A stretch of DNA of 64,000 bases from Arenicellales bacterium. GTDB lineage: Bacteria; Pseudomonadota; Gammaproteobacteria; Arenicellales; JAJDZL01. The stretch lies in NCBI GenBank assembly GCA_965214615.1, contig OZ243952.1, positions 2,648,468 to 2,712,467 on the forward strand, in the 5' to 3' direction. Shown piece by piece: positions 1-64,000 of the stretch; within the stretch, counting starts at the first letter, position 1, and every line of letters begins with the position of its first letter. Position numbers and translations under genes: made by a program. The notes under the pieces were generated by a model, which saw nothing but the letters and a program-made list of their open reading frames with translations, was not told the origin of the DNA and did no database searches.

Positions 1-2
1 CA

Positions 3-803
3 TCTTTTTTCTGGCAAGGCAAGATTCCGGCCAGCGCACTGTATACCGCGGCGCCTTTCGGCCTGACTGCGGTAGAGCACATGTCATGGATCTACCACGA
101 CGACGGCGGCGCGCTTTGGGACGAACTTTACGCGCCGCTCGGCGTCAAGCCGCTGCTGGCATCCAATACCAGCGTCGGCATGGGGGGATGGTTCAAAAAG
201 GAGATTCGCTCGCTCGACGATATTGCCGGCTTGAAGTATCGCATGCCGGGACTTGGAGGCGATGTCATGAGAAGACTCGGCGCCGTGCCGGTTTCCATCG
301 CACCGCCCGAAATAGCCAACTCCCTTCAATCGGGAGTCGTAGATGCAGCCGAGTGGCTCGGGCCATGGGCTGATCTGGCCAAAGGCTTCTACAAGTTCGC
401 ACCATACTACTACGGTCCCGGTTTTCATGAACCCAACGGGGCAGCCGAACTGCTGGTCAACGCCGACATCTGGTCGGCTCTGCCTGACGACTTGCGCGCG
501 GTCATCGACAATGCATGCATCGCCGAACACGCCTACAGCCTTGCTCAGATCGAGTGGGCCAATCCGACCGCATTGGCGAAGCTTGAGGCGCAGCACGGGG
601 TTCATGTCCGCGTGTTTCCGGACAGCATCCTTGGCGCCGCACGCAAAGCGGTTGACGATGTATTCGACGATTTGGCCCAAAAGGACGAAATCACAGCGCG
701 AATTGTCGGATCCTACCGTTCCGCAAGAGACCGCTCCGTTGACTGGAGCAACTCAAGCCTGCTGCCATTTCTAAAGGCGCGCGCCTCGTCGCCGGTTTCG
801 TAG
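3..803 (+). CDS. TRAP-type (DctP/COG4663-like) periplasmic solute-binding protein, 5' end cut by the window edge
   Basis: The frame is open from nt 3 (SFFWQGKIPASALYTAAPFGLTAVEH-MSWIY...), so the listed ATG at 81 is internal. GGWFKKEI...GLKYRMPGLGG...AAEWLGPWAD...GFYKFAPYYY are typical of this binding-protein family. Confidence 0.75.
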   Translation, partial: SFFWQGKIPASALYTAAPFGLTAVEHMSWIYHDDGGALWDELYAPLGVKPLLASNTSVGMGGWFKKEIRSLDDIAGLKYRMPGLGGDVMRRLGAVPVSIAPPEIANSLQSGVVDAAEWLGPWADLAKGFYKFAPYYYGPGFHEPNGAAELLVNADIWSALPDDLRAVIDNACIAEHAYSLAQIEWANPTALAKLEAQHGVHVRVFPDSILGAARKAVDDVFDDLAQKDEITARIVGSYRSARDRSVDWSNSSLLPFLKARASSPVS

Positions 804-814
804 CGCTATTTTCC

Positions 815-1549
815 ATGACAGCCCTGTCCGTTCAGTTGAATGCCTCGTTTGACAGCGTACAGGTGTTCGACGATTTTCGCCTGAACCTTGCGCCAGGCAA
901 AATCACCTGCCTACTCGGCAAGAGCGGCTCGGGCAAATCGACCCTGCTTCGGTTCATTGCAGGATTGCTGGCACCGGATGTCGCAAATGGCGAGGTGCGC
1001 ACAGGAGACAGTGCGCCGATCGCCGACCGGATCGCCTGGATGGCGCAGCAGGATCTTCTGCTTCCGTGGAAAACCGTGCTGGAAAATGTCATCCTGGGGG
1101 CGCGTCTTCGCAAAGAGCCGCTCGGGCCTGCCCGCAGCAAAGCCCGCTCGCTGCTTGCCGACGTAGACCTGGATGGTGCGCAGGATCTCTACCCGCATCA
1201 GCTTTCCGGCGGCATGCGCCAGCGCGCCGCATTGGCTCGCACCCTGATCGAGGAGCGGCCGGTGAACCTGCTAGACGAGCCATTCTCGTCGCTGGACGCG
1301 AGTACGCGCTATCAGCTGCAGGCACTCGCCTGCCGGCTTCTAGCGCATACGACAACACTGCTGGTGACCCACGACCCGATGGAGGCGCTGCGCGTCGCGG
1401 ATCGAATCTATGTGCTGCATGGTCAGCCGGCCCAGGTGCTTCAGGCTCTCGATCCGCCAGGGGTCACGCCGCGCGATCCGGTGCAGGCGCGATTCGGCGA
1501 GTCCTACACGCAGCTCATGCACCAGCTCAGCCACCCGCAATTCGTCTGA
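815..1549 (+). CDS. ABC transporter ATP-binding protein, NitT/TauT family (ThiZ-like)
   Basis: Walker A GKSGSGKST, signature LSGGMRQR, Walker B LLDEPFSSLD. The ATG lies 11 nt after the upstream stop. Confidence 0.9.
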   Translation: MTALSVQLNASFDSVQVFDDFRLNLAPGKITCLLGKSGSGKSTLLRFIAGLLAPDVANGEVRTGDSAPIADRIAWMAQQDLLLPWKTVLENVILGARLRKEPLGPARSKARSLLADVDLDGAQDLYPHQLSGGMRQRAALARTLIEERPVNLLDEPFSSLDASTRYQLQALACRLLAHTTTLLVTHDPMEALRVADRIYVLHGQPAQVLQALDPPGVTPRDPVQARFGESYTQLMHQLSHPQFV

Positions 1550-1550
1550 C

Positions 1551-2291
1551 ATGGGATACCGGCTAGTCGTCATTTGCGCCGGCCTGATCGCAGTCTGGCA
1601 ATGCGTGGTCTGGCTGACACAGTCTCCGCCCTATATTCTGCCGGAACCCTATCTGGTTCTTACGGCACTGATTGCCAACTTTGAGCTGATCATGTTTCAC
1701 GCCGCAGTGACGGTCGCTGAGATCGTGATGGGCCTTGCCTTAGGGTGCATATTCGGATTGGTCAGCGCAATGGTGATTTTTCAGTATCGGAAAGTCCGCG
1801 GCTGGCTGCTGCCGGTGCTCGTCGCTTCGCAGGCGGTGCCTGTATTTGCCATTGCACCGGTTCTGATGCTCTGGCTCGGCTACGGCATGGCATCCAAGGT
1901 GGCCATGGCAACATTGATCATTTATTTTCCGGTGACTGCGGCGCTGTATGACGGGCTGCGATCAACCGAGCAGGGATGGATCGACATGGCCGTTATCATG
2001 GGCGCCTCCCGCCGATCGGCGCTGAAGCACATTCGCCTTCCGGCCGCACTGCCGTCGCTGGCTTCAGGTCTGCGAATCGCAGCCGCTGTCGCTCCGATTG
2101 GCGCAGTAGTCGGAGAATGGGTCGGCTCAAGCACCGGACTTGGCTACCTGATGCTTCACGCAAATGCCCGAACCGAAGTTGATCTGATGTTTGCCGCCTT
2201 GCTGACGCTGGCTGCGGCCGCAGTGATTCTGTATTTCTCCATCGACTTTGCGATGAAGAAAATCGTTTTTTGGAACCCCAGCCACAACTGA
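1551..2291 (+). CDS. ABC transporter permease, NitT/TauT family (ThiX-like)
   Basis: ATG at 1551 (MGYRLVVICAGL...) sits 1 nt after the ATPase stop. The product is a multi-pass hydrophobic protein. The listed start at 1410 would overlap the ATPase gene by 140 nt and gives a non-membrane-like N-terminus. Confidence 0.85.
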   Translation: MGYRLVVICAGLIAVWQCVVWLTQSPPYILPEPYLVLTALIANFELIMFHAAVTVAEIVMGLALGCIFGLVSAMVIFQYRKVRGWLLPVLVASQAVPVFAIAPVLMLWLGYGMASKVAMATLIIYFPVTAALYDGLRSTEQGWIDMAVIMGASRRSALKHIRLPAALPSLASGLRIAAAVAPIGAVVGEWVGSSTGLGYLMLHANARTEVDLMFAALLTLAAAAVILYFSIDFAMKKIVFWNPSHN

Positions 2292-2307
2292 CACAGGACA
2301 AGTACTC

Positions 2308-3255
2308 ATGAGAATTATTTATGCCATTGCCGTTGCGCTCGCGATATTCACGGCCGTCCCGGCGCATGCCGCGCAAAAAATCGTCGTCGCACTTGAATGG
2401 TATGTCAATCCGGATCATGGTCCGCTCATCATTGCCGAGCAGCAGGGCTACTTCGCCGAGGCGGGCCTGGAAGTCGAGCTGATCGCTCCCGCCAATCCGA
2501 CCGATCCGCCGAAGCTGGCAGCTGCCGGGGAGGCGGACATTGCGCTGTACTACCAGCCGCAGCTGCACCTGCTGGTCGAAAGCGGATTGCCTATTGTGCG
2601 CGTAGGAACCCTGATCGCGACACCATTGAATTGCATCGTGGTGCGCGAGGACTCCGAGATATTCGGGATTGGCGACCTGGAAGGGAAAAAGATCGGATTT
2701 TCAGTTGCCGGCTTCGAAGACATTCTGCTTGAAGCCGCACTGGAGAATTATTCGGTGCCACCATCCAGTATTGAAATGATCAATGTCAACTTCTCTCTTT
2801 CGCCATCGCTGATGTCGGGGCAGGTTGACGCGGTCATTGGCGCATACCGCAATTTTGAATTGCACCAGATGGATCTGAACAACGTGCCCGGCCGCGCATT
2901 CTATCTTGAGGAGATCGGCATCCCGGCATATGACGAACTGATCTACATCGTCAATACCGACTCGGTGCAGCGTCCAGAGATAAGAAAGTTCATTGATGCG
3001 ACCGAACGCGCGGTCCAATTTATTGTGAACCATCCGGATCGCGGCTGGCAGGACTTCGTCGAATACGATCCGAAATTGGATAACGAATTGAATCGCCGGG
3101 CGTGGTATGACACGATACCCAGATTCGCGCTTAGGCCCGGTGCGCTGGACGCCGCACGCTATGACGCGTTCGCGGCATTCCTTCATGAGCGCGGACTGCT
3201 CGGGCAAATCGCGCCTGTCGGAAACTACGCCGTCGAATTGCCTTCGGCGCACTAG
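2308..3255 (+). CDS. ABC transporter periplasmic substrate-binding protein, NMT1/THI5-like (ThiY-like)
   Basis: Signal peptide MRIIYAIAVALAIFTAVPAHA. The KIVVALEWYVNPDHGPLIIAEQQGYF block is typical of NMT1/THI5-type binding proteins. Confidence 0.85.
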   Translation: MRIIYAIAVALAIFTAVPAHAAQKIVVALEWYVNPDHGPLIIAEQQGYFAEAGLEVELIAPANPTDPPKLAAAGEADIALYYQPQLHLLVESGLPIVRVGTLIATPLNCIVVREDSEIFGIGDLEGKKIGFSVAGFEDILLEAALENYSVPPSSIEMINVNFSLSPSLMSGQVDAVIGAYRNFELHQMDLNNVPGRAFYLEEIGIPAYDELIYIVNTDSVQRPEIRKFIDATERAVQFIVNHPDRGWQDFVEYDPKLDNELNRRAWYDTIPRFALRPGALDAARYDAFAAFLHERGLLGQIAPVGNYAVELPSAH

Positions 3256-3264
3256 GCGCGCAAG

Positions 3265-3471
3265 CTACTGCAATGCGATGGTGTCGGTGACTTCGTGCTC
3301 GACACCGGCTTGCTCGACCACCAGAGTGACTTTCGCATTCAAGGTCTCGGACCCTGTCAGTTCGCCGGATTGAATTTTCTCGCGCACCGCCTGTTCGATT
3401 GCCCGTTGCGACTGGATGCCGACCTTTTTCAGGAATTTGCGGATCTGGAGGTTGAATTCATCTTCGTTCAT
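3265..3471 (-). CDS. small conserved hypothetical protein (DUF6494-like)
   Basis: MNEDEFNLQIRKFLKKVGIQSQRAIEQAVREKIQSGEL... is protein-like. An AAGGTG Shine-Dalgarno lies about 8 nt upstream of the ATG at 3471. The overlapping plus-strand ORF is compositionally implausible. Confidence 0.55.
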   Translation of the reverse strand: MNEDEFNLQIRKFLKKVGIQSQRAIEQAVREKIQSGELTGSETLNAKVTLVVEQAGVEHEVTDTIALQ

Positions 3472-4509
3472 GCGCACACCTTGGGTTTCGGTTGTTGATT
3501 CAGACTGCAGCAGAGCCTGTTTCAGGATGCAACAGATGCCGTAAATTATTCGTCACTCGGCAATTGTACTTGGGGTTGGGAAGAAGCGACCTGTTAGTTT
3601 CAATCGTTTCATGCGTCCACTCCTTACTCCGAAGAATGTTTACGCCGTTCAATCGGCATGCAAAGTGGAGTACGACAATACTGCGCCGATACTGAGTGCT
3701 GCGCAACCGAATGCTGCTCATGGGAGTCGACGAGCACGGCGTCAAGCGCCTAGTGGTGATCGAAGACGGCATGCGCGAATCGATCGAGATCTTCAAGGCG
3801 CCGGTCTGGAGTGGAAAAGGTCGTTCGAGGCGGCAGCTGCGAATCTACGCGCGCCGCCCGGATGAAATCATCGGTGACGCTACAAACCCTGCGAAACAAG
3901 GCCGAGACGGTTGCGTTCGGGTAAAAAACGTGAAAATGCCGTTTTGACGTGCCAGGCAGCGAGAACTGAGTCAAATCTTGCGCGATTTGCGCAAAATCCG
4001 CCGCGATTGGTATCATTGCGCCCGAAATCAGCCTCCGGCAAACCGTAATAATACGAAAATTAACGATTCGGCAATGTTGGTGAGAAATGCGGGCTAATTG
4101 ATGACATCGATGACCGCACAGATCCTGGCGAGACAGTAAGCGCCATATTAAACGGCACCTCTTCGCTTCGCGCGAGCACAAAGTAGCGGAGAATGAAGCT
4201 GGAATCCTTAGCCAAGCGAGTAATGATATCCAAAGGCTATCTGTTGCAATTTGTGAATCGTCGTAAACCGGGCACTCTGGGAATCTATCGTCGCATATCG
4301 ATTTCTCCGGATTTCGCAATGGATGATTTGGCCGACTGATCGAAATTACGGTGATGGTATTATGCCTTCAGTATTTTCGGTCGCATCGAATCGACATACT
4401 AAAAACACACTTCACGGGCTTATACGAAGTCTAGAAAATCGTGCCGAGACAGATTTAGATTCGATACCGGACACCTACTCCAACGGTCCGTTCCTATGGT
4501 TGCAGTGAA

Positions 4510-5988
4510 ATGACTAAAGAAAAAATACACAGCATCTGGAATCCAGACATTGGAGTGACTGATCTTGCCGACAATCTATATGGTTTTAAGTCACCTGAAC
4601 TAAAGGGGATACGGTCGATTTGGAAGAATCAGCAGGAAACACTCAAGAACACGGCACAGCTAGAGGAGTTTGTAGAAAGAGGGTCTCGAGAGTGGGCAAT
4701 AGAAACAGGAATCATTGAAAATCTATACGACATTGACCGCGGAATAACGCAAACATTGATTGAACACGGGTTTCAGGCGGATATTCCCAGATTTGATTCA
4801 AATGGAACGCCTAAGGAATATGTTCTGCGATTACTGCGAGACCAAAAAGAAGCATTGGACGGCGTGTTCGATTTTGTAAAGGGCAGCCGCAATCTTTCGA
4901 CCTCATACATCAAGGAACTGCACGCCATACTTTTGAAAAGTCAGGAAACAACCGAGGCTTTAGATTCACTGGGAAAAAGCACCGACGTGAGTTTGATCAA
5001 AGGTGATTGGAAGCGGCAGCCCAACCATCCGACGCGGGGAGAAGTCACATATCAATATTGTCCGCCGGAACAAGTTTCAAGCGAAATGGACCGGTTAATG
5101 AAAATCCATTCCGATCATATCTCGAATGATGTTGAAAGCGTAGTCATGGCAGCATGGCTTCATCACCGATTTACACAGATTCACCCTTTTCAAGATGGCA
5201 ACGGGCGAGTTGCCAGATCATTGGCCTCACTGGTATTTATCCAAGATGGGCTTTTCCCGCTTGTCGTGCATAGAGACTATAGGAAGAAGTACCTCGATGC
5301 CCTTGAAATCGCTGATGCCAATGACTTGATGCCGTTGATAAAGCTGTTTATTATTCTGCAGACCGCCCAATTCAGGAAAGCCGCCTACATTTCAGAGGGG
5401 CTCTTGGCTGAAGACGATATTACAAGGGTCTTGGATCGTCTCGACGAAAAAGCCAGGCAAATTCGCGAACAACAATCGGAAGAATTCAAAAAGGTGTTTT
5501 TTCTCGCAAACGCATTGGAAAATAATATTCTAGACCGCCTAGAAGAAATCCGAGCCCGCATTTATGACCCTCTGGAGCAAATTGCTGGTAACGCATCGGT
5601 ATTCGTGAACCGTTCAGATGAATCCAACGACTACTATTTTCGACACGAAATCATCAAGAATGCGAATGAATATTTGCACTATTTCGCCGACACATCCGAG
5701 TATCGCTCCTGGGTATCGATTAACATGAGATGGTCTACGCGCAACGCGCGGCTCGTTTTTACGCTGCATGGGCTTGGCAAACCATTCAACGGAAGTTTGA
5801 TCTGCTCTCCATTCCTAGAGTTTAGAGATAAGGATGACGAAGAAATTCAGACGACATTTGTTCCGATTGCGGAAGAAGGGTTTGTCTTCTTCTATACAGA
5901 GGAACAAATCGAACTCCTAACTCGGTTTGATGTTTGGCGCGACAATGTGCTAAAGGTTGCTGTCGCAGAGCTAACCCTGAATCTATAG
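4510..5988 (+). CDS. Fic/DOC family protein (putative AMPylase) with an N-terminal auto-inhibitory motif and an unassigned C-terminal domain
   Basis: Canonical Fic core HPFQDGNGRVAR at nt 5182-5217. TGIIEN (nt 4705-4722) fits [ST]xxxE[GN]. The gene is visibly AT-richer than its flanks. Confidence 0.9.
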   Translation: MTKEKIHSIWNPDIGVTDLADNLYGFKSPELKGIRSIWKNQQETLKNTAQLEEFVERGSREWAIETGIIENLYDIDRGITQTLIEHGFQADIPRFDSNGTPKEYVLRLLRDQKEALDGVFDFVKGSRNLSTSYIKELHAILLKSQETTEALDSLGKSTDVSLIKGDWKRQPNHPTRGEVTYQYCPPEQVSSEMDRLMKIHSDHISNDVESVVMAAWLHHRFTQIHPFQDGNGRVARSLASLVFIQDGLFPLVVHRDYRKKYLDALEIADANDLMPLIKLFIILQTAQFRKAAYISEGLLAEDDITRVLDRLDEKARQIREQQSEEFKKVFFLANALENNILDRLEEIRARIYDPLEQIAGNASVFVNRSDESNDYYFRHEIIKNANEYLHYFADTSEYRSWVSINMRWSTRNARLVFTLHGLGKPFNGSLICSPFLEFRDKDDEEIQTTFVPIAEEGFVFFYTEEQIELLTRFDVWRDNVLKVAVAELTLNL

Positions 5989-5998
5989 ACTATCAAGT

Positions 5999-7282
5999 GT
6001 GTCTGATTCACAGATTTTGAACAAAGCACCGCCAATTCCTGCCGACTGCTTTGATCCGAGATCGGGGCTCGTACCGATCGCGGATGCCGAGCGCATCATT
6101 TTGGACAGCGTCGCTGCTTCATCACGCACCGAAGTCGTTCAGCTATCCGATTGCCTCAACCGGGTATTGGCCCGCCCGGCACATGCGGCAATCGATGTTC
6201 CGCCGCATGCCAACGCCGCAATGGACGGCTTTGCCTTGGCCGGCAAGTCCCTGCCTTCGCAAGGCGTCAGGCATTTCAAGATTGCCGGCACTGCGTACGC
6301 AGGCAAGCCGTGGACCTCGCCCTGCCCCGAAGGACAGACAGTCCGCGTAATGACCGGAGCCGTCATGCCTGACGGCACCGACACCGTAGTCATTCAGGAG
6401 GATGTAGCCGTAAGTGACGGTACGGCCGTCATTGGCAGCGGTCGGCAACCGCATCAAAATGTGCGTCATGCCGGCGAAGATCTGCGGTTCGGCTCAGTGG
6501 CGCTGGATGCAGGGACGCGGCTGGGTCCGGCCGACCTGGGCGTTCTGGCATCATTAGGTGCCGGCCGGGTCGAAGTCTTCCGTCAGCCGGTCGCAGCAGT
6601 ATTTTCAACCGGCGACGAACTCAGAACGGCAGGAGAACCGCTTGACAAAGGGCAAATCTACGATAGCAACCGCTATGTGCTGCTTGCGCTGCTGCAGCAA
6701 TCAGGGATCAAGACGCTGGACCTCGGAGTCATTCCCGACAATCCGGAACAAACGCGGCTCGCACTGGAACAGGCAAGCAAGTCCGCAGATGTGATCATTA
6801 GCTCCGGAGGCGTTTCAACCGGCAGTGCGGACTATGTGATCAATACCCTGCGGGAACTGGGAGATCTGAATCTTTGGAGAATCGCGATCCGACCGGGCCG
6901 CCCGCTCGCGTTCGGACGAATCGGCGACGCGATTTTTTTCGGCCTGCCGGGAAATCCCGTCGCAGTGATGGTCACCTTCTATCGTCTTGTACAGCCTTCG
7001 CTGCGTAAATTGCGAGGAGAAGCCGAACTCGACCCGCCTCCTACAATGCAGGCGCGCGCAGCGACGCGCTTTCGCAAGAAGCCAAATCGCGCAGAAGTCT
7101 ACCGTGCGATACTTACTGAGGACGAAGACGGCAATGCGACCGTTGCAAGCACCGGCCAGCAAGGTTCGGGACTGCTGAGCAGCATGTCCCGGGCCAATTG
7201 CTTTGTACTCCTGGACGACGAAGAACAAACCGCAGAACCGGGCGATATGGTAAAGGTCCAGCTGTTCGAAGGGATTTTCTAA
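5999..7282 (+). CDS. moeA: molybdopterin molybdenumtransferase MoeA
   Basis: Full-length MoeA-like sequence (MDGFAL, VMTGAVMP.G.DTVV, SSGGVS.G..D, PGNPV). GTG start at 5999. The exact start is uncertain because no in-frame ATG occurs before MDGF. Confidence 0.88.
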   Translation: MSDSQILNKAPPIPADCFDPRSGLVPIADAERIILDSVAASSRTEVVQLSDCLNRVLARPAHAAIDVPPHANAAMDGFALAGKSLPSQGVRHFKIAGTAYAGKPWTSPCPEGQTVRVMTGAVMPDGTDTVVIQEDVAVSDGTAVIGSGRQPHQNVRHAGEDLRFGSVALDAGTRLGPADLGVLASLGAGRVEVFRQPVAAVFSTGDELRTAGEPLDKGQIYDSNRYVLLALLQQSGIKTLDLGVIPDNPEQTRLALEQASKSADVIISSGGVSTGSADYVINTLRELGDLNLWRIAIRPGRPLAFGRIGDAIFFGLPGNPVAVMVTFYRLVQPSLRKLRGEAELDPPPTMQARAATRFRKKPNRAEVYRAILTEDEDGNATVASTGQQGSGLLSSMSRANCFVLLDDEEQTAEPGDMVKVQLFEGIF

Positions 7283-7456
7283 AGGCGCATAATCTGCAAC
7301 GGCAAAGCACCGCAGCCGCAGCGCGATGCCGACTCGGGTGCGACTGTCATCAAAAGCGGATGCGATTTTAATTTGAACTGAATAAGCCCAATGCTGTATT
7401 TTAGGCTGTATGTTCCTGTAAGCAGTCGAACCGCGACTTGGAGCCAATGCGAAAAT

Positions 7457-7492
7457 CGCCGCTGCCGATCATTCGGCGGGTGGCGGGTTTTT
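7457..7492 (+). terminator. terminator-like hairpin plus T5 tract in the leader of the first binding-protein gene
   Basis: CGCC-G-CTGCCGA tcat TCGGCGG-GT-GGCG gives about 11 bp with one internal loop, followed by GGTTTTT. It ends 32 nt before the ATG at 7525. Confidence 0.45.
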
Positions 7493-7524
7493 GCCAATGA
7501 CGGACCCGCAACAAGGGAGGAGTT

Positions 7525-9117
7525 ATGAAAACAATAAAGCAATCGGCAATCGATCCGATGAATCGCAATATATCGCGACGTAATTTTATCAAAACCACAG
7601 GCGCAGCCGGTCTGGCCGGCGCTGTGCCAGGGCTGTTTGTCGGTTCATCAGCGTTCGCTGCAACCCCGACGCACGGCGGACATCTGCGTGTCGCAACGGT
7701 GCAGGGGTCGTCAACCGATGCACTGGACCCGATTCGTCTCACAAGCGGACATTCGAATTTCATGTTCTCCACATTCCACAACGCGCTGACCGAAGTGGCG
7801 CCCGACGGACAGCTTGTTCCTCTGGTTGCCGAGTCATACGAGGCTGGTGCCGATCCTTCCGAATGGGTCTTCAAGCTGCGCCAGGATGTCACGTTCCACA
7901 ATGGCAAGTCAGTGACCGCGGACGATGTCATCGTCTCGCTCAACCGCCACAGAGGCGATGATTCGGAATCGTCGATGAAGTCGTTCATGAACGAAGTCGT
8001 ATCGATCACCAAGGATGGCGACAAGGTCGTGAAATTCAAGTTAAAGAGCGCCAGTGTCGACTTCCCGGTCGTTCTCAGCGCGAGCGTCCTATCCATTCTG
8101 CCGTCCAAGGACGGCGAGATCGCAGCCTTCGATGTCGGCTGCGGCGCCTACACGCTGGAAGAATTCGAACCGGGGCAGTACTCGCGATATGCGCGCAACC
8201 CGAACGACTTCCGGTCAGATCGCGGCTTTGCCGACACCGCCGAGATTATTACCATTGCCGATGCCGCTGCGCGCCAGAACGCTCTCGTAACCGGAGCGGT
8301 CGACGTAATCGGAGACGTGAACGCGACGACAGCCGGTCTGCTAGGGCGGGATAGCGAAATCGAAATTCTCGACATCACCAGTACGCAGCACTACACGTTC
8401 CCGATGCGCACGGATCTTGCGCCATTTGACAACAATGACGTGCGCATGGCTCTGAAGTTGTCGATTGACCGGGATATCGTACTTGATACGATTTTGAGCG
8501 GCTACGGCAGCCTGGGCAACGATCATCCGATCTCGCCGGCCAACCGCTACCACAATCATGAACTCGAGCAGCGGGTCTATGATCCGGAAAAAGCCAAATG
8601 GCATCTCAAGCAGGCTGGAATGAGCAATCTGAAATTGGAGTTGAGTGTTTCAGACAGCCTTTATGCAGGATGCGTCGATACCGCGGTGCTATTCAGCGAG
8701 CATGCCAAGGCATCGGGCATTGAATTGGTGCCCAAGCAGGTTCCGGATGACGGATACTGGTCCGATGTCTGGCTCAAGCATCCTTGGTGCGCAAGCTACT
8801 GGAGCGGGCGTCCCACGGAAGACTGGATGTTCACCCAGGGCTACTCGGCAGAATCGAACTGGAATGAAAGCTACTGGAAGAACGAACAGTTCAACCAGCT
8901 TCTGGTGGCAGCCCGGGCGGAACTGGACAGTGACAAGCGTCGGCAAATGTACTGGGAGATGCAGGCACTCACCCGCGACGACTGCGGATCTGTGATCCAT
9001 GCGTTCGCCAATCATATTTCTGCCCACAGATCCTCGGTCGGCGTACCCGACCAGGTGGCGGGCAACTGGGAATTCGACGGCTACAAGCTGATCGAACGCT
9101 GGTGGATCAATAGCTAG
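7525..9117 (+). CDS. ABC transporter substrate-binding protein, family 5 (Dpp/Opp/Nik type), Tat signal, paralogue 1
   Basis: GGGAGGAG Shine-Dalgarno. Twin-arginine leader SRRNFIKTTGAAGLAGA. The 530-aa product matches the family-5 SBP length and layout. Confidence 0.9.
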   Translation: MKTIKQSAIDPMNRNISRRNFIKTTGAAGLAGAVPGLFVGSSAFAATPTHGGHLRVATVQGSSTDALDPIRLTSGHSNFMFSTFHNALTEVAPDGQLVPLVAESYEAGADPSEWVFKLRQDVTFHNGKSVTADDVIVSLNRHRGDDSESSMKSFMNEVVSITKDGDKVVKFKLKSASVDFPVVLSASVLSILPSKDGEIAAFDVGCGAYTLEEFEPGQYSRYARNPNDFRSDRGFADTAEIITIADAAARQNALVTGAVDVIGDVNATTAGLLGRDSEIEILDITSTQHYTFPMRTDLAPFDNNDVRMALKLSIDRDIVLDTILSGYGSLGNDHPISPANRYHNHELEQRVYDPEKAKWHLKQAGMSNLKLELSVSDSLYAGCVDTAVLFSEHAKASGIELVPKQVPDDGYWSDVWLKHPWCASYWSGRPTEDWMFTQGYSAESNWNESYWKNEQFNQLLVAARAELDSDKRRQMYWEMQALTRDDCGSVIHAFANHISAHRSSVGVPDQVAGNWEFDGYKLIERWWINS

Positions 9118-9143
9118 CGCATCGTTGCCCGACCGAAGGCCAT

Positions 9144-9180
9144 GAGTCCGGCGGTATGCGAATTACGCCGGACTCGTTTT
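9144..9180 (+). terminator. rho-independent terminator after SBP paralogue 1
   Basis: Perfect 10-bp stem GAGTCCGGCG/CGCCGGACTC, 12-nt loop, then GTTTT. Confidence 0.7.
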
Positions 9181-9345
9181 GACCTTTCATTTGAAACTGC
9201 TATATTGGGGGTGCAACGGCATTCGGTCGATTATCCGACCGGCTTCGGCTACCCCGATTTTTTACCGACGGCAAATGCAACTGCGCTATGACCTTGGAAT
9301 GGCCAGACATTTGTGCATCAACCAAATTTGAGAGGACTGATTAGA

Positions 9346-10932
9346 ATGAATAACCATCGCCCATTTGATTTTTCAAACTCCGATGTATCGCGACGAAGAT
9401 TCCTGAAGGCTTCCGGAGCCCTGGGAATTGCCGGCGCCGCGCCGAATCTGCTCATCGGATCGTCAGCGCTGGCAGCGACTCCGGTCACAGGCGGCCATCT
9501 GCGCATCGCGATGCCCCACGGCTCCTCGACCGATTCGCAAGATCCGATCCGCCTGATCAGCGGCCATACGATCATGATGTTCTATTCGATTCACAGCACT
9601 TTGACGGAAGTGGCACCGAACGGTCAGCTGGTTCCTTTGCTGGCCGAATCCTACGAAGCCGGAATGGATCCTACGGAATGGATATTCAAACTGCGTTCAG
9701 GCGTGACTTTTCAAAATGGCAAGAGCGTGACCGCAGATGACGTGATTGCGTCGATCAACCGCCACCGCGGGGAAGATTCGGAATCTTCCATGAAGGCATT
9801 CATCCAGGATGTCGACTCCATCACCAAGGACGGCGACCTGGTGGTTAAATTCAAGCTGAAAAACGCCAGCGTCGACTTTCCGGTCGTTCTCAGTGACGCA
9901 GTCCTGTCTATTCTGCCATCAAAGGACGGAAAAGTTGAGACATTCGGTGTCGGCTGCGGCGCCTATGCACTGACTGAATTCGAGCCTGGGCAGTATTCGA
10001 AATACGAGCGCAACCCGAACTACTATATGTCGGACCGCGGATTCGTCGATTCTGCCGAATTGCTCACCATTGCGGACTCGACAGCGCGCCAGAATGCGCT
10101 GGTGACAGGTCAGGTTGATTTTATCGGCGATGTCGATCCTGCAACTGCCGAACTGCTGGGGCGCAACGGTAATATTCAGATTCTCAATGTCCCGAGCACC
10201 CAGCACTACACCTTCCCCATGCGCACCGATCTGGCTCCGTTTGACAATAACGATGTGCGAATGGCCTTGAAGCTTTCGATTGACCGCGAAGCGGTGCTGG
10301 ACACGATTCTGAGCGGATACGGCAGCCTTGGAAACGACCATCCGATTTCACCGGCCAACCGCTACTACCATTCCGAACTTGAACAGCGGGTCTACGATCC
10401 GGAAAAAGCCAAATGGCATCTCAAGCAGGCGGGAATGAGCGACTTGAAGGTCAAGTTGAGCGCATCGGACAGCCTGTATAAGGGCTGCGTCGATACCGTC
10501 GTGCTGTTCAGCGAGCATGCCAAGGCTTCCGGCGTCGAATTGATACCGAATCAGGTTCCCGATGACGGCTACTGGTCCGATGTCTGGCTCAAGCATCCGT
10601 GGTGTTCAAGCTACTGGAGCGGCAGGCCCACCGAGGACTGGATGTTCACTCAGGGCTATTCGGCAACATCCAACTGGAATGAATCCTATTGGAAGAATGA
10701 CCGCTTCAATGAACTGCTCGTGGCAGCAAGATCTGAACTGAATGACGACACGCGCCGGCAGATGTACTGGGACATGCAGGAAATCTGCCGCAACGACTGC
10801 GGATCGGTGATTCACGCCTTTGCGAATCACGTTTCAGGACACACAGACAATCTGGGTGTGCCTGACCAAGTGGCCGGAAACTGGGATTACGACGGCTACA
10901 AGATGATCGAGCGCTGGTGGATCAAAGGCTAA
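9346..10932 (+). CDS. ABC transporter substrate-binding protein, family 5, Tat signal, paralogue 2
   Basis: ATG at 9346 (MNNHRPFDF...SRRRFLKASGALGIAGA) preceded by GAGAGGA. It shares long identical runs with paralogue 1, for example LAPFDNNDVRMALKLSIDR and SYWSGRPTEDWMFTQGYSA. Confidence 0.9.
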   Translation: MNNHRPFDFSNSDVSRRRFLKASGALGIAGAAPNLLIGSSALAATPVTGGHLRIAMPHGSSTDSQDPIRLISGHTIMMFYSIHSTLTEVAPNGQLVPLLAESYEAGMDPTEWIFKLRSGVTFQNGKSVTADDVIASINRHRGEDSESSMKAFIQDVDSITKDGDLVVKFKLKNASVDFPVVLSDAVLSILPSKDGKVETFGVGCGAYALTEFEPGQYSKYERNPNYYMSDRGFVDSAELLTIADSTARQNALVTGQVDFIGDVDPATAELLGRNGNIQILNVPSTQHYTFPMRTDLAPFDNNDVRMALKLSIDREAVLDTILSGYGSLGNDHPISPANRYYHSELEQRVYDPEKAKWHLKQAGMSDLKVKLSASDSLYKGCVDTVVLFSEHAKASGVELIPNQVPDDGYWSDVWLKHPWCSSYWSGRPTEDWMFTQGYSATSNWNESYWKNDRFNELLVAARSELNDDTRRQMYWDMQEICRNDCGSVIHAFANHVSGHTDNLGVPDQVAGNWDYDGYKMIERWWIKG

Positions 10933-10961
10933 TTCGCTTGCGCTAAGCGCCATGCAATCTC

Positions 10962-11005
10962 AAAGTCCGGCAAAATATCGTCTTTTGCCGGACTTTTCTT
11001 TTTTC
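10962..11005 (+). terminator. strong rho-independent terminator after SBP paralogue 2
   Basis: Perfect 14-bp stem AAAGTCCGGCAAAA/TTTTGCCGGACTTT, 7-nt loop, then TCTTTTTTC. Confidence 0.8.
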
Positions 11006-11009
11006 AAAA

Positions 11010-12449
11010 TTGACTATTCAAGGAACAAGACGGCAGTCCCCGCGCGAACAGAAAGCGCGGCGAAGGGCCAAATCGCGCTGGCAGCATTCGAAAAGAATCC
11101 AGAACCTGTCGCTTGAACTGGTCGATTCGCCATGCGCCGCGCGCATCCACGAAGCGGTTAAGACGATCCTTTGGACCGTGGGAGTAATTGTCGATCATGC
11201 AGACACTCGCAAGAATCTAATCCGCAATCACGGCTGCCTGGAAGCCGATCGCGGATACATTCGCATTCCGCCGGATCTGGTAGAGCAGTCTCTCGCCACT
11301 GTGCCGGACAAAATCATACTCTATGATCTTGACGGCAACATAAAGGTCGACACGAGCAGCAAGATCTCGAGCTATTGCCCGGGTCACAACTGCGTGCGGA
11401 TTCTTGATCACCGCACCGGCCAGTTGCGCCCATGCCTGCTTGACGACGTCCGTGAAACCGCCCGGCTCTGCGAGCAGCTCCCCAACATTGACATGGTCTG
11501 CTCCCTAGGCTATCCAAGCGAAGTGCCAGCAGAAGACGAAGCGGTCGAAACAACCAGGGCGATGTACGAAAACAGCACCAAGCCGGCCGCATTGCTCGCT
11601 CACGACGAACACATACAGCAGCGGATGATGTCGGTCATTGCCGACCGAGCCGGCGGCTGGAACCGGCTTGCAGAAAAGCCTGTGTCTATTGAACTGATGG
11701 GACCGGTCTCACCGCTGCAGCTGCCGGACGAACTGTGCGCAAGACTGATTAATTGTGCGCGGTGGCGGGTGCCTGTGGTGTGCTATCCGGCGACGTTTCC
11801 AGGCATGTCATGCCCGATTTCGATCGCCGGTGCCATTGCGCAGTCCTCGGCCGAAGCCATCGCTGGAATCGTGGTGCACCAGATAACGGAGCCCGGCGCT
11901 CCGGTGCTCAGCGGTTCGGCGATTCTTCCGATGGATCTGCGCCAGGCGAATCTGGCCTACGGATCGCCGGAATACATGCTTTCGAGCCTTGGAGCCAGCG
12001 ACTACTTCCGGCATGCCGGAATCCCGTCGTGGATTGGCGCCGGGTGTTCGGATTCACACCAGTTCGATGCTCAGGCGGCTGCAGAGATCGGAGCGAATCT
12101 GGCCATTGCCGCAATGGCCGGAACGCCATTCGTCCACAACCTCGGCTTTCTGTCCGGCGGACGTACCGGCTCGCTCGAAATGCTTACGCTGTGCGATGAA
12201 ATGATCGGCTGGAGTGCGAAAATGGCCGGTGGGATCGCATTCAACTCTGAAACCATCGCAGTCGAGGTGATTCAGCGCGCGGCGACATCCAATGAATTTC
12301 TCACCGACCCGCACACCCAGGACAGATATCTGACCGAAAACTGGTACCCGTCACTGTCTGAACGATCCGATGCCGAAGCGTGGCTGGAGTCGGGAGGACT
12401 GGATATGCAGCAGCGAATACGCCAGCGGATCGCCGAACTGATCGGCTAA
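11010..12449 (+). CDS. MttB-superfamily (trimethylamine methyltransferase family) protein, non-pyrrolysine type, copy 1
   Basis: Full-length MttB-like sequence with no in-frame TAG. It has a basic N-terminal tail (TRRQSPREQKARRRAKSR). The only available start is TTG at 11010, or a nearby non-ATG codon, so the start is uncertain. Confidence 0.85.
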   Translation: MTIQGTRRQSPREQKARRRAKSRWQHSKRIQNLSLELVDSPCAARIHEAVKTILWTVGVIVDHADTRKNLIRNHGCLEADRGYIRIPPDLVEQSLATVPDKIILYDLDGNIKVDTSSKISSYCPGHNCVRILDHRTGQLRPCLLDDVRETARLCEQLPNIDMVCSLGYPSEVPAEDEAVETTRAMYENSTKPAALLAHDEHIQQRMMSVIADRAGGWNRLAEKPVSIELMGPVSPLQLPDELCARLINCARWRVPVVCYPATFPGMSCPISIAGAIAQSSAEAIAGIVVHQITEPGAPVLSGSAILPMDLRQANLAYGSPEYMLSSLGASDYFRHAGIPSWIGAGCSDSHQFDAQAAAEIGANLAIAAMAGTPFVHNLGFLSGGRTGSLEMLTLCDEMIGWSAKMAGGIAFNSETIAVEVIQRAATSNEFLTDPHTQDRYLTENWYPSLSERSDAEAWLESGGLDMQQRIRQRIAELIG

Positions 12450-12536
12450 TTCCTGTATCATCTGAATCCACCGAATTCGCGGCAAATCCTTGCAAAGCTA
12501 CCGGGTCGGCACCTTTTCGTGACACACATTCTAACA

Positions 12537-13475
12537 ATGATCGCAAAGCGCGTCCTGCTCGGCCTGCTGACGCTGTTCGCAGTGACGCTGGTCATATTCC
12601 TTGCCATATCGCTTCTGCCAGGCGACGCCGCCGAAGCAATTCTCGGACAGTCGGCCACACCGGAGACTGTCGCGGCTCTTCGCACAAAACTTGGCCTCGA
12701 CCTGCCAGCCCACATTCGCTATTTCACCTGGCTGGGCAATATTGTGCAAGGAGATTTCGGCACTTCGATCGGAAACGGACGTGAAATCAACGAAGTGCTC
12801 GGTACCCGGTTCTACAACACGATATTTCTCGCAACCTTTGCCGCGTGCATCGCGGTGCCGTTTGCGTTGATTCTGGGGATTCTTGCAGCGCTTTACCGCA
12901 ACAGCTATTACGACCGCTCAGTCAACGTGGTCACCCTGTCATCGATTTCGACACCTGAATTTTTTGTCGCCTACATCCTGTTGCTGCTCATATCGGTCAA
13001 GGCCGGCTGGCTGCCGAGCCTGGCCAATGTCAGAGTGGATACGCCGTTTACCGAGCATCTGGAAAAGACGCTGCTGCCTGCAATTGTCCTGACGCTCGTG
13101 TCGATGGCCCACATGATGCGCATGACGCGCGCTGCGATCATCAATCTTCTATCGCACGAGTATATCGAGATGGCGTCGCTGAAAGGTATGAAGAAATTCC
13201 GCGTGATCACGCGCCATGCCCTGCCCAACGCCTGGGCGCCGATCGTCAACGTGGTTGTGCTGAATCTGGCCTACCTTGTCGTCGGTGTGATCGTGGTCGA
13301 GGTGGTGTTTGTCTACCCCGGTCTCGGGCAATTTCTCGTCGACGCCGTTCAGCGGCGGGACATGCCGGTCGTTCAGGCATGCTGCCTGATATTTGCCGCG
13401 ACCTATATCCTGCTGAATCTGGTCGCCGATGTGCTTTCAATACTGACCAATCCGCGGCTGCTGCATCCGAAATAG
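12537..13475 (+). CDS. ABC transporter permease (DppB/OppB-like)
   Basis: ATG at 12537 (MIAKRVLLGLLTLF...). Typical N-terminal block LPGDAAEAILGQSATPE and a multi-pass membrane protein. Confidence 0.9.
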   Translation: MIAKRVLLGLLTLFAVTLVIFLAISLLPGDAAEAILGQSATPETVAALRTKLGLDLPAHIRYFTWLGNIVQGDFGTSIGNGREINEVLGTRFYNTIFLATFAACIAVPFALILGILAALYRNSYYDRSVNVVTLSSISTPEFFVAYILLLLISVKAGWLPSLANVRVDTPFTEHLEKTLLPAIVLTLVSMAHMMRMTRAAIINLLSHEYIEMASLKGMKKFRVITRHALPNAWAPIVNVVVLNLAYLVVGVIVVEVVFVYPGLGQFLVDAVQRRDMPVVQACCLIFAATYILLNLVADVLSILTNPRLLHPK

Positions 13476-13485
13476 GTCTGCTGCC

Positions 13486-14358
13486 ATGTATTCGCTGCAA
13501 GCCCGATCGAAATCCGTATCCGGAATGTCCATCGCCTTAAAGGCGCTTGGCGAGGCCCCGCTGAGCGCCAAATTCGGCGTGCTGGTAATCGTAACTTATA
13601 TTTTTGTCGCGCTTTTTGCTCCATGGATCGCTCCTTACGGCGAATCGGAAATCGTCGCCCGGAAATTTCAGCCATGGGACGACAGCTTTCTGCTTGGAAC
13701 CGACCATCTCGGACGCGACATGCTGACACGGATCATCTATGGAGCGCGAAACACCGTCGGAATCGCATTGCTCACGACGATTCTGGCATTTCTGCTAGGC
13801 GGCATCACCGGCATACTGGCCGCTGTGCTCGGCGGCTGGCTGGATCAGCTCATGAGCCGGATTGTCGATGTGTTCATGGCGATCCCTGCGCTGATCTTCG
13901 CCATGCTGCTGCTCTCGATATTCGGCACATCGATTGTCAATCTGATCGTCATTATGAGCGTGCTTGACTCCACCCGTATTTTTCGCATCGCCCGGGCTGT
14001 AAGCCTGAACGTAGTTGTCATGGACTTCATCGAGGCTGCGAGGCTGAGAGGTGAAAAGCTGCCCTGGATCACCATTCAGGAAATACTTCCGAACATATCG
14101 GCGCCGCTGGCCGCTGAATTCGGTCTGAGGTTCTGCTTTGTGTTTCTTACCATCAGCGCCCTGAGCTTTCTGGGGCTGGGCATTCAGCCCCCGATTGCGG
14201 ACTGGGGATCGATGGTTCGCCAGACAGCGATTTTGATTACGTTCGACGACTACACGCCGCTGATCCCGGCGGCAGCGATTGCGTTGCTCACGGTGGCGGT
14301 CAATTTTGTCATTGACTGGTTCTTGCACAAGACTTCCGGGTTGAAAGACGATGTCTGA
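13486..14358 (+). CDS. ABC transporter permease (DppC/OppC-like)
   Basis: Hydrophobic multi-pass protein with LGTDHLGRDMLTRIIYGAR, typical of DppC-type permeases. It lies 10 nt after the preceding stop. Confidence 0.9.
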   Translation: MYSLQARSKSVSGMSIALKALGEAPLSAKFGVLVIVTYIFVALFAPWIAPYGESEIVARKFQPWDDSFLLGTDHLGRDMLTRIIYGARNTVGIALLTTILAFLLGGITGILAAVLGGWLDQLMSRIVDVFMAIPALIFAMLLLSIFGTSIVNLIVIMSVLDSTRIFRIARAVSLNVVVMDFIEAARLRGEKLPWITIQEILPNISAPLAAEFGLRFCFVFLTISALSFLGLGIQPPIADWGSMVRQTAILITFDDYTPLIPAAAIALLTVAVNFVIDWFLHKTSGLKDDV

Positions 14359-16006
14359 GTCGGAACAGTACCTGCTCGAGATCAGCAACCTTCAGATTGA
14401 AGGGTTCAGCGACGACCGCTGGCACCAGATTGTCAAGGGAGTCGATTTGACTTTGGAGCGCGGCGAAGTGCTTGGGCTGATCGGCGAATCCGGAGCCGGA
14501 AAATCGACCATCGGCATCGCAGCGATGGGATACTGCAAGGCCGGATGCAGAATCAAGCCGGGCAGCAGCATACGCTTCGACGGCTTGGATCTGACCGCGG
14601 CAACCGAGGAAGAAAGAAGACGTTTGCGCGGTTCTCGCATCGCCTATGTGGCGCAAAGCGCAGCGGCCTCGTTCAATCCGGCGCACAAGCTGATCGATCA
14701 GTTCAGCGAGTGCGTGGTCCAGCATGGAGTGGGAAGTCGCGAAGACGCCTATGCCGACGCGAAGGATTTGTATGCAAAAATCAAGATGCCCGACCCGGAC
14801 ATGATCGGCTTTCGCTATCCTCATCAGGTTTCCGGAGGTCAATTGCAGCGCGCAATGACTGCGATGGCATTGTCGTGCCGTCCGGATCTGATCATATTTG
14901 ACGAACCGACGACGGCGCTTGATGTCACGACCCAGATCGAGGTCCTGGCCACCATCCGCAACATCGTGGAGCACTTCAACACTTCGGCGATCTATATCTC
15001 CCACGATCTGGCCGTGGTGGCGCAAATGGCAGACAAGATCATCGTGCTGCGTTACGGTGAACTTGTCGAAGAGGCTGAAACCCGCACCATGCTCGCCGAT
15101 CCGCAGCAGGACTATACGAAGTCGCTCTGGGCTGTCAGAACCTTTCAAAAGCATGAGAAAGCACGTTCCGGCGATGCACAGGCCCTGATTCATGTCGAAC
15201 AAGTGAGTGCCAAGTATCCGGGCACGTCGAGCGAAGTCCTCACTGGCGTGGACTTCGAGATTCGCAAAGGCGAAACCGTCGCCGTTGTCGGCGAATCGGG
15301 CAGCGGCAAGAGTACTGCCGCGCGCGTGATTACAGGTCTGCTCGCACCGATCCAGGGCCAGGTTGTATTTAATGGCGAACCCCTGCCTCCTGATCACCTC
15401 AACCGGTCCCGGGCGCAGTTGAAGAACATCCAGATGATCTATCAAATGGCTGACACCGCAATCAACCCGCGCCATAGAATCCGCAAGATTGTCGGCCGGC
15501 CGCTGAGTTTCTACCTTGGGTTGGAGGGAGACGAAAAGCAGCGCCGGCTGGACGAACTGATGAATATGATCGAAATGGATCCGAAGCAATATCTTGATCG
15601 GTATCCGGCGGAATTGTCGGGCGGTCAGAAACAGAGAATCTGCATTGCCCGCGCACTGGCGGCTGATCCGCTATTCATCATTTGCGACGAAGTGACATCC
15701 GCGCTGGATCAGCTTGTCGCAGAGGGCATTTTGCGCCTGCTCGACAGCTTGCAGCAGGAATTGGGCCTGGCCTACATGTTCATCACGCATGATCTGGCAA
15801 CGGTAAGGGCAATTTCGGATCGCGTTGTCGTAATGCTGCAGGGACGCATTGTCGAGCAAGGTCCGAAATCAGAAGTGCTGAACCCGCCACATCATGAGTA
15901 CACCGAGTTGCTGCTGTCATCGGTGCCGGAAATGAATCCCGACTGGATGGACGCAATCATGGCGAAGCGCCAGGGGCGCGGCGGCATTCGCGCTGCGGGA
16001 AACTGA
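14351..16006 (+). CDS. ABC transporter ATP-binding protein with two fused ATPase cassettes (DppD-DppF type fusion)
   Basis: Two Walker A sites (GESGAGKST, GESGSGKST) and two signatures (VSGGQLQR, LSGGQKQR). The start overlaps the permease stop by 8 nt. Confidence 0.92.
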   Translation: MSESEQYLLEISNLQIEGFSDDRWHQIVKGVDLTLERGEVLGLIGESGAGKSTIGIAAMGYCKAGCRIKPGSSIRFDGLDLTAATEEERRRLRGSRIAYVAQSAAASFNPAHKLIDQFSECVVQHGVGSREDAYADAKDLYAKIKMPDPDMIGFRYPHQVSGGQLQRAMTAMALSCRPDLIIFDEPTTALDVTTQIEVLATIRNIVEHFNTSAIYISHDLAVVAQMADKIIVLRYGELVEEAETRTMLADPQQDYTKSLWAVRTFQKHEKARSGDAQALIHVEQVSAKYPGTSSEVLTGVDFEIRKGETVAVVGESGSGKSTAARVITGLLAPIQGQVVFNGEPLPPDHLNRSRAQLKNIQMIYQMADTAINPRHRIRKIVGRPLSFYLGLEGDEKQRRLDELMNMIEMDPKQYLDRYPAELSGGQKQRICIARALAADPLFIICDEVTSALDQLVAEGILRLLDSLQQELGLAYMFITHDLATVRAISDRVVVMLQGRIVEQGPKSEVLNPPHHEYTELLLSSVPEMNPDWMDAIMAKRQGRGGIRAAGN

Positions 16007-16028
16007 GCAAGACAGGCGGCAGAATCCC

Positions 16029-16643
16029 TTACTGATCATCGTCGGCCGGATCGCCGACACGGCTGATGCCCAGGGCATTGATATAGCGCACCCAGTAGGC
16101 AAAGCATGCAGTCGCCTGCACGGCCTCGAGAATCTGCGTATCCGTAATGCCGGCGCTGCGCAATCCCGCGATGTCCTGCTCGCTCATGGATTCCGGGGTG
16201 CGGGACAGCTTTGCGCCAAACCCCAGCAAGGCCGCCTGCGCGGGCGTGAACAGGCTGCGGTCGGAAAAATTGTCCCCCTCGACAGCATGAAGCATTGCGC
16301 GGGCGCGACTCTCGTCACCGAGTCGCGCACAGAACTGTCTGCCGTGATAGTGGGTCGCGTATTCGCAATCGGCAATGATCGCGACCTGGGTTGCGAGCAG
16401 TTCGAGAAACCAAGCTTCGGTTTGATTGGTCTCGCCGTGCAGAATTTCGCGGTAGTGCCGATCTGCGGAAATCAGCGGCCCTGGCTGCAGTGACGACGCG
16501 AGATAAAGGTTGTAGGCTCTGCCATGGATGACCTCCAGCTGCCGGTAAATCTCCCGCGAATCCGGCGTGGCCTGTTCAGGGTCGATCATTTCAATCCAGC
16601 AAGGTGCCGATTCGTCTTGCATAGCTGACCTTCTATTGTTCAT
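16029..16643 (-). CDS. carboxymuconolactone decarboxylase (CMD)/AhpD-like, peroxidase-related protein
   Basis: Two CMD-like halves. The C-terminal ITDTQILEAVQATACFAYWVRYINALGI block is typical of the peroxidase-related CMD subgroup. Confidence 0.75.
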   Translation of the reverse strand: MNNRRSAMQDESAPCWIEMIDPEQATPDSREIYRQLEVIHGRAYNLYLASSLQPGPLISADRHYREILHGETNQTEAWFLELLATQVAIIADCEYATHYHGRQFCARLGDESRARAMLHAVEGDNFSDRSLFTPAQAALLGFGAKLSRTPESMSEQDIAGLRSAGITDTQILEAVQATACFAYWVRYINALGISRVGDPADDDQ

Positions 16644-16694
16644 TCAGATGAAATACATCAACTTGCCGGATAATTGCCGGTACATATGAGTCAA

Positions 16695-16956
16695 TCAGTC
16701 CCGTTCAACTTTCATGGTCATTAATTTCCGGGTTTCGGCACTGAACACCGCCCCAATCAAGAAAATCTCGTCAGTGCCTTGGCGGTACTTCTGCGCATAT
16801 TCCCTCTCGCGAATCTGACGAATCGCGTCTTTCGCCGTGTGATCCACATCCTGACCTTGGGCGACCATCTTCAGTTCGAACACGAACACCTGTGCGCCGA
16901 GCAGTGCGAATGGTTTGAAAATTCGCGATTCCGATAGGGAACTTAAGGCGATTCAT
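16695..16956 (-). pseudogene. internally deleted remnant of an AAA-ATPase_like/PD-(D/E)XK (PDDEXK_9) family gene
   Basis: N-terminal signature MNRLKFPIGIANFQTIR (16900-16956). In another frame, the family's C-terminal end is present: FVFELKMV...AKDAIRQIREREYAQKY...IFLIGAVFS (16695-16889). The roughly 1.4 kb that normally lies between them is missing. Confidence 0.6.
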
Positions 16957-17305
16957 GGATAGACTTGGAGGATTGGCGTTAGATCAATTGTACAACACCG
17001 AAAACAGTAGGCACCGAATAAGCCGATGAATGTCGCCAAGATCAAGCGCCAATGGCATCGGCAGGCCGGTTTCCCGACGCATAGCGAGGCAATGCACATC
17101 AACATTTTGCGCTGCATACGGATCCCGACTTCATTGAATTCGACACCGGCACCAACGATTTGATCCGGCAAGCGTCACGTGCGTCGTATTGATAGACCTG
17201 AAATTATGCGGCGCACAACCAAAAATTATTCTAAACTACAAGGATTCGGCAGCGATACGCTGGCCGAATGGTTGCATGTTTTTGTTGCGTGATGGAGGAG
17301 CAATC

Positions 17306-18187
17306 ATGGGATACAAGACAATCAAGACAACACGTCGTTCGCCGTATCTGGGCGCATTTGTGGAAGGAGTCGACCTAGGCCGAGCGCTAACCGAGGAAGT
17401 CGTTTCAGAGATCAGGTCGGCTTTGCTTGAATTCGGTGTACTGTTCTTTAGAAAGCAGAATGTATCAGAATCTGCGCATATCAGACTGGGTTCGTACTTC
17501 GGCAAGCTCGACGAACCGCACCCGGTTTTTGATTACAATCAGGACGATCCGCGCCTGACCATTATCGAATCAAAGGGGCGGCCGGCTGATTCCGAGCATT
17601 ACTGGCACACGGACGTCACCTATCAGGAAGCCCCGTCCATGGGGTCCATCCTGATTGCCAGAAAAATTCCCGATTATGGCGGTGATACGCTGTTTGCCAG
17701 CATGTATGCCGCATATGACCATCTGTCTGCGCCGATCCAGATAATGCTTGAATCGCTGACAGCGCAACATTCATTTGAACGGGGCTGGGGAGCTACCTTT
17801 CGATTGCGTAGTGACGGCGAGGACCGAATGCATGAGATGAGAAAGGCTTTTCCGCTGATGACGCATCCTTGTCTTCGAACGCATCCGGAGACCGGTAGAA
17901 CGGCACTTTATGTCAACGAATACTATACCCAGCGCATCAATGAACTGAATGAACCGGAAAGCGAAGGCTTGCTCAAACTGCTGTTTCACCAGTCGCAACT
18001 GCCTGAGTTTCAAGTCCGGCATCAGTGGCAAGTCGGCGATGTGGCCTTCTGGGATAATCGCTGCACCCAGCACTATGCGTCTCACGACTACGGTGCGACG
18101 CACAGGCTCATGAACCGGGTGACGATTGTCGGAGACAGACCGTATTTCAAGAAACAGGCACGACAGGGACAGGCATTAGCTGCTTAG
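17306..18187 (+). CDS. TauD/TfdA-family Fe(II)/2-oxoglutarate dioxygenase (taurine-dioxygenase-like)
   Basis: GGAGGAG Shine-Dalgarno 6 nt before the ATG at 17306. HxD iron motif WHTDVTY. GGDTLFASM and FWDNRCTQH blocks. Confidence 0.9.
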   Translation: MGYKTIKTTRRSPYLGAFVEGVDLGRALTEEVVSEIRSALLEFGVLFFRKQNVSESAHIRLGSYFGKLDEPHPVFDYNQDDPRLTIIESKGRPADSEHYWHTDVTYQEAPSMGSILIARKIPDYGGDTLFASMYAAYDHLSAPIQIMLESLTAQHSFERGWGATFRLRSDGEDRMHEMRKAFPLMTHPCLRTHPETGRTALYVNEYYTQRINELNEPESEGLLKLLFHQSQLPEFQVRHQWQVGDVAFWDNRCTQHYASHDYGATHRLMNRVTIVGDRPYFKKQARQGQALAA

Positions 18188-18212
18188 TCCGAAAGCAGGA
18201 TATAAGTCAGAT

Positions 18213-19889
18213 TCATTGATCGCAGCATTGGTGTTCGAGCCGGCATGCGCATGACGCTTTGATCGGCACGTCGGCTCGTGCCATAGCAAGGTTCAAGCGA
18301 GACCGGAATATCCTAGCTTCGCGCTTTTTCCCCTGGCGTTCGAGACACTCGACCAGACCATGGAGGCTCCACAGGTTTTCAACGCGATGCGAGGTACTGA
18401 CCAGAGTGTCTGATATTCCCAGATCATCTTCGTAAACCTGACGGGCCTGGTCGACTCGACCTTGCTCAAGCAGCAAGGCGCCTAATGCGTGTCGCGCGGG
18501 TTGCATCCATCCCCAGGGTTCGTCGTATTTCAGGTTATCGTCAAGGTGCACGGCATTTTGCAAGTGATCAAATGCCGTCTCGTAGTTGCCCTTTCGGTAT
18601 TCGAGTTCACCGCTTAGCATTTGGTCGGCGATTTTTAAAACGTCTCGGCAGGTATTGTTGAAAAGATAGCGCGTCGGTTGGACTTTCTCCCAGGCAGCGC
18701 GGAATCGTCTTTGTCCGGCTGTTGCCGCTTCAATGTCACCTTTGACTGCGTATGCGACCGCTTGCGCGTAAAGCCAGACTGCGGTGGTCATTGAGTACAG
18801 ACTGGGGTTATCGGGCAGCGGGTGATCAATAATGTCCTGCCAGCGACCGAATCGGATCAACACATGCGCCTTAACGCCGACATAGCCTTCCGCCCAGTCG
18901 GCCATTGCGGGATTTTCGATTTGCAGCAGCGCCTCGGGAATATTCCGGATCAGTTGCCCGGACTCTTCCAACGCCGTATGAAACTGCCCTAGAAACATCG
19001 CGGCGTATATTTTCAAATGCTGATTGTGTACTCGCGAAAGCGCCTGAAAGGTCAGAGGATCTTCATGTTCTAGATATTTGCGATCGGCCCTTATCGCACG
19101 GTTATTTGCGAGAATGGCTTCGTGATAGTGCCCGCAGCGAACGTCGATATGGGACGGCATATGGCACAAATGGCCTGAATCCGGCACCAGCGCGCGCAGT
19201 TGATCGCTGGCGCGCAATGCCCGTTCCGGAAACGGAGACATCTCCATCACATGGATATACAGGTGCAAAATTCCGGGATGCGGCGTTCTTCCGTCATTCT
19301 CAATCCGCGCCATCGCCTGCTCCAGCACGTCGATGGCTTCCTCTGTTGACGCCCCTTGCGCTGGCTGTCCGGACCGCAGTTCCCAAAGGGCCCAAGGAGT
19401 TCGCGTCATCAGCGCTTCTGCAAACAGCGCGCAAACATGATCATTTTCGCGGTGTGATTCATAGACGCTTCGCATCTGATCGGCATATTCGTCATTCCAG
19501 CGACAAAATTCGCTCGGTTCGACCTTGGTCGGCGATTGATAGCGGGCCTGCAATGCCTCGATCATCATGGATTCCCAATCCGCTGCAAACGGCAATTTAC
19601 GCTTTGCTTCACGGGAGTACTGGTAGGTTTGATGCAATTTTTCCGCAAGCTCGTCCGTTTGCATCCTGTCCCACGGCTTGTTGTAGTAGATGCCGGAGGA
19701 ATACGCCTTTCCCCAATAGGCCATCGCACAATCTGGATTCAGAGTAGCAGATTGGGTAAAACACCGAAATGCCATTTCCAGATCAAAGCAGTATATCCAC
19801 ATCAAGCCGCGGTTCAGCCAGGTTCGCGATTCACTGCAGCCTGCACTAATTTCGTTGAAGTAGCTACCGAGATCGTACGGGTGATGCAT
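18213..19889 (-). CDS. TPR-like repeat protein of unknown function with a Cys-rich C-terminus
   Basis: 558-aa uninterrupted ORF with helical-repeat character (AMAYWGKAY..., YETAFDHLQNAV...). The tail is ASCACRLEHQCCDQ. Confidence 0.7.
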   Translation of the reverse strand: MHHPYDLGSYFNEISAGCSESRTWLNRGLMWIYCFDLEMAFRCFTQSATLNPDCAMAYWGKAYSSGIYYNKPWDRMQTDELAEKLHQTYQYSREAKRKLPFAADWESMMIEALQARYQSPTKVEPSEFCRWNDEYADQMRSVYESHRENDHVCALFAEALMTRTPWALWELRSGQPAQGASTEEAIDVLEQAMARIENDGRTPHPGILHLYIHVMEMSPFPERALRASDQLRALVPDSGHLCHMPSHIDVRCGHYHEAILANNRAIRADRKYLEHEDPLTFQALSRVHNQHLKIYAAMFLGQFHTALEESGQLIRNIPEALLQIENPAMADWAEGYVGVKAHVLIRFGRWQDIIDHPLPDNPSLYSMTTAVWLYAQAVAYAVKGDIEAATAGQRRFRAAWEKVQPTRYLFNNTCRDVLKIADQMLSGELEYRKGNYETAFDHLQNAVHLDDNLKYDEPWGWMQPARHALGALLLEQGRVDQARQVYEDDLGISDTLVSTSHRVENLWSLHGLVECLERQGKKREARIFRSRLNLAMARADVPIKASCACRLEHQCCDQ

Positions 19890-20168
19890 CAGGTAACATT
19901 CTCCCTATTCTCAAATGTGATGGATGGATCAACTGGTTCCATTTCCTGAATTTTACACCACTCTTCCAGTACTAAAATCTTTGGAGTTTGACCCGGAAAT
20001 CCTGCGCCTATTTAAGCAGGCTCACCAATATTGAGATTAGAGTCACCGCTTCGCAGCAACACTAATCTTATAAAATTGCCCTCGAACCTTCGGTGTCTTA
20101 TACCCATAAAGCGAGTATGTGCAAAGTTTGCGCTGAACTGCGTCACTTAATTTGATGAACACACAAAC

Positions 20169-22580
20169 ATGAAGAATTCCGCTCAAGTTGCCGTGATTGG
20201 CGGAGGAGTTGTCGGCTGCTCTGTCGCCTACCACCTGGCCAAACATGGCTGGACCGATGTCGTCATCATAGAACGCCAGGAACTGACATCCGGATCCAGC
20301 TGGCATGCAGCCGGCGGACTGTTCGCGCTAACCCGCCCCGATCCCGTAGCGCGTATCCACAAATACACGTTCGACATCTACCGCGAACTCGAGCGCGAAA
20401 GCGGCCAGTCCTGCGGATTCCACCTAACCGGAGGAATCAACATCTGCCGCACTCCCGAGGAGATAGAAAGCAACCAGATGCTGCAAAGCGCATGTCGAAG
20501 GCTCGGAATTGAAAGCCACTTTCTTTCCGCCGAAGAAGCCCGCAGCAAGGCGCCGATCCTCGACACAAAGGATGTGATTGCCTGCCTCTGGGAGGATGAC
20601 GGCGGGCACGTCGATCCCGCATCCGCAACTCAGGCGTTCGCGGCGGCCGCAAGGCAACTCGGTGTGGAAATCTACCGGCACACCCCTGTAGTCAAAACGG
20701 TCAGGACATCACAGGGCACTTGGCAGGTCGGTACAGATCATGGCGACATCGAAGCCGAATTCGTGGTCAACGCAGCAGGTCTCTGGGGCCGGGAGGTCGG
20801 CAGACTGGCCGGAATCGAACTTCCGCTTATGCCGGTGGAGCATCACTACCTGGTCACCGAAAGCATCCCCGAAATCGAACAGTTGGACTTCGAACTGCCC
20901 CAGATCAACGACAACGAAACGGGTTGCTATGCACGTCAGGAAGGCCAGGGACTGCTGCTCGGAGCCTACGAAAAAACCTGCACCCATTGGGCCGAAGATG
21001 CAACGCCGCAAGACTTCGGGCATGAACTGCTGCCAAACGATCTCACCCGAATGGAATGGAATTTCCGTCAGGCCGTCGACATCATGCCATGCCTGTCCAG
21101 CACCGGAGTCAAGCGGGTTATCAACGGCCCCATGATTTTCTCGCCGGATCTGGGACCGCTGCTCGGACCACACCCCGGCCTGACCAACTACTTTTGCGCA
21201 AACGGCGTCATGTCGGGATTCAATCAGGGCGCCGGCGTCGGCAAGGCGCTCGCCGAATGGATCATTCAGGGAGAACCGGAATTCGACATTTTCTGCTGGG
21301 ATGTCGCCCGTTTCGGAGACTGGGCTTCCAAGGACTACGTCAAGGCATCCACACGGTATTTCTACGAAAACCGATCGGAAAAAATCTATCCCTACGAAGA
21401 ATTCGAAGCCGGACGCCCAATCCGCAAGCCCCCGGTCTACGACCGGCTCAAGACCGCCGGCGGGGTATTCGGAATGTCATTCGGCCTCGAGCACCCTAAC
21501 TGGTTCTCACCCGGCACAGCCGATGTGCGCGATTCAAGGACCTACAGGCAGCCGAATTGGTGGCAGCCCGTTATCGACGAAGGCAAGCGGATTCGAAACG
21601 AGCTGGGCCTGATGGAATTTTCGGCAATGTCGAAATTTGAAGTGAGCGGCCCGAATGCCGAAAGCTGGCTGAACCACGTACTGGCGAACCGAATGCCGAA
21701 ACTCGGCCGCATGACTCTGTCGCCCATGCTTTCAGCCCGCGGACGGCCGATCGGAGACTTTTCAATTTCCCGCATCGCAGACGATAAGTTTTTCCTTTTG
21801 AGCGCAGACTATATGCAACTCGCCCACCTAAGGCACTTGCAGCAATTCCTCCCCCGCAAAGGCGTCACACTGAAAAATCTTTCCCGCCAGTACAGCGGCG
21901 TGCACATCGCAGGACCGCAGGCCCAGTCCCTGATCGCCCGGCTGGCCGCAAACGATATAGACACCCCGAACTTTCCATTCATGCAGGCAGCCGCCTTGTC
22001 GATTGCCGACATCCCGGATGTAATCACGCTTCGGGTATCATTCTCCGGTGAAACCGGCTACGAAATGTACTTGCCCTGCCCGCATCAGCAAAAACTGTTC
22101 GATACCTTGCTCAAGGAAGGGCAAAATCTCGGCATCGGCCTCGTCGGCACGCGATGCCTGATGCATACGCGGCTCGAAAAGAGCTTTCCGGCATGGGGAC
22201 TTGAACTTTCGCCGGACTATACAATCGCAGAATCAGAACTGGAGCGCTTCGTGAATCTGGAAAAAGAAAGCTTCTGCGGCATGGGCGCCGTACTGAACAG
22301 CCCGCCGCCTCGGGAAAAATTCGTCACCTTGACCGTGGATGCCGGAGACTGCGCAGTCTGGGGCGACGAAGCAATCTTTGTCGACTCAAATCCGGTCGGC
22401 TACGTCACATCAGGAGGATTCGGGCCGAAAAGCGAACGCCATATCGCCCTGGGATACGTCGACATCGCCGCATACTCGATACGCGCGCAGTACAGCGTAG
22501 AAATTCTTGGACAGCTTCGTGATGCGCAACTTCACCTGCAGCCGATTTATGACCCGTCCGGCAGCAGAATGCGACTGTAG
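20169..22580 (+). CDS. FAD-dependent oxidoreductase fused to a GcvT-type folate-binding domain (dimethylglycine/sarcosine dehydrogenase family)
   Basis: N-terminal dinucleotide fold VAVIGGGVVGCSVAYHLAK. The 803-aa length and the C-terminal aminomethyltransferase-like region (GYEMYLP, ALGYV) fit the family. Confidence 0.9.
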   Translation: MKNSAQVAVIGGGVVGCSVAYHLAKHGWTDVVIIERQELTSGSSWHAAGGLFALTRPDPVARIHKYTFDIYRELERESGQSCGFHLTGGINICRTPEEIESNQMLQSACRRLGIESHFLSAEEARSKAPILDTKDVIACLWEDDGGHVDPASATQAFAAAARQLGVEIYRHTPVVKTVRTSQGTWQVGTDHGDIEAEFVVNAAGLWGREVGRLAGIELPLMPVEHHYLVTESIPEIEQLDFELPQINDNETGCYARQEGQGLLLGAYEKTCTHWAEDATPQDFGHELLPNDLTRMEWNFRQAVDIMPCLSSTGVKRVINGPMIFSPDLGPLLGPHPGLTNYFCANGVMSGFNQGAGVGKALAEWIIQGEPEFDIFCWDVARFGDWASKDYVKASTRYFYENRSEKIYPYEEFEAGRPIRKPPVYDRLKTAGGVFGMSFGLEHPNWFSPGTADVRDSRTYRQPNWWQPVIDEGKRIRNELGLMEFSAMSKFEVSGPNAESWLNHVLANRMPKLGRMTLSPMLSARGRPIGDFSISRIADDKFFLLSADYMQLAHLRHLQQFLPRKGVTLKNLSRQYSGVHIAGPQAQSLIARLAANDIDTPNFPFMQAAALSIADIPDVITLRVSFSGETGYEMYLPCPHQQKLFDTLLKEGQNLGIGLVGTRCLMHTRLEKSFPAWGLELSPDYTIAESELERFVNLEKESFCGMGAVLNSPPPREKFVTLTVDAGDCAVWGDEAIFVDSNPVGYVTSGGFGPKSERHIALGYVDIAAYSIRAQYSVEILGQLRDAQLHLQPIYDPSGSRMRL

Positions 22581-22607
22581 CCGCACACTGCATTAAGGAG
22601 AGCTTGA

Positions 22608-24146
22608 ATGTCCCGACGTCGACCGAGAACCCGAACAGGCCGTCAGACAAGCACCGCCAAGCCGTTCGTGCAGCGGCCGTTTCAAACCGTGCGCAATCCC
22701 TACAAGCCGATGGAGATCGTGTCCGAGGATCAGCTTGAGCATATTCACCAGGCAAGCCTGAAGATTCTTCGCGATATCGGAATCGAGGTAAAAAGCAAGG
22801 TTGCATTGCAATTTCTGACCGATGCAAGAGCCGATGTCGACAAGGATTCCGGATGCGTACGATTCGATCCCGATCTGATCGAGGAACTCATTGCCGGGTT
22901 GCCGCAGGAATTCACCATTCACGCCAGAAATCCCGACAAGACCGTCACAATGGGCGGCAACTCGATCGTGTTTGCAACTGTTTGCGGCCCGGTCTTTGTC
23001 AATGACCTGGACCGTGGACGGCGAGCAGGCACCAAGGCGGATATGGAAGACTTCGTGCGAATATCCGGCTCCTTGAACGTGTTCCACCAGGATGGCGGCA
23101 GCGGCGTAGAGCCTTTGGACCTGCCGCCCGAAACCCGCCACCTCGACATGATGTATGCCCAGATCACCTTGACCGACAAGAGCTGGCAGCCGAACTGGAT
23201 GAACACGGGCCGCCGGGCGCGCGACTGTCTGGAGATGGCAAAAATCGCAATGCAGACCGACGACGAGGGCCTTAGCCGCAATCCGGCCATTGTCGGAGGC
23301 ATCAATACCAATTCGCCGCTGCTGCTCGATGACGGGCAAGCTGACGGCATGCGCGAGTTCGCCGCGGCCGGCCAGCCGGTACATATCACGCCCTTTACCC
23401 TGGCCGGTGCCATGGCCCCGGCGACAGTGGCCGGAGCAGTCACACTGCAAAATGCCGAAGCGCTCGGCTGCATCGCGCTGACTCAGGCCGCCGCACCCGG
23501 CTCTCCGACGTTCTACGGCAACTTCACTTCCAATGTCGACATGAAAACCGGATCTCCGGCATTCGGCACACCCGAATATGCGCAGGCCGTCATCATATCC
23601 GGACAGCTCGCACGCCGCTACAAGCTCCCGCTGCGCTCATCAAATACCACCGCTTCGAACTGCGTCGACCTGCAAGCGGCCTACGAAAGCGACATATCGA
23701 TCAACGCTTGCATGCAGGCCCACGTCAATTTCGTCATGCACGCCGGCGGATGGCTCGAAGGCGGCCTGACCTGCTCATTCGAAAAATTAATTCTCGATGC
23801 CGAACTGCTCCAGCTGCACTCGGCCTTCTACGACCCGATCGAAATTGACGAGGCATCCATTGGCCTTGATGCGATCGTCGAGGCCGGTCCTGGCGGCCAC
23901 TTCTTCGGCACAGCACATACGCTCGAACGATACAAGACGGCTTTTTACGAGCCAATCCTGTCAGACTGGCGAAATTTCGAGACATGGCGCGACAGCGGCA
24001 GCGTGACGGCAACGCAAAGAGCCAACGCAATCTGGAAGCAAATTCTGCGCGAATACGAGCCTCCGCACCTCGACGCTGCCGTAACGGAACAGCTTCAGGC
24101 ATACATGGCGACGCGCAAGGAGCAAATCAAAGCCGAAGCCGCCTAG
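22608..24146 (+). CDS. MttB-superfamily (trimethylamine methyltransferase family) protein, non-pyrrolysine type, copy 2
   Basis: AAGGAGAG Shine-Dalgarno before the ATG. It has a basic N-terminal tail (SRRRPRTRTGRQ) followed by SEDQLEHIHQASLKILRDIGIEV, typical of the family. No in-frame TAG. Confidence 0.9.
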   Translation: MSRRRPRTRTGRQTSTAKPFVQRPFQTVRNPYKPMEIVSEDQLEHIHQASLKILRDIGIEVKSKVALQFLTDARADVDKDSGCVRFDPDLIEELIAGLPQEFTIHARNPDKTVTMGGNSIVFATVCGPVFVNDLDRGRRAGTKADMEDFVRISGSLNVFHQDGGSGVEPLDLPPETRHLDMMYAQITLTDKSWQPNWMNTGRRARDCLEMAKIAMQTDDEGLSRNPAIVGGINTNSPLLLDDGQADGMREFAAAGQPVHITPFTLAGAMAPATVAGAVTLQNAEALGCIALTQAAAPGSPTFYGNFTSNVDMKTGSPAFGTPEYAQAVIISGQLARRYKLPLRSSNTTASNCVDLQAAYESDISINACMQAHVNFVMHAGGWLEGGLTCSFEKLILDAELLQLHSAFYDPIEIDEASIGLDAIVEAGPGGHFFGTAHTLERYKTAFYEPILSDWRNFETWRDSGSVTATQRANAIWKQILREYEPPHLDAAVTEQLQAYMATRKEQIKAEAA

Positions 24147-24149
24147 CTC

Positions 24150-25247
24150 ATGCCTTGCGCCAAATCCAATCAGTTCTCCATTGACCTGGCTGACGGCATC
24201 GACAATCTGCTGCGCCGGTGCGCCCGGGTCGAACAAGGCCAAAGGCTGCTTATCATTGGCGAATCGGGCAAGGACACCTACTTCGACAGCGAATTGTGCG
24301 TCGATCTGAAACAGGCCGCCGATGAACTGGGGGCAATCACTACGCTGGTGTATGCGGAACCGGTCGCCGAAATCTCCTGCGCCGCCAAATCCTTGATGCA
24401 GAAAATGGTCGACGCGGATGCAGTCATTTTCCTGTCCAGACTCGGAGATCAGACCCGATTCCTGACCTCTCCCGGACCGGATCGAAAAATCTCCTGCTAC
24501 ACAGTCACCAGGCGTCACATGGGATCGCCGTTTGCCGCAATAGATCACGAAAGAATGACGCAAATGCTGCACCTGCTGGAAAGCCGCATCCGCGATGCCG
24601 CACACTACCGGATCGCTGCGCCTTGCGGTACCGATCTTTGCGGTGAAATCGGACGAGACGGCACGGATTCGCCGACTACGAAATTTCACGTCGAACTGTT
24701 TCCTGCAATGACGTTCGAACCGATCAATTGCCGCAATCTGTCGGGAAACCTGACAATCTCGAGATTTATCACATCGTCGTCCACCCGGGCGTACGAAAAC
24801 AGCGCGCTCATCATCGAATCCCCCGTCGCCGCAAGGGTGAAGGATTCCGTAATTGCCGACCTCGACGGCGACTCCGAGACGGTCAAGACAATCGACCGGC
24901 AGCTCAAGCGCGTCGCCGAACTCAGCCAGGGAGACCCGTACGCCCTGCACTCTTGGCATACGGGCATCAATCCGGGAACCTTCTTCGAGGGCGACCCCCT
25001 TGCAGACCTTGAACGCTGGGGCACCGTCGCATACGGGTCGCCACGCTATACCCATATCCATGGAGCAGGGATCAATCCCGGAGATGCGGCATTCCACATC
25101 TTTGACGCTACCATCTGGATGGATGACGCAATGTATTGGCACGAAGGCTGTTTCGTGTTTCTCGATACGCCTGAAGTCCAATCGCTTTTTACAGCCGGGG
25201 AGCGCCAAATCATCAATACCCGATATCGTCTCAATATCGGAATATAG
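24150..25247 (+). CDS. conserved hypothetical protein with weak, unverified resemblance to the aminopeptidase-T (M29)/NicX fold
   Basis: The ATG lies 3 nt after the mttB-2 stop. The 365-aa product is protein-like. The His-rich C-terminal region (HSWHTGINPG...YTHIHGAGINPG) suggests a metal site. Confidence 0.7.
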   Translation: MPCAKSNQFSIDLADGIDNLLRRCARVEQGQRLLIIGESGKDTYFDSELCVDLKQAADELGAITTLVYAEPVAEISCAAKSLMQKMVDADAVIFLSRLGDQTRFLTSPGPDRKISCYTVTRRHMGSPFAAIDHERMTQMLHLLESRIRDAAHYRIAAPCGTDLCGEIGRDGTDSPTTKFHVELFPAMTFEPINCRNLSGNLTISRFITSSSTRAYENSALIIESPVAARVKDSVIADLDGDSETVKTIDRQLKRVAELSQGDPYALHSWHTGINPGTFFEGDPLADLERWGTVAYGSPRYTHIHGAGINPGDAAFHIFDATIWMDDAMYWHEGCFVFLDTPEVQSLFTAGERQIINTRYRLNIGI

Positions 25248-25444
25248 ACCATCATCTAAATCGGAACGTCCTGTTCAGCAAATCCGGATGTCGCTCGCCG
25301 CACAAGGGATGCACGCCGCAAACCGCCAGCCATTTTCAATTCGATTTAAGCCGTCCTTATGCGATTTGCCTCCAATCGAACCCACACGCGGAATTCCCGC
25401 GTATCCGGCATGCCATCGTGCAAATTTCAGGGCAAAGGAATTCA

Positions 25445-25473
25445 TTGACAATCTTTCTGTACTCATGTACAAA
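25445..25473 (+). promoter_or_regulatory. candidate sigma70-type promoter for the RND efflux operon
   Basis: TTGACA (25445-25450), a 17-nt spacer, then TACAAA (25468-25473), about 45 nt upstream of the ATG at 25520. Confidence 0.3.
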
Positions 25474-25519
25474 TACCAATGTAAATCAAATTCAGGCATC
25501 TGCTGCCACTGTTGAAAAT

Positions 25520-26629
25520 ATGGCTGATAAACAACCTCCAAATACAGGCGAACGAAGCCAATTCATGGGATATTTGCAACTTATCCTGATCATTGTCGTA
25601 ATCGGCGCTGCGATATTCTTCGCCAGGGCTCCGGACCGAATCGAACGCGATGCCGGAATCGATCCGGCAATTGAAAGTTCGAGGCCCTATGCGGTCGAAG
25701 TGATGCCGCAGCCGCAAATGCAAAACTTCTCTGTACCGATCAGGCTCACCGGCAACGTGTCGTTTGAAGAGCGCGTAGAAATTGTCTCCGAAGCGCGCGG
25801 AAAAATTGTCTGGGTTTCAGAAAAGTTCAGAGGCGGCGAAACCATAGCCGCGAACGACGTCATTGTCAGGATTGATCCCGAAGGCTACCGTCTGAGAGTT
25901 AAAGCGGCCCAGGCCCGGCTGCGCCTTGCAAAGGCAAAGCTCGCATCGATCGCTTCATCTGACCAGGGCTATGAACAAGCAGCGGCACGGGCCGACTTGG
26001 CCGAAGCGAAACTGGCAATGGCGCAGAGGCGCCTTGCGCAAACCGAAGTGTCCCTGCCTTACGAATTCCGCGTCATACGGGCTGACGCCGCAGTCGGCGA
26101 CCTGGCGGGACCGCCTGAATACGTCGGCCGCGACGGCGCCTTGCTTGGCGCAGGCTATCGTCCTGAACTGCTGCAGATCGGAGCGCCCGTCGAGCCTCAT
26201 CTGCTGGACAATCTGGACCCCCTGGCAGGCCGTCCCGCAACCGCTACCATTGAAAACGTCACCTACGATGTAACACTGGAGCGCGTACTGCCGGTAGTCG
26301 CTAGAGAATCGCGCATGACCCGGTCATTTTTCAAATTCGATCAGAGCCAAATCGCTGGGAACAGGCCGCTGCCCGGAATGTTTGCAGAAATTTCCTTCGA
26401 AGGCGAGGAATATCGCGACGCTTTCGCGCTTCCGCTGGCGGCGATGCAATCAAGCACCATGGTCTGGGTCGTTGCAAATGGCACCGTGCAAAGTCGCTAC
26501 CCACAAGCGCTGGCACTGACCGACACAGCTTGGATTGTCAAGCCGTTCGACGTGGCGGACGGACTCGTTGTGGGCGCGCATCCGAACTTATATGAAGGGG
26601 CGCCGGTCACAGCAGCCGAAATCAACTGA
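25520..26629 (+). CDS. efflux RND transporter periplasmic adaptor (membrane-fusion protein)
   Basis: ATG at 25520. N-terminal TM anchor LQLILIIVVIGAAIFF and a coiled-coil hairpin region (RLRVKAAQARLRLAKAKL...AEAKLAMAQRRLAQ). It lies upstream of the RND pump gene. Confidence 0.8.
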   Translation: MADKQPPNTGERSQFMGYLQLILIIVVIGAAIFFARAPDRIERDAGIDPAIESSRPYAVEVMPQPQMQNFSVPIRLTGNVSFEERVEIVSEARGKIVWVSEKFRGGETIAANDVIVRIDPEGYRLRVKAAQARLRLAKAKLASIASSDQGYEQAAARADLAEAKLAMAQRRLAQTEVSLPYEFRVIRADAAVGDLAGPPEYVGRDGALLGAGYRPELLQIGAPVEPHLLDNLDPLAGRPATATIENVTYDVTLERVLPVVARESRMTRSFFKFDQSQIAGNRPLPGMFAEISFEGEEYRDAFALPLAAMQSSTMVWVVANGTVQSRYPQALALTDTAWIVKPFDVADGLVVGAHPNLYEGAPVTAAEIN

Positions 26630-26794
26630 TCGGATTGCGAGTGCCTGAGCAGCATTCCAGTACGGACATGATGAAGCAGGCGGAACGTTAAATGCATCGC
26701 GGATACTTTTTCAATTTTGAACGGCCGGGCACGGAACTGCGCAATACGGGCGGGAATCGGATGAGCAGGCGCAATTTTTTCGGCAGACGAATTC

Positions 26795-29700
26795 ATGAAT
26801 AAGGGATTGATCGCCTACTTTGCGCAGAACCGCACGGCAGCCAAGCTGCTTACGCTGTTTGTCCTCGTCAGCGGAACAATCGCAGCGGTCCAGTTGCCTG
26901 TTCAGCTGTATCCGCAGATCGATCTGCGCCGGATCACGGTGATCGTGCCTTTTCCGGGAGCAACGCCGAAAGAGGTTGAACAGGACATCAATCGCCGGGT
27001 AGAGGAAAGCATCATCGGGCTTTCTGGGGTTGAACGCGTCGTCACCAACGCCACCGCCAATACCGGCGTCATCACTATCCGACTGACTCCGTTCGCCGAC
27101 GAAGACGCCGTACTCAGCAGTGTCGAAAACGCAGTCGACTCCATCGACAGGTTTCCTCCGCCGAAAGCTGAGCGACCGACCATCCAGATCGAGAAACTCA
27201 AGCTTGAGGTCTTGACCCTCAGCGTTTCTTCCGAAACCGCATCGGAACATGAATTGAGAAGCGTTGCCGAGGATATCCAGAACGACCTTCTGAATTTGAA
27301 GTCTGTTTCTCATGTGGACCTCGAGGGCGTTCGAGACCGGGAGATCGCAATCGAACTCGACGAAGAGCAACTGCGCCGCAATGACTTGACGTTCAGCCAG
27401 ATCGCTCGGAAAATCAAGCGCAACTCGGCAAACCTGACGTTTGGCGAGCTGAAAACCGAAAGCGGCACCATCGTCCTGTCCTCAAATGAAAAGCGCAGCG
27501 CAGGCGACGAGTACCGCGACATTCCCCTGATTACGGATCCGAACGGCTCGCTTATCACGCTAGGCGACGTGGCAGTCATCAGAGATGCATTCTCGGATCA
27601 GGATGTCGTATCGAGGCTGAACGGCAAGCCGGCGATCTTCGTGAGAGTGGGCTACGACGAGGATCAGTCCATCACAGAAATCGCCGAACGGGTGAGACAG
27701 TGGCTGGGAAGCAAGATTTTTCCAGCACACATTGACGTTGAAGTATGGAACGATAAAGCCGCTCCCTCGCTCGAACGGGTACGGGAAATCATCTCAAGCG
27801 GACTGTTCGGGCTGGTGCTCGTCTTTTTATGCCTGATCGCTGTTTTCGATCTTCGCGTAGCGACCTGGATCACCGTTGGCATTCCAATTTCCTTTATCGG
27901 CGCGTTTCTGTTTTTTGACATCGCAGCACTGACGTTGAATGTCGGCACGATTTTCGCATTCTTCCTGCTGGTGGGCATCGTCGTCGATGATGCCGTAGTC
28001 GTCGGCGAAAGCATCGCCGCAGAGCGCCAGCGCGGCAAGAACGCCTTGGACGCGGCGATTTCCGGGACCAAGGCGGTTGCCGCTCCCATTACAATCGGCG
28101 TCATCACAACCCTGCTGGCGTTCACCCCGCTTTTGTTCGTCACCTCGGAACGGTTTCAAATTTTCAAAGTCATTCCCGTAGTCGGATTCTTCGTACTGCT
28201 GGTATCCTTGATCGAAGCATTTCTGATTCTTCCGGCCCATCTGTCCCACGAAAAGCCGTGGAGCCTTGCTCCGCTTAGAAACATTCAGGAGCGCACCAGC
28301 AGCTGGCTGGACAGCTTGCGCGACAAGGTGGTCTCGCCGATTGTCATCTGGTCTACCAATCACATCATATTGACGCCGGTTATCGGTCTGATCATCGTCG
28401 TGGCAGCCTGCCTGCTTCTAACGACGGGAGCCGTGCGAATCATTATCGGCGACCAGCTTAGAAACGTATCCGACAGCATTCTGGCTGAAATCACCCACAC
28501 GGCAGGCACACCTTTCGACGCGACTTTGGCGGCGGCGGAAAAATTCGCCGAGGCGGCGGAACAAGCCAATGAAGAACTCGGCGGCAATGCGGTCAAGTCA
28601 ATCAGCCTGATTGCCGGCCTTCCCTCGACAAAGATCAAGACAACTGGCGATTTTGTCCGGAGCTCGGCCGCGAATCAGGCGGCTGTCAGAGTGCACCTCA
28701 ACGATCAGGACGTCCGCGATGTCTCGGTTCCGCTGTTTGAACGCACCTGGCGACACAAGATTGAAAATATATCCTCTTTTCAACGCGTTGAATTTCAATC
28801 AGCAAGAACCCTCACCCGGCCCAGCATCTCCTACTCGCTGCTGTTCAATGATCGCAAGATCCTGCAGTCCGCGGTTGCCGACTTCAAGGCCATGCTGTCG
28901 AAAGAGCCCGGCATCTATGACCTGAACGACAACATGTCGCTTGGCAATCGTCAGTTTGAAATCGAATTGACTGACGCAGGCAAGCTGGCCGGGCTGACAC
29001 TGACGAGCCTTGGCGCACAGCTCAGAGCGAATTACCATGGTCTGGAGGTGCAGCGCATTCAAAGAGGACATGACGAAATCAAGGTAATGCTTCGATACCC
29101 CGAGCATCAGAGACAGAATTTGAGCGATTTGGCAAACGTACGGATTCGAATCGGCAACGGTCGCGAAATGCCGCTGCCAGTCGCAGCAAGAATTACAGAA
29201 AAGCGCGAATTGTCGAAACTGACACGAATCAACGGCGAGGTAGCCGCCTTGATCAACGGCTACGCGGACGAAACGGTTGCCACTCCGATCCAGATCAGAA
29301 GAAAGATCAATGAGACGCATATTCCCAAATTGCTCAGGGAATATCCCGGATTGACCATCGACATTGACGGAAGCGCACGCGAGGAAGCATCCATGATCAA
29401 GGTGCTGGCTGTCATGACTCCGCTCGTATTGCTCGCGATGTACGTACTGGTGGCAACGTTTCTTCGAAGTTACTGGAAGCCGCTTGTCGTCGTTTTCGGA
29501 TTCCCCGTGGCTTTCGCCGGCGCCGTAGCCAGCCACCTGATACTGGGCTGGGATTTCACCGGCATGTCCATGATGGGAATCATCGCAGTGCTCGGCGTCA
29601 TCGTCAATGATGCCTTGGTACTGCTCGACCGCTACAACAAGATACGCAGGGCGGATGTCAATTTGCCTGCTATCGCCATCGCATCGGCTGCGATGCATCA

Positions 29701-29896
29701 CCGGTTTAGAGCGGTCTTCCTCACAAGCCTGACCACAGTACTGGGGCTCTCGCCGCTGCTGTATGTGCGTAGCGAAGAGCTTCTAAGCTTCATACCATTC
29801 GTAGTCAGCATGCTGGGCGGTCTCATATTTGCCAGTCTTTTCACGCTGTTCATGCTGCCGGCGCTGGTGATGCTGATCGAAGGCCGCAGGGAATAG
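26795..29896 (+). CDS. efflux RND transporter permease (AcrB/AcrD/AcrF family)
   Basis: 1033 aa with the typical N-terminus and 12-TM, two-large-loop layout. VVDDAVVVGE and VNDALVLLD motifs. Confidence 0.9.
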   Translation: MNKGLIAYFAQNRTAAKLLTLFVLVSGTIAAVQLPVQLYPQIDLRRITVIVPFPGATPKEVEQDINRRVEESIIGLSGVERVVTNATANTGVITIRLTPFADEDAVLSSVENAVDSIDRFPPPKAERPTIQIEKLKLEVLTLSVSSETASEHELRSVAEDIQNDLLNLKSVSHVDLEGVRDREIAIELDEEQLRRNDLTFSQIARKIKRNSANLTFGELKTESGTIVLSSNEKRSAGDEYRDIPLITDPNGSLITLGDVAVIRDAFSDQDVVSRLNGKPAIFVRVGYDEDQSITEIAERVRQWLGSKIFPAHIDVEVWNDKAAPSLERVREIISSGLFGLVLVFLCLIAVFDLRVATWITVGIPISFIGAFLFFDIAALTLNVGTIFAFFLLVGIVVDDAVVVGESIAAERQRGKNALDAAISGTKAVAAPITIGVITTLLAFTPLLFVTSERFQIFKVIPVVGFFVLLVSLIEAFLILPAHLSHEKPWSLAPLRNIQERTSSWLDSLRDKVVSPIVIWSTNHIILTPVIGLIIVVAACLLLTTGAVRIIIGDQLRNVSDSILAEITHTAGTPFDATLAAAEKFAEAAEQANEELGGNAVKSISLIAGLPSTKIKTTGDFVRSSAANQAAVRVHLNDQDVRDVSVPLFERTWRHKIENISSFQRVEFQSARTLTRPSISYSLLFNDRKILQSAVADFKAMLSKEPGIYDLNDNMSLGNRQFEIELTDAGKLAGLTLTSLGAQLRANYHGLEVQRIQRGHDEIKVMLRYPEHQRQNLSDLANVRIRIGNGREMPLPVAARITEKRELSKLTRINGEVAALINGYADETVATPIQIRRKINETHIPKLLREYPGLTIDIDGSAREEASMIKVLAVMTPLVLLAMYVLVATFLRSYWKPLVVVFGFPVAFAGAVASHLILGWDFTGMSMMGIIAVLGVIVNDALVLLDRYNKIRRADVNLPAIAIASAAMHHRFRAVFLTSLTTVLGLSPLLYVRSEELLSFIPFVVSMLGGLIFASLFTLFMLPALVMLIEGRRE

Positions 29897-30033
29897 CCGC
29901 CGCAGACCCCTGATTGCCTGCCGACATTCCGGCAGGCACCGATGGTCCGAAGCAGGCGAATCGAGCAGCGGTTCGGGAACTCGGATTGGCTGCGCGGTCA
30001 GACTCGCGGATTGACCCGCCCGTGCGATTGCAC

Positions 30034-30651
30034 TCAGTCTGACGCGGTTCTTGCGCCGAATTGCTGAACGATTCGATCGAAAAAGAAATTCATAATCTTG
30101 TCAACCGATTGCTCCACCGTCAGCCCTTCGGTATCAATCCGCAAATCGGGGCTATCAGGCGCCTCGAAGGGTGAATCAATGCCGGTAAACATTTCCAATT
30201 CGCCGCGAAGCGCCGTTGCATAAAGTCCTTTCGGGTCGCGTGACCGACATGTTTCGACCGAAGCGTCAATAAAGGTCTCCACGAAGTTTTCGCGGCGCAA
30301 AATCCGACGTGCGGCTTCACGGTCCGAATTGAACGGTGAAATCAGAGACACGATGACCGTGATTCCCGAATCTGCGATAATTTTGGATATCTCGGCAACT
30401 CGACGGATATTTTCTGCGCGGTCATCGCGGTCAAAGCCAAGATCATTGCACAGCCCGCGGCGAACTTCGTCTCCGTCCAGTATGCAGGCAGCGATTTTGT
30501 GGCTCCTCAGTTCACGCGCCAGATGCGTCGCTATGGTGGTCTTGCCCGCGCCAGACAGTCCTGTAAACCAAAATACTGTGGACTTGTCGCCGATGAAGTC
30601 GGCGCTTGCGGAATTCTCCGAGGCGGCCGAATTGGTGTGTTCCAGTTTCAC
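30034..30651 (-). CDS. cysC: adenylylsulfate (APS) kinase
   Basis: FWFTGLSGAGKTT P-loop, LDGDEVR, and FISPF-like LISPF motif. Confidence 0.9.
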   Translation of the reverse strand: MKLEHTNSAASENSASADFIGDKSTVFWFTGLSGAGKTTIATHLARELRSHKIAACILDGDEVRRGLCNDLGFDRDDRAENIRRVAEISKIIADSGITVIVSLISPFNSDREAARRILRRENFVETFIDASVETCRSRDPKGLYATALRGELEMFTGIDSPFEAPDSPDLRIDTEGLTVEQSVDKIMNFFFDRIVQQFGARTASD

Positions 30652-30803
30652 TGTCTGATTGTTCCCGATGGCAGACGCAAAAAGTCAATATTTTACTGCC
30701 ATGGCCTTGGAACTGAATTGATATTTTTGCACCGATTAAGACGCGCCGCAAGAGACGAAATGTCCTGCGCTAGGCACGGTCATCACTTCAAGGCACTCCG
30801 TCT

Positions 30804-33344
30804 TTATCCGGCTGTGCGGGTGCGTCGATACAGCCACAGCAGCAGCAATATGATCAGCGGGCCGGATGCCAGATTGACCGCCAGGACTACAGTGCGCAGC
30901 AATTGGACGCTTTCGCGCACTTGAAGGCGCAATTCACGCATTTGCGACCGCAGTGGAAGAGCCTGAATCTGCAGCTCGGCAATCTGACGCGAAACACCTT
31001 CAGGCAACTCGGCAGCCGAGGCCGCACCGGATTCGACGATCAGTTGCTCAATGCGCTGCTCAATGTCGAAGACGCGGCGTCCCAGCTCGGACTGGCTCTG
31101 CTGAACCGATTCGCCAGCTTCAGAGACAATCTCGGCAACCCGTGTAAATCGTCGATTCACTTCATCGCGAAGCCTGATTTCGTCAAGCCGGTAGCTGCCG
31201 GTGAGATATTCCACCAAGTTCAGGAACCACTGACGGTTTCCATTGATCGGTACAGCTGCAGCATTGCCATCGACGTGACGCACTTGTGCGGAAAACTGAT
31301 CATGGATCCAATCGGCATCGGCAATCGCAATCAGCGTGCCCGGTTTTTCATGCGCCGGATCGGTGCGATCGTCAAACGCACTGCCGATACCGCCCTGCAC
31401 CGCTGCCGCGACAACCCGGCTGGCCGAATCACTTTCGAATCGGTATGCCAGTTCCTCTATGCCAAGTCTCGAAAAAACTTTCTTGTCCAATTCGCCGCTT
31501 CCCGGACCCGTAATCAGCAAGGGCCGGGCAAACGACCCGGAGTCCAGTTCGAATGACCCCGGTTCGGCAAGAAGCAGATCTCGCTGCTGTCCGGCAACCG
31601 GGTGATCGAGACTCGCACCGTCGACCCCGAATCGGATCCAGAAAGGATACGCAATCGAAGCGCCGCCGCGCGTGGTCACCGGCATGCCCGTGTCGCGGTT
31701 GCCGACGACGACATGATCCATGTAGCGGATTCCATAATGGGCCAGCAAGTCAGACACATCGTTGATCTCGCTCGATATCGAAGTATTGACCGCATTGCCC
31801 GCAAGATCCAGCCGGCTGAACGGGTCCAGCATAGCAATGACGTTGCCTCCGTTGATCAGGAAATCATCAATCTGGCGCAGCAGCGACGCTCGCATGACCT
31901 TTGCGTTAAACAGCACCAGCAAATCGAGATCATGCGCCAATTCATCGGTAAAAAACGGCATCGCGGCAACATCGTACGATTTGCGCAACTGCGAAAGAAT
32001 GCTCAGGCCCTCGGCACCCGCGATCGCAGATCGGGGCTGAATGGCCGGACCCAGCAAGCCGACCCTAGGCACCTGCGGCGCTGCAAACGACGCCAGAATC
32101 ACGGCGATATCGTATTCAATGAACCGGCTTCGCGACAGGTCGAAATACGGAATCACGCCGGTTTGGCCGCCCTGTTCAAAGGCGGCCCCGAAATAGAAAT
32201 GCGCACCGCTAGACAGCGTAATCCTCTGCACTCCCCGCTCCAGCGCCTCCAGTTCCAGTTCGGTATCAAGACTGGGCGTCACGCTTTCAATGTCAAGCCT
32301 GCCGCCGGAGCGGGATTCGAGGATTGACAGGAACGACTCGACACGGCGGGCATGACTGCGGATGCTCACCGGCATGGATTCCTGATCTGCGCTGTAGTAG
32401 AGCGTCACCGCCGTATCAGAGGGCAGCGCATCGAGAATCTGCCGAGTGACCTGACTGATCGTGAATTCCTTGTGTTCAGTGACATCGAGGAACATTGATG
32501 CTGATTGAAGGGTCCACGCGAGCGGAACAATCGTCAAGCCAATGGCGGCGAGCACGATCAATGACCGCAGCGACACTTTTCGATGCACGCGATAGGATGC
32601 CAGCGCGAATGAGGCGATCAGAAACGCCGCCGTCGTCGCAGCAAAATAGGCCAGTGCCGCATACTCAAGACGCCCGGACAGGCATTCGCCGATCCAGTAC
32701 ATGGGACTCAATTGCTGAATGACCTGGATCACATAGGCCGGAACAATGCCCTGTGCCGTATCGGCAGTGACCTCCCATCCTCCTGCGGTCAGCACAAACA
32801 GAGTCACCGTGCCGAGGACGAACGAACTGGCCTGCTCGCGCGCTGCTACCGAACAAAGAAGCGCAATCGCGAAAAAGTTCCACAGCAAAAGCGCGCCGGC
32901 CAGATAGCTCGAAATGACAACGCCGGCGTCCAGATCCCCCAGATAGGCCAGCGTCGCCGGAAACGGCGCCGTCAGAACCAGAAACACAAGCAAGACAATT
33001 GCACCTGCCGCAAACTTGCCCAAAACGATGCTGGCCAGGCCCAGCGGCAATGTCTGCATCAATTCCATATTCCGGCTCTGAGTTTCGGACGGCCAGGCAC
33101 GCATCGCAAGTGCCGGCACAAACACCAGAGCCAGCCAAGGCAAGTATTCGAACATGACGCGAACGCTGGAATGATCGGAGTTGAACACATCCGCCACAAG
33201 CCACAAGCCGGCTTGAAGGGTAATCACGAAGCCGCCAAGAAAAATCCACGAAAGCGGCGAGCTAAGGCAGCTCGTCAACTCGTGTTCCGCAACGCACCAG
33301 ACCCTGCTTGCCAAAGGGGCGGCAGTTGCTTTCGGCACGCTCAT
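30804..33344 (-). CDS. fused ABC-2-type permease / GldG-like auxiliary domain protein
   Basis: 846 aa. About 280 aa of multi-pass ABC-2-like membrane domain is followed by a large soluble GldG-like region, a coiled-coil stretch and a terminal TM. The start overlaps the ATPase stop by 4 nt. Confidence 0.75.
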   Translation of the reverse strand: MSVPKATAAPLASRVWCVAEHELTSCLSSPLSWIFLGGFVITLQAGLWLVADVFNSDHSSVRVMFEYLPWLALVFVPALAMRAWPSETQSRNMELMQTLPLGLASIVLGKFAAGAIVLLVFLVLTAPFPATLAYLGDLDAGVVISSYLAGALLLWNFFAIALLCSVAAREQASSFVLGTVTLFVLTAGGWEVTADTAQGIVPAYVIQVIQQLSPMYWIGECLSGRLEYAALAYFAATTAAFLIASFALASYRVHRKVSLRSLIVLAAIGLTIVPLAWTLQSASMFLDVTEHKEFTISQVTRQILDALPSDTAVTLYYSADQESMPVSIRSHARRVESFLSILESRSGGRLDIESVTPSLDTELELEALERGVQRITLSSGAHFYFGAAFEQGGQTGVIPYFDLSRSRFIEYDIAVILASFAAPQVPRVGLLGPAIQPRSAIAGAEGLSILSQLRKSYDVAAMPFFTDELAHDLDLLVLFNAKVMRASLLRQIDDFLINGGNVIAMLDPFSRLDLAGNAVNTSISSEINDVSDLLAHYGIRYMDHVVVGNRDTGMPVTTRGGASIAYPFWIRFGVDGASLDHPVAGQQRDLLLAEPGSFELDSGSFARPLLITGPGSGELDKKVFSRLGIEELAYRFESDSASRVVAAAVQGGIGSAFDDRTDPAHEKPGTLIAIADADWIHDQFSAQVRHVDGNAAAVPINGNRQWFLNLVEYLTGSYRLDEIRLRDEVNRRFTRVAEIVSEAGESVQQSQSELGRRVFDIEQRIEQLIVESGAASAAELPEGVSRQIAELQIQALPLRSQMRELRLQVRESVQLLRTVVLAVNLASGPLIILLLLWLYRRTRTAG

Positions 33345-34051
33345 GCGTCGGCGACAGCCTGCCGGTATCGGGAGAATATTCTGCCGTTGCCGTCAAGCAA
33401 ATCGACCGTGGGGGAGTCTTCAAGAACCAGGCCGTCAGAAATAATAATGGCATGGCCGCATAGTTCTTCGACTTCTTCGAGAATGTGGGTGGAGACAAGA
33501 ATTGTTTTGCGCTCTGCCAAATTGGCGATTGCCGTTCGAAGGCTTTGCTTTTGCAGCGGGTCCAGGCCGTCGGTGGGTTCATCCAGGATTAAAATCGACG
33601 GGTCGTGAACCAGCGCCTGCGCAAGCCATGCGCGCTGGCGCCAGCCCTTTGACAGGCTGCCAAGCGTGCGATGCATCACCGGCGACATATCCACATGCGC
33701 GAAAACACGTTCAACAGCTTCGCTGCGCCGCTTTCGCCCCAGCCGCGACTGGGCGGCGAATTTCAGAAACTCCAAGACGGTCAACTCCTGGAATCCATGT
33801 GCAGATTCCGGCACATAGCCGATTTTGGATTGAATCGGCAAGCGCGCATCGCGCATGTCTTCGCCGTCGACGCGGATCGTGCCGGCATATGCGCCATAGT
33901 ACCCGGCGAGACAGCGCATCGCTGTCGACTTGCCGGCGCCGTTGGGGCCCAGCAGGCCGGCTACAGTGCCGCACTGCAATGTAAAACTGACATCCCGCAA
34001 TGCAACCGCAGGACCGAATCGCATGCTTAGATTTTGAACTTCAATAGACAC
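33341..34051 (-). CDS. ABC transporter ATP-binding protein (ABC-2/GldA-like)
   Basis: Walker A GPNGAGKST, signature LSKGWRQR, Walker B LILDEPTDGLD. Confidence 0.9.
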   Translation of the reverse strand: MSIEVQNLSMRFGPAVALRDVSFTLQCGTVAGLLGPNGAGKSTAMRCLAGYYGAYAGTIRVDGEDMRDARLPIQSKIGYVPESAHGFQELTVLEFLKFAAQSRLGRKRRSEAVERVFAHVDMSPVMHRTLGSLSKGWRQRAWLAQALVHDPSILILDEPTDGLDPLQKQSLRTAIANLAERKTILVSTHILEEVEELCGHAIIISDGLVLEDSPTVDLLDGNGRIFSRYRQAVADA

Positions 34052-34128
34052 GGCATCAATTTGCGACTGCCCAGGCAGCGCCGTTGCTCCCGCGCAGTCC
34101 AGTCCTGGACCCTGAGTGCGCCGTCAGG

Positions 34129-34335
34129 CTATGCGAGATACCCGGCCACAATAAAGACAAGGATGCTGAATCCGGTCAGACCGTATCCCAGCCAGAGCAG
34201 CACCCGTCCGAGCGCGCTCTTGCCTGACTTGCCCATTATGATACTGCCGGCGGTTGCCATGATCGCGCCGACAATCGCTGCGGTGATGAAAACTGGACGC
34301 TGGGCGACCAATTCGAGCAGGTTCCAGAATCCCAT
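34129..34335 (-). CDS. small two-TM membrane protein, hypothetical
   Basis: MGFWNLLELVAQRPVFITAAIVGAIMATAG...LLWLGYGLTGFSILVFIVAGYL gives two clear hydrophobic helices. There is no clear Shine-Dalgarno, so the call is tentative. Confidence 0.4.
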   Translation of the reverse strand: MGFWNLLELVAQRPVFITAAIVGAIMATAGSIIMGKSGKSALGRVLLWLGYGLTGFSILVFIVAGYLA

Positions 34336-34379
34336 AGATAAAAATCTTCGCAAAGCGCAGCACGCTGCAGCAGCGGCGA

Positions 34380-35216
34380 TCAGCCGGATTGCGAGGACAG
34401 CGCGCTGACCAGGTCGCCCTGAGTCGAGGCGCCGAAACTCTTTTTCGCCTCATCGTGCAGAATCTCAAGCGCCTGGCGCTTGTATTCGTAGACCTCGGGC
34501 AGAGTAAGCATGTGAAAATCCCGCGGTCGCGGAAGGCTGATGTCGATTATGTCCCGAACAGTCGTGGGCGTATTGGACAGCACGACAATCTGGTCGGCAA
34601 GGAAAATCGCCTCGTCCAGCTCCGACGTGACAAAGATATGCGTGCGCTGGGAGTCCTCGTACAGCTTCAGAAAGAATTCCTGCATCAGTTGCCGCGTCAT
34701 CGCGTCGAGGCCGCGGAACGGCTCATCCATGATCATCAGCTCGGGCTGGTTGATCATGGCGCGGGCAAGCTCGGCACGGCGCTGCATTCCACCGGAAAGC
34801 TGCAGCGGATACTTGTCGGCGAACTCGGTAAGGCCGACAATGCCAAGCAGTTCGTGGGCGCGCCTGCGCAGTTCGCGGCCTTTAAGGTCGCCGCGCAGCT
34901 TGGGGCCGAAAATGACATTCTGGTATGTCGTCAGCCAAGGCAGCAGGGTTGTTTCCTGAAACACCACCATGCGCTCATGCACCGGACCGGCGATAGCTTT
35001 GCCGCCAACACTGATCTTGCCCGAATCGGGACGCTCGTAGCCGGCAACCAGATTGACCAGCGTCGTCTTACCGCAGCCTGACGGGCCGACCAGCGCAGTC
35101 AATGTGCCGGGCTGCACCACAAGACTGAAGTTTTCAATGATCTGATGCCGGTCCCACGCTTCGCCGTAGGACTTGCTCACACCGCTTATTTCAACAGTTA
35201 CTGCATCCACTGCCAT
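34380..35216 (-). CDS. ABC transporter ATP-binding protein, NitT/TauT family (canonical signature)
   Basis: ATG at 35216, 4 nt after the upstream permease stop. GPSGCGKTT, LSGGMQRR, MIMDEPFRGLD. Confidence 0.9.
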   Translation of the reverse strand: MAVDAVTVEISGVSKSYGEAWDRHQIIENFSLVVQPGTLTALVGPSGCGKTTLVNLVAGYERPDSGKISVGGKAIAGPVHERMVVFQETTLLPWLTTYQNVIFGPKLRGDLKGRELRRRAHELLGIVGLTEFADKYPLQLSGGMQRRAELARAMINQPELMIMDEPFRGLDAMTRQLMQEFFLKLYEDSQRTHIFVTSELDEAIFLADQIVVLSNTPTTVRDIIDISLPRPRDFHMLTLPEVYEYKRQALEILHDEAKKSFGASTQGDLVSALSSQSG

Positions 35217-35220
35217 ACTC

Positions 35221-36120
35221 CTAGAACAGACGCCGCCAAGGCATGGAGATTTCTCCGATCTTGCGAATCGCGCTGCTCGACAGGTAGCCCGCAATACCGA
35301 TACTGATCATTCCCACGACGATCTGCTCCAAAGAGCCGCCCATGTAGGAATTCCAGATGAAAAAGCCCAGACCGCCGCCGGCCTGAGTGCCGCCGCCGGA
35401 TATCATTTCCGCTGCGAGCACGACTTCCCAGGTAATTCCCATTCCCACTGCGGCGCCGGTGAAAATCGACGGCAATGTTCCGGGAAGAACAATCTTGAAA
35501 AACAGGTGACGCTGCGTGGCGCCCATGGACTGAGCGGCCCTGAGATAATTGATATCGATGCTTCGCGCACCGCCGACCACGTTGATCACGATCGTAAAGA
35601 AGGCGCCGAGGAATGTCACGAACGCAATGGACATTTCATTCGTCGGCCAGAAAATCAGCGAAGCCGGCACCCACGCCAGAGGCGGTATCGGGCGCAGCAC
35701 TTCGAATGGCGCAAAGAACACGGATCGAAAATAGCGGTTGACCGCCAGCGCGAGCCCGAACGGAATCCCGATCAGCTGCGCCGCAATGAATCCTTGAAAC
35801 ACGCGCCAGAAGCTCAAATACCAGCTCTCCCAGTATCCTCGCTTGAAAATCACATCGCCCCAGGCGACCAGAACATCGGCCGGCGGCGGGACCAGGCCGA
35901 TCCACGGCAGCTGGTATCCGAACCATTCGTCCCATCGCGCGCCGATCTCCCACAGAACGATGAACAGCAGAATCGCCGCCACTCCGCGCCATAGCTTGGT
36001 ATTCGCCCTGACTTTCTGCTTGAACGAAGTCCGATAAAGCGCATCCATCTTGGTTGCGCGGCTGTCAGGGGCGGATGACGAAGCGCCTTGACTGTCCGTT
36101 TGCTCACTCATTGGATCCAC
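35221..36120 (-). CDS. ABC transporter permease, NitT/TauT family
   Basis: Multi-pass membrane protein of the BPD-transporter type. Tightly packed between the two ATPase genes. Confidence 0.88.
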   Translation of the reverse strand: MDPMSEQTDSQGASSSAPDSRATKMDALYRTSFKQKVRANTKLWRGVAAILLFIVLWEIGARWDEWFGYQLPWIGLVPPPADVLVAWGDVIFKRGYWESWYLSFWRVFQGFIAAQLIGIPFGLALAVNRYFRSVFFAPFEVLRPIPPLAWVPASLIFWPTNEMSIAFVTFLGAFFTIVINVVGGARSIDINYLRAAQSMGATQRHLFFKIVLPGTLPSIFTGAAVGMGITWEVVLAAEMISGGGTQAGGGLGFFIWNSYMGGSLEQIVVGMISIGIAGYLSSSAIRKIGEISMPWRRLF

Positions 36121-36126
36121 CTCGTA

Positions 36127-36966
36127 TCAAGCCAGCTCGCGCTCGCCCGCTTCAAATGCCTTTTGCGCTTCTTCATGGACTGCGTCGTTCGCCTCGTCGA
36201 CCAGTTCGCGGAATTCCTCCGAAGACAGCACGTGATAATCCCGCGGCCGCGGAATGTCCACATTGAGAATAATCTTGGTCTTCGCCGGCCGGGTCGTCAT
36301 CACAACAACCTTGTCGCCGAGAAAGATCGCTTCTTCCAGATCATGCGTGATAAAGAAAATGGTCACCTTGGTGCGATCATACATTTCAAGCAGCGCTTCG
36401 TGCATGATCGACTTGGTCAGCGCATCCATCGCCCGATAGGGCTCATCGAGAAGCAGTACGCTTGGCGAATTGATCAGCGCCCGCACAATCTCGGCCCTTC
36501 GCGCCATTCCTGACGACACTTCGCCAGGGAATTTCTTTACGAAGGAACCAAGACCCGCTTCATGCAGCATTTCCCCTGCCTTTTCCCGAGCCTGAGCCGG
36601 CTTCAGGACTCCTTGCACAATCGGACCGTAGGCGACGTTGTCGAGCAGAGATTTCCATGGAAACAGCGCACCATTTTGAAAAACCACGACACGGTCGGCA
36701 CCTTGCTGCGCCAGCGGCCTGGATTCGTCGCAAAGCAATTCGCCATCAAGATGAATCGAACCGAAGGTTATGGAATGAAAGCCGGCGATCGCATTCAAAA
36801 GTGTCGTCTTGCCGCAGCCAGACGGACCGACAACCATGCACACTTCGCCCGCAGCGATGTCAAGCGAGCAGTCATCGACTGCCATCACATTCACTCCGCT
36901 CGGATCGTAGATCTTCGTGACGTTGCGAATGTCCAGGCGTCCCTTTGGCGCACCGTTCGAACTCAT
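36127..36966 (-). CDS. ABC transporter ATP-binding protein, NitT/TauT family, with a degenerate signature motif
   Basis: Walker A GPSGCGKTT and Walker B LLLDEPYRAMD are intact. The signature reads VSSGMARR (nt 36496-36519) instead of LSGGxxQR. Confidence 0.9.
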   Translation of the reverse strand: MSSNGAPKGRLDIRNVTKIYDPSGVNVMAVDDCSLDIAAGEVCMVVGPSGCGKTTLLNAIAGFHSITFGSIHLDGELLCDESRPLAQQGADRVVVFQNGALFPWKSLLDNVAYGPIVQGVLKPAQAREKAGEMLHEAGLGSFVKKFPGEVSSGMARRAEIVRALINSPSVLLLDEPYRAMDALTKSIMHEALLEMYDRTKVTIFFITHDLEEAIFLGDKVVVMTTRPAKTKIILNVDIPRPRDYHVLSSEEFRELVDEANDAVHEEAQKAFEAGERELA

Positions 36967-36967
36967 G

Positions 36968-37837
36968 CTACCGGTTCTCCAGGGCCAGTGCGCGGGTACG
37001 CCACTGCATCAATCGGTTGCCGGCCATGCGGACCAGGGCGGATGTGCCCCAGCCTACGAAACCCAGTGTCAGCATCCCGATCACCATCGGAATGGTCACA
37101 TTGTTCATGAACGCATCGACAATGAGGTAGCCGAGCCCCCAGTCCCCTGAAACCATCTCGGCCGCAACCAGCGAAAACCAGGCGACGCCGATGCTGATCT
37201 GCAATCCTGTAAAGATAAATGGCAGCGCACCGGGGACGACCACATGGAAGAATACGTGCCTAGGCTTCGAACCGAGGCATCCAGCCGCTCGGAAATACGC
37301 CTCATCAATGGAATCGACGCCCAGCAGCGTGTTCAGCGTGGTCACGAACAGCGAGGCCAGAGTCGCGAGAAAGATGACCGGCGTTTCAAACCCCTTGAAC
37401 ATCAAAATTGACAGCGGCACCCAGGCGAGAATTGGAATTGGGCGGAATGTTTCAAGAATTGGAAACAGGTATTCGCGAACCTTCTTCGACCAGCCCATGA
37501 ACAATCCAAGCGGAACGCCGACGCCGGTCGCAATGCAGAATGCAAAAAACACCCGCCGGCAACTGACGTATATGTGCTCGTAGAATTCTGCGGTGAAGAA
37601 CGAAATGCCTAGAAACGGCTCGACGGATGTCAGTTCCACGATGACGCGCCAGGGGCCGGGCATTTTCTCAAACCTCGGCAAATTCCAGACTTCGGAAAAC
37701 AGCTCCCAGGTGCCGAGCCACAATACGATCCCGAACGCCATCAGATACGGCACCGGAGATCTAAGCCGCTTGGCCAGCTTCAATCGAAGAATGCGGGCCT
37801 TGCTGTATTGAGGCGCAGAATTTTCTTTGTCGTTCAC
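36968..37837 (-). CDS. ABC transporter permease, NitT/TauT family (second permease)
   Basis: Multi-pass membrane protein. Its stop lies 1 nt before the ATPase start. Confidence 0.88.
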   Translation of the reverse strand: MNDKENSAPQYSKARILRLKLAKRLRSPVPYLMAFGIVLWLGTWELFSEVWNLPRFEKMPGPWRVIVELTSVEPFLGISFFTAEFYEHIYVSCRRVFFAFCIATGVGVPLGLFMGWSKKVREYLFPILETFRPIPILAWVPLSILMFKGFETPVIFLATLASLFVTTLNTLLGVDSIDEAYFRAAGCLGSKPRHVFFHVVVPGALPFIFTGLQISIGVAWFSLVAAEMVSGDWGLGYLIVDAFMNNVTIPMVIGMLTLGFVGWGTSALVRMAGNRLMQWRTRALALENR

Positions 37838-38002
37838 GCTAATTCCAAAAAAGATAAAACAACTATCGGGGTTTCATGTGAATGCGCCTGCCGTCGTGTT
37901 GCGCGAATTTCAACGCCGGCATAAGGCAATTACGCCGGCGTTGATTCAGCGCTTCAAGCCGAAGGCATGCGCCTGATTAGAAAGTATAGCCGCAACTTGC
38001 GA

Positions 38003-39133
38003 TCAGCCCGACCTTTCCATGCAATTGATCACTGCAAACGGAGCGGTCAAGCCACGTCCTTCGACAACCTTGCGGGCAAACGAGTCATCCACTCCGCCTT
38101 CGCGAATGGAGTCTGCCGCAGCCGGCTTCTTCGGCAGGCTGTACAGGAACGCGGTTGCGCGATCAAGAAGCTGCTGGACTTTCGGAGTGATATACATGTT
38201 CAGCTCATTTTTAACTGCGCCTCCGCCTTGGGACTCGGGCGAGCAGCCGTGTGCGGCACTCCAAAGATGCTCGCGGTCGACCTTTTCGGTCTGATCGTCC
38301 GCCAATTCGGCTACGCGGTCATAGTTCGCCGGATCAGACATGAACAGCTGAGCGTCCATTTCCGCTTCCATCCAGCCTGCAACCGCATCCGGGCGCTGAT
38401 CGACCAAATCGCCAAGCATCGTCATGAACGCACCGTCAAGGGCATCGAAGTCTTCACCGCTCGCCGCTCGGCGCGCGATTCCGGACATTGCAATCTTCGA
38501 GGCAGTCGGCTCCCAAATGGCCGCCGCATCAAGTTTGCCGGCGCGGAAGTTCGTCGTGATCACTTCGATGTTCTGATTCAGGTAGCGCTCAGGCTCGATT
38601 CCGGCTTTCTGAAATGCCAGCCGAGCGAAACGGTCCGTGCACGCGCCGTGGGGTGCAGACGTAATCTTTCCGTCCATCCACGCAACCGCTTCCGCACCGT
38701 TGGCGAACTCGGGAGCGTCGTTGCGCACGAGAAAGATATTGCACTGCTGCTTGGAAATTCCCAGCGAAGCCATGATCCGAATGTCCGTGCCGCCGCGCTC
38801 TTTCAAATTGCGAAACGTCGCCGCGATTGCAGGCATATCGCCCATGTATCCGATGTGCTGTTTCTCGCCGGTCATCGCGTTGACAATGACAGACCCCTGA
38901 AGGCCGATCTGAAATTCGACGCTCGACCCTTCGGGCAGGTATTTCTTCCACAGCTCCAGCCCGTTGTTGACAACACCCGACCAGGACTCGGTGTAATAAG
39001 GCTGATAGCCGACCACAAGATCGATCGCCTCTCCCTCGTTGCCGAAATCGACGTCGGACTGCGCGACTTGCGCCGCCATAGCCATCGCTGCGCCGGCGCA
39101 CAGCGCAACACTGTATTTTCTCATTCTATTCAT
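38003..39133 (-). CDS. ABC transporter periplasmic substrate-binding protein (NitT/TauT/NMT1-like)
   Basis: ATG at 39133. Signal peptide MNRMRKYSVALCAGAAMAMAAQVAQS. SBP-like body. The long plus-strand ORF here is an antisense shadow. Confidence 0.85.
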   Translation of the reverse strand: MNRMRKYSVALCAGAAMAMAAQVAQSDVDFGNEGEAIDLVVGYQPYYTESWSGVVNNGLELWKKYLPEGSSVEFQIGLQGSVIVNAMTGEKQHIGYMGDMPAIAATFRNLKERGGTDIRIMASLGISKQQCNIFLVRNDAPEFANGAEAVAWMDGKITSAPHGACTDRFARLAFQKAGIEPERYLNQNIEVITTNFRAGKLDAAAIWEPTASKIAMSGIARRAASGEDFDALDGAFMTMLGDLVDQRPDAVAGWMEAEMDAQLFMSDPANYDRVAELADDQTEKVDREHLWSAAHGCSPESQGGGAVKNELNMYITPKVQQLLDRATAFLYSLPKKPAAADSIREGGVDDSFARKVVEGRGLTAPFAVINCMERSG

Positions 39134-39268
39134 TGAACTCACTCTCTCTTTCTGCAAAATATGCCGGACGCAAACCGTCGCGGCGTGAACCAAATAGTAA
39201 ACTACTGGAATCGTGTCGGCGCAATAGAAAATTCACATCAGTCAATTTGCACCGCCTATATTCAATTT

Positions 39269-40315
39269 TCAGGCGAACTTGTCATAGCGGATCTTTGACG
39301 CCGGGATCTTTTTCTGCGTCACCAGCATCTTCAGCGACGCATCCACCGCCGGAGGCGGTCCTGCGACAAACACGGTCGAGGTGTCCGACAAGTCCGGCAG
39401 TCGCTTGTGCGCCACTTCATGCAAGTAGCCTTTTTCGAATTCGATATTCTTGAAATTCGCCTTCATGCGTCCTTCGTCGCTGTCGTCGACGAGTGCCACG
39501 CATACGCTTAGATTACTCCATTGGGCGCTCAGACTGTCGAGCAGCGAAGCGAAGAAAATATCGCGCATGCTGTTCAGTCCGAACACCAGGCGCATTCTGG
39601 CATCGCGCAGGTGTCCGGCATGGACTGCCCAGTCGAGAATTGCCATGATGCCGGCGATGCCGGTGCCTCCGGCCAGAGCGGCGATTTCCGTTTCGCCTTC
39701 AGGCAAGGCCACGGCGCGTCCCATCGGGCCAAATCCGGCGAGCCGGGCACCGTCGCGCACGTGTTCAAACAGCCAGTTCGTGAATGAACCGTCGCTCACG
39801 CGCTTTACCACAAACTTCAAGGCGCCGCTATCGCGGTCATATCCGCTGGTCATCGAGTACGCCCGGTAGCCGGGTATGCCGGGATGCTCGAGGGCGACGA
39901 ATTGTCCCGGCAAATATTCGATGTCCGCATCGATCGCAAGTTCGAACTCGGTCACGTCGGCGTTCAAAAAGCGCTGATTGCGAATTTCACCGGAAAAGTA
40001 TTGCGGAACCGGCAGCGGTATCGGAAATCTCGGCGCCGCGCGGACACGGATATGCACATCGTCCGTCAAGGCTGCGCTTTGGCACAGCAGGTGCTCACGG
40101 CGTTGCGGCTTGACATATCGCAGGCCCGGCGCCTTTGGCCAGGCAAGATCCAACTCCCCGCTTTCCAGCACTGCCTTGCATGTGCCGCAAGTCCCGGTCC
40201 CGCATTCGTAGGGAAGCGGCAATCCGTGCCGCAGTCCGCAATACAGCAGCCGTTCTCCCGCAAACGGCTCTACGGTTCTCGTCTTTTCACCGCGATGAAG
40301 GACAACAGCCATCAA
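39269..40315 (-). CDS. oxygenase reductase component: plant-type [2Fe-2S] ferredoxin domain fused to an FNR-like FAD/NAD(P)H domain
   Basis: CGTGTCGTC...C cluster ligands, RAYSMTS (RxYS FAD motif) and GGTGIAGIMAIL (NAD-binding). Confidence 0.85.
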   Translation of the reverse strand: MMAVVLHRGEKTRTVEPFAGERLLYCGLRHGLPLPYECGTGTCGTCKAVLESGELDLAWPKAPGLRYVKPQRREHLLCQSAALTDDVHIRVRAAPRFPIPLPVPQYFSGEIRNQRFLNADVTEFELAIDADIEYLPGQFVALEHPGIPGYRAYSMTSGYDRDSGALKFVVKRVSDGSFTNWLFEHVRDGARLAGFGPMGRAVALPEGETEIAALAGGTGIAGIMAILDWAVHAGHLRDARMRLVFGLNSMRDIFFASLLDSLSAQWSNLSVCVALVDDSDEGRMKANFKNIEFEKGYLHEVAHKRLPDLSDTSTVFVAGPPPAVDASLKMLVTQKKIPASKIRYDKFA

Positions 40316-40333
40316 GTGCGCATGCCGTGTGAT

Positions 40334-40687
40334 TCAAAAATCGTCATCTTCATCGTCTTCGAATTCGTATTCCAATTCCTCTTCGATGAATGCGTACAGG
40401 CGGTCGCCGTCGACTTTGGTCTGATATTGAAGCAAGGGCTTTTCGGCAGGATCCAGCACTTCGCCTGTTCGCATGTTCCAAGACCAAAGATGCTTCGAGC
40501 ATGTCAGGCGGTCGCCGTCGCAAATTCCGGAATCCGCGAGCGGCTCCTCCATATGCGGGCAAACCGGCGGGAATGCACGGAACTGGTCGCCCAGATTGGC
40601 GATCAGAATTTCAATGCCATCGACTTCGAACTCCTTTAGCTTGCCGCTTTTGACAGCGTCGGCCGCGCAGACTTCTTTCCAGCTCAT
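40334..40687 (-). CDS. Rieske-type [2Fe-2S] ferredoxin component
   Basis: CPHMEEPL...CSKHLWSW (CxH...CxxH), 117 aa, acidic tail EEELEYEFEDDEDDDF. Confidence 0.85.
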   Translation of the reverse strand: MSWKEVCAADAVKSGKLKEFEVDGIEILIANLGDQFRAFPPVCPHMEEPLADSGICDGDRLTCSKHLWSWNMRTGEVLDPAEKPLLQYQTKVDGDRLYAFIEEELEYEFEDDEDDDF

Positions 40688-40718
40688 ATCGTTGCGACCA
40701 AAAGCGCCTGGAGCCCGC

Positions 40719-41210
40719 CTAGAGCGGGTAATGGCAACCTTTCTGCAGATTGCGCGTATCGAGCTTGAACTCGCGGCGCGTGAATTTAATCCCGTCTCCG
40801 TTCAAACGGAACTGGTCCTGGTAGGTGCCCGCGACGTACAGCTCGGTACTTCCGGAGGTCATATGCGACATGCTGCCATCCCAGTGCGTCATGTAGACCG
40901 CGACGGAGGTTGTCGCTGTCGCCGTACCTTGGGATTCGTCAATCTCGACGTCATACACCACAGCATGGCGGCGAAGCGGCGAACGGTCGCTGTTGTGTTT
41001 CGGAAGCATGGAGACCAGCGATTCGATTTCAGACTTGGAACCGCTGAGGTAGATCATGTCCTTGCGGACTTCCGGAGAAAACGCGGTGATCAGATATTCG
41101 AAATCCTCTTCGCACATGTCCAGCCAATCGTCCCAGCGGTATTCATTCTTGTACAGGCACGACCGGTAGATCATCCGGTCAATCGTCTGACGGGTTTCTA
41201 AACTGTCCAT
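40719..41210 (-). CDS. Rieske oxygenase small (beta) subunit, NTF2/SnoaL-like
   Basis: 163 aa with the typical YRWDDWLDMC...F.Y beta-subunit N-terminal pattern. It lies immediately downstream of the alpha subunit gene. Confidence 0.8.
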   Translation of the reverse strand: MDSLETRQTIDRMIYRSCLYKNEYRWDDWLDMCEEDFEYLITAFSPEVRKDMIYLSGSKSEIESLVSMLPKHNSDRSPLRRHAVVYDVEIDESQGTATATTSVAVYMTHWDGSMSHMTSGSTELYVAGTYQDQFRLNGDGIKFTRREFKLDTRNLQKGCHYPL

Positions 41211-41275
41211 ACTCTATGGTTCCCTAATGAATTTTTGCACGGTGTACGGTCAACTGCTTCGCAGCGCGCATGCGG

Positions 41276-42541
41276 CTAGGAAACAGCGTGCAGTTGTTCC
41301 GAGCGTTCCTGAGGGAACGGAAGTTCCGGATTGCTCGGATTGCGATTCAGGTAGCGTCCCCACTCTTCGTAGTAGTGGCGCATGCCGTTCTCGTCGTGAA
41401 TCGTCTGATTCTCGTGCCGGCCATGCAGGATTCTGCGCGAGTCGGCGCCGTGCTGCATCGCCACGGTCTGGCCGGTGACTGCGAGAAGATCCTCATGCAG
41501 GTTGCGGCCGAACGGCCCCCAGATCGAATTGTGGTGCCGTATGCGCTCCTGGCGCTGCTCGGGGGTGTCGCTTTTCAGCCCCAGTCCCCGGAACTCGATC
41601 ATCAGCTTATCCGGCCCCAGCGGAGTCATCAGGTCGCAGCGCAGCGCGGATCCGCGAAGATTGAAATTAACGCCGGGGAACATATCGATCATGTACCAAT
41701 GATTGGGCGGCAGGTGCGGAAACGAAAGATTGCCGCGATCGTCAAATCCTTCGTAATTGTCGTACTTCACTTCAAACGTTCCCACTGTGACGTGCCCGTT
41801 CGGGTAGCCGGTGTTGGGCCGTGCAAAATAGGCGTCATTGAAGCCTGTAATGCGGTTGTGGTAGTGCAGGTAGTCGTGGTAGAACTCCGAGTTGGTGTCA
41901 TGCCACAGCTTGTAGTTGGTGTTTACGATGGCCTTGTGATAGTGGAATATCTCCAACGGCTCCTCGTTGAGCGACGCGCTTAGACAATCGAAAGCGTGAC
42001 CGCCCCACTCGGCTACCGACATCTCCATGCCGTCATCCAGGCAGACCCAGACGAATCCGCCGAAATGAACTTCGCATTTCAGCTCCCGCAACGATGCGCA
42101 ATCCTTGGAGAAACGGTCCTGATAGCCTTCCTTCTCGCGAGAGATATACACGCAGCGCCCTTTCATGTCGAACTGCCAGGCATGAAACATGCAGGTCATC
42201 CGTTTCGGCGTTCCCGAAGGCGTTCCGCGCTTGTAGCTGCCCGAGGGACGCAGTTCAATCGTATTGCTGCGATGCGGGCATACGTTCAGGAATGCGCGAA
42301 CCCTATTGTCCTTGGCACGCGTGAGAATGATCGGTTCGCGCGCAATTGAAAGCGTGCGGAAATCATAGGGGTTAGGCAGTTCGGACTCATGGCATACCGG
42401 AATCCAGACCTTTTTCCAGATTTTTTCTATTTCTTCCTCGAAAATGTCGGGGTCGGAATAGATGCGGCTGTCCACCCATTCGCCGTCTGCAAGCGGCGGA
42501 CGCGCCTGCCATTGCTCCCTGTTGCGTGTTCCGTTATTCAT
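41276..42541 (-). CDS. Rieske non-haem iron oxygenase large (alpha) subunit, divergent
   Basis: Rieske ligands C88-P-H90 and C117-M-F-H120 (nt 42182-42280). Catalytic-domain His cluster NSEFYHDYLHYH. 421 aa. Confidence 0.88.
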   Translation of the reverse strand: MNNGTRNREQWQARPPLADGEWVDSRIYSDPDIFEEEIEKIWKKVWIPVCHESELPNPYDFRTLSIAREPIILTRAKDNRVRAFLNVCPHRSNTIELRPSGSYKRGTPSGTPKRMTCMFHAWQFDMKGRCVYISREKEGYQDRFSKDCASLRELKCEVHFGGFVWVCLDDGMEMSVAEWGGHAFDCLSASLNEEPLEIFHYHKAIVNTNYKLWHDTNSEFYHDYLHYHNRITGFNDAYFARPNTGYPNGHVTVGTFEVKYDNYEGFDDRGNLSFPHLPPNHWYMIDMFPGVNFNLRGSALRCDLMTPLGPDKLMIEFRGLGLKSDTPEQRQERIRHHNSIWGPFGRNLHEDLLAVTGQTVAMQHGADSRRILHGRHENQTIHDENGMRHYYEEWGRYLNRNPSNPELPFPQERSEQLHAVS

Positions 42542-42582
42542 AGCTCTACTCCTTTATCAATGCAGTTAGCAATTGCGTGCGC

Positions 42583-43461
42583 CTACTTCGAGGCGCTCCA
42601 ATTGGTCAGACTCTCAAATTTCTCACGCTCCTGATCAGACATGTAGACAGTATGCTCCGGACCCGGGTAGATGCGCTCGCGAACTTCGTCCCGATAGCGT
42701 GTGAACACGTCTTCCATGATTGGGATCAGGTCGGTATAGATCTTCGAATGGCGCGGCGTATGCTCCTCGTACAGGTGAAACAGGTCGGAGGTAATGATGT
42801 GAACGCCGTGCGCCTTGTTGCCGGCGCCCAGGCTGATGACCGGAATCGGCAGCGTTTCGGTCAGATACTGGCAAAGCTCCTCACTCGTCACCTCGCACAG
42901 CAGTGAAAAGCATCCTGCATCAACCATTGCATGGGCGTCGTCGATCAGTTCCATGGCCCGGTCGGCTGTCTTGCCCTGGGCGAAGAATCCGCCCAGCTGC
43001 GGCATGCGCATCGGCGTGATGCCGATATGTCCCTGTACCGGAATTCCGGCCTTGACGATGGCCTCGATATTTTTCGCATGGTGCCGGTTGCCTTCGCATT
43101 TCATCACTTCGGCATTGGCCTCGTGCACGAAGCGCCCCGCATTCTCCACAGCCTGATCAGGCGATACGTGAAAGCTCCAGTACGGCATATCGACCATCCT
43201 CAATCCGTACTGGCTGCCCCGGTCAATCGCTTTGGCCATCATCATGACCTCGTCGAACGTCACAGTGACGGTGCTGGAGTGGCCGAATAGGATCATGCCT
43301 CCGGTATCGGACACGCACAGGATGTCGATGCCCAGCCGGTCTGCGATGACGGCACTTCGATAATCGTAGATTGCCATTTGAACGATTTGGTCATCGTTCG
43401 CCATTTTGCGCTTCAGTGCGTTGATCGTAACTTTACGACGCGGTTTTGAATCAGTGCTCAT
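42583..43461 (-). CDS. 3-methyl-2-oxobutanoate hydroxymethyltransferase (PanB) family protein
   Basis: End-to-end PanB-like sequence (DILCVSDTGGMILFGH, VDMPYWSF, VKCEG, IPVQGHIGITP, LLCEV...IPVISLGAG). It is the first gene of the minus-strand cluster. Confidence 0.85.
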   Translation of the reverse strand: MSTDSKPRRKVTINALKRKMANDDQIVQMAIYDYRSAVIADRLGIDILCVSDTGGMILFGHSSTVTVTFDEVMMMAKAIDRGSQYGLRMVDMPYWSFHVSPDQAVENAGRFVHEANAEVMKCEGNRHHAKNIEAIVKAGIPVQGHIGITPMRMPQLGGFFAQGKTADRAMELIDDAHAMVDAGCFSLLCEVTSEELCQYLTETLPIPVISLGAGNKAHGVHIITSDLFHLYEEHTPRHSKIYTDLIPIMEDVFTRYRDEVRERIYPGPEHTVYMSDQEREKFESLTNWSASK

Positions 43462-43943
43462 GAGTCATTTCTCTTTTTTGCTGTGATGTCTCCGAACGAA
43501 TGCCAACTTTCAGCGCATCCATTGATTAGTGGTGCAATAGATTATGTTCGCCAGAATATGCCAGTCAACCAGTTTGTACTTATGAGTCGATAGGCAATGT
43601 CTCACATTGGCCGGTGCAGCGAGGCGCACGCTGCCATTTCGAAGTCAACGACAACCAGCCGAGCTGTCATTGAAAGTGCAGTGCGAGTTTGCGTGCGCAA
43701 TGGCGACGCTCACCTTCGGGACAAAAAAGTCCAGGAACACGGGCCCTTGGAGTCTCGCCGCATCCGGAGCATTGGCATGCTGCATAGCATCGGCTTTGAG
43801 CCTGCGAGGCGGATATTCACAATCGAACGCAGGACGGATCAATTGCGCAGGCAGGCAATGGTCGAATTCTCGGCTTGAGGACGTGCAGAGGAAATCCGCG
43901 CGTCAGCAGATGCCGGTGCACGATCGTGCACCGCAAACTTGGC

Positions 43944-45134
43944 TCACTTACTCCCGATCAACTTAATGAACTCTGTTATTCCGAGCGCATCGATATCTGT
44001 GGCTAGTGGGAATCTTTCTTCACCCGGATAGATCACGTATTTCTCGGTTGCCCCGACATCCTTGCACCCTTCGTAAAATCCTCTGGAAACTTTCGGCGCT
44101 GTTGAGAATTTGATTTCAACGGCGCATGTTCGGCTGTTCGGCAACTCAAGTATCAAGTCGATTTCCGCTCCTGCTCTGGTGCGGTAATAGCTGAACTTCC
44201 AATGATCGCGCAATTCGCGGAGTATGTTCTCCACTACGAACGCCTCCCAGCTTGCCCCTCTGACTGAGTGACCTCGCAGGTCGTCAATGTTCCTTATAGT
44301 CAGGAACCAATGCGCCAGCCCGGAATCTCGCAGATACATTTTCGGGGTCTTGATCAAGCGTTTTCTTGCGTTTCCATGCCATGCGGGAAGCATTCGAACC
44401 ACAAAAGCCGAAACCAGGCTGTTCAGATAGCTTTTTATTGTGTTGTAGCTCACCCCTAGGCTTGATCCAAGCCGAGAAAAGTTCAGTTGCTGCGAATTTT
44501 CCCAAGCCAGCATTGACCAGAATACTCGTGTCGTGGTGGACGGAATCGATATGCCCATTTGCGGAATATCACGCTCAACGTATGAATGGATAAAGTCGGA
44601 TCTCCAGTTCCAGCTGCGCGAGTCCGAGTGCGCCGTAAAACTCTTGGGGAATCCGCCTCTCAGCCACAGCGATTGAAGATCCGATTCGCCGGATTTGTTA
44701 TCTTCGAGTTCAAGTATCGAAAACGGATTGATTTCGATAAACCGAATTCGACCAGCCAAAGTTTCCGAGGACTGACGAAGCAGGTCCCAGGAAGTCGAGC
44801 CAAGAATCAAAAACTGCGACGTCTGCTCCCCGTCACGAATTCTGGAATCGATAATGCTGCGAAGGAGCGGAAACAGGTTGGGCTTGCGCTGTACCTCGTC
44901 AATGATTAGCAGTTTGCCGCGGCACGATTCCAAATACGGTTCCGGATCGTCAATCTTCGCAAGATCCGAAACTCGTTCAAGATCAAGATAGACTGCCGGC
45001 TTTTCGATTCTTTTTGACACGTTCAGCGCAAGAGTTGTCTTTCCGACCTGGCGTGCGCCGAGCAGAGCGGCGGCGGGCATTTCGTCCAACGCGGCAATGA
45101 TTTGATTCTCGATTTTAATTCTGCTGAACATCAT
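43944..45134 (-). CDS. AAA-type ATPase with a DUF4143-like C-terminal region (COG1373-like)
   Basis: Walker A GARQVGKTT and Walker B LLIIDEVQ. The C-terminal half resembles DUF4143 (RFPKSF..., YRTRAGAEIDLIL). Somewhat AT-richer than its neighbours. Confidence 0.82.
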   Translation of the reverse strand: MMFSRIKIENQIIAALDEMPAAALLGARQVGKTTLALNVSKRIEKPAVYLDLERVSDLAKIDDPEPYLESCRGKLLIIDEVQRKPNLFPLLRSIIDSRIRDGEQTSQFLILGSTSWDLLRQSSETLAGRIRFIEINPFSILELEDNKSGESDLQSLWLRGGFPKSFTAHSDSRSWNWRSDFIHSYVERDIPQMGISIPSTTTRVFWSMLAWENSQQLNFSRLGSSLGVSYNTIKSYLNSLVSAFVVRMLPAWHGNARKRLIKTPKMYLRDSGLAHWFLTIRNIDDLRGHSVRGASWEAFVVENILRELRDHWKFSYYRTRAGAEIDLILELPNSRTCAVEIKFSTAPKVSRGFYEGCKDVGATEKYVIYPGEERFPLATDIDALGITEFIKLIGSK

Positions 45135-45168
45135 TGCTTATTATAAGTATGATTTATAATTAGCAATG
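45132..45168. promoter_or_regulatory. near-perfect 15-bp inverted repeat spanning the ATPase start codon
   Basis: CATTGCTTATTATAA gtatgat TTATAATTAGCAATG has 14 of 15 complementary positions. The left arm contains the CAT (ATG on the minus strand) at 45132-45134. Confidence 0.4.
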
Positions 45169-45908
45169 ATGTTTTTTATACGCATAATGTTTTCCTGTTG
45201 AGATGTGACGGCTGAAATCGACCGGCACAATGAACAGGAATTCATTTCCGGCGGCGGATTGGAATTTTCTTCTCCGAGTCAGTTCGGCGAACTGCCGGCG
45301 AGTTGTCAGGCATTTCCAGAAAATTCTCCTCCTTAGGGACTCATTTGCTAGCCCAATACAATCCGATTGCGCATTTTTAGCGCGAATTCGTGCGGCTCGC
45401 ATCCCCTGGCTACCCGGACTCCGGCTTCTCAGGCTCCCGACTCCGGCGAATGCGGGACTTATCCGGAGATTGCGGTGCCTATCCGGAAATTTGGCCGCAG
45501 CGTTCCACTTACAGCCTCGGTTATTCAAGTCGAATGCCCGAACCTTGAAGTCGCGAGTCGCATTACAATACTCCGTTTTCTCAAGTCGGTTTGAATTTTC
45601 CACTGCATTGCCCTGATTGTTGCTTACGCTATAAAAAGTCATCCCGCAACCCGAGTTGCCGGGCGTATGGAATCCGCATGGCGCGTTCACGGACATGAAG
45701 CTTGGGCGGAGGCGAGGACTTGAACAGGTATTGCATGTTATCGCTGATGCCCGCCGCGCAAGCGGTTGATGTACCAAACAGCAGGGATCGCGCGAACCGC
45801 AACAGGACGAATTGGCAGCAAAGCACATCATATTCTCGCTGTTCTTGAACTGGTCAGATGCTGGCAGTGGCTTGGCGATATGGATTCTTCGCGCTTTCAG
45901 GTATCATC

Positions 45909-45928
45909 AATTGAATTGAATTGAATTG
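45909..45928. repeat. (AATTG)x4 pentanucleotide tandem repeat
   Basis: aattgaattgaattgaattg read directly, about 95 nt upstream of the LysR gene start. Confidence 0.9.
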
Positions 45929-46022
45929 CTTACGAGTGAAGCTGGACCAGAACTTCGAAGTATAATTTTTTGACATTGGCGCCGTCAGGGTTCCAGCCAG
46001 ACACATAGGCAGGCTTCAAACG

Positions 46023-46994
46023 ATGTTCATTCGACAACTTCAATATTTGCTTGCGCTCGAACGCGAAGGTCACTTCGGGCGCGCTGCGGATACATGCCAT
46101 GTGGCTCAGCCCAGCCTGTCGAGCGCGATCAAGAGTCTTGAAGAAGAACTTGACGTGCCGATCATTGTGCGCACGCACAAATTCGTTGGCTTCACTGACG
46201 AAGGCCGCGAAGTGCTCAAGTGGGCGCGCAAGCTGCTTGCCAACCGCAGTGCGATGCTCGATGAGTTGGCGATTCTCAAAGAGCCCCGGCTCGGCACGGT
46301 GCGCATTGGCGCAATGCCGATGAGTTCGCCTGTACTTCCCGCGCTTGTCAATCTTTTCACAGCAAAGCATCCGGGAATCAAATCGAACATACAGATTGTC
46401 GGCCGCGACCAGCTTGAATCCGGACTGATGAACTTTGATTTCGACGTAGGAATCACCTATGTCGATGATCCGGTTCCCGAGTATCTGAACTACAAGATTC
46501 TATACAAGGAGCGGTTCAGCCTGCTGGTGCCGGACAACGGGTGGTTTGAGAATCAAATCGAAGTCAGCTGGAAAGCGGCGGCTTCGGTGCCGCTTTGTCT
46601 ATTGACCGCGCCGATGCGCGAAAGGCAGATTGTTGACGACATGTTCCGCGAATCGCGGATTCAGCCGGAAGTGGTTCTAGAGTCCAACTCGATATTCCAG
46701 TTGGCGTTTCATGTCATGAAGTCGGAGATGGCAACCATCATTCCCAATTGCTTCATCAAGGCGAATCAGGCGTTTTCGGGCACCCGCGTGCTACCGCTTT
46801 GCAATCCGGAGGTTTTTCTGGACATCGGCATTTTTTGGAATCGCATTGAACCGGCACGGCCGATGACCAAGGCCATGATCAGTGCGATCGAAGATTTCAC
46901 AAAGCAGCAAGACGGTCTGGAGGATTTGGTGCTTGGCGAAAAGTGGCCGGCCGAGTTGACACCGTCATCCAAGCAAGGCACCGCCGCGCACTGA
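46023..46994 (+). CDS. LysR-family transcriptional regulator
   Basis: N-terminal HTH MFIRQLQYLLALEREGHFGRAADTCHVAQPSLSSAIKSLEEEL followed by a LysR substrate-binding domain. Confidence 0.9.
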   Translation: MFIRQLQYLLALEREGHFGRAADTCHVAQPSLSSAIKSLEEELDVPIIVRTHKFVGFTDEGREVLKWARKLLANRSAMLDELAILKEPRLGTVRIGAMPMSSPVLPALVNLFTAKHPGIKSNIQIVGRDQLESGLMNFDFDVGITYVDDPVPEYLNYKILYKERFSLLVPDNGWFENQIEVSWKAAASVPLCLLTAPMRERQIVDDMFRESRIQPEVVLESNSIFQLAFHVMKSEMATIIPNCFIKANQAFSGTRVLPLCNPEVFLDIGIFWNRIEPARPMTKAMISAIEDFTKQQDGLEDLVLGEKWPAELTPSSKQGTAAH

Positions 46995-47479
46995 AGCCGG
47001 AAGGCTGCCTTAAGAAGGCGATCGATCACCCGCTACAAATTCGACCGCCAATGCGTCTTGCTATGCCATAGTGCGAGAATCATCTGGGTTGCGGTTCAAC
47101 CGGCGAGAAATCGAGGTGCCGTTCCTCGCCGATAGATTTGTGCCTATCAAAAAACGCCTGGAATTATCAAGAATTTTTTTTCGGCTAATAGATACGAAAT
47201 TGAGCAGGTGATGATCTTAAATTTTTGATCTATTGATTTCCTGCAGGTACTTTTTCCAGTTTTTTGGCATGATGCGCATTATTGGAACCTGCAGTCGTTC
47301 ATCTGATCGCATTCTGCACAGTTTTCGATTCAGCGAGCCGACAGCGGCAACTGGACGGAAGCTGTCGTCTGCGACACGGTCGGATGTTCATTGCGCTTGA
47401 CGCAATCACCGAGTGCCAGTCGTTGCGGACGTGACGATCAACGAACGGCTTTATCGTCGACGCGTTCGGAGCTTGCGTT

Positions 47480-47514
47480 AAAAAGACGAACTTGCGCCGA
47501 GGCTCCGGTGCAAG
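47480..47514 (-). terminator. rho-independent terminator of the NTPase gene
   Basis: On the minus strand, 4 nt after the TAG stop: CTTGCACCGG agcc (T)CGGCGCAAG gives 9 bp with one mismatch, followed by TTCGTCTTTTT. Confidence 0.55.
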
Positions 47515-47518
47515 AATT

Positions 47519-48919
47519 CTAATGCACAGTCCCCGCCGGATGCGCCGGCGGCAGCCTGCGCTCGCGACGGTGGCTCTCATCGGTATCAGGCGCGTCAGGT
47601 TCAGGAGATTCGACCGCCGGCCTCGAATAGGTCTCAAGTATGAATCGCCTGAAACTCGGTATCGGACACTCGACCGTGCCGTTGTCGCGCTCTTGCAGCG
47701 CTCCATGATGCGTCAAGTCCTCGTAGAACTCCCTCGCCGTCATCCCGTCATGCAACTGATCCCTTAAATCCTCGGAACCCTCGCCTGCCTTCGCACAGCT
47801 TGCAACGATATTCATCACTTCTCCTCGCTGCCGAGGCCCGTCAATCCGGCGCATCACATCCGCGAGCAGGTAGTTCGAGAATCCCATTGCCTTGCTTATG
47901 CGGTAGTTGTAGTATTGATGCCGTTCGGCCATGCTGATCCGTTCGACCTCGGCGAAGTCGACCCGGGAAATATCGCAGTCGCGGTCTAAGAACACCTTGC
48001 AGAATGCGTACAGGCCATTGGTCAGGTGCGAAGGCCAGCCGTCGCAGGCCGCGAGCATCGCATCAAGCTCGGCCTCGCGCGAACTGATATCCAGTTCGAA
48101 TGTCGCGCAGAACCCCTGTTTCAGCTCTGCAACCTCTTCGGCGTCGAACCGGTCAAGCGAATGTACGCAATGTCTTGAAAGTCGCGTCAGTCCCAGTTCG
48201 CCGGCCCGCCTGATCGAGTCGGACAGACCGCCCAGCACCAGGGTGATCGGCGCATCGTACTGACCGGCATGCAGTTCCTGGAACAGCTTGCCTGCAAAGC
48301 AGTCGCGCGTTTGCACAAGATTCTGCGTCTCGTCAACTGCGATCACCAAAGGACGAGTCCACTGCTCAGGCGGCACCGCTTTCAATACCGTCGCAAGCGA
48401 GGCAGCCGGCACAGGCGAGTGCGTTGTCGTCTCGGTTTCGCCTTTTGCTTGTGCAACAACGAATTTCACTCCTGTGCCTATCCGTTGTGTGCTGCTGGCA
48501 GCGTCTAACAAGGTGTCGCCGACACCCGGCGCAAGCAGGTTCGCCAACTCCTCGCAAAATGTATTCGGATCATCCAGAGGGGAGCCGGATTCCAGCAGAT
48601 ACACCAGAGGTACAGGCTGAGGGCGTACAGCTCCGTTTTTATCCGGCGTGGCATACGATTCGGGTTTGCCCTCCCAGCAGTCTCTGAGATAGTTCAGCGT
48701 CGAGGTCTTGCCGGCACCGGGAGCGCCGTAGATCACCCGGGTCGCCGCCTTGCGCTGGCGTCCTTTGGCGATGTGCCGCTCCCAGCTTTGTGCGCATGCA
48801 TCTTCGATATCCGACAGCACCTTTTTCCGTCCCGCGAAATAAGGCGGCGAATTCTTGTCGCCATCATCGATAAATTCTTCGAGAAGGGCGACACGTTCGG
48901 ATTTGCTCAGTTCATTCAT
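47519..48919 (-). CDS. orphan P-loop NTPase, STAND/AAA_16-like, no recognisable effector domain
   Basis: ATG at 48919 (MNELSKSE...). YFAGRKKVLSDIE precedes Walker A GAPGAGKTS (nt 48701-48727). Walker B is LVIAVDETQ. The tail is disordered and charged. Confidence 0.8.
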   Translation of the reverse strand: MNELSKSERVALLEEFIDDGDKNSPPYFAGRKKVLSDIEDACAQSWERHIAKGRQRKAATRVIYGAPGAGKTSTLNYLRDCWEGKPESYATPDKNGAVRPQPVPLVYLLESGSPLDDPNTFCEELANLLAPGVGDTLLDAASSTQRIGTGVKFVVAQAKGETETTTHSPVPAASLATVLKAVPPEQWTRPLVIAVDETQNLVQTRDCFAGKLFQELHAGQYDAPITLVLGGLSDSIRRAGELGLTRLSRHCVHSLDRFDAEEVAELKQGFCATFELDISSREAELDAMLAACDGWPSHLTNGLYAFCKVFLDRDCDISRVDFAEVERISMAERHQYYNYRISKAMGFSNYLLADVMRRIDGPRQRGEVMNIVASCAKAGEGSEDLRDQLHDGMTAREFYEDLTHHGALQERDNGTVECPIPSFRRFILETYSRPAVESPEPDAPDTDESHRRERRLPPAHPAGTVH

Positions 48920-49818
48920 CGGGCATGCTCTCAATTCTTCAATCTCAATGCCGTTAATCTTGATAGAAGTATAGCATGATGCGGGATTGCTTCGTGCTGA
49001 ATTGGCAATCTGCGATCACAAGCCGAGACATGACTCTGCATCGCAGGACTTCAATCTTCGCACGGTGAATCAAACGCCACAACTTGCCGTGACACGTGCT
49101 CAAATCCCCATCGGTCAGAGTGACAAGAGTATCTCTGTATCCGGCATTGACAACTCGGCAGCCGGAACAAGTTTCTCACCGCGATTTCCGAATCAACTCA
49201 ATTCGGGCTTGCGGACGGAATCTGGCGGCGCCCGATGGCGCGGCGGAACTGATACCTCATATCCCTCTCGGATCCACTCAATTGGAGGAGACGCACATTT
49301 CTTCGATATGGCACTGAAATGCGAGGTTAAATTGATAAACAGAGGGTCAGGTATGTTCATTTCTACTTTGAACTAAGCCTTATTGCGGCAATTTCAATAA
49401 TTTTGGAAAGTCGAATACATTCACTCGACTGCCGGATCTAATGGCTAAGCGAATCCGTACAAGTCGTGATTTTCGATTGTTCAAGTCTACCTTGAAATTT
49501 TCTGCCTCCGCATCACCATTTGTGCAAGCGCGTCGCACTTGCCTTAAAACAGCGATCGATTGGTCGACCGAGTTGCAAAGGAGCGCTTCGCCGAGTCACT
49601 GCGCCTGTTGTGTGGGACATCTGTGCCAATCTATATCGACACGCTCCAGCGCATCAGCCTATGCAGGCGGCACCGCACCCAAGCGCTCAACCTAGCCAAT
49701 CTTTTGTCTATAATTTGCGCAATCCAATTCCGGTTCATGCACGCTGTAATCACGCTAATGCACAAACAAAGTGCATGAATTGTTTATTTCATTCGAGACT
49801 GGGGCTCAACTTCTGAAA

Positions 49819-50637
49819 ATGCTGGCAAAAACAGACGACCGCGCGATATTGACCGACGCAGCTTACGCAGTTCGGCAAAGCGATTTAGACGCATACCGGC
49901 AAAACGGCGCAGTCTTGCTGAAATCTGTTTTCAGCCAGGCTTGGATCCATGCGCTGCGCGAATCCGCGGACAAGGCTTTGAGCCAGTCGGAAAACTACTT
50001 CCGGCGCCAGCGGGTGTGGGAATACGACGACACCTGCCGCGAGTACTGCCTCAATACATCCGCGCCTGCCATTGCCGCAGCACTCATGAACTGCGTCAAG
50101 GTCAACCTGCTCTATGATCAGGTGTTTACCAAGAACGCCGGAAATCCGGCAACTCCGTGGCACAACGACCTGCCCTACTGGCCGGTGCGCAACGGCCGGG
50201 CGGCGACCGTCTGGCTGGCGCTCGATCCGATCGGCCTTAATTCCGGTCCGCTTGAATTTATTGCCGGATCGCATTCGTGGAACCAGATGTACCAGCCCTT
50301 TACTACGGTCAATGACGGCAGCGTCGAGGCCGACTACAAGGGGGCGGAAAATCAATTCGTACCGATGCCTGATTTCGACGTCGAGCGCGACAGGCACACA
50401 GTCCTGTGCTGGGAGATGCAAGCCGGAGATGTCCTGGTATTCGACGCGATGATTGTGCACGGAGCAAGAAATAATTCGTCCTCCGCGGTGCGAAGAGGAT
50501 ACGCTGTACGTTACACCTGCGACAGCATGACATACCACAGAGGCGCCGAAGTGAACCCTAGAATAACCAATCCAAACCTGCTCGACGGCCAACCGCTTGA
50601 CAGCGACCAGTACCCGGCAATCCGCTTTCGGAGTTGA
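49819..50637 (+). CDS. phytanoyl-CoA dioxygenase (PhyH) family Fe(II)/2-oxoglutarate oxygenase
   Basis: ATG at 49819 (MLAKTDDR...). HxD motif PWHNDLPYW and distal His in MIVHGARNN. Confidence 0.8.
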   Translation: MLAKTDDRAILTDAAYAVRQSDLDAYRQNGAVLLKSVFSQAWIHALRESADKALSQSENYFRRQRVWEYDDTCREYCLNTSAPAIAAALMNCVKVNLLYDQVFTKNAGNPATPWHNDLPYWPVRNGRAATVWLALDPIGLNSGPLEFIAGSHSWNQMYQPFTTVNDGSVEADYKGAENQFVPMPDFDVERDRHTVLCWEMQAGDVLVFDAMIVHGARNNSSSAVRRGYAVRYTCDSMTYHRGAEVNPRITNPNLLDGQPLDSDQYPAIRFRS

Positions 50638-50756
50638 CCCGTCGCGCGCTGCAATGCAATTTTGATCACGCGGATGCGCACTGGCCAGATCAATATCCCT
50701 ATGCCGGTTGTGTTGACAATGCACGATCCCGAACCGCGCTGCCGGGCGCCGCTGCC

Positions 50757-52358
50757 ATGACTTGCGGACAAGCGCTCATGCACCTGCTCGCCAAATACGG
50801 CGTATCAATCGTATTCGGCATTCCAGGCGAACATACCCTCGAGCTATACCGCGGAATCGAGTCGAACAATATCCGGGCGGTAACGCCGCGCAATGAGCAA
50901 GGCGCAAGCTTCATGGCTGACGGATACGCCAGAGCCTCGCGCCGGCCCGGAGTATGCACCCTGATCACAGGGCCCGGAGTGACCAATGCGACAACCGGAA
51001 TCGGCCAGGCCTACGCCGATTCGGTGCCGATGCTCGTGATTTCAAGCGCAAACGACCGGCCATCGCTCGGCAAGGGGTGGGGCAGACTGCACGAGACGTC
51101 CGACTTGTGCGCAATCACCCGGCCTTTGACCGAATTCAGCGCCATGGTTCATCACCCGGACGAACTGCCGGAACTTATCGCCAAGGCGTTCACCGTCTTT
51201 TGCTCCCAGCGACCTCGTCCGGTGCACATCGCGATCCCCATCGATGTCATGGAAATGCCGGTTGTTGACCAATGGGACCCATGCACGCCTTCAGCGTTGC
51301 CGACTCCGGCGGAATCCTCGATCAATTCGGCCGTCGATATGCTCGTCAAGGCAGACCGGCCGATCATCGCTGTCGGCGGCGGCGCGCAGCATGCACCCAA
51401 ACAAGTGACGCTGCTTGCCGAACTGCTCAGCGCCGCTGTCGTATCGTCTAATGCGGGCAAAGGCATCGTCGCCGATTCCCATCCGCTCAGCCTGGGCGGA
51501 GGCGTCATCAGCCCGGCTGTGCAGCGCTATCTCGCGCAAGCCGATGTCGTACTGGCAATCGGTACCGAACTTGGCGAAGCAGACAGCTTTATCTACGACC
51601 TGCCAGTCAACGGAAAGGTGGTGCGGGTCGATATCGACCCGCAACGGTTCAACGACGCATTCCCTGCAGCGGCAGCGGTTCTCGGAGACGCCAAGAGGGC
51701 CTGCGAAATGATGATCGCCAGCCTTGAAGACGGATCGGCCAATGAGGACAAGCAAGATATCGCTGCTGAACTGAATGCGGTGCGCAAGCAGCAGCAAAGG
51801 GAGTACACAGCCGTAGAGCGCCAGCATATCGTCGTTCTGGATCTGATGCGCAGCCTACTCCCGGATGACGCAGTCATCATGGGCGACATTGCACAAGTCG
51901 TGTATACCGGAACGGCTGCAATGAAAACCGAGCTTCCCGGAACCTGGTTCTACCCTGCTGGATTCGGGACTCTGGGATGCGCGGTGCCCGGCGCAATTGG
52001 GGCGAAACTGGCCAAGCCGGAAACCGCAGTTGTCGCGCTGGTCGGAGACGGAGGCTTGATGTTTACCATCAACGAAGTCGCCACCGCTGTGGAGGAAAAT
52101 CTGAGCATTCCGATCATCATCTGGCACAATCACAGCTACGCGATGATTCGCGACGGCATGACCAAGCGAGGAATCCCGGAAATAGGCGTCAATCCCAAAG
52201 CACCGGATTTCGTGAAGATGGCCGAAGCCTTCGGCTGTCCAGGCACGTCGGTCCATTGCCGCGACTCATTCGCTCATGCCCTGACGCAGGCCCTCGGACA
52301 TCCGGGACCGTCGATCATCGTCGTGCACGAAGACGACGATTGGCTCATCTGCGAATAG
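50757..52358 (+). CDS. thiamine-diphosphate-dependent 2-oxoacid decarboxylase/acetolactate-synthase-like enzyme (AruI-like)
   Basis: ATG at 50757 (MTCGQALMHLLAKYGVSIVFGIPGEHTLELYRG...). FMADGYAR, ITGPGVTN, GQAYADSVPMLVISS and the TPP-binding GDGG...NN region. Confidence 0.88.
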   Translation: MTCGQALMHLLAKYGVSIVFGIPGEHTLELYRGIESNNIRAVTPRNEQGASFMADGYARASRRPGVCTLITGPGVTNATTGIGQAYADSVPMLVISSANDRPSLGKGWGRLHETSDLCAITRPLTEFSAMVHHPDELPELIAKAFTVFCSQRPRPVHIAIPIDVMEMPVVDQWDPCTPSALPTPAESSINSAVDMLVKADRPIIAVGGGAQHAPKQVTLLAELLSAAVVSSNAGKGIVADSHPLSLGGGVISPAVQRYLAQADVVLAIGTELGEADSFIYDLPVNGKVVRVDIDPQRFNDAFPAAAAVLGDAKRACEMMIASLEDGSANEDKQDIAAELNAVRKQQQREYTAVERQHIVVLDLMRSLLPDDAVIMGDIAQVVYTGTAAMKTELPGTWFYPAGFGTLGCAVPGAIGAKLAKPETAVVALVGDGGLMFTINEVATAVEENLSIPIIIWHNHSYAMIRDGMTKRGIPEIGVNPKAPDFVKMAEAFGCPGTSVHCRDSFAHALTQALGHPGPSIIVVHEDDDWLICE

Positions 52359-52409
52359 GCATCAAGCCTCGCCGCAGTGTCGGAGAACAAAGCCGACCGG
52401 CAACCCGAT

Positions 52410-53306
52410 TCAAGCGGATGACGACGATTTTCCGTGCTCGATCCGAATGATTGCAAGTCCGCACGCAATCACGACAGCAGCACCGACAAGCATAAGCGCG
52501 GTCGGCACTTCCGCAAAAAAATACCACCCCAGAAACAGCGCCCACAATATTGTCACGTATTCAAACGGCGCGATAACATGAATCGGGGCGAATTGGCTCG
52601 CCTGTACAATGCACAGCTGCGCAATCAGGGACACGGCGGCGAGCCCGAATAGCAAAACCCAGTCGAAGCCGACAGGCGTGACCCATTGGCTGGGCATGAT
52701 CAGACCTGTAAGGCAAAAGAACGTCGCTCCGGCGTAGAATACCATCAGGCCGGTTGTCTCGGTGGTCGTCATCTTGCGCGTCTGGACGAACAGCATCGCG
52801 AACATCAATGCGGCAAAAAGCGCCGCGGCTGTACCGATCCAGTCGACCGAATCGGACACAGGCTGAATGACGAGTATCACTCCGACAAATCCGAAACCTG
52901 CAACAGCAAATTGCTTCGCACCGGCACGCTCCTTGAGAAGGATTCCAGAAAGCCCGATGGCGAAAAGCGGCGACGACAGGGCGATGGCAGTCGCCTGAGC
53001 CAGATCGATTCGCGTCAGCGCATAGTAATAGGAAAGAAATGCGAGCAGGTTAAAAGTCACACGCTTTGCGTGATCCAGCGGCCGGGCAGTGCGGAATGCC
53101 GCCGTCCCGTTTCTGAAAAACAGGATGCAGGCCAAGGATGCGACGATGACTGCGCTTCGCACGAACAGTATCTGAAAAAGCGAATAATGTCCCGTCAAAT
53201 GCTTGATCAGGGAGTCCTGCCACGAGAACAGGCTCATGGCCCCCAACGCGAACAAAACGCCTGCCAGAGGCCGGTTCCGGCGAAGATGATGGACCGCGGA
53301 CGTCAT
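52410..53306 (-). CDS. DMT-superfamily (EamA-type) transporter
   Basis: 298 aa, about 10 TM helices, two EamA-like halves. Confidence 0.85.
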   Translation of the reverse strand: MTSAVHHLRRNRPLAGVLFALGAMSLFSWQDSLIKHLTGHYSLFQILFVRSAVIVASLACILFFRNGTAAFRTARPLDHAKRVTFNLLAFLSYYYALTRIDLAQATAIALSSPLFAIGLSGILLKERAGAKQFAVAGFGFVGVILVIQPVSDSVDWIGTAAALFAALMFAMLFVQTRKMTTTETTGLMVFYAGATFFCLTGLIMPSQWVTPVGFDWVLLFGLAAVSLIAQLCIVQASQFAPIHVIAPFEYVTILWALFLGWYFFAEVPTALMLVGAAVVIACGLAIIRIEHGKSSSSA

Positions 53307-53510
53307 TCACCGGGCAGCCGTAAAGCCGCGCTTCGCCGAACTGCGCGGATATGGCACACGGCTCTCGCCCGTTGCGGGCGTTGTGCCGTATCTTAGAACC
53401 TGTCGCGACATTCGGTCAGCGATTGCAAATGGCCCCGCACCCGAAGACCCGAATTCGGATCACGCGACGGGCTTGGGAAATGATGCGCCACAATTCGAAT
53501 TTCAACGGAC

Positions 53511-55040
53511 TCATGTCTCGGGCCGAGGATCGGCGTTCAACTCGTCGCGCAAGCCGCGTGCGACAGCCAACTGCTCTTCGCCAAGCTCCGTATACTGGGC
53601 GTGGCTGGCATCCCTGAATACATCGACCGCGCACTGAATCGCCTCGACCGCCTGCAGCGCGACGCCGGCATCGCCGGTCATTTCTGCAAGTTCGCGCCGT
53701 GCGACTCCAAGATTCGCCATCGCCATCGCCCAGGTCATCGGCGTATCTTCGCGAACACACTCGCTGAGCGCACTCTCGTACGATTCGGTCGCTTCGCGCA
53801 TGATCTTCGGATCCAGTTCGCGCTGCGCGAGCTTTTGCAGCGCAGCGCCAAGGTTATTGCACGTCATCGCCCATTCGCCCGGATATCGATCCCGGCTGCG
53901 CTCGGACAATGCACTTCTGTAGGCGGCAGCCGACTGCATCAGGGTGCGCGGGCCTTTTCGATGCTCGCCCAGCGCACGCAGCGCTGTACCGAGATTGTCC
54001 ATCGTCGCGGCCCAGTGCTGCGGCGCACTGGCGCGGGTCCACACGCGCAGCACCCCCTTGTAGGCGTCTACCGCCCGCTTCATGGCCTTCGTGTCGTTTT
54101 CCTTGCGTCCGAGCAATTGCAGCACAGCCGCCAGATTATTCGTTGTCGACGCCCACTCGCGGGGATCGGAATGCTCGCTGAACCGGGTGAGCGCCAGTTC
54201 GAACGCCTGGGCCGAGCGCTTCAGAAGCTCATCGTCCGCCTGACGTCGTCCGAGCACTCCCAACGCATTGCCCAGACTGTTCTGGGCTGCGGCCCATTGC
54301 GACGAAGCAGCTTTCGGATCGAACAGGTCGCAGGCCTGGCTCAAGGACGCAATCGCATCTTCCAGATAGCGCGTCCCCCTGCGGCGCTGCCCGATCATGC
54401 CAAGCACTTCGCCGAGCAGTCTGAGACCTTGGAACTGCCAGTCCACGGACCCGTTCGCGCGAGCAAGCGGAATCACTCGGCCGGTCAGCCGTTCAGCTGC
54501 AATCTCCAGGGCCGAGTCGTCACCGAACCACCGCCCGCAATCGCCAAGCGCGAGCGCTTCGCCATAGGCCGAACGCCACTTCAGTTCCAGGGGCGCATCC
54601 TGGATATTGCCGCATTCCGAGTAGATCCGGGCCGCTTCGCGATAGCTCAGCCGCGACGCTTCAAGTAGCGCCCGGCATTCCTGAACTGCCGCGGTCCCGG
54701 ACAACTGATCATCGGCGGCGGCAGTCATCCGGTCGACAAGATCCACCAGCGTGTCAAACGAATCGAACCGCCCGGATTCGATTGCAAGCAGCAATTCATC
54801 GGCAGGTATGGCGAGCGGATGGCCCGTTTCATGACGCGCGCGCACTTCGCCGAGCGCATCGCGAAGACTCGCGAGCCGAAACAGGCAGGTCTTTTGCAGA
54901 TCGTGGCACTGCACCGGATCGACCTGGCATTCTTCGATACGCGCTGCGACCGGTTCAATGACGCGCGGCGATATGCAAAGCTCAGCCGCGAGCGATTCCA
55001 TATCCGAGCCGGACATTCCGGCAGATTCGGCACTGCTCAT
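53511..55040 (-). CDS. tetratricopeptide-repeat protein
   Basis: ATG at 55040. Repeated roughly 42-aa units carry W-A-x-x-x-N-L-G-x-A-L (QWAAAQNSLGNAL, EWASTTNNLAAVL, HWAATMDNLGTAL, EWAMTCNNLGAAL, TWAMAMANLGVAR). Confidence 0.75.
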   Translation of the reverse strand: MSSAESAGMSGSDMESLAAELCISPRVIEPVAARIEECQVDPVQCHDLQKTCLFRLASLRDALGEVRARHETGHPLAIPADELLLAIESGRFDSFDTLVDLVDRMTAAADDQLSGTAAVQECRALLEASRLSYREAARIYSECGNIQDAPLELKWRSAYGEALALGDCGRWFGDDSALEIAAERLTGRVIPLARANGSVDWQFQGLRLLGEVLGMIGQRRRGTRYLEDAIASLSQACDLFDPKAASSQWAAAQNSLGNALGVLGRRQADDELLKRSAQAFELALTRFSEHSDPREWASTTNNLAAVLQLLGRKENDTKAMKRAVDAYKGVLRVWTRASAPQHWAATMDNLGTALRALGEHRKGPRTLMQSAAAYRSALSERSRDRYPGEWAMTCNNLGAALQKLAQRELDPKIMREATESYESALSECVREDTPMTWAMAMANLGVARRELAEMTGDAGVALQAVEAIQCAVDVFRDASHAQYTELGEEQLAVARGLRDELNADPRPET

Positions 55041-55239
55041 TGATTCACACTGATTCGGAATAATGCAGAATACCCGTTGCCGCCAGGCACATTGCGGCGG
55101 ATCGCGGCCGCAGCGCCATGCCCTGCAAGCCAGTGCCGCGGGCACCGATGCGGGAAATGACGACCGCTGCCGCGGTCGCCATCATTTGTCACCGGCGCCG
55201 GATGCAAAACCGCAAAGCCTGCATCTTTGCGCCGCCCGG

Positions 55240-57072
55240 TCAGTCGACGATGTGATACACCGGCGCCTTTTCCAGTTCCCATTCGCCGGATTCGGGATCG
55301 CGGCGCGAGACGGTCAGCGCATGCCAGTTGTCGTCATCCAGCTTCATGAAGTCGCCGCGATAGTAGTAGCCCGGCCAGCGCGTCTCCTCTCGGAACAGCG
55401 TATGCTGAACCACGGATTCAGACGCAATCGTGCGGTGCTTCAACTCCCACGCCCGCTGCAGCTGATGCAGGTCTTCAGCGCCGATGTGGTCAAGGTCTTC
55501 CTGCAATGTCTGAAGCAGGTCCCAGCCCCGGCGAAGCATCGGCTCGTTGGTCATGTAGTTGTTGCTGATTCCGCCTGCATATTCGTCCATGATCTTTTCC
55601 AGACGCTGCAGGCCGTGAATGGGCAGAATGTAGTGCGGCGAGACAGTGCCGCCGACGATTTCATTGCGGCCGATCTTGTAGTTTTCCAGCGGCCTGTAAA
55701 TGATCTTTTTCAGATCCTCGTACTGCTTCTCGGAAACCTTCACCTTGTCGTTGGCATGATCGCGGATGAACTTCACCGCAGCCTTCGCCGCAAGACGTCC
55801 CTCGGTGAATGAGCCGGACGAGAATGCGTGCGCCGTGCCGCCTAGCGCGTCGCCCGCGCCAAACAGTCCGTCCACAGTCATCATTCTGTTGTATCCCCAG
55901 TAGTATTCGTCCGGAGACACATCCTCAGGCCCGCTCGCCCAGGCGCCGGAGCATGTCGCGTGCGAACCCATCACGTAGGGCTCCGACGTGGTCAGTTCGG
56001 GATTGACGTATTTCGGGTCGATATCCTGGGAAGCCCAGACCACCGCCTGGCCCACCGTCATGCCAAGGAAATTCTCCCAGCCGATGATCTCCTTGTGCGG
56101 ATCCTGAAATGCCTCCTTGGTCACCATATGGATGGGTCCGCGTCCCGCCTTCATCTCTTCGATGAATGCGTGATTGCGCAGGCACGTCGGCGTCGGATGA
56201 TGATCAATGTACTCGCCTACCAGATTCTTGGTGTGCTCGTACCAGGTGGACTCGTATTCCTGGCCGTACGCGTTCTGAGTATAGGTTTTCAAGTGCAGGA
56301 AGTACGCCCCGACCGGACCGTAGCCATCCTTGAATCGGCAAAGAACAATGCGGTTCTCCATCTGCGTCATTTTTGCGCCGACCATGATCGGAAGCGCATA
56401 CGCCGATGCCGAGCTCCAGGGCGCATACCATGTGCGGCCCATGCCTTCTCCGACCGAGCGCGGCTTAAAGATATGCGACGCACCGCCGGCGCCTACGATG
56501 ACCGCCTTGGCGCGGAACACGTAGTAATCCCCGGTGCGGACATTGAAACCCACCGCGCCGCCAATGCGGTTGGGCTGGTTTTCGTCCATCAGAAGATGAG
56601 TCACCATGATGCGGTTGTAAATCTCGTCTGCCGATTTTTTCGCAGCTTCAGCCACGATCGGCTTGTAGCTTTCTCCGTGGATCATGATCTGCCACTTTCC
56701 TTCGCGCTGATAGCGTCCGGTCTTCGGATCGCGCATCAGCGGCAGACCCCATTCCTCGAACTTGTGCACAGTGGAGTCCACGTGGCGCGCCATATCGTAG
56801 GCGAGATCCTCGCGCACCATGCCCATCAGGTCGTTGCGCGCGTAGCGGACATGGTCTTCGGGCTGATTCTCATCCCACTGCATGCCCATGTAGCAATTGA
56901 TCGCGTAAAGCCCCTGCGCAACTGCGCCGGATCGGTCAATATTCGCCTTTTCGGCAACAACGACCTTAAGATCGCGGCCCCAGTAGCGCGATTCATAGGC
57001 AGCGCCAGTGCCGCCCATGCCGCCGCCGACGACAAGAATGTCGCAGTCGACAAATACAGTCTTGATGCGCAT
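55240..57072 (-). CDS. aprA: adenylylsulfate (APS) reductase alpha subunit (FAD)
   Basis: DILVVGGGMGGTGAAYE dinucleotide fold. 610-aa AprA-like sequence. The ATG overlaps the aprB TGA (TGATG). Confidence 0.9.
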   Translation of the reverse strand: MRIKTVFVDCDILVVGGGMGGTGAAYESRYWGRDLKVVVAEKANIDRSGAVAQGLYAINCYMGMQWDENQPEDHVRYARNDLMGMVREDLAYDMARHVDSTVHKFEEWGLPLMRDPKTGRYQREGKWQIMIHGESYKPIVAEAAKKSADEIYNRIMVTHLLMDENQPNRIGGAVGFNVRTGDYYVFRAKAVIVGAGGASHIFKPRSVGEGMGRTWYAPWSSASAYALPIMVGAKMTQMENRIVLCRFKDGYGPVGAYFLHLKTYTQNAYGQEYESTWYEHTKNLVGEYIDHHPTPTCLRNHAFIEEMKAGRGPIHMVTKEAFQDPHKEIIGWENFLGMTVGQAVVWASQDIDPKYVNPELTTSEPYVMGSHATCSGAWASGPEDVSPDEYYWGYNRMMTVDGLFGAGDALGGTAHAFSSGSFTEGRLAAKAAVKFIRDHANDKVKVSEKQYEDLKKIIYRPLENYKIGRNEIVGGTVSPHYILPIHGLQRLEKIMDEYAGGISNNYMTNEPMLRRGWDLLQTLQEDLDHIGAEDLHQLQRAWELKHRTIASESVVQHTLFREETRWPGYYYRGDFMKLDDDNWHALTVSRRDPESGEWELEKAPVYHIVD

Positions 57073-57542
57073 CAGTAATAGACTCCCTGCTTAAATTTTG
57101 CCTTGTCGATCGTCGGCAAGCCGATTTCTATGTTCAAGGCATCCGGCTCGTAGCAAAGCAGCTGATTGTCGAGCGCTTCGGCGCTGGGAACCTCAAGATC
57201 TGCCAGCTTCGGGATTTTCTCGCCCCAGGGCTGCGTCGTAATCGGAGAGACAAAGTTCTTCTCGCGCCCATCCCGGAACTTGATTCGCCACGATATGGTG
57301 CCCTTTTCTTCCTCGCGCAGCACCCGGACGCTGTGGCCGAGCGGCGCGAAATCGGCATAGCCGCGCGCGTCGATCGCGTTCTGCGGGCATGCCTTGATAC
57401 ACGAATAGCACTCCCAGCACATGTTGGGCTCGATATTTACCGCACGCCGATAGGTCTTATCGATGTGCATGATGTCCGAAGGACAGATGTCTACGCAATG
57501 GCCGCAGCCATCGCAACGGGTCATATATACAAATGTTGGCAT
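57072..57542 (-). CDS. aprB: adenylylsulfate (APS) reductase beta subunit (2x[4Fe-4S])
   Basis: MPTFVYMTRCDGCGHCVDICP and CWECYSCIKACP ferredoxin motifs. 156 aa. Confidence 0.9.
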   Translation of the reverse strand: MPTFVYMTRCDGCGHCVDICPSDIMHIDKTYRRAVNIEPNMCWECYSCIKACPQNAIDARGYADFAPLGHSVRVLREEEKGTISWRIKFRDGREKNFVSPITTQPWGEKIPKLADLEVPSAEALDNQLLCYEPDALNIEIGLPTIDKAKFKQGVYY

Positions 57543-57611
57543 ATTGAATAACTGTCGGATTAGTTGGTATTGATCAGTTCACCGGGCTTGATAGTACGCA
57601 CGAATGCGCGC

Positions 57612-58406
57612 TCAGTAGTTGCGCGGCAGGGACCGCTTGATTCCCAGCCCGAATTTCTCGGGCGCATCGGCGGGCTCGGGCAAATTGCTTCTTGATCCGT
57701 CGGCATCGGAAATGCGCTTTTGGAACGCCGCTGCCGGCTTAAAGAACATATGCGCGAACTTGGACCAGGGGACGCCGCCGAACAGCGTCAATGCGGCAGC
57801 GATGAATAGGACAAAAAACAGCCAGGCAAGGAAATTCGCGCCAACCGCAAGAAAGAACGACCACACGAGCGCAAACGTCATACACGCCACCAGCGACACG
57901 ACGAACAAATCCGCCGGAATGAATCGAAACTGTGATTGGCCCTCCGCCGTGACATCCGCACGAATGAAAAACCAGAACCAGTAGCCGCCGCCGCAGACCA
58001 TCAACGCACCCAGATGCCAGATCAGCGGGTGCAGTACCGGGGTTTGCGACGCGGGGTCGCTGTAGCCGAAAATCATCGTGCACGTCGCCAGCACGAAAAG
58101 TATGAAGCCGTACATCGTCAGCAGATGGGCGACTCTGCGGCGAGGATTGCAGAATTCGCCGGAAGCCAGCACATCGTGAACGGCTGCCGTCACCGCGATT
58201 CCGACCGTCTCGGCAGCGCCGACGCGGCGCGTGCTCCCCGATTTGGCCGCCTTCATGTTGTCAAAGAAATATCGGGCGCTCTTTTTGTGAATGACATCAA
58301 AGATCGTTCCAGCAATCACCAGCAGGAACATGACCACCACGAAAGTCTTCATCGCAGCCGGCGGGATCGTTGTTGCGATCTCGTTAAAGGGGTTAGTCGT
58401 TATCAT
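57612..58406 (-). CDS. aprM: APS reductase membrane anchor AprM-like (NarI/HdrE-like five-TM protein)
   Basis: Five hydrophobic helices and a C-terminal WSKFAHMFFKP block. It sits immediately upstream of aprBA. The call rests largely on context. Confidence 0.7.
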   Translation of the reverse strand: MITTNPFNEIATTIPPAAMKTFVVVMFLLVIAGTIFDVIHKKSARYFFDNMKAAKSGSTRRVGAAETVGIAVTAAVHDVLASGEFCNPRRRVAHLLTMYGFILFVLATCTMIFGYSDPASQTPVLHPLIWHLGALMVCGGGYWFWFFIRADVTAEGQSQFRFIPADLFVVSLVACMTFALVWSFFLAVGANFLAWLFFVLFIAAALTLFGGVPWSKFAHMFFKPAAAFQKRISDADGSRSNLPEPADAPEKFGLGIKRSLPRNY

Positions 58407-58591
58407 GAGTCAAGCATGCTCTCGTTTCTTTAGTTGAAGAAATCCGCATTCTAACGGAATATATTATTAGTTTAACGTAAGTAACCAATCAGTTCGTCAA
58501 TTTCGGCAGTCAGTGCCAATCAGTCCTAAGGGGAGCGCTTCTGCTCCGGTGCCGGGCGAAGTCGCCTCGCTTGCGCCAAACATGAACTGCG

Positions 58592-59581
58592 CTATGCGAT
58601 CAGCACAGTGGACCCTTGAGTCTTTCTCGCCTCCAAATCCCTATGCGCCTGCACAGCGTCGGACAAGGCGTAGCGCTGATTCACGTTGATCTTCACGGTG
58701 CCCGATTCCACATGCGAGCAAAGTTCCTCGGTCATCGAGACCAGGGCATCGCGCTTCGCCGTGTAGGTCATCAGGGTCGGCCGCGTAATGTACAGCGATC
58801 CCTTTTCGCGCAAAATGCCCGGATTGAATGCCTCGACTTCGCCGGACGCCTGTCCGAAGCTCACCAGCAGGCCTCTCGGAGCGAGGCAGTCCAGAGACTT
58901 GAAAAAAGTTGTGGCGCCTACCGAGTCATAGGCTACGGGGACTCCGGCGCCATCGGTGATTTCGCGAACCCGTTCGACAAAGTCTTCGCGGGTATACACG
59001 ACGGGATGGTCGCAGCCGTGCTCGCGCGCAATCTGCGCCTTTTCGTCGGTACCGACAGTGCCGATGACGGTCGCGCCGAGTGCCTTGGCCCACTGGCAGG
59101 CGATGAGCCCGACTCCGCCGGCCGCCGCATGAAACAAGATGGTGTCGCCCGGCTTGACCTGGAAGCACTGGCGAAGCAGGTACTGCGTCGTCAATCCTTG
59201 AAGCATCATCGATGCTGCGGTCTCGTCTGAAATTGCATCCGGCATCTTGACCAGGCGATGCGCGGGCATGACGCGCCAGTCCGAATACGCGCCGAGAGGC
59301 GGATTGGCGTATGCCACCCGGTCGCCGACTTGCAAGTCCGCTACGCCAGTGCCGAGCGACTCGACGATTCCGGCTCCCTCAAGCCCGTTGACAAAGGGAC
59401 TGGTCGGTGCGGGATAGATGCCTTGACGAAAGTAGACGTCGATATAGTTCAGGCCGACCGCTGTCTGACGCAGCAGAACTTCGCCTTCGCCCGGAGTACC
59501 GGGATCGTAGTCTTCCCATTTCATCACTTCCGGCGCGCCGGTTTGGTAAATCTTCATTGCCTTGGGCATTTGCTTCTCCAA
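58592..59581 (-). CDS. qor: NADPH:quinone oxidoreductase (zeta-crystallin-type MDR)
   Basis: FHAAAGGVGLIACQWAKALGA..IGTVGT..KAQ and LDCL..RGL.VSFG..SG blocks closely match the Qor family. The start could instead be at M5 (59569). Confidence 0.88.
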   Translation of the reverse strand: MEKQMPKAMKIYQTGAPEVMKWEDYDPGTPGEGEVLLRQTAVGLNYIDVYFRQGIYPAPTSPFVNGLEGAGIVESLGTGVADLQVGDRVAYANPPLGAYSDWRVMPAHRLVKMPDAISDETAASMMLQGLTTQYLLRQCFQVKPGDTILFHAAAGGVGLIACQWAKALGATVIGTVGTDEKAQIAREHGCDHPVVYTREDFVERVREITDGAGVPVAYDSVGATTFFKSLDCLAPRGLLVSFGQASGEVEAFNPGILREKGSLYITRPTLMTYTAKRDALVSMTEELCSHVESGTVKINVNQRYALSDAVQAHRDLEARKTQGSTVLIA

Positions 59582-59602
59582 TCAATCAATAAAAAATGCG
59601 GG

Positions 59603-60382
59603 CTAATGGGTCGCCCTGGGTTTTCGCGCGTCGCGAATTCGCTCATAGGCGGCACGGATTTCCTTGGTCTTTTCCGTCGCCATCTCAATCATTTCATCCG
59701 GCAAGCCTTTTGACACCAGCTTATCAGGATGGTACCGGCTCATCATGCGCCGGTAGGCGCGGCGGACTTCATTGTCATCCGCTTCGCTTTCGATTTCAAG
59801 AATCTTGTAGTCGTCGTGCAAGGACGGCTGGCCGGAGCCTCTGGAAACGCGCTCGTGCTCGAACACCTGTTCAAACTCGGCCTCGCTGAATCTGAGCCGC
59901 GACGCAATAAAGCGCAGCGAGGCCTCTTCGGCTTCGCTGATGCTGCCGTCTGCCAATGCGGCATGTACTTGAAACGAAAGGAATGCGCGAAGCAGATTCC
60001 GTGTGCGCTTGCACTCATCGTAGAACTGATCGACAACCTGGTCGACCGGAAAATCAGGATCCTTGCCCTGATTGAACAGCTTGATCGCAGTTTCGCGCTG
60101 ACCCGGCTGCAAATTCATGTGATTCATTACGGCATTGACGTACTCGATTTCATCGCGAGTAACGTGGCCGTCGGCCTTCGCGATATGCCCGAGTACGGTA
60201 AAGGTGGCGACAAAGAACGACGTCTGGCGCCGTTCCTGCTTGGATCCGAAACTATAGTCGCCCTGGGTCGAGTCGCGTTTTTTCGTCACAGAACTGCCAA
60301 GCACTGCTCCGAGCACGGCGCCAATCGGCCCAAACGCGAATGAACCGAGCACTCCGCCGAGTATTGCTCCCCACCAAGCCAT
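59603..60382 (-). CDS. djlA: co-chaperone DjlA (membrane-anchored TerB-like domain plus C-terminal J domain)
   Basis: Gly-rich TM N-terminus MAWWGAILGGVLGSFAFGPIGA. C-terminal J domain with YRRMMSRYHPDK. Confidence 0.88.
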   Translation of the reverse strand: MAWWGAILGGVLGSFAFGPIGAVLGAVLGSSVTKKRDSTQGDYSFGSKQERRQTSFFVATFTVLGHIAKADGHVTRDEIEYVNAVMNHMNLQPGQRETAIKLFNQGKDPDFPVDQVVDQFYDECKRTRNLLRAFLSFQVHAALADGSISEAEEASLRFIASRLRFSEAEFEQVFEHERVSRGSGQPSLHDDYKILEIESEADDNEVRRAYRRMMSRYHPDKLVSKGLPDEMIEMATEKTKEIRAAYERIRDARKPRATH

Positions 60383-61268
60383 AGAAGTATTAAATTAGAT
60401 TTTCCGATTATTTCCAGCGATTGCCAGCCGCAGTCGTTTCCGGGCAGATCAAGCACGCATGCGGACGAGAATCACACTGCCCGAATACCCCGGGCCGATC
60501 CAATACAAAGTTGGGATTATACTCGCGCAATTTATTTGCGATGCACCGTTGCGCAAGGATTTTCATACACACTTATTGGGAGCAAGCGCTCGCTTGGAGA
60601 CATAAATTTGATCTGGACCGAATTTTCGATGTCGATGGCGCATGTTGATACGAACACGGGCTGCATCACAGTCAAACAGTACCGGTATCGGGAACACAGC
60701 ATCCGTACCAACGAGGTGGCTGCGCGGACTTCAAAGCCGTGCACGCAAAGCGGGCGAGACGTGTTAACCAAGCTGTGCCGCGATTTTGGATTCACATACT
60801 GACCGGGCCGCCGAGAATGCACTCGCTTTCGGAGTGACCGCGCGCTGGTAAGATAATCGCCCCGACGTAGCGGCGACAATCAAGGGCAGTCGTCACGGCG
60901 GTTGCGCTGAACACGGAAATGCCAAAGTCATGTACATGTGCAGGATCCTTGATGTTGCCGGCGAAGAAGGCTGTCGCGGAAAGATCTGGGCCCGATATCT
61001 GTGGTGGTTTCTTTCGGGCCGCACACCGGTCGTTCGATGCTCTGACAATCTGAAGTGTCGCGGCTTTGCCGCCTCGCTGGCAAGTGAACCGAACTTGGCG
61101 ATTCAACACTGACTGCAGTCCCGGATCGGGCAGACCGGCAAGGCCAATCGCATGTGTTTGCTATCGAGCACGCCTCGTACTCGACTATTCAAACTCGCCG
61201 CCAGTCCTTCTCGCCGCGCCAATGCGCGACAAGCCCTGCCCTGCTCCGCTCAGCCCATCGGCGCAAGT

Positions 61269-62504
61269 TCAATTCAATTCCCGTGCAATCGCATCGATTG
61301 CATCCAGTTCATCCAAAGAGAAATCCATATTGAGAAAGTCCGGCCAGGATGACAGGGACGCCACAACCAGATCACTCGACCTGTCCACATAGATCATCTG
61401 TCCGAATACGCCTGACGCCTTGATTTTTCCGCGATCGACATCGCGAATCCAGAACTGGTTCTTGTAGGCGCCGCGCGGCCAGGCGTCGGCCCAGTAGGAT
61501 CGGGCAAATGCCGCACAGTCGCCCTCGCTGAACGTCTCGCGCACCCAGCTTTGCGGAACAATCTGCCGGTCCGGCCCGCGGCCGTCGCGAAGATAGAGCA
61601 ACCCTACTCTGGCATAGTCTCGAAGCGCCGCGTTGAATCCGCCGTCTGCAAGGGCATATCCGCTTCGGTCTACGGTGTAGCATGCGTCAAACTCCGCGCC
61701 CATAGGCTGCCACAGCAATTCGCTGACCAATTCCGCGAGACGCCGACCGGTTGCCCGCTGCATGACCCACGCCATGACATCGGACTCGATCGAACGGTAG
61801 TCAAAAAATCCGCCATGCCCTGTCTCCTTGACCAGCTTGAGCGGAATGTCCAGCACACTCGACGGCGAATTGGCACGCGAAGGCTTCCATCCGGATGCAT
61901 AGTCGACAAGCGCTATATCCGAATCCGGATCGCTGTAATTCTCGTTGAACCGGACTCCGCTTCGCATGTCCATGATCTGGCGAAGGTTCGCATCGCCATA
62001 CCCGCTGCCATCAAGTTCGGGAATCAGTCGCGACAGCGGAGCATCGCGATCAATGACGCCTTGATGGATCAGAATTCCGCATACGGTCCCCGTAATTGAT
62101 TTTGCGACCGACTGCGAAAGATGCAAAGTCGACGGACACATGTCATTGAAATACCGCTGGTAGACGATCCGCCCGCCATGAATGACTACGAATCCGTCCG
62201 TATAGGTTTGCTCAAGGACTTCGAGGACGGTGCGGCGCTTGCCGTTTCTAGGATGAACGACTTTAAGTTCATCAAGATCGCAATCGTCCTGCGCAAGATG
62301 CCAAACGGGGCCTGCGCCCCGGGGTACCGCGGCCGTCGGCAGGATTTCGCGGATGTGCTGAAACGACCAGCGGTTGTAAGGCGCGCGATCCCAGTTATCC
62401 AGATTGATTCGCTTGTCTTCAGGCGGCGGGAATCCGACCATGATTCCCATCTCCCGGGCTGTCTTTGGACGTGTCTGCATCAATTCAATTCCATCGTAGA
62501 TCAA
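61269..62504 (-). CDS. serine hydrolase of the beta-lactamase/transpeptidase-like family (6-aminohexanoate-dimer-hydrolase-like)
   Basis: SxxK active-site motif in LSQSVAKSITG. 411 aa. The start may be at an internal Met. Confidence 0.82.
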   Translation of the reverse strand: MIYDGIELMQTRPKTAREMGIMVGFPPPEDKRINLDNWDRAPYNRWSFQHIREILPTAAVPRGAGPVWHLAQDDCDLDELKVVHPRNGKRRTVLEVLEQTYTDGFVVIHGGRIVYQRYFNDMCPSTLHLSQSVAKSITGTVCGILIHQGVIDRDAPLSRLIPELDGSGYGDANLRQIMDMRSGVRFNENYSDPDSDIALVDYASGWKPSRANSPSSVLDIPLKLVKETGHGGFFDYRSIESDVMAWVMQRATGRRLAELVSELLWQPMGAEFDACYTVDRSGYALADGGFNAALRDYARVGLLYLRDGRGPDRQIVPQSWVRETFSEGDCAAFARSYWADAWPRGAYKNQFWIRDVDRGKIKASGVFGQMIYVDRSSDLVVASLSSWPDFLNMDFSLDELDAIDAIARELN

Positions 62505-62620
62505 TTCGCAATTTACAAGATTCGGTCACTTCAGACCGCGTTCCATGCATGGCAGGCACCGGACCAATTCACCGGACCGCCGGACATGCGCCAGTCGCAG
62601 CGTCACGCCCATTCGCGAAT

Positions 62621-63517
62621 CTATCCGGTCCGGCGCATGGTGCGCAGCGCCTGGCCGACGATTGCTGCAAGAACGATCGCGCCTCCGATCAGCGTCAATT
62701 GCCCCGGCATCTCCCTGACCACCAGCCAAACCCAGATCGGTCCCAGTACGACTTCCGTAAGCGACAAAAGCGTAATTTCGGCAGCCGGCAAATATTTCGA
62801 CCCATTGACAAATATGATGAGCCCGATGCCGACCTGAAATATGCCCATGGTCGCGCACATCAGCCAGTCGTTCAGCACAATGTCAAAGGTTCCCCGGGTG
62901 ATCAGTATCATGCTCCCGGATACAGCCAGTGCACAAAAGCCTGCCCAGAAAACGGCAGGTATAAGATCGGTATTCCTTCCCCACCGAAGCAGCACCGCGA
63001 ACATTGCGAAGCCGGTGGCGGCAAGCAGGCCCATGACCGATCCGAACAGCGTCCCAAGCTGAACCCCTTCGAACACCATGACCCCGACGCCGGCAGTTGC
63101 GATCAGTATGAACCACCATGTCGAGTGCGGCACACGCTCCTTGAGCAGCCACCAGCCAAGAATCGCGGCGATAAATGCAGATGTCGAAAGCAGAAACAGC
63201 GCATTGGCGACCGTAGTATGGGTCAGGGCGAATATCCAGCTGCAAAACGCCAGTCCAAGCACCGAGCCTGCAACAACCGCCAGCCAGCCGCCGGATTTAA
63301 AGGTATGCGCAACTTTGCCGCGACGAAAGACAACGATGTAGGTCAGCAGAAACGCCGACAGAGTCAGCGAGCGATGGAAAAGGATAGTCCACTCGGTTGC
63401 AAATTCAATCAGCCGCACTGCCAATCCGGCGATGCTCCAGAACACGCCGGCGGTAAGTACTAAAAAAACACCCTTCGACCGGTTTGAGTATGCGTATAGG
63501 TCGCTTTGAACTGCCAT
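62621..63517 (-). CDS. DMT-superfamily (EamA-type) transporter
   Basis: 298 aa, about 10 TM helices. The antisense 332-aa ORF is Arg/Pro/Gln-rich and implausible. Confidence 0.85.
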   Translation of the reverse strand: MAVQSDLYAYSNRSKGVFLVLTAGVFWSIAGLAVRLIEFATEWTILFHRSLTLSAFLLTYIVVFRRGKVAHTFKSGGWLAVVAGSVLGLAFCSWIFALTHTTVANALFLLSTSAFIAAILGWWLLKERVPHSTWWFILIATAGVGVMVFEGVQLGTLFGSVMGLLAATGFAMFAVLLRWGRNTDLIPAVFWAGFCALAVSGSMILITRGTFDIVLNDWLMCATMGIFQVGIGLIIFVNGSKYLPAAEITLLSLTEVVLGPIWVWLVVREMPGQLTLIGGAIVLAAIVGQALRTMRRTG

Positions 63518-63710
63518 TCGGCGGCACCCGCGTCTGGGTAAACATCAACACTGGGCCGGCATGCCCATCGAACGCGGCCGACCTTGAATGCCGATCAACT
63601 AATCAAAGCAATATCGTATACGATATTGATCAAATCGTGATGATGCAAAACGCTCCGTCCAGCCAGCTTGCGGACCGTCGGAAATCGTCAGAACCAAGGC
63701 AGGAATTCAA

Positions 63711-64000
63711 ATGGAAAAGCTTGACCGATCAGACCAGGAGTGGAAGTCTCTGCTCTCCCCCGACGAATACCAGGTTCTGCGAAGAGAAGGGACCGAGCGG
63801 CCTTTCAGCAGCGCATTGAACAAGAACGACCAGCAGGGAGTCTACGAATGTCGCGGCTGCGGGTTGCCGCTTTTTGAATCAGCTGCCAAATTCGACAGCG
63901 GAACCGGCTGGCCGAGCTTTCACACGGCGATCGAAGGCAACCTGGAAACCAAGACTGACTTTAAACTGATTCTTCCGCGCACCGAATACCATTGCGCACG
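63711..64000 (+). CDS. msrB: peptide-methionine (R)-S-oxide reductase MsrB, 3' end cut by the window edge
   Basis: My own translation from ATG 63711: MEKLDRSDQEWKSLLSPDEYQVLRREGTERPF...YECRGCGLPLFES..KFDSGTGWPSF...EYHCAR. This ORF is not in the supplied track because no stop is reached. Confidence 0.9.
   Translation, partial: MEKLDRSDQEWKSLLSPDEYQVLRREGTERPFSSALNKNDQQGVYECRGCGLPLFESAAKFDSGTGWPSFHTAIEGNLETKTDFKLILPRTEYHCA

Follow-up and report, generated by a model that had tools for sequence, protein, structure and literature searches.

Gene content and layout of the locus

Ten co-directional genes occupy positions 34380-43461, on the minus strand, of the 64,000-nucleotide stretch of DNA that we have analysed (the window). 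The host is a gammaproteobacterium, with Arenicellales MAGs as its closest relatives. All open reading frames lie where an initial annotation of the region placed them, and Pfam and NCBIfam profile matches agree with each of the ten domain assignments. The starts of msmD (40312), msmE (39133), msmH (36111) and msmI (35216) were moved to an ATG that is internal to the longest open reading frame and has a ribosome-binding site; with these refined starts the intergenic gaps are, in order, 41, 65, 31, 21, 135, 165, 1, 15 and 4 nt. The co-directionality, the domains and the gap range of 1-165 nt given in that annotation are likewise borne out, although the nine genes of its title are ten both in its own list and in the sequence. 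The genes and flanking features, named according to the assignments argued below, are as follows.

46023-46994, plus strand: LysR-family regulator, divergent from the cluster (Pfam HTH_1 and LysR_substrate)
43541-43568, minus strand: candidate sigma-70-like promoter, TTGACT-16-CATAAT, some 80 nt before the PanB-like gene
42583-43461, minus strand: PanBL, ketopantoate hydroxymethyltransferase paralogue (PF02548, E = 7e-80)
41276-42541, minus strand: msmA, large (alpha) hydroxylase subunit (Rieske and Ring_hydroxyl_A; CPH-X26-CMFH)
40719-41210, minus strand: msmB, small (beta) hydroxylase subunit (Ring_hydroxyl_B/SnoaL_4)
40334-40687, minus strand: msmC, Rieske-type [2Fe-2S] ferredoxin (Pfam Rieske; conserved position after msmB)
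39269-40312, minus strand: msmD, NADH-dependent reductase (Fer2, FAD_binding_6 and NAD_binding_1; BenC/MmoC-like; ATG at 40312)
38003-39133, minus strand: msmE, periplasmic substrate-binding protein with signal peptide (NMT1_2/SsuA family)
36968-37837, minus strand: msmF, permease (BPD_transp_1, TauC/SaoP-like; 71% identical to the Filomicrobium homologue)
36127-36966, minus strand: msmG, ATPase (ABC_tran, taurine/nitrate-type; 77% identical to the Filomicrobium homologue)
35221-36111, minus strand: msmH, second permease (BPD_transp_1; 74% identical to the Filomicrobium homologue)
34380-35216, minus strand: 'msmI', second NitT/TauT ATPase and fifth transporter gene (ABC_tran; ATG with AGGAG at 35216)
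33341-34051, minus strand: GldA-like ABC-2 ATPase (ABC_tran; GldA-like match of 218.7 bits, below cut-off)
30804-33344, minus strand: fused GldF-like permease/GldG-like auxiliary protein (ABC_transp_aux and DUF7088; GldF and GldG matches)

Dozens of independent genomes and metagenome contigs have the same genes in the same order, and the arrangement is thus not the product of chance. The conserved unit is wider than the ten genes, being bounded by the divergent LysR gene on one side and by the two ABC genes at 30804-34051 on the other. Homologues of the GldA-like ATPase (43-56% identical) occupy the same position downstream of the msm transporter in many loci, and it is the counterpart of 'ABC transporter 10447-9716' of Filomicrobium strain Y. 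Its partner, the GldF/GldG-like fusion, begins 4 nt before the end of the upstream gene and also keeps its position in other loci (33-50% identity).

The divergent LysR protein probably controls the cluster. A homologous gene flanks most msm loci, and lies at the edge of the msm region in Filomicrobium Y; the protein shares 44% identity with the LysR protein of a Pseudolabrys msm locus (L027), and its region is syntenic with two further loci (L001/L051) at 73% DNA identity. The shortness of the gaps suggests a transcription start ahead of the PanB-like gene. No site in 29800-47200 fits the consensus better than the promoter candidate there (10/12 positions), and a weak hairpin lies just after the msmE stop (38002-37990). 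Promoter and terminator matches are, however, no commoner than in shuffled sequence, so that the promoter is only a candidate, and co-transcription is deduced from gap sizes alone.

Relationship to methanesulfonate monooxygenase clusters

Methanesulfonate (MSA) is an abundant atmospheric sulfur compound. The initial annotation knew of no characterised pathway with the make-up seen here, yet a four-component Rieske system with a NitT/TauT importer is that of msmABCD/msmEFGH, which encode the MSA monooxygenase (MSAMO) and its transporter and have been known since the late 1990s (PMC4433239). On sequence comparison, the locus is very probably an MSA utilisation (msm) cluster. MsmA carries the diagnostic motif CXH-X26-CXXH, here as CPH-X26-CMFH, with a spacer of exactly 26 residues in all 127 of the MsmA homologues collected; this long spacer is specific to MsmA and is shared by all strains with proven growth on MSA (PMC4433239). 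The protein is 68-90% identical over its whole length to proteins named MSAMO large or alpha subunit, and 73% identical to its Filomicrobium insigne homologue. MsmB adjoins MsmA in essentially all loci (38-69% identity), and MsmD combines plant-type 2Fe-2S, FAD and NAD domains. MsmE, with the N-terminal signal sequence MNRMRKYSVALCAGAAMAMAAQVAQS, is 65% identical to the F. insigne protein, and msmI is kept after msmH in nearly all loci. The functions of MsmABCD and of the importer in this organism are thus predicted with good support from homology.

The four oxygenase components, their order and the X26 spacer are shared with the msm genes of Methylosulfonomonas methylovora M2 and Filomicrobium, as are the types of binding protein, permeases and ATPases. 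The tie to strain M2, the source of the purified enzyme, goes via the Filomicrobium homologues (38-77% identity to F. insigne across the cluster genes) and database names. Gene content matches Table 1 for Filomicrobium Y, whose region also has the fifth ATPase, two further ABC genes, a LysR gene and a PanB-family gene. The layouts differ, in that M2 and Filomicrobium have two divergent operons with the PanB-family gene about 12 kb from msmA, whereas here panBL-msmABCD-msmEFGHI are all co-directional; the TauE, GcvT-like and SoxCD genes of the Filomicrobium region are absent from the cluster here.

Could the cluster encode an uncharacterised pathway that degrades some other small polar compound, its similarity to msm being only at the level of the family? 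Its function in this organism is predicted from sequence, and the name MsmA has been given in databases to some proteins that are not genuine members (PMC4433239). The X26 spacer is missing from such misnamed proteins but is present here; moreover the identity to the family extends over the whole protein, and the synteny with Filomicrobium Y reaches the transporter and accessory ABC genes. We regard this possibility as extremely improbable. With its spacer and its 68-90% identity, the alpha subunit falls inside a clade of known substrate, and on the initial annotation's own terms this disposes of the uncharacterised pathway that it proposed.

In the cell, MSA would be imported by the binding protein MsmE, the permeases MsmF and MsmH, and the ATPases MsmG and the fifth gene product. 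NADH would supply electrons, taken up by the reductase MsmD and relayed by the Rieske ferredoxin MsmC to MsmAB. This hydroxylase would hydroxylate the MSA methyl group to give hydroxymethanesulfonate, and hence formaldehyde and sulfite. The sulfite is probably disposed of by an AprBA system encoded 12 kb from the cluster (AprA and AprB at 55240-57542, with scores above equivalog cut-offs). TauD and SsuD similarly hydroxylate the sulfonate-bearing carbon, giving a 1-hydroxysulfonate that breaks down to sulfite and an aldehyde, so that the oxygenolytic desulfonation logic is the same in different enzyme families. Their products are less stable than hydroxymethanesulfonate (PMC11250035), and a dedicated cleavage step is thus less likely to be needed there. 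The window also contains a TauD-like gene at 17189-18187. Methyl hydroxylation of MSA is the accepted MSAMO reaction (PMC4433239), and the initial annotation had proposed a step of this kind, with an oxygenase that hydroxylates a methyl group on an imported small polar molecule.

PanBL, a divergent PanB paralogue linked to msmA

The msm oxygenase and importer are a known gene set, and the PanB-like gene is the one unexplained part. In Filomicrobium Y a 3-methyl-2-oxobutanoate hydroxymethyltransferase gene was listed in Table 1 for the msm region, without study (PMC4433239). The recurrence of the pair, which the initial annotation had proposed to look for, was found: of 80 genome loci from Alpha- and Gammaproteobacteria, 64 have PanBL no more than 10 kb from msmA. 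Among 68 metagenomic PanBL loci, msmA is the gene directly downstream in 46 and is within a few kb in 5 more; the available flank of the other 17 showed no msmA, and the association is therefore not a strict one. No other protein of the cluster is as conserved as PanBL, whose mean pairwise identity is 0.81 (MsmA 0.75, MsmB 0.59, MsmD 0.47). Homologues at msmA-linked loci are 71-88% identical across the two proteobacterial classes, and the pairwise identities of PanBL and MsmA correlate with r = 0.83, similar to the value between true subunits.

PanBL belongs to the same family as PanB (EC 2.1.2.11), aligning over its full length with the E. coli (1M3U) and M. tuberculosis (1OY0) enzymes (E = 1e-40 to 3e-46), but with only about 31-37% identity. 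It forms a single isolated clade, one cluster at 50% identity; outside it, the nearest sequences share 47% and 45% identity with it and canonical PanBs no more than 40%, and it scores just below both NCBIfam PanB cut-offs. The six catalytic residues D45, D84, K112, E114, H136 and E181 (E. coli numbering) are identical to those of the two structures and invariant in PanBL. The canonical pocket motifs LVGDS, HLGLTPQS, IPVIGIGAG and DGQILVMHD (PMC13488298) are all altered, to CVSDT, HIGITPMR, IPVISLGAG and HGVHIITSD, at positions where canonical PanB is 89-98% invariant. The differences comprise L42C, G44S, S46T, Y90F, Q142M, S143R, G201S, D209H, Q211V, I212H, G220H and F229H. Residues I202 and I212, which have been mutated to alter the substrate scope of KPHMT (PMC7611260), are L and H in PanBL. 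We infer that PanBL has retained the Mg2+/enolate-type catalytic residues of PanB around a rebuilt substrate pocket, and that it is a specialised paralogue co-evolving with MsmA, not the housekeeping pantothenate enzyme. With the whole catalytic set kept, it could still act on 3-methyl-2-oxobutanoate.

A possible role for PanBL in one-carbon transfer

The genomic partners of PanBL are msm, sulfite and folate genes, not those of pantothenate synthesis. In other loci TauE (a sulfite exporter) and a GcvT-like protein are encoded directly upstream of PanBL, the latter with matches to GcvT and to the GcvT-like part of the TMAO demethylase model; elsewhere formate-THF ligase (Fhs) lies between PanBL and msmA, or FolD and a SorA-like sulfite dehydrogenase lie beside it. 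The cluster here, unlike those loci, contains no TauE, GcvT-like, FolD or Fhs gene. GcvT-like proteins or domains, as in dimethylglycine dehydrogenase, sarcosine oxidase alpha and TMAO demethylase, trap formaldehyde as methylene-THF. The logic envisaged for PanBL is alike, with oxidative demethylation giving a formaldehyde-level C1 unit and then methylene-THF, but its PanB fold is unrelated to theirs. A protein of this formaldehyde-capture type is encoded directly beside PanBL in many msm loci, though not here, and we know of no PanB relative for which such capture has been shown. Formaldehyde and THF also condense spontaneously, so that an enzyme for that step is not obviously needed.

Is PanBL instead a pantothenate-pathway PanB, or a redundant copy, that neighbours msmA fortuitously or because more CoA is needed? 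The full-length PF02548 match, the conserved catalytic residues and the whole-length identity to PanBs of solved structure could be read in this way, public annotations name the protein 3-methyl-2-oxobutanoate hydroxymethyltransferase, and a second PanB was not found within the 64-kb window. This is nonetheless very unlikely given the four altered pocket motifs, the sub-threshold PanB scores, the linkage to msmA in two classes and the covariation with MsmA; the neighbours are TauE, GcvT-like, Fhs, FolD and msmA, and panC or panD adjoins PanBL in no locus examined. A folate-independent aldolase, scavenging formaldehyde by addition to a 2-oxoacid such as pyruvate for detoxification or assimilation without THF, is somewhat less improbable but still unlikely. 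PanBL retains the metal and base residues needed in enolate chemistry, and E. coli KPHMT and its I202A and I212A variants add many 2-oxoacids to free formaldehyde, but these reactions used 50-500 mM formaldehyde, far above physiological levels (PMC7611260). At one locus (L159) genes for an HpcH/HpaI aldolase and a 2-hydroxyacid dehydrogenase come after PanBL; such HpcH context occurs in only 2 of 160 loci, and the genes that recur beside PanBL encode folate enzymes (GcvT-like, FolD, formate-THF ligase) and not enzymes processing 4-hydroxy-2-oxoacids.

Transfer of the C1 unit to tetrahydrofolate by PanBL is the reading best supported by the neighbourhood and residue evidence. From gene context and residue patterns, we put at about even the chance that PanBL feeds the C1 unit of MSA into the folate pool; that hydroxymethanesulfonate itself is the substrate cleaved is a more doubtful proposal. 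Since the oxygenase reaction is an accepted one and the folate hand-over fits best, the mechanism guessed in the initial annotation was close, for a known substrate. Taken as a whole, an msm cluster in which PanBL may have a C1 role is a likely explanation of the locus. PanBL would move the MSA-derived hydroxymethyl or C1 unit onto tetrahydrofolate, and the resulting 5,10-methylene-THF would then enter folate-linked C1 oxidation or assimilation.

Composition and identity of the cluster

Between window positions 34380 and 43461 we call ten consecutive open reading frames (ORFs) on the minus strand, where the title of the initial annotation had counted nine. The domains claimed for each ORF were confirmed by Pfam and NCBIfam.

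Genes of the msm cluster (positions in the window)
42583-43461, minus strand: PanB-family protein, here PanBL (PF02548, E = 7e-80)
Rest of the cluster, minus strand: Rieske oxygenase alpha and beta subunits, Rieske ferredoxin, Fer2/FAD/NAD reductase (Pfam/NCBIfam)
Importer genes, minus strand: NMT1/SsuA-type binding protein, two permeases, two NitT/TauT ATPases (Pfam/NCBIfam)

Four of the ORFs start at an internal ATG with a ribosome-binding site, inside the longest ORF, and with the starts refined the intergenic gaps are 41, 65, 31, 21, 135, 165, 1, 15 and 4 nt. The best sigma-70-like match of the region, a candidate promoter, lies ~80 nt upstream of the PanBL gene. The gap between panBL and msmA contains no terminator-like hairpin, and the weak terminator-like matches, few in number, occur within the coding sequence of later genes in the cluster. 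Since the numbers of promoter- and terminator-like sites were not above those of shuffled controls, the gap sizes are the sole basis on which we infer that the cluster is co-transcribed. The 64-kb window contains no tRNA genes.

The large subunit of methanesulfonate (MSA) monooxygenase (MSAMO), MsmA, has a distinctive Rieske motif. Henriques and De Marco found a 26-residue spacer to be specific to MsmA; every strain proven to grow on MSA carries it, while the spacer of other oxygenases is 16-18 residues (PMC4433239). Using the criterion CXH-X26-CXXH from that source, we read CPH-(26 residues)-CMFH in the window protein, and the spacer is exactly 26 residues in all 127 MsmA homologues collected. 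A homologue search with the alpha subunit gave 1392 relatives. The best 120 of these are 68-89% identical over the full length, and all functionally specific names among them are 'methanesulfonate monooxygenase large/alpha subunit'. The window MsmA is 68-77% identical to the proteins bearing the MSAMO name. The nearest solved Rieske alpha structures were also considered as a guide to substrate. The alignments, to nitroarene, phenylpropionate, carnitine and biphenyl oxygenases, are confined to the Rieske half (E about 1e-22). These matches being uninformative on substrate, the question was settled by the spacer motif and the homologue search.

Scanning genomes with msmA, one genome per species, gave 80 loci at 69-90% identity. 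The closest are in two Arenicellales metagenome-assembled genomes (MAGs; loci L001 and L051), and the list also includes Filomicrobium insigne, Hansschlegelia and Methylocella. The relationship to MSA growers was read through Filomicrobium homologues and database names rather than from the proteins of Methylosulfonomonas methylovora M2. F. insigne belongs to the same genus as strains Y and W, which degrade MSA, and the window proteins are identical to its homologues at 73% (MsmA), 50% (B), 48% (C), 38% (D), 65% (E), 71% (F), 77% (G), 74% (H) and 57% (the fifth ATPase), with 52% and 36% for two further ABC genes. Window positions 30804-42541 contain the same gene series as the msm region of Filomicrobium Y (PMC4433239). 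The four MSAMO components are encoded together, in an A-B-C-D order that is kept in related loci (Pfam/NCBIfam). They are adjoined by the NMT1/SsuA-type binding protein, MsmE, which has a signal peptide, and by NitT/TauT permeases and ATPases, all homologous to msmE-H; from their sequences, these transporter genes are assigned to a predicted methanesulfonate ABC importer of the MsmEFGH type.

The initial annotation had viewed the cluster as an uncharacterised catabolic pathway. The profile and homologue searches instead place the alpha subunit squarely inside a clade of known substrate, that of MsmA, and the spacer, the homologue names and the Filomicrobium gene series identify a known system. 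Because of the X26 spacer, the MSAMO-named homologues and the Filomicrobium gene series and identities, we assign 34380-43461 as an msm cluster, a predicted member of the known MSA system in a gammaproteobacterial lineage, with MsmABCD as the predicted methanesulfonate monooxygenase.

The window and the L001 and L051 loci are collinear over a stretch that runs from a LysR gene (window 46023-46994) through panBL-msmABCD-EFGHI. Most msm loci are bordered by a homologous LysR gene, after which a TauE sulfite exporter usually comes. Between the LysR and PanBL genes is a variable slot, occupied in most relatives by TauE and in L001 by a methyltransferase. In the window this slot (43944-45831, minus strand) contains a DUF4143/AAA_14 ATPase and a 223-aa ORF that matches no family, and the fall in GC to 0.50 suggests an insertion or replacement. 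At the other end, downstream of the msm transporter, lie a GldA-like ABC-2 ATPase and a fused GldF-like permease/GldG-like auxiliary protein (30804-34051, minus strand). Many Alpha- and Gammaproteobacteria have this pair at the equivalent position, and the Filomicrobium Y table lists its counterparts as two unnamed 'ABC transporter' genes; the pair resembles an exporter.

The plus strand of the window carries further genes of methyl-group and organosulfonate metabolism.

Other genes in the window
7525-25247, plus strand: methyl-group/organosulfonate gene block
7525-16006, plus strand: Opp-type ABC system with two binding proteins
11010-12449 and 22608-24146, plus strand: two MttB-family methyltransferases
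17189-18187, plus strand: TauD-like dioxygenase (307 bits, just under the taurine dioxygenase cut-off of 313)
20169-22580, plus strand: dimethylglycine-dehydrogenase-like fusion of DAO and GcvT

A TPP enzyme at 50634-52358 was considered as a sulfoacetaldehyde acetyltransferase, and matches the 5-guanidino-2-oxopentanoate decarboxylase family instead. A Fic-domain protein (4510-5988) is located in the stretch of lowest GC in the window (4001-6000; 0.455 vs about 0.56), which may be horizontally acquired DNA.

Linkage and conservation of the PanB-like gene

The remaining interest of the locus is the PanB-like gene, a putative paralogue of panB. Its combination with the Rieske alpha subunit, to which the initial annotation had drawn attention, recurs: starting from msmA, a PanBL gene of 69-88% identity is present within 10 kb in 64 of the 80 loci. 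In Gammaproteobacteria the gene immediately precedes msmA. In Xanthobacteraceae and Pseudolabrys it comes after msmABCD, the order being msmABCD - hypothetical - LysR - TauE - GcvT-like - PanB-like - TauE. Among the 16 loci lacking PanBL, five end short of the expected position and seven are of the Filomicrobium/Hansschlegelia type. The PanB-family gene of Filomicrobium Y is about 12 kb from msmA (PMC4433239), a position outside the flank fetched here. For locus L003 we take the PanBL protein (88% identity) to be encoded elsewhere on the chromosome.

Among metagenomic PanBL loci with enough sequence (n = 68), msmA is directly downstream in 46, a few kb away in five and absent from the available flank in 17. 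PanBL is thus not strictly tied to msmA. Over the 96 loci in which all four proteins are complete, mean pairwise identity is 0.81 for PanBL, 0.75 for MsmA, 0.59 for MsmB and 0.47 for MsmD, making PanBL the most conserved protein of msm clusters across two bacterial classes. The pairwise identities of PanBL and MsmA are correlated with r = 0.83, which is close to the 0.87 of MsmA-MsmB and the 0.86 of MsmA-MsmD. A plasmid-borne mobile PanBL module found no support; the matches in a search of plasmids were all ordinary panB genes, none reaching 60% identity.

Two loci are unusual in their organization. A 21-kb alphaproteobacterial msm locus, L056, has two PanBL copies (about 907-1812 and 18345-19250), each 92% identical to the Pseudolabrys copy, with a formate-tetrahydrofolate ligase next to one of them. 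Locus L070, from a record titled Polaribacter sp. MAG, contains a complete LysR-TauE-panBL-msmABCD-EFGHI cluster of gammaproteobacterial type on a contig binned as Bacteroidota; either the contig was wrongly binned or the cluster was recently transferred horizontally.

The predicted ligand pocket of PanBL

PanBL aligns over its whole length with the PanB proteins of M. tuberculosis and E. coli, and with profile positions 1-258 of 259 of PF02548. It is nevertheless set apart from canonical PanB. Its score of 207.3 bits against TIGR00222 falls marginally below the cut-off of 207.55, and that of 246.7 against NF001452 is clearly below 272. An exhaustive search of 1.84 billion representatives returned one full-length representative of the PanBL clade, at 78% identity; the next relatives were 47% and 45% identical, and canonical PanBs 40% or less.

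We compared residues between 63 PanBL and 47 canonical PanB sequences, using E. coli numbering. D45, D84, K112, E114, H136 and E181 are invariant in both groups; they are the six that PMC13488298 gives as strictly conserved catalytic residues, printing D46 where we read D45. The predicted ligand pocket is different. Its canonical motifs LVGDS, HLGLTPQS, IPVIGIGAG and DGQILVMHD (PMC13488298) are replaced in PanBL by CVSDT, HIGITPMR, IPVISLGAG and HGVHIITSD. The changes L42C, G44S, S46T, Y90F, Q142M, S143R, G201S, Q211V, I212H and F229H are fixed in 63/63 PanBL sequences, and D209H and G220H in 90% of them. The changed positions are 90-100% fixed in PanBL, and 62-98% fixed to another residue in the 47 canonical proteins. 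I202 and I212 are positions at which mutations have been made to change the range of substrates that E. coli KPHMT accepts (PMC7611260). On balance PanBL has lost hydrophobic and acidic side chains and gained one arginine and several histidines, which would suit a small anionic substrate. As judged from sequence, PanBL is a distinct clade with the catalytic residues of PanB and a different predicted pocket.

A set of 25 matches to protein P0246 was initially treated as a sister clade. Fourteen of these proved to be true PanBL, 66-82% identical to that of the window (P0400 and P0405 among them). The real sister sequences (P0246, P0391-P0394 and others) do not have D84 and K112, and for that reason were dropped as direct evidence on PanBL chemistry. 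They too adjoin TauE and folate genes. Sister-clade genes at L161 (51-956) and in Arthrobacter mangrovi (L163, 8001-8882) encode proteins 41-48% identical to the window PanBL that have S44, R143, S201 and H229 in common with it, and adjoin TauE. The Arthrobacter gene is clustered with a second PanB-family gene, MTHFR, PurU, FolE, PabB, ThyA and an MFS transporter. The sister clade may be another sulfite/folate-linked enzyme.

Folate, sulfite and a proposed reaction

No panC or panD adjoins PanBL in any of 160 loci around msmA or PanBL, and the 64-kb window contains no second PanB. The neighbours across the 160 loci are instead msm, TauE, GcvT-like, Fhs and FolD genes. Matches of the GcvT-like protein are to GcvT and, in the TMAO demethylase model, to its GcvT-like region. 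Fhs is found in 11/160 loci, FolD in 27/160 and a SorA-like protein in 19/160, FolD and SorA-type molybdenum sulfite oxidoreductase standing beside PanBL in some of them. In several marine contigs the formate-tetrahydrofolate ligase gene is placed between PanBL and msmA, and in others it comes directly after PanBL. One or other arrangement is seen in the metagenome contigs L092, L096, L097 and L098, and in L039, L044, L099 and L105 (in the last found by tblastn). This placement ties the PanBL gene to folate-linked C1 oxidation. Some members of the clade have no recognisable msmA nearby. Of these, L164 still adjoins TauE and GcvT, and L165 adjoins Rieske proteins and a molybdopterin/NrfD-type oxidoreductase resembling SoeABC in domain content. 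The neighbourhood of PanBL points to folate-bound C1 and sulfite.

The folate genes seen beside PanBL elsewhere are not in this window, which contains genes for the metabolism of sulfite.

Sulfite-related genes in the window
55240-57542, minus strand: AprA and AprB (AprA 988 bits vs cut-off 642; AprB 192 vs 136)
55240-58406, minus strand: APS reductase module of AprA, AprB, then a QmoC/AprM-like membrane protein, 12 kb from the msm cluster
30034-30651, minus strand: APS kinase (CysC), after the last ABC gene of the cluster

Together these genes provide a route from sulfite to APS, which a study of SAR116 treats as sulfite-oxidising (PMC8547437). The AprBA module and CysC could oxidise or activate sulfite derived from MSA and taurine.

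In the established scheme MSA is imported and hydroxylated by MsmABCD with NADH and O2, giving formaldehyde and sulfite (PMC4433239). We suggest that PanBL would carry the C1 unit from MSA onto tetrahydrofolate. More speculatively, its true substrate might be hydroxymethanesulfonate, the first product of hydroxylation. MSAMO would release this unusually stable formaldehyde-bisulfite adduct, and PanBL would split the C-S bond by retro-aldol chemistry of the PanB type, with sulfite rather than an enolate as the leaving group, and hand the C1 unit directly to tetrahydrofolate. PanBL would then be a hydroxymethanesulfonate:tetrahydrofolate hydroxymethyltransferase releasing sulfite, a previously unrecognised enzyme; we regard this assignment as possible, if on the unlikely side.

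The adduct is stable in water, more so than other aldehyde-bisulfite adducts (PMC11250035). Its cleavage constant is about 43 s-1 at high pH, with an equilibrium that favours the adduct (PMC6459274). We take this constant to refer to the alkoxide form. Sorensen and Andersen are said to have placed the pKa of the hydroxyl near 11.7 in 1970. From these two values we estimate a half-life of minutes at pH 7-7.5. Hydroxymethanesulfonate persists chemically, and formaldehyde and sulfite combine to give it again. Catalysed cleavage, together with removal of both products, would therefore benefit a cell whose MSA oxidation runs at growth rates. The repeated occurrence together of sulfite exporter, folate enzymes and PanBL is in keeping with such a benefit, and suggests that cells actively pull the adduct equilibrium apart. 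The chemistry makes hydroxymethanesulfonate a reasonable substrate.

In the searchable library, the only literature linking PanB or hydroxymethanesulfonate to MSAMO or MSA genes was a table entry in PMC4433239. As far as could be found, the PanB-msm association has thus been recorded once and PanBL itself never studied, and the conservation, altered pocket and folate/sulfite context are described here for the first time. Together these define a testable function.

MSA is a major product of the atmospheric oxidation of dimethylsulfide, at roughly 10^10 kg a year (PMC4433239). With the cluster recognised, MSA degradation is predicted in a gammaproteobacterial lineage to which Arenicellales MAGs are the closest relatives. 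If PanBL does transfer the C1 unit to folate, this would fill a gap between MSA oxidation and C1 metabolism, improve the set of markers by which MSA degraders are recognised in metagenomes, and bring a new reaction to a family so far known for one biosynthetic step. If hydroxymethanesulfonate is indeed its substrate, the textbook 'spontaneous' second step of MSA degradation would be enzymatic, and the PanBL loci that lack msmA could use environmental hydroxymethanesulfonate directly.
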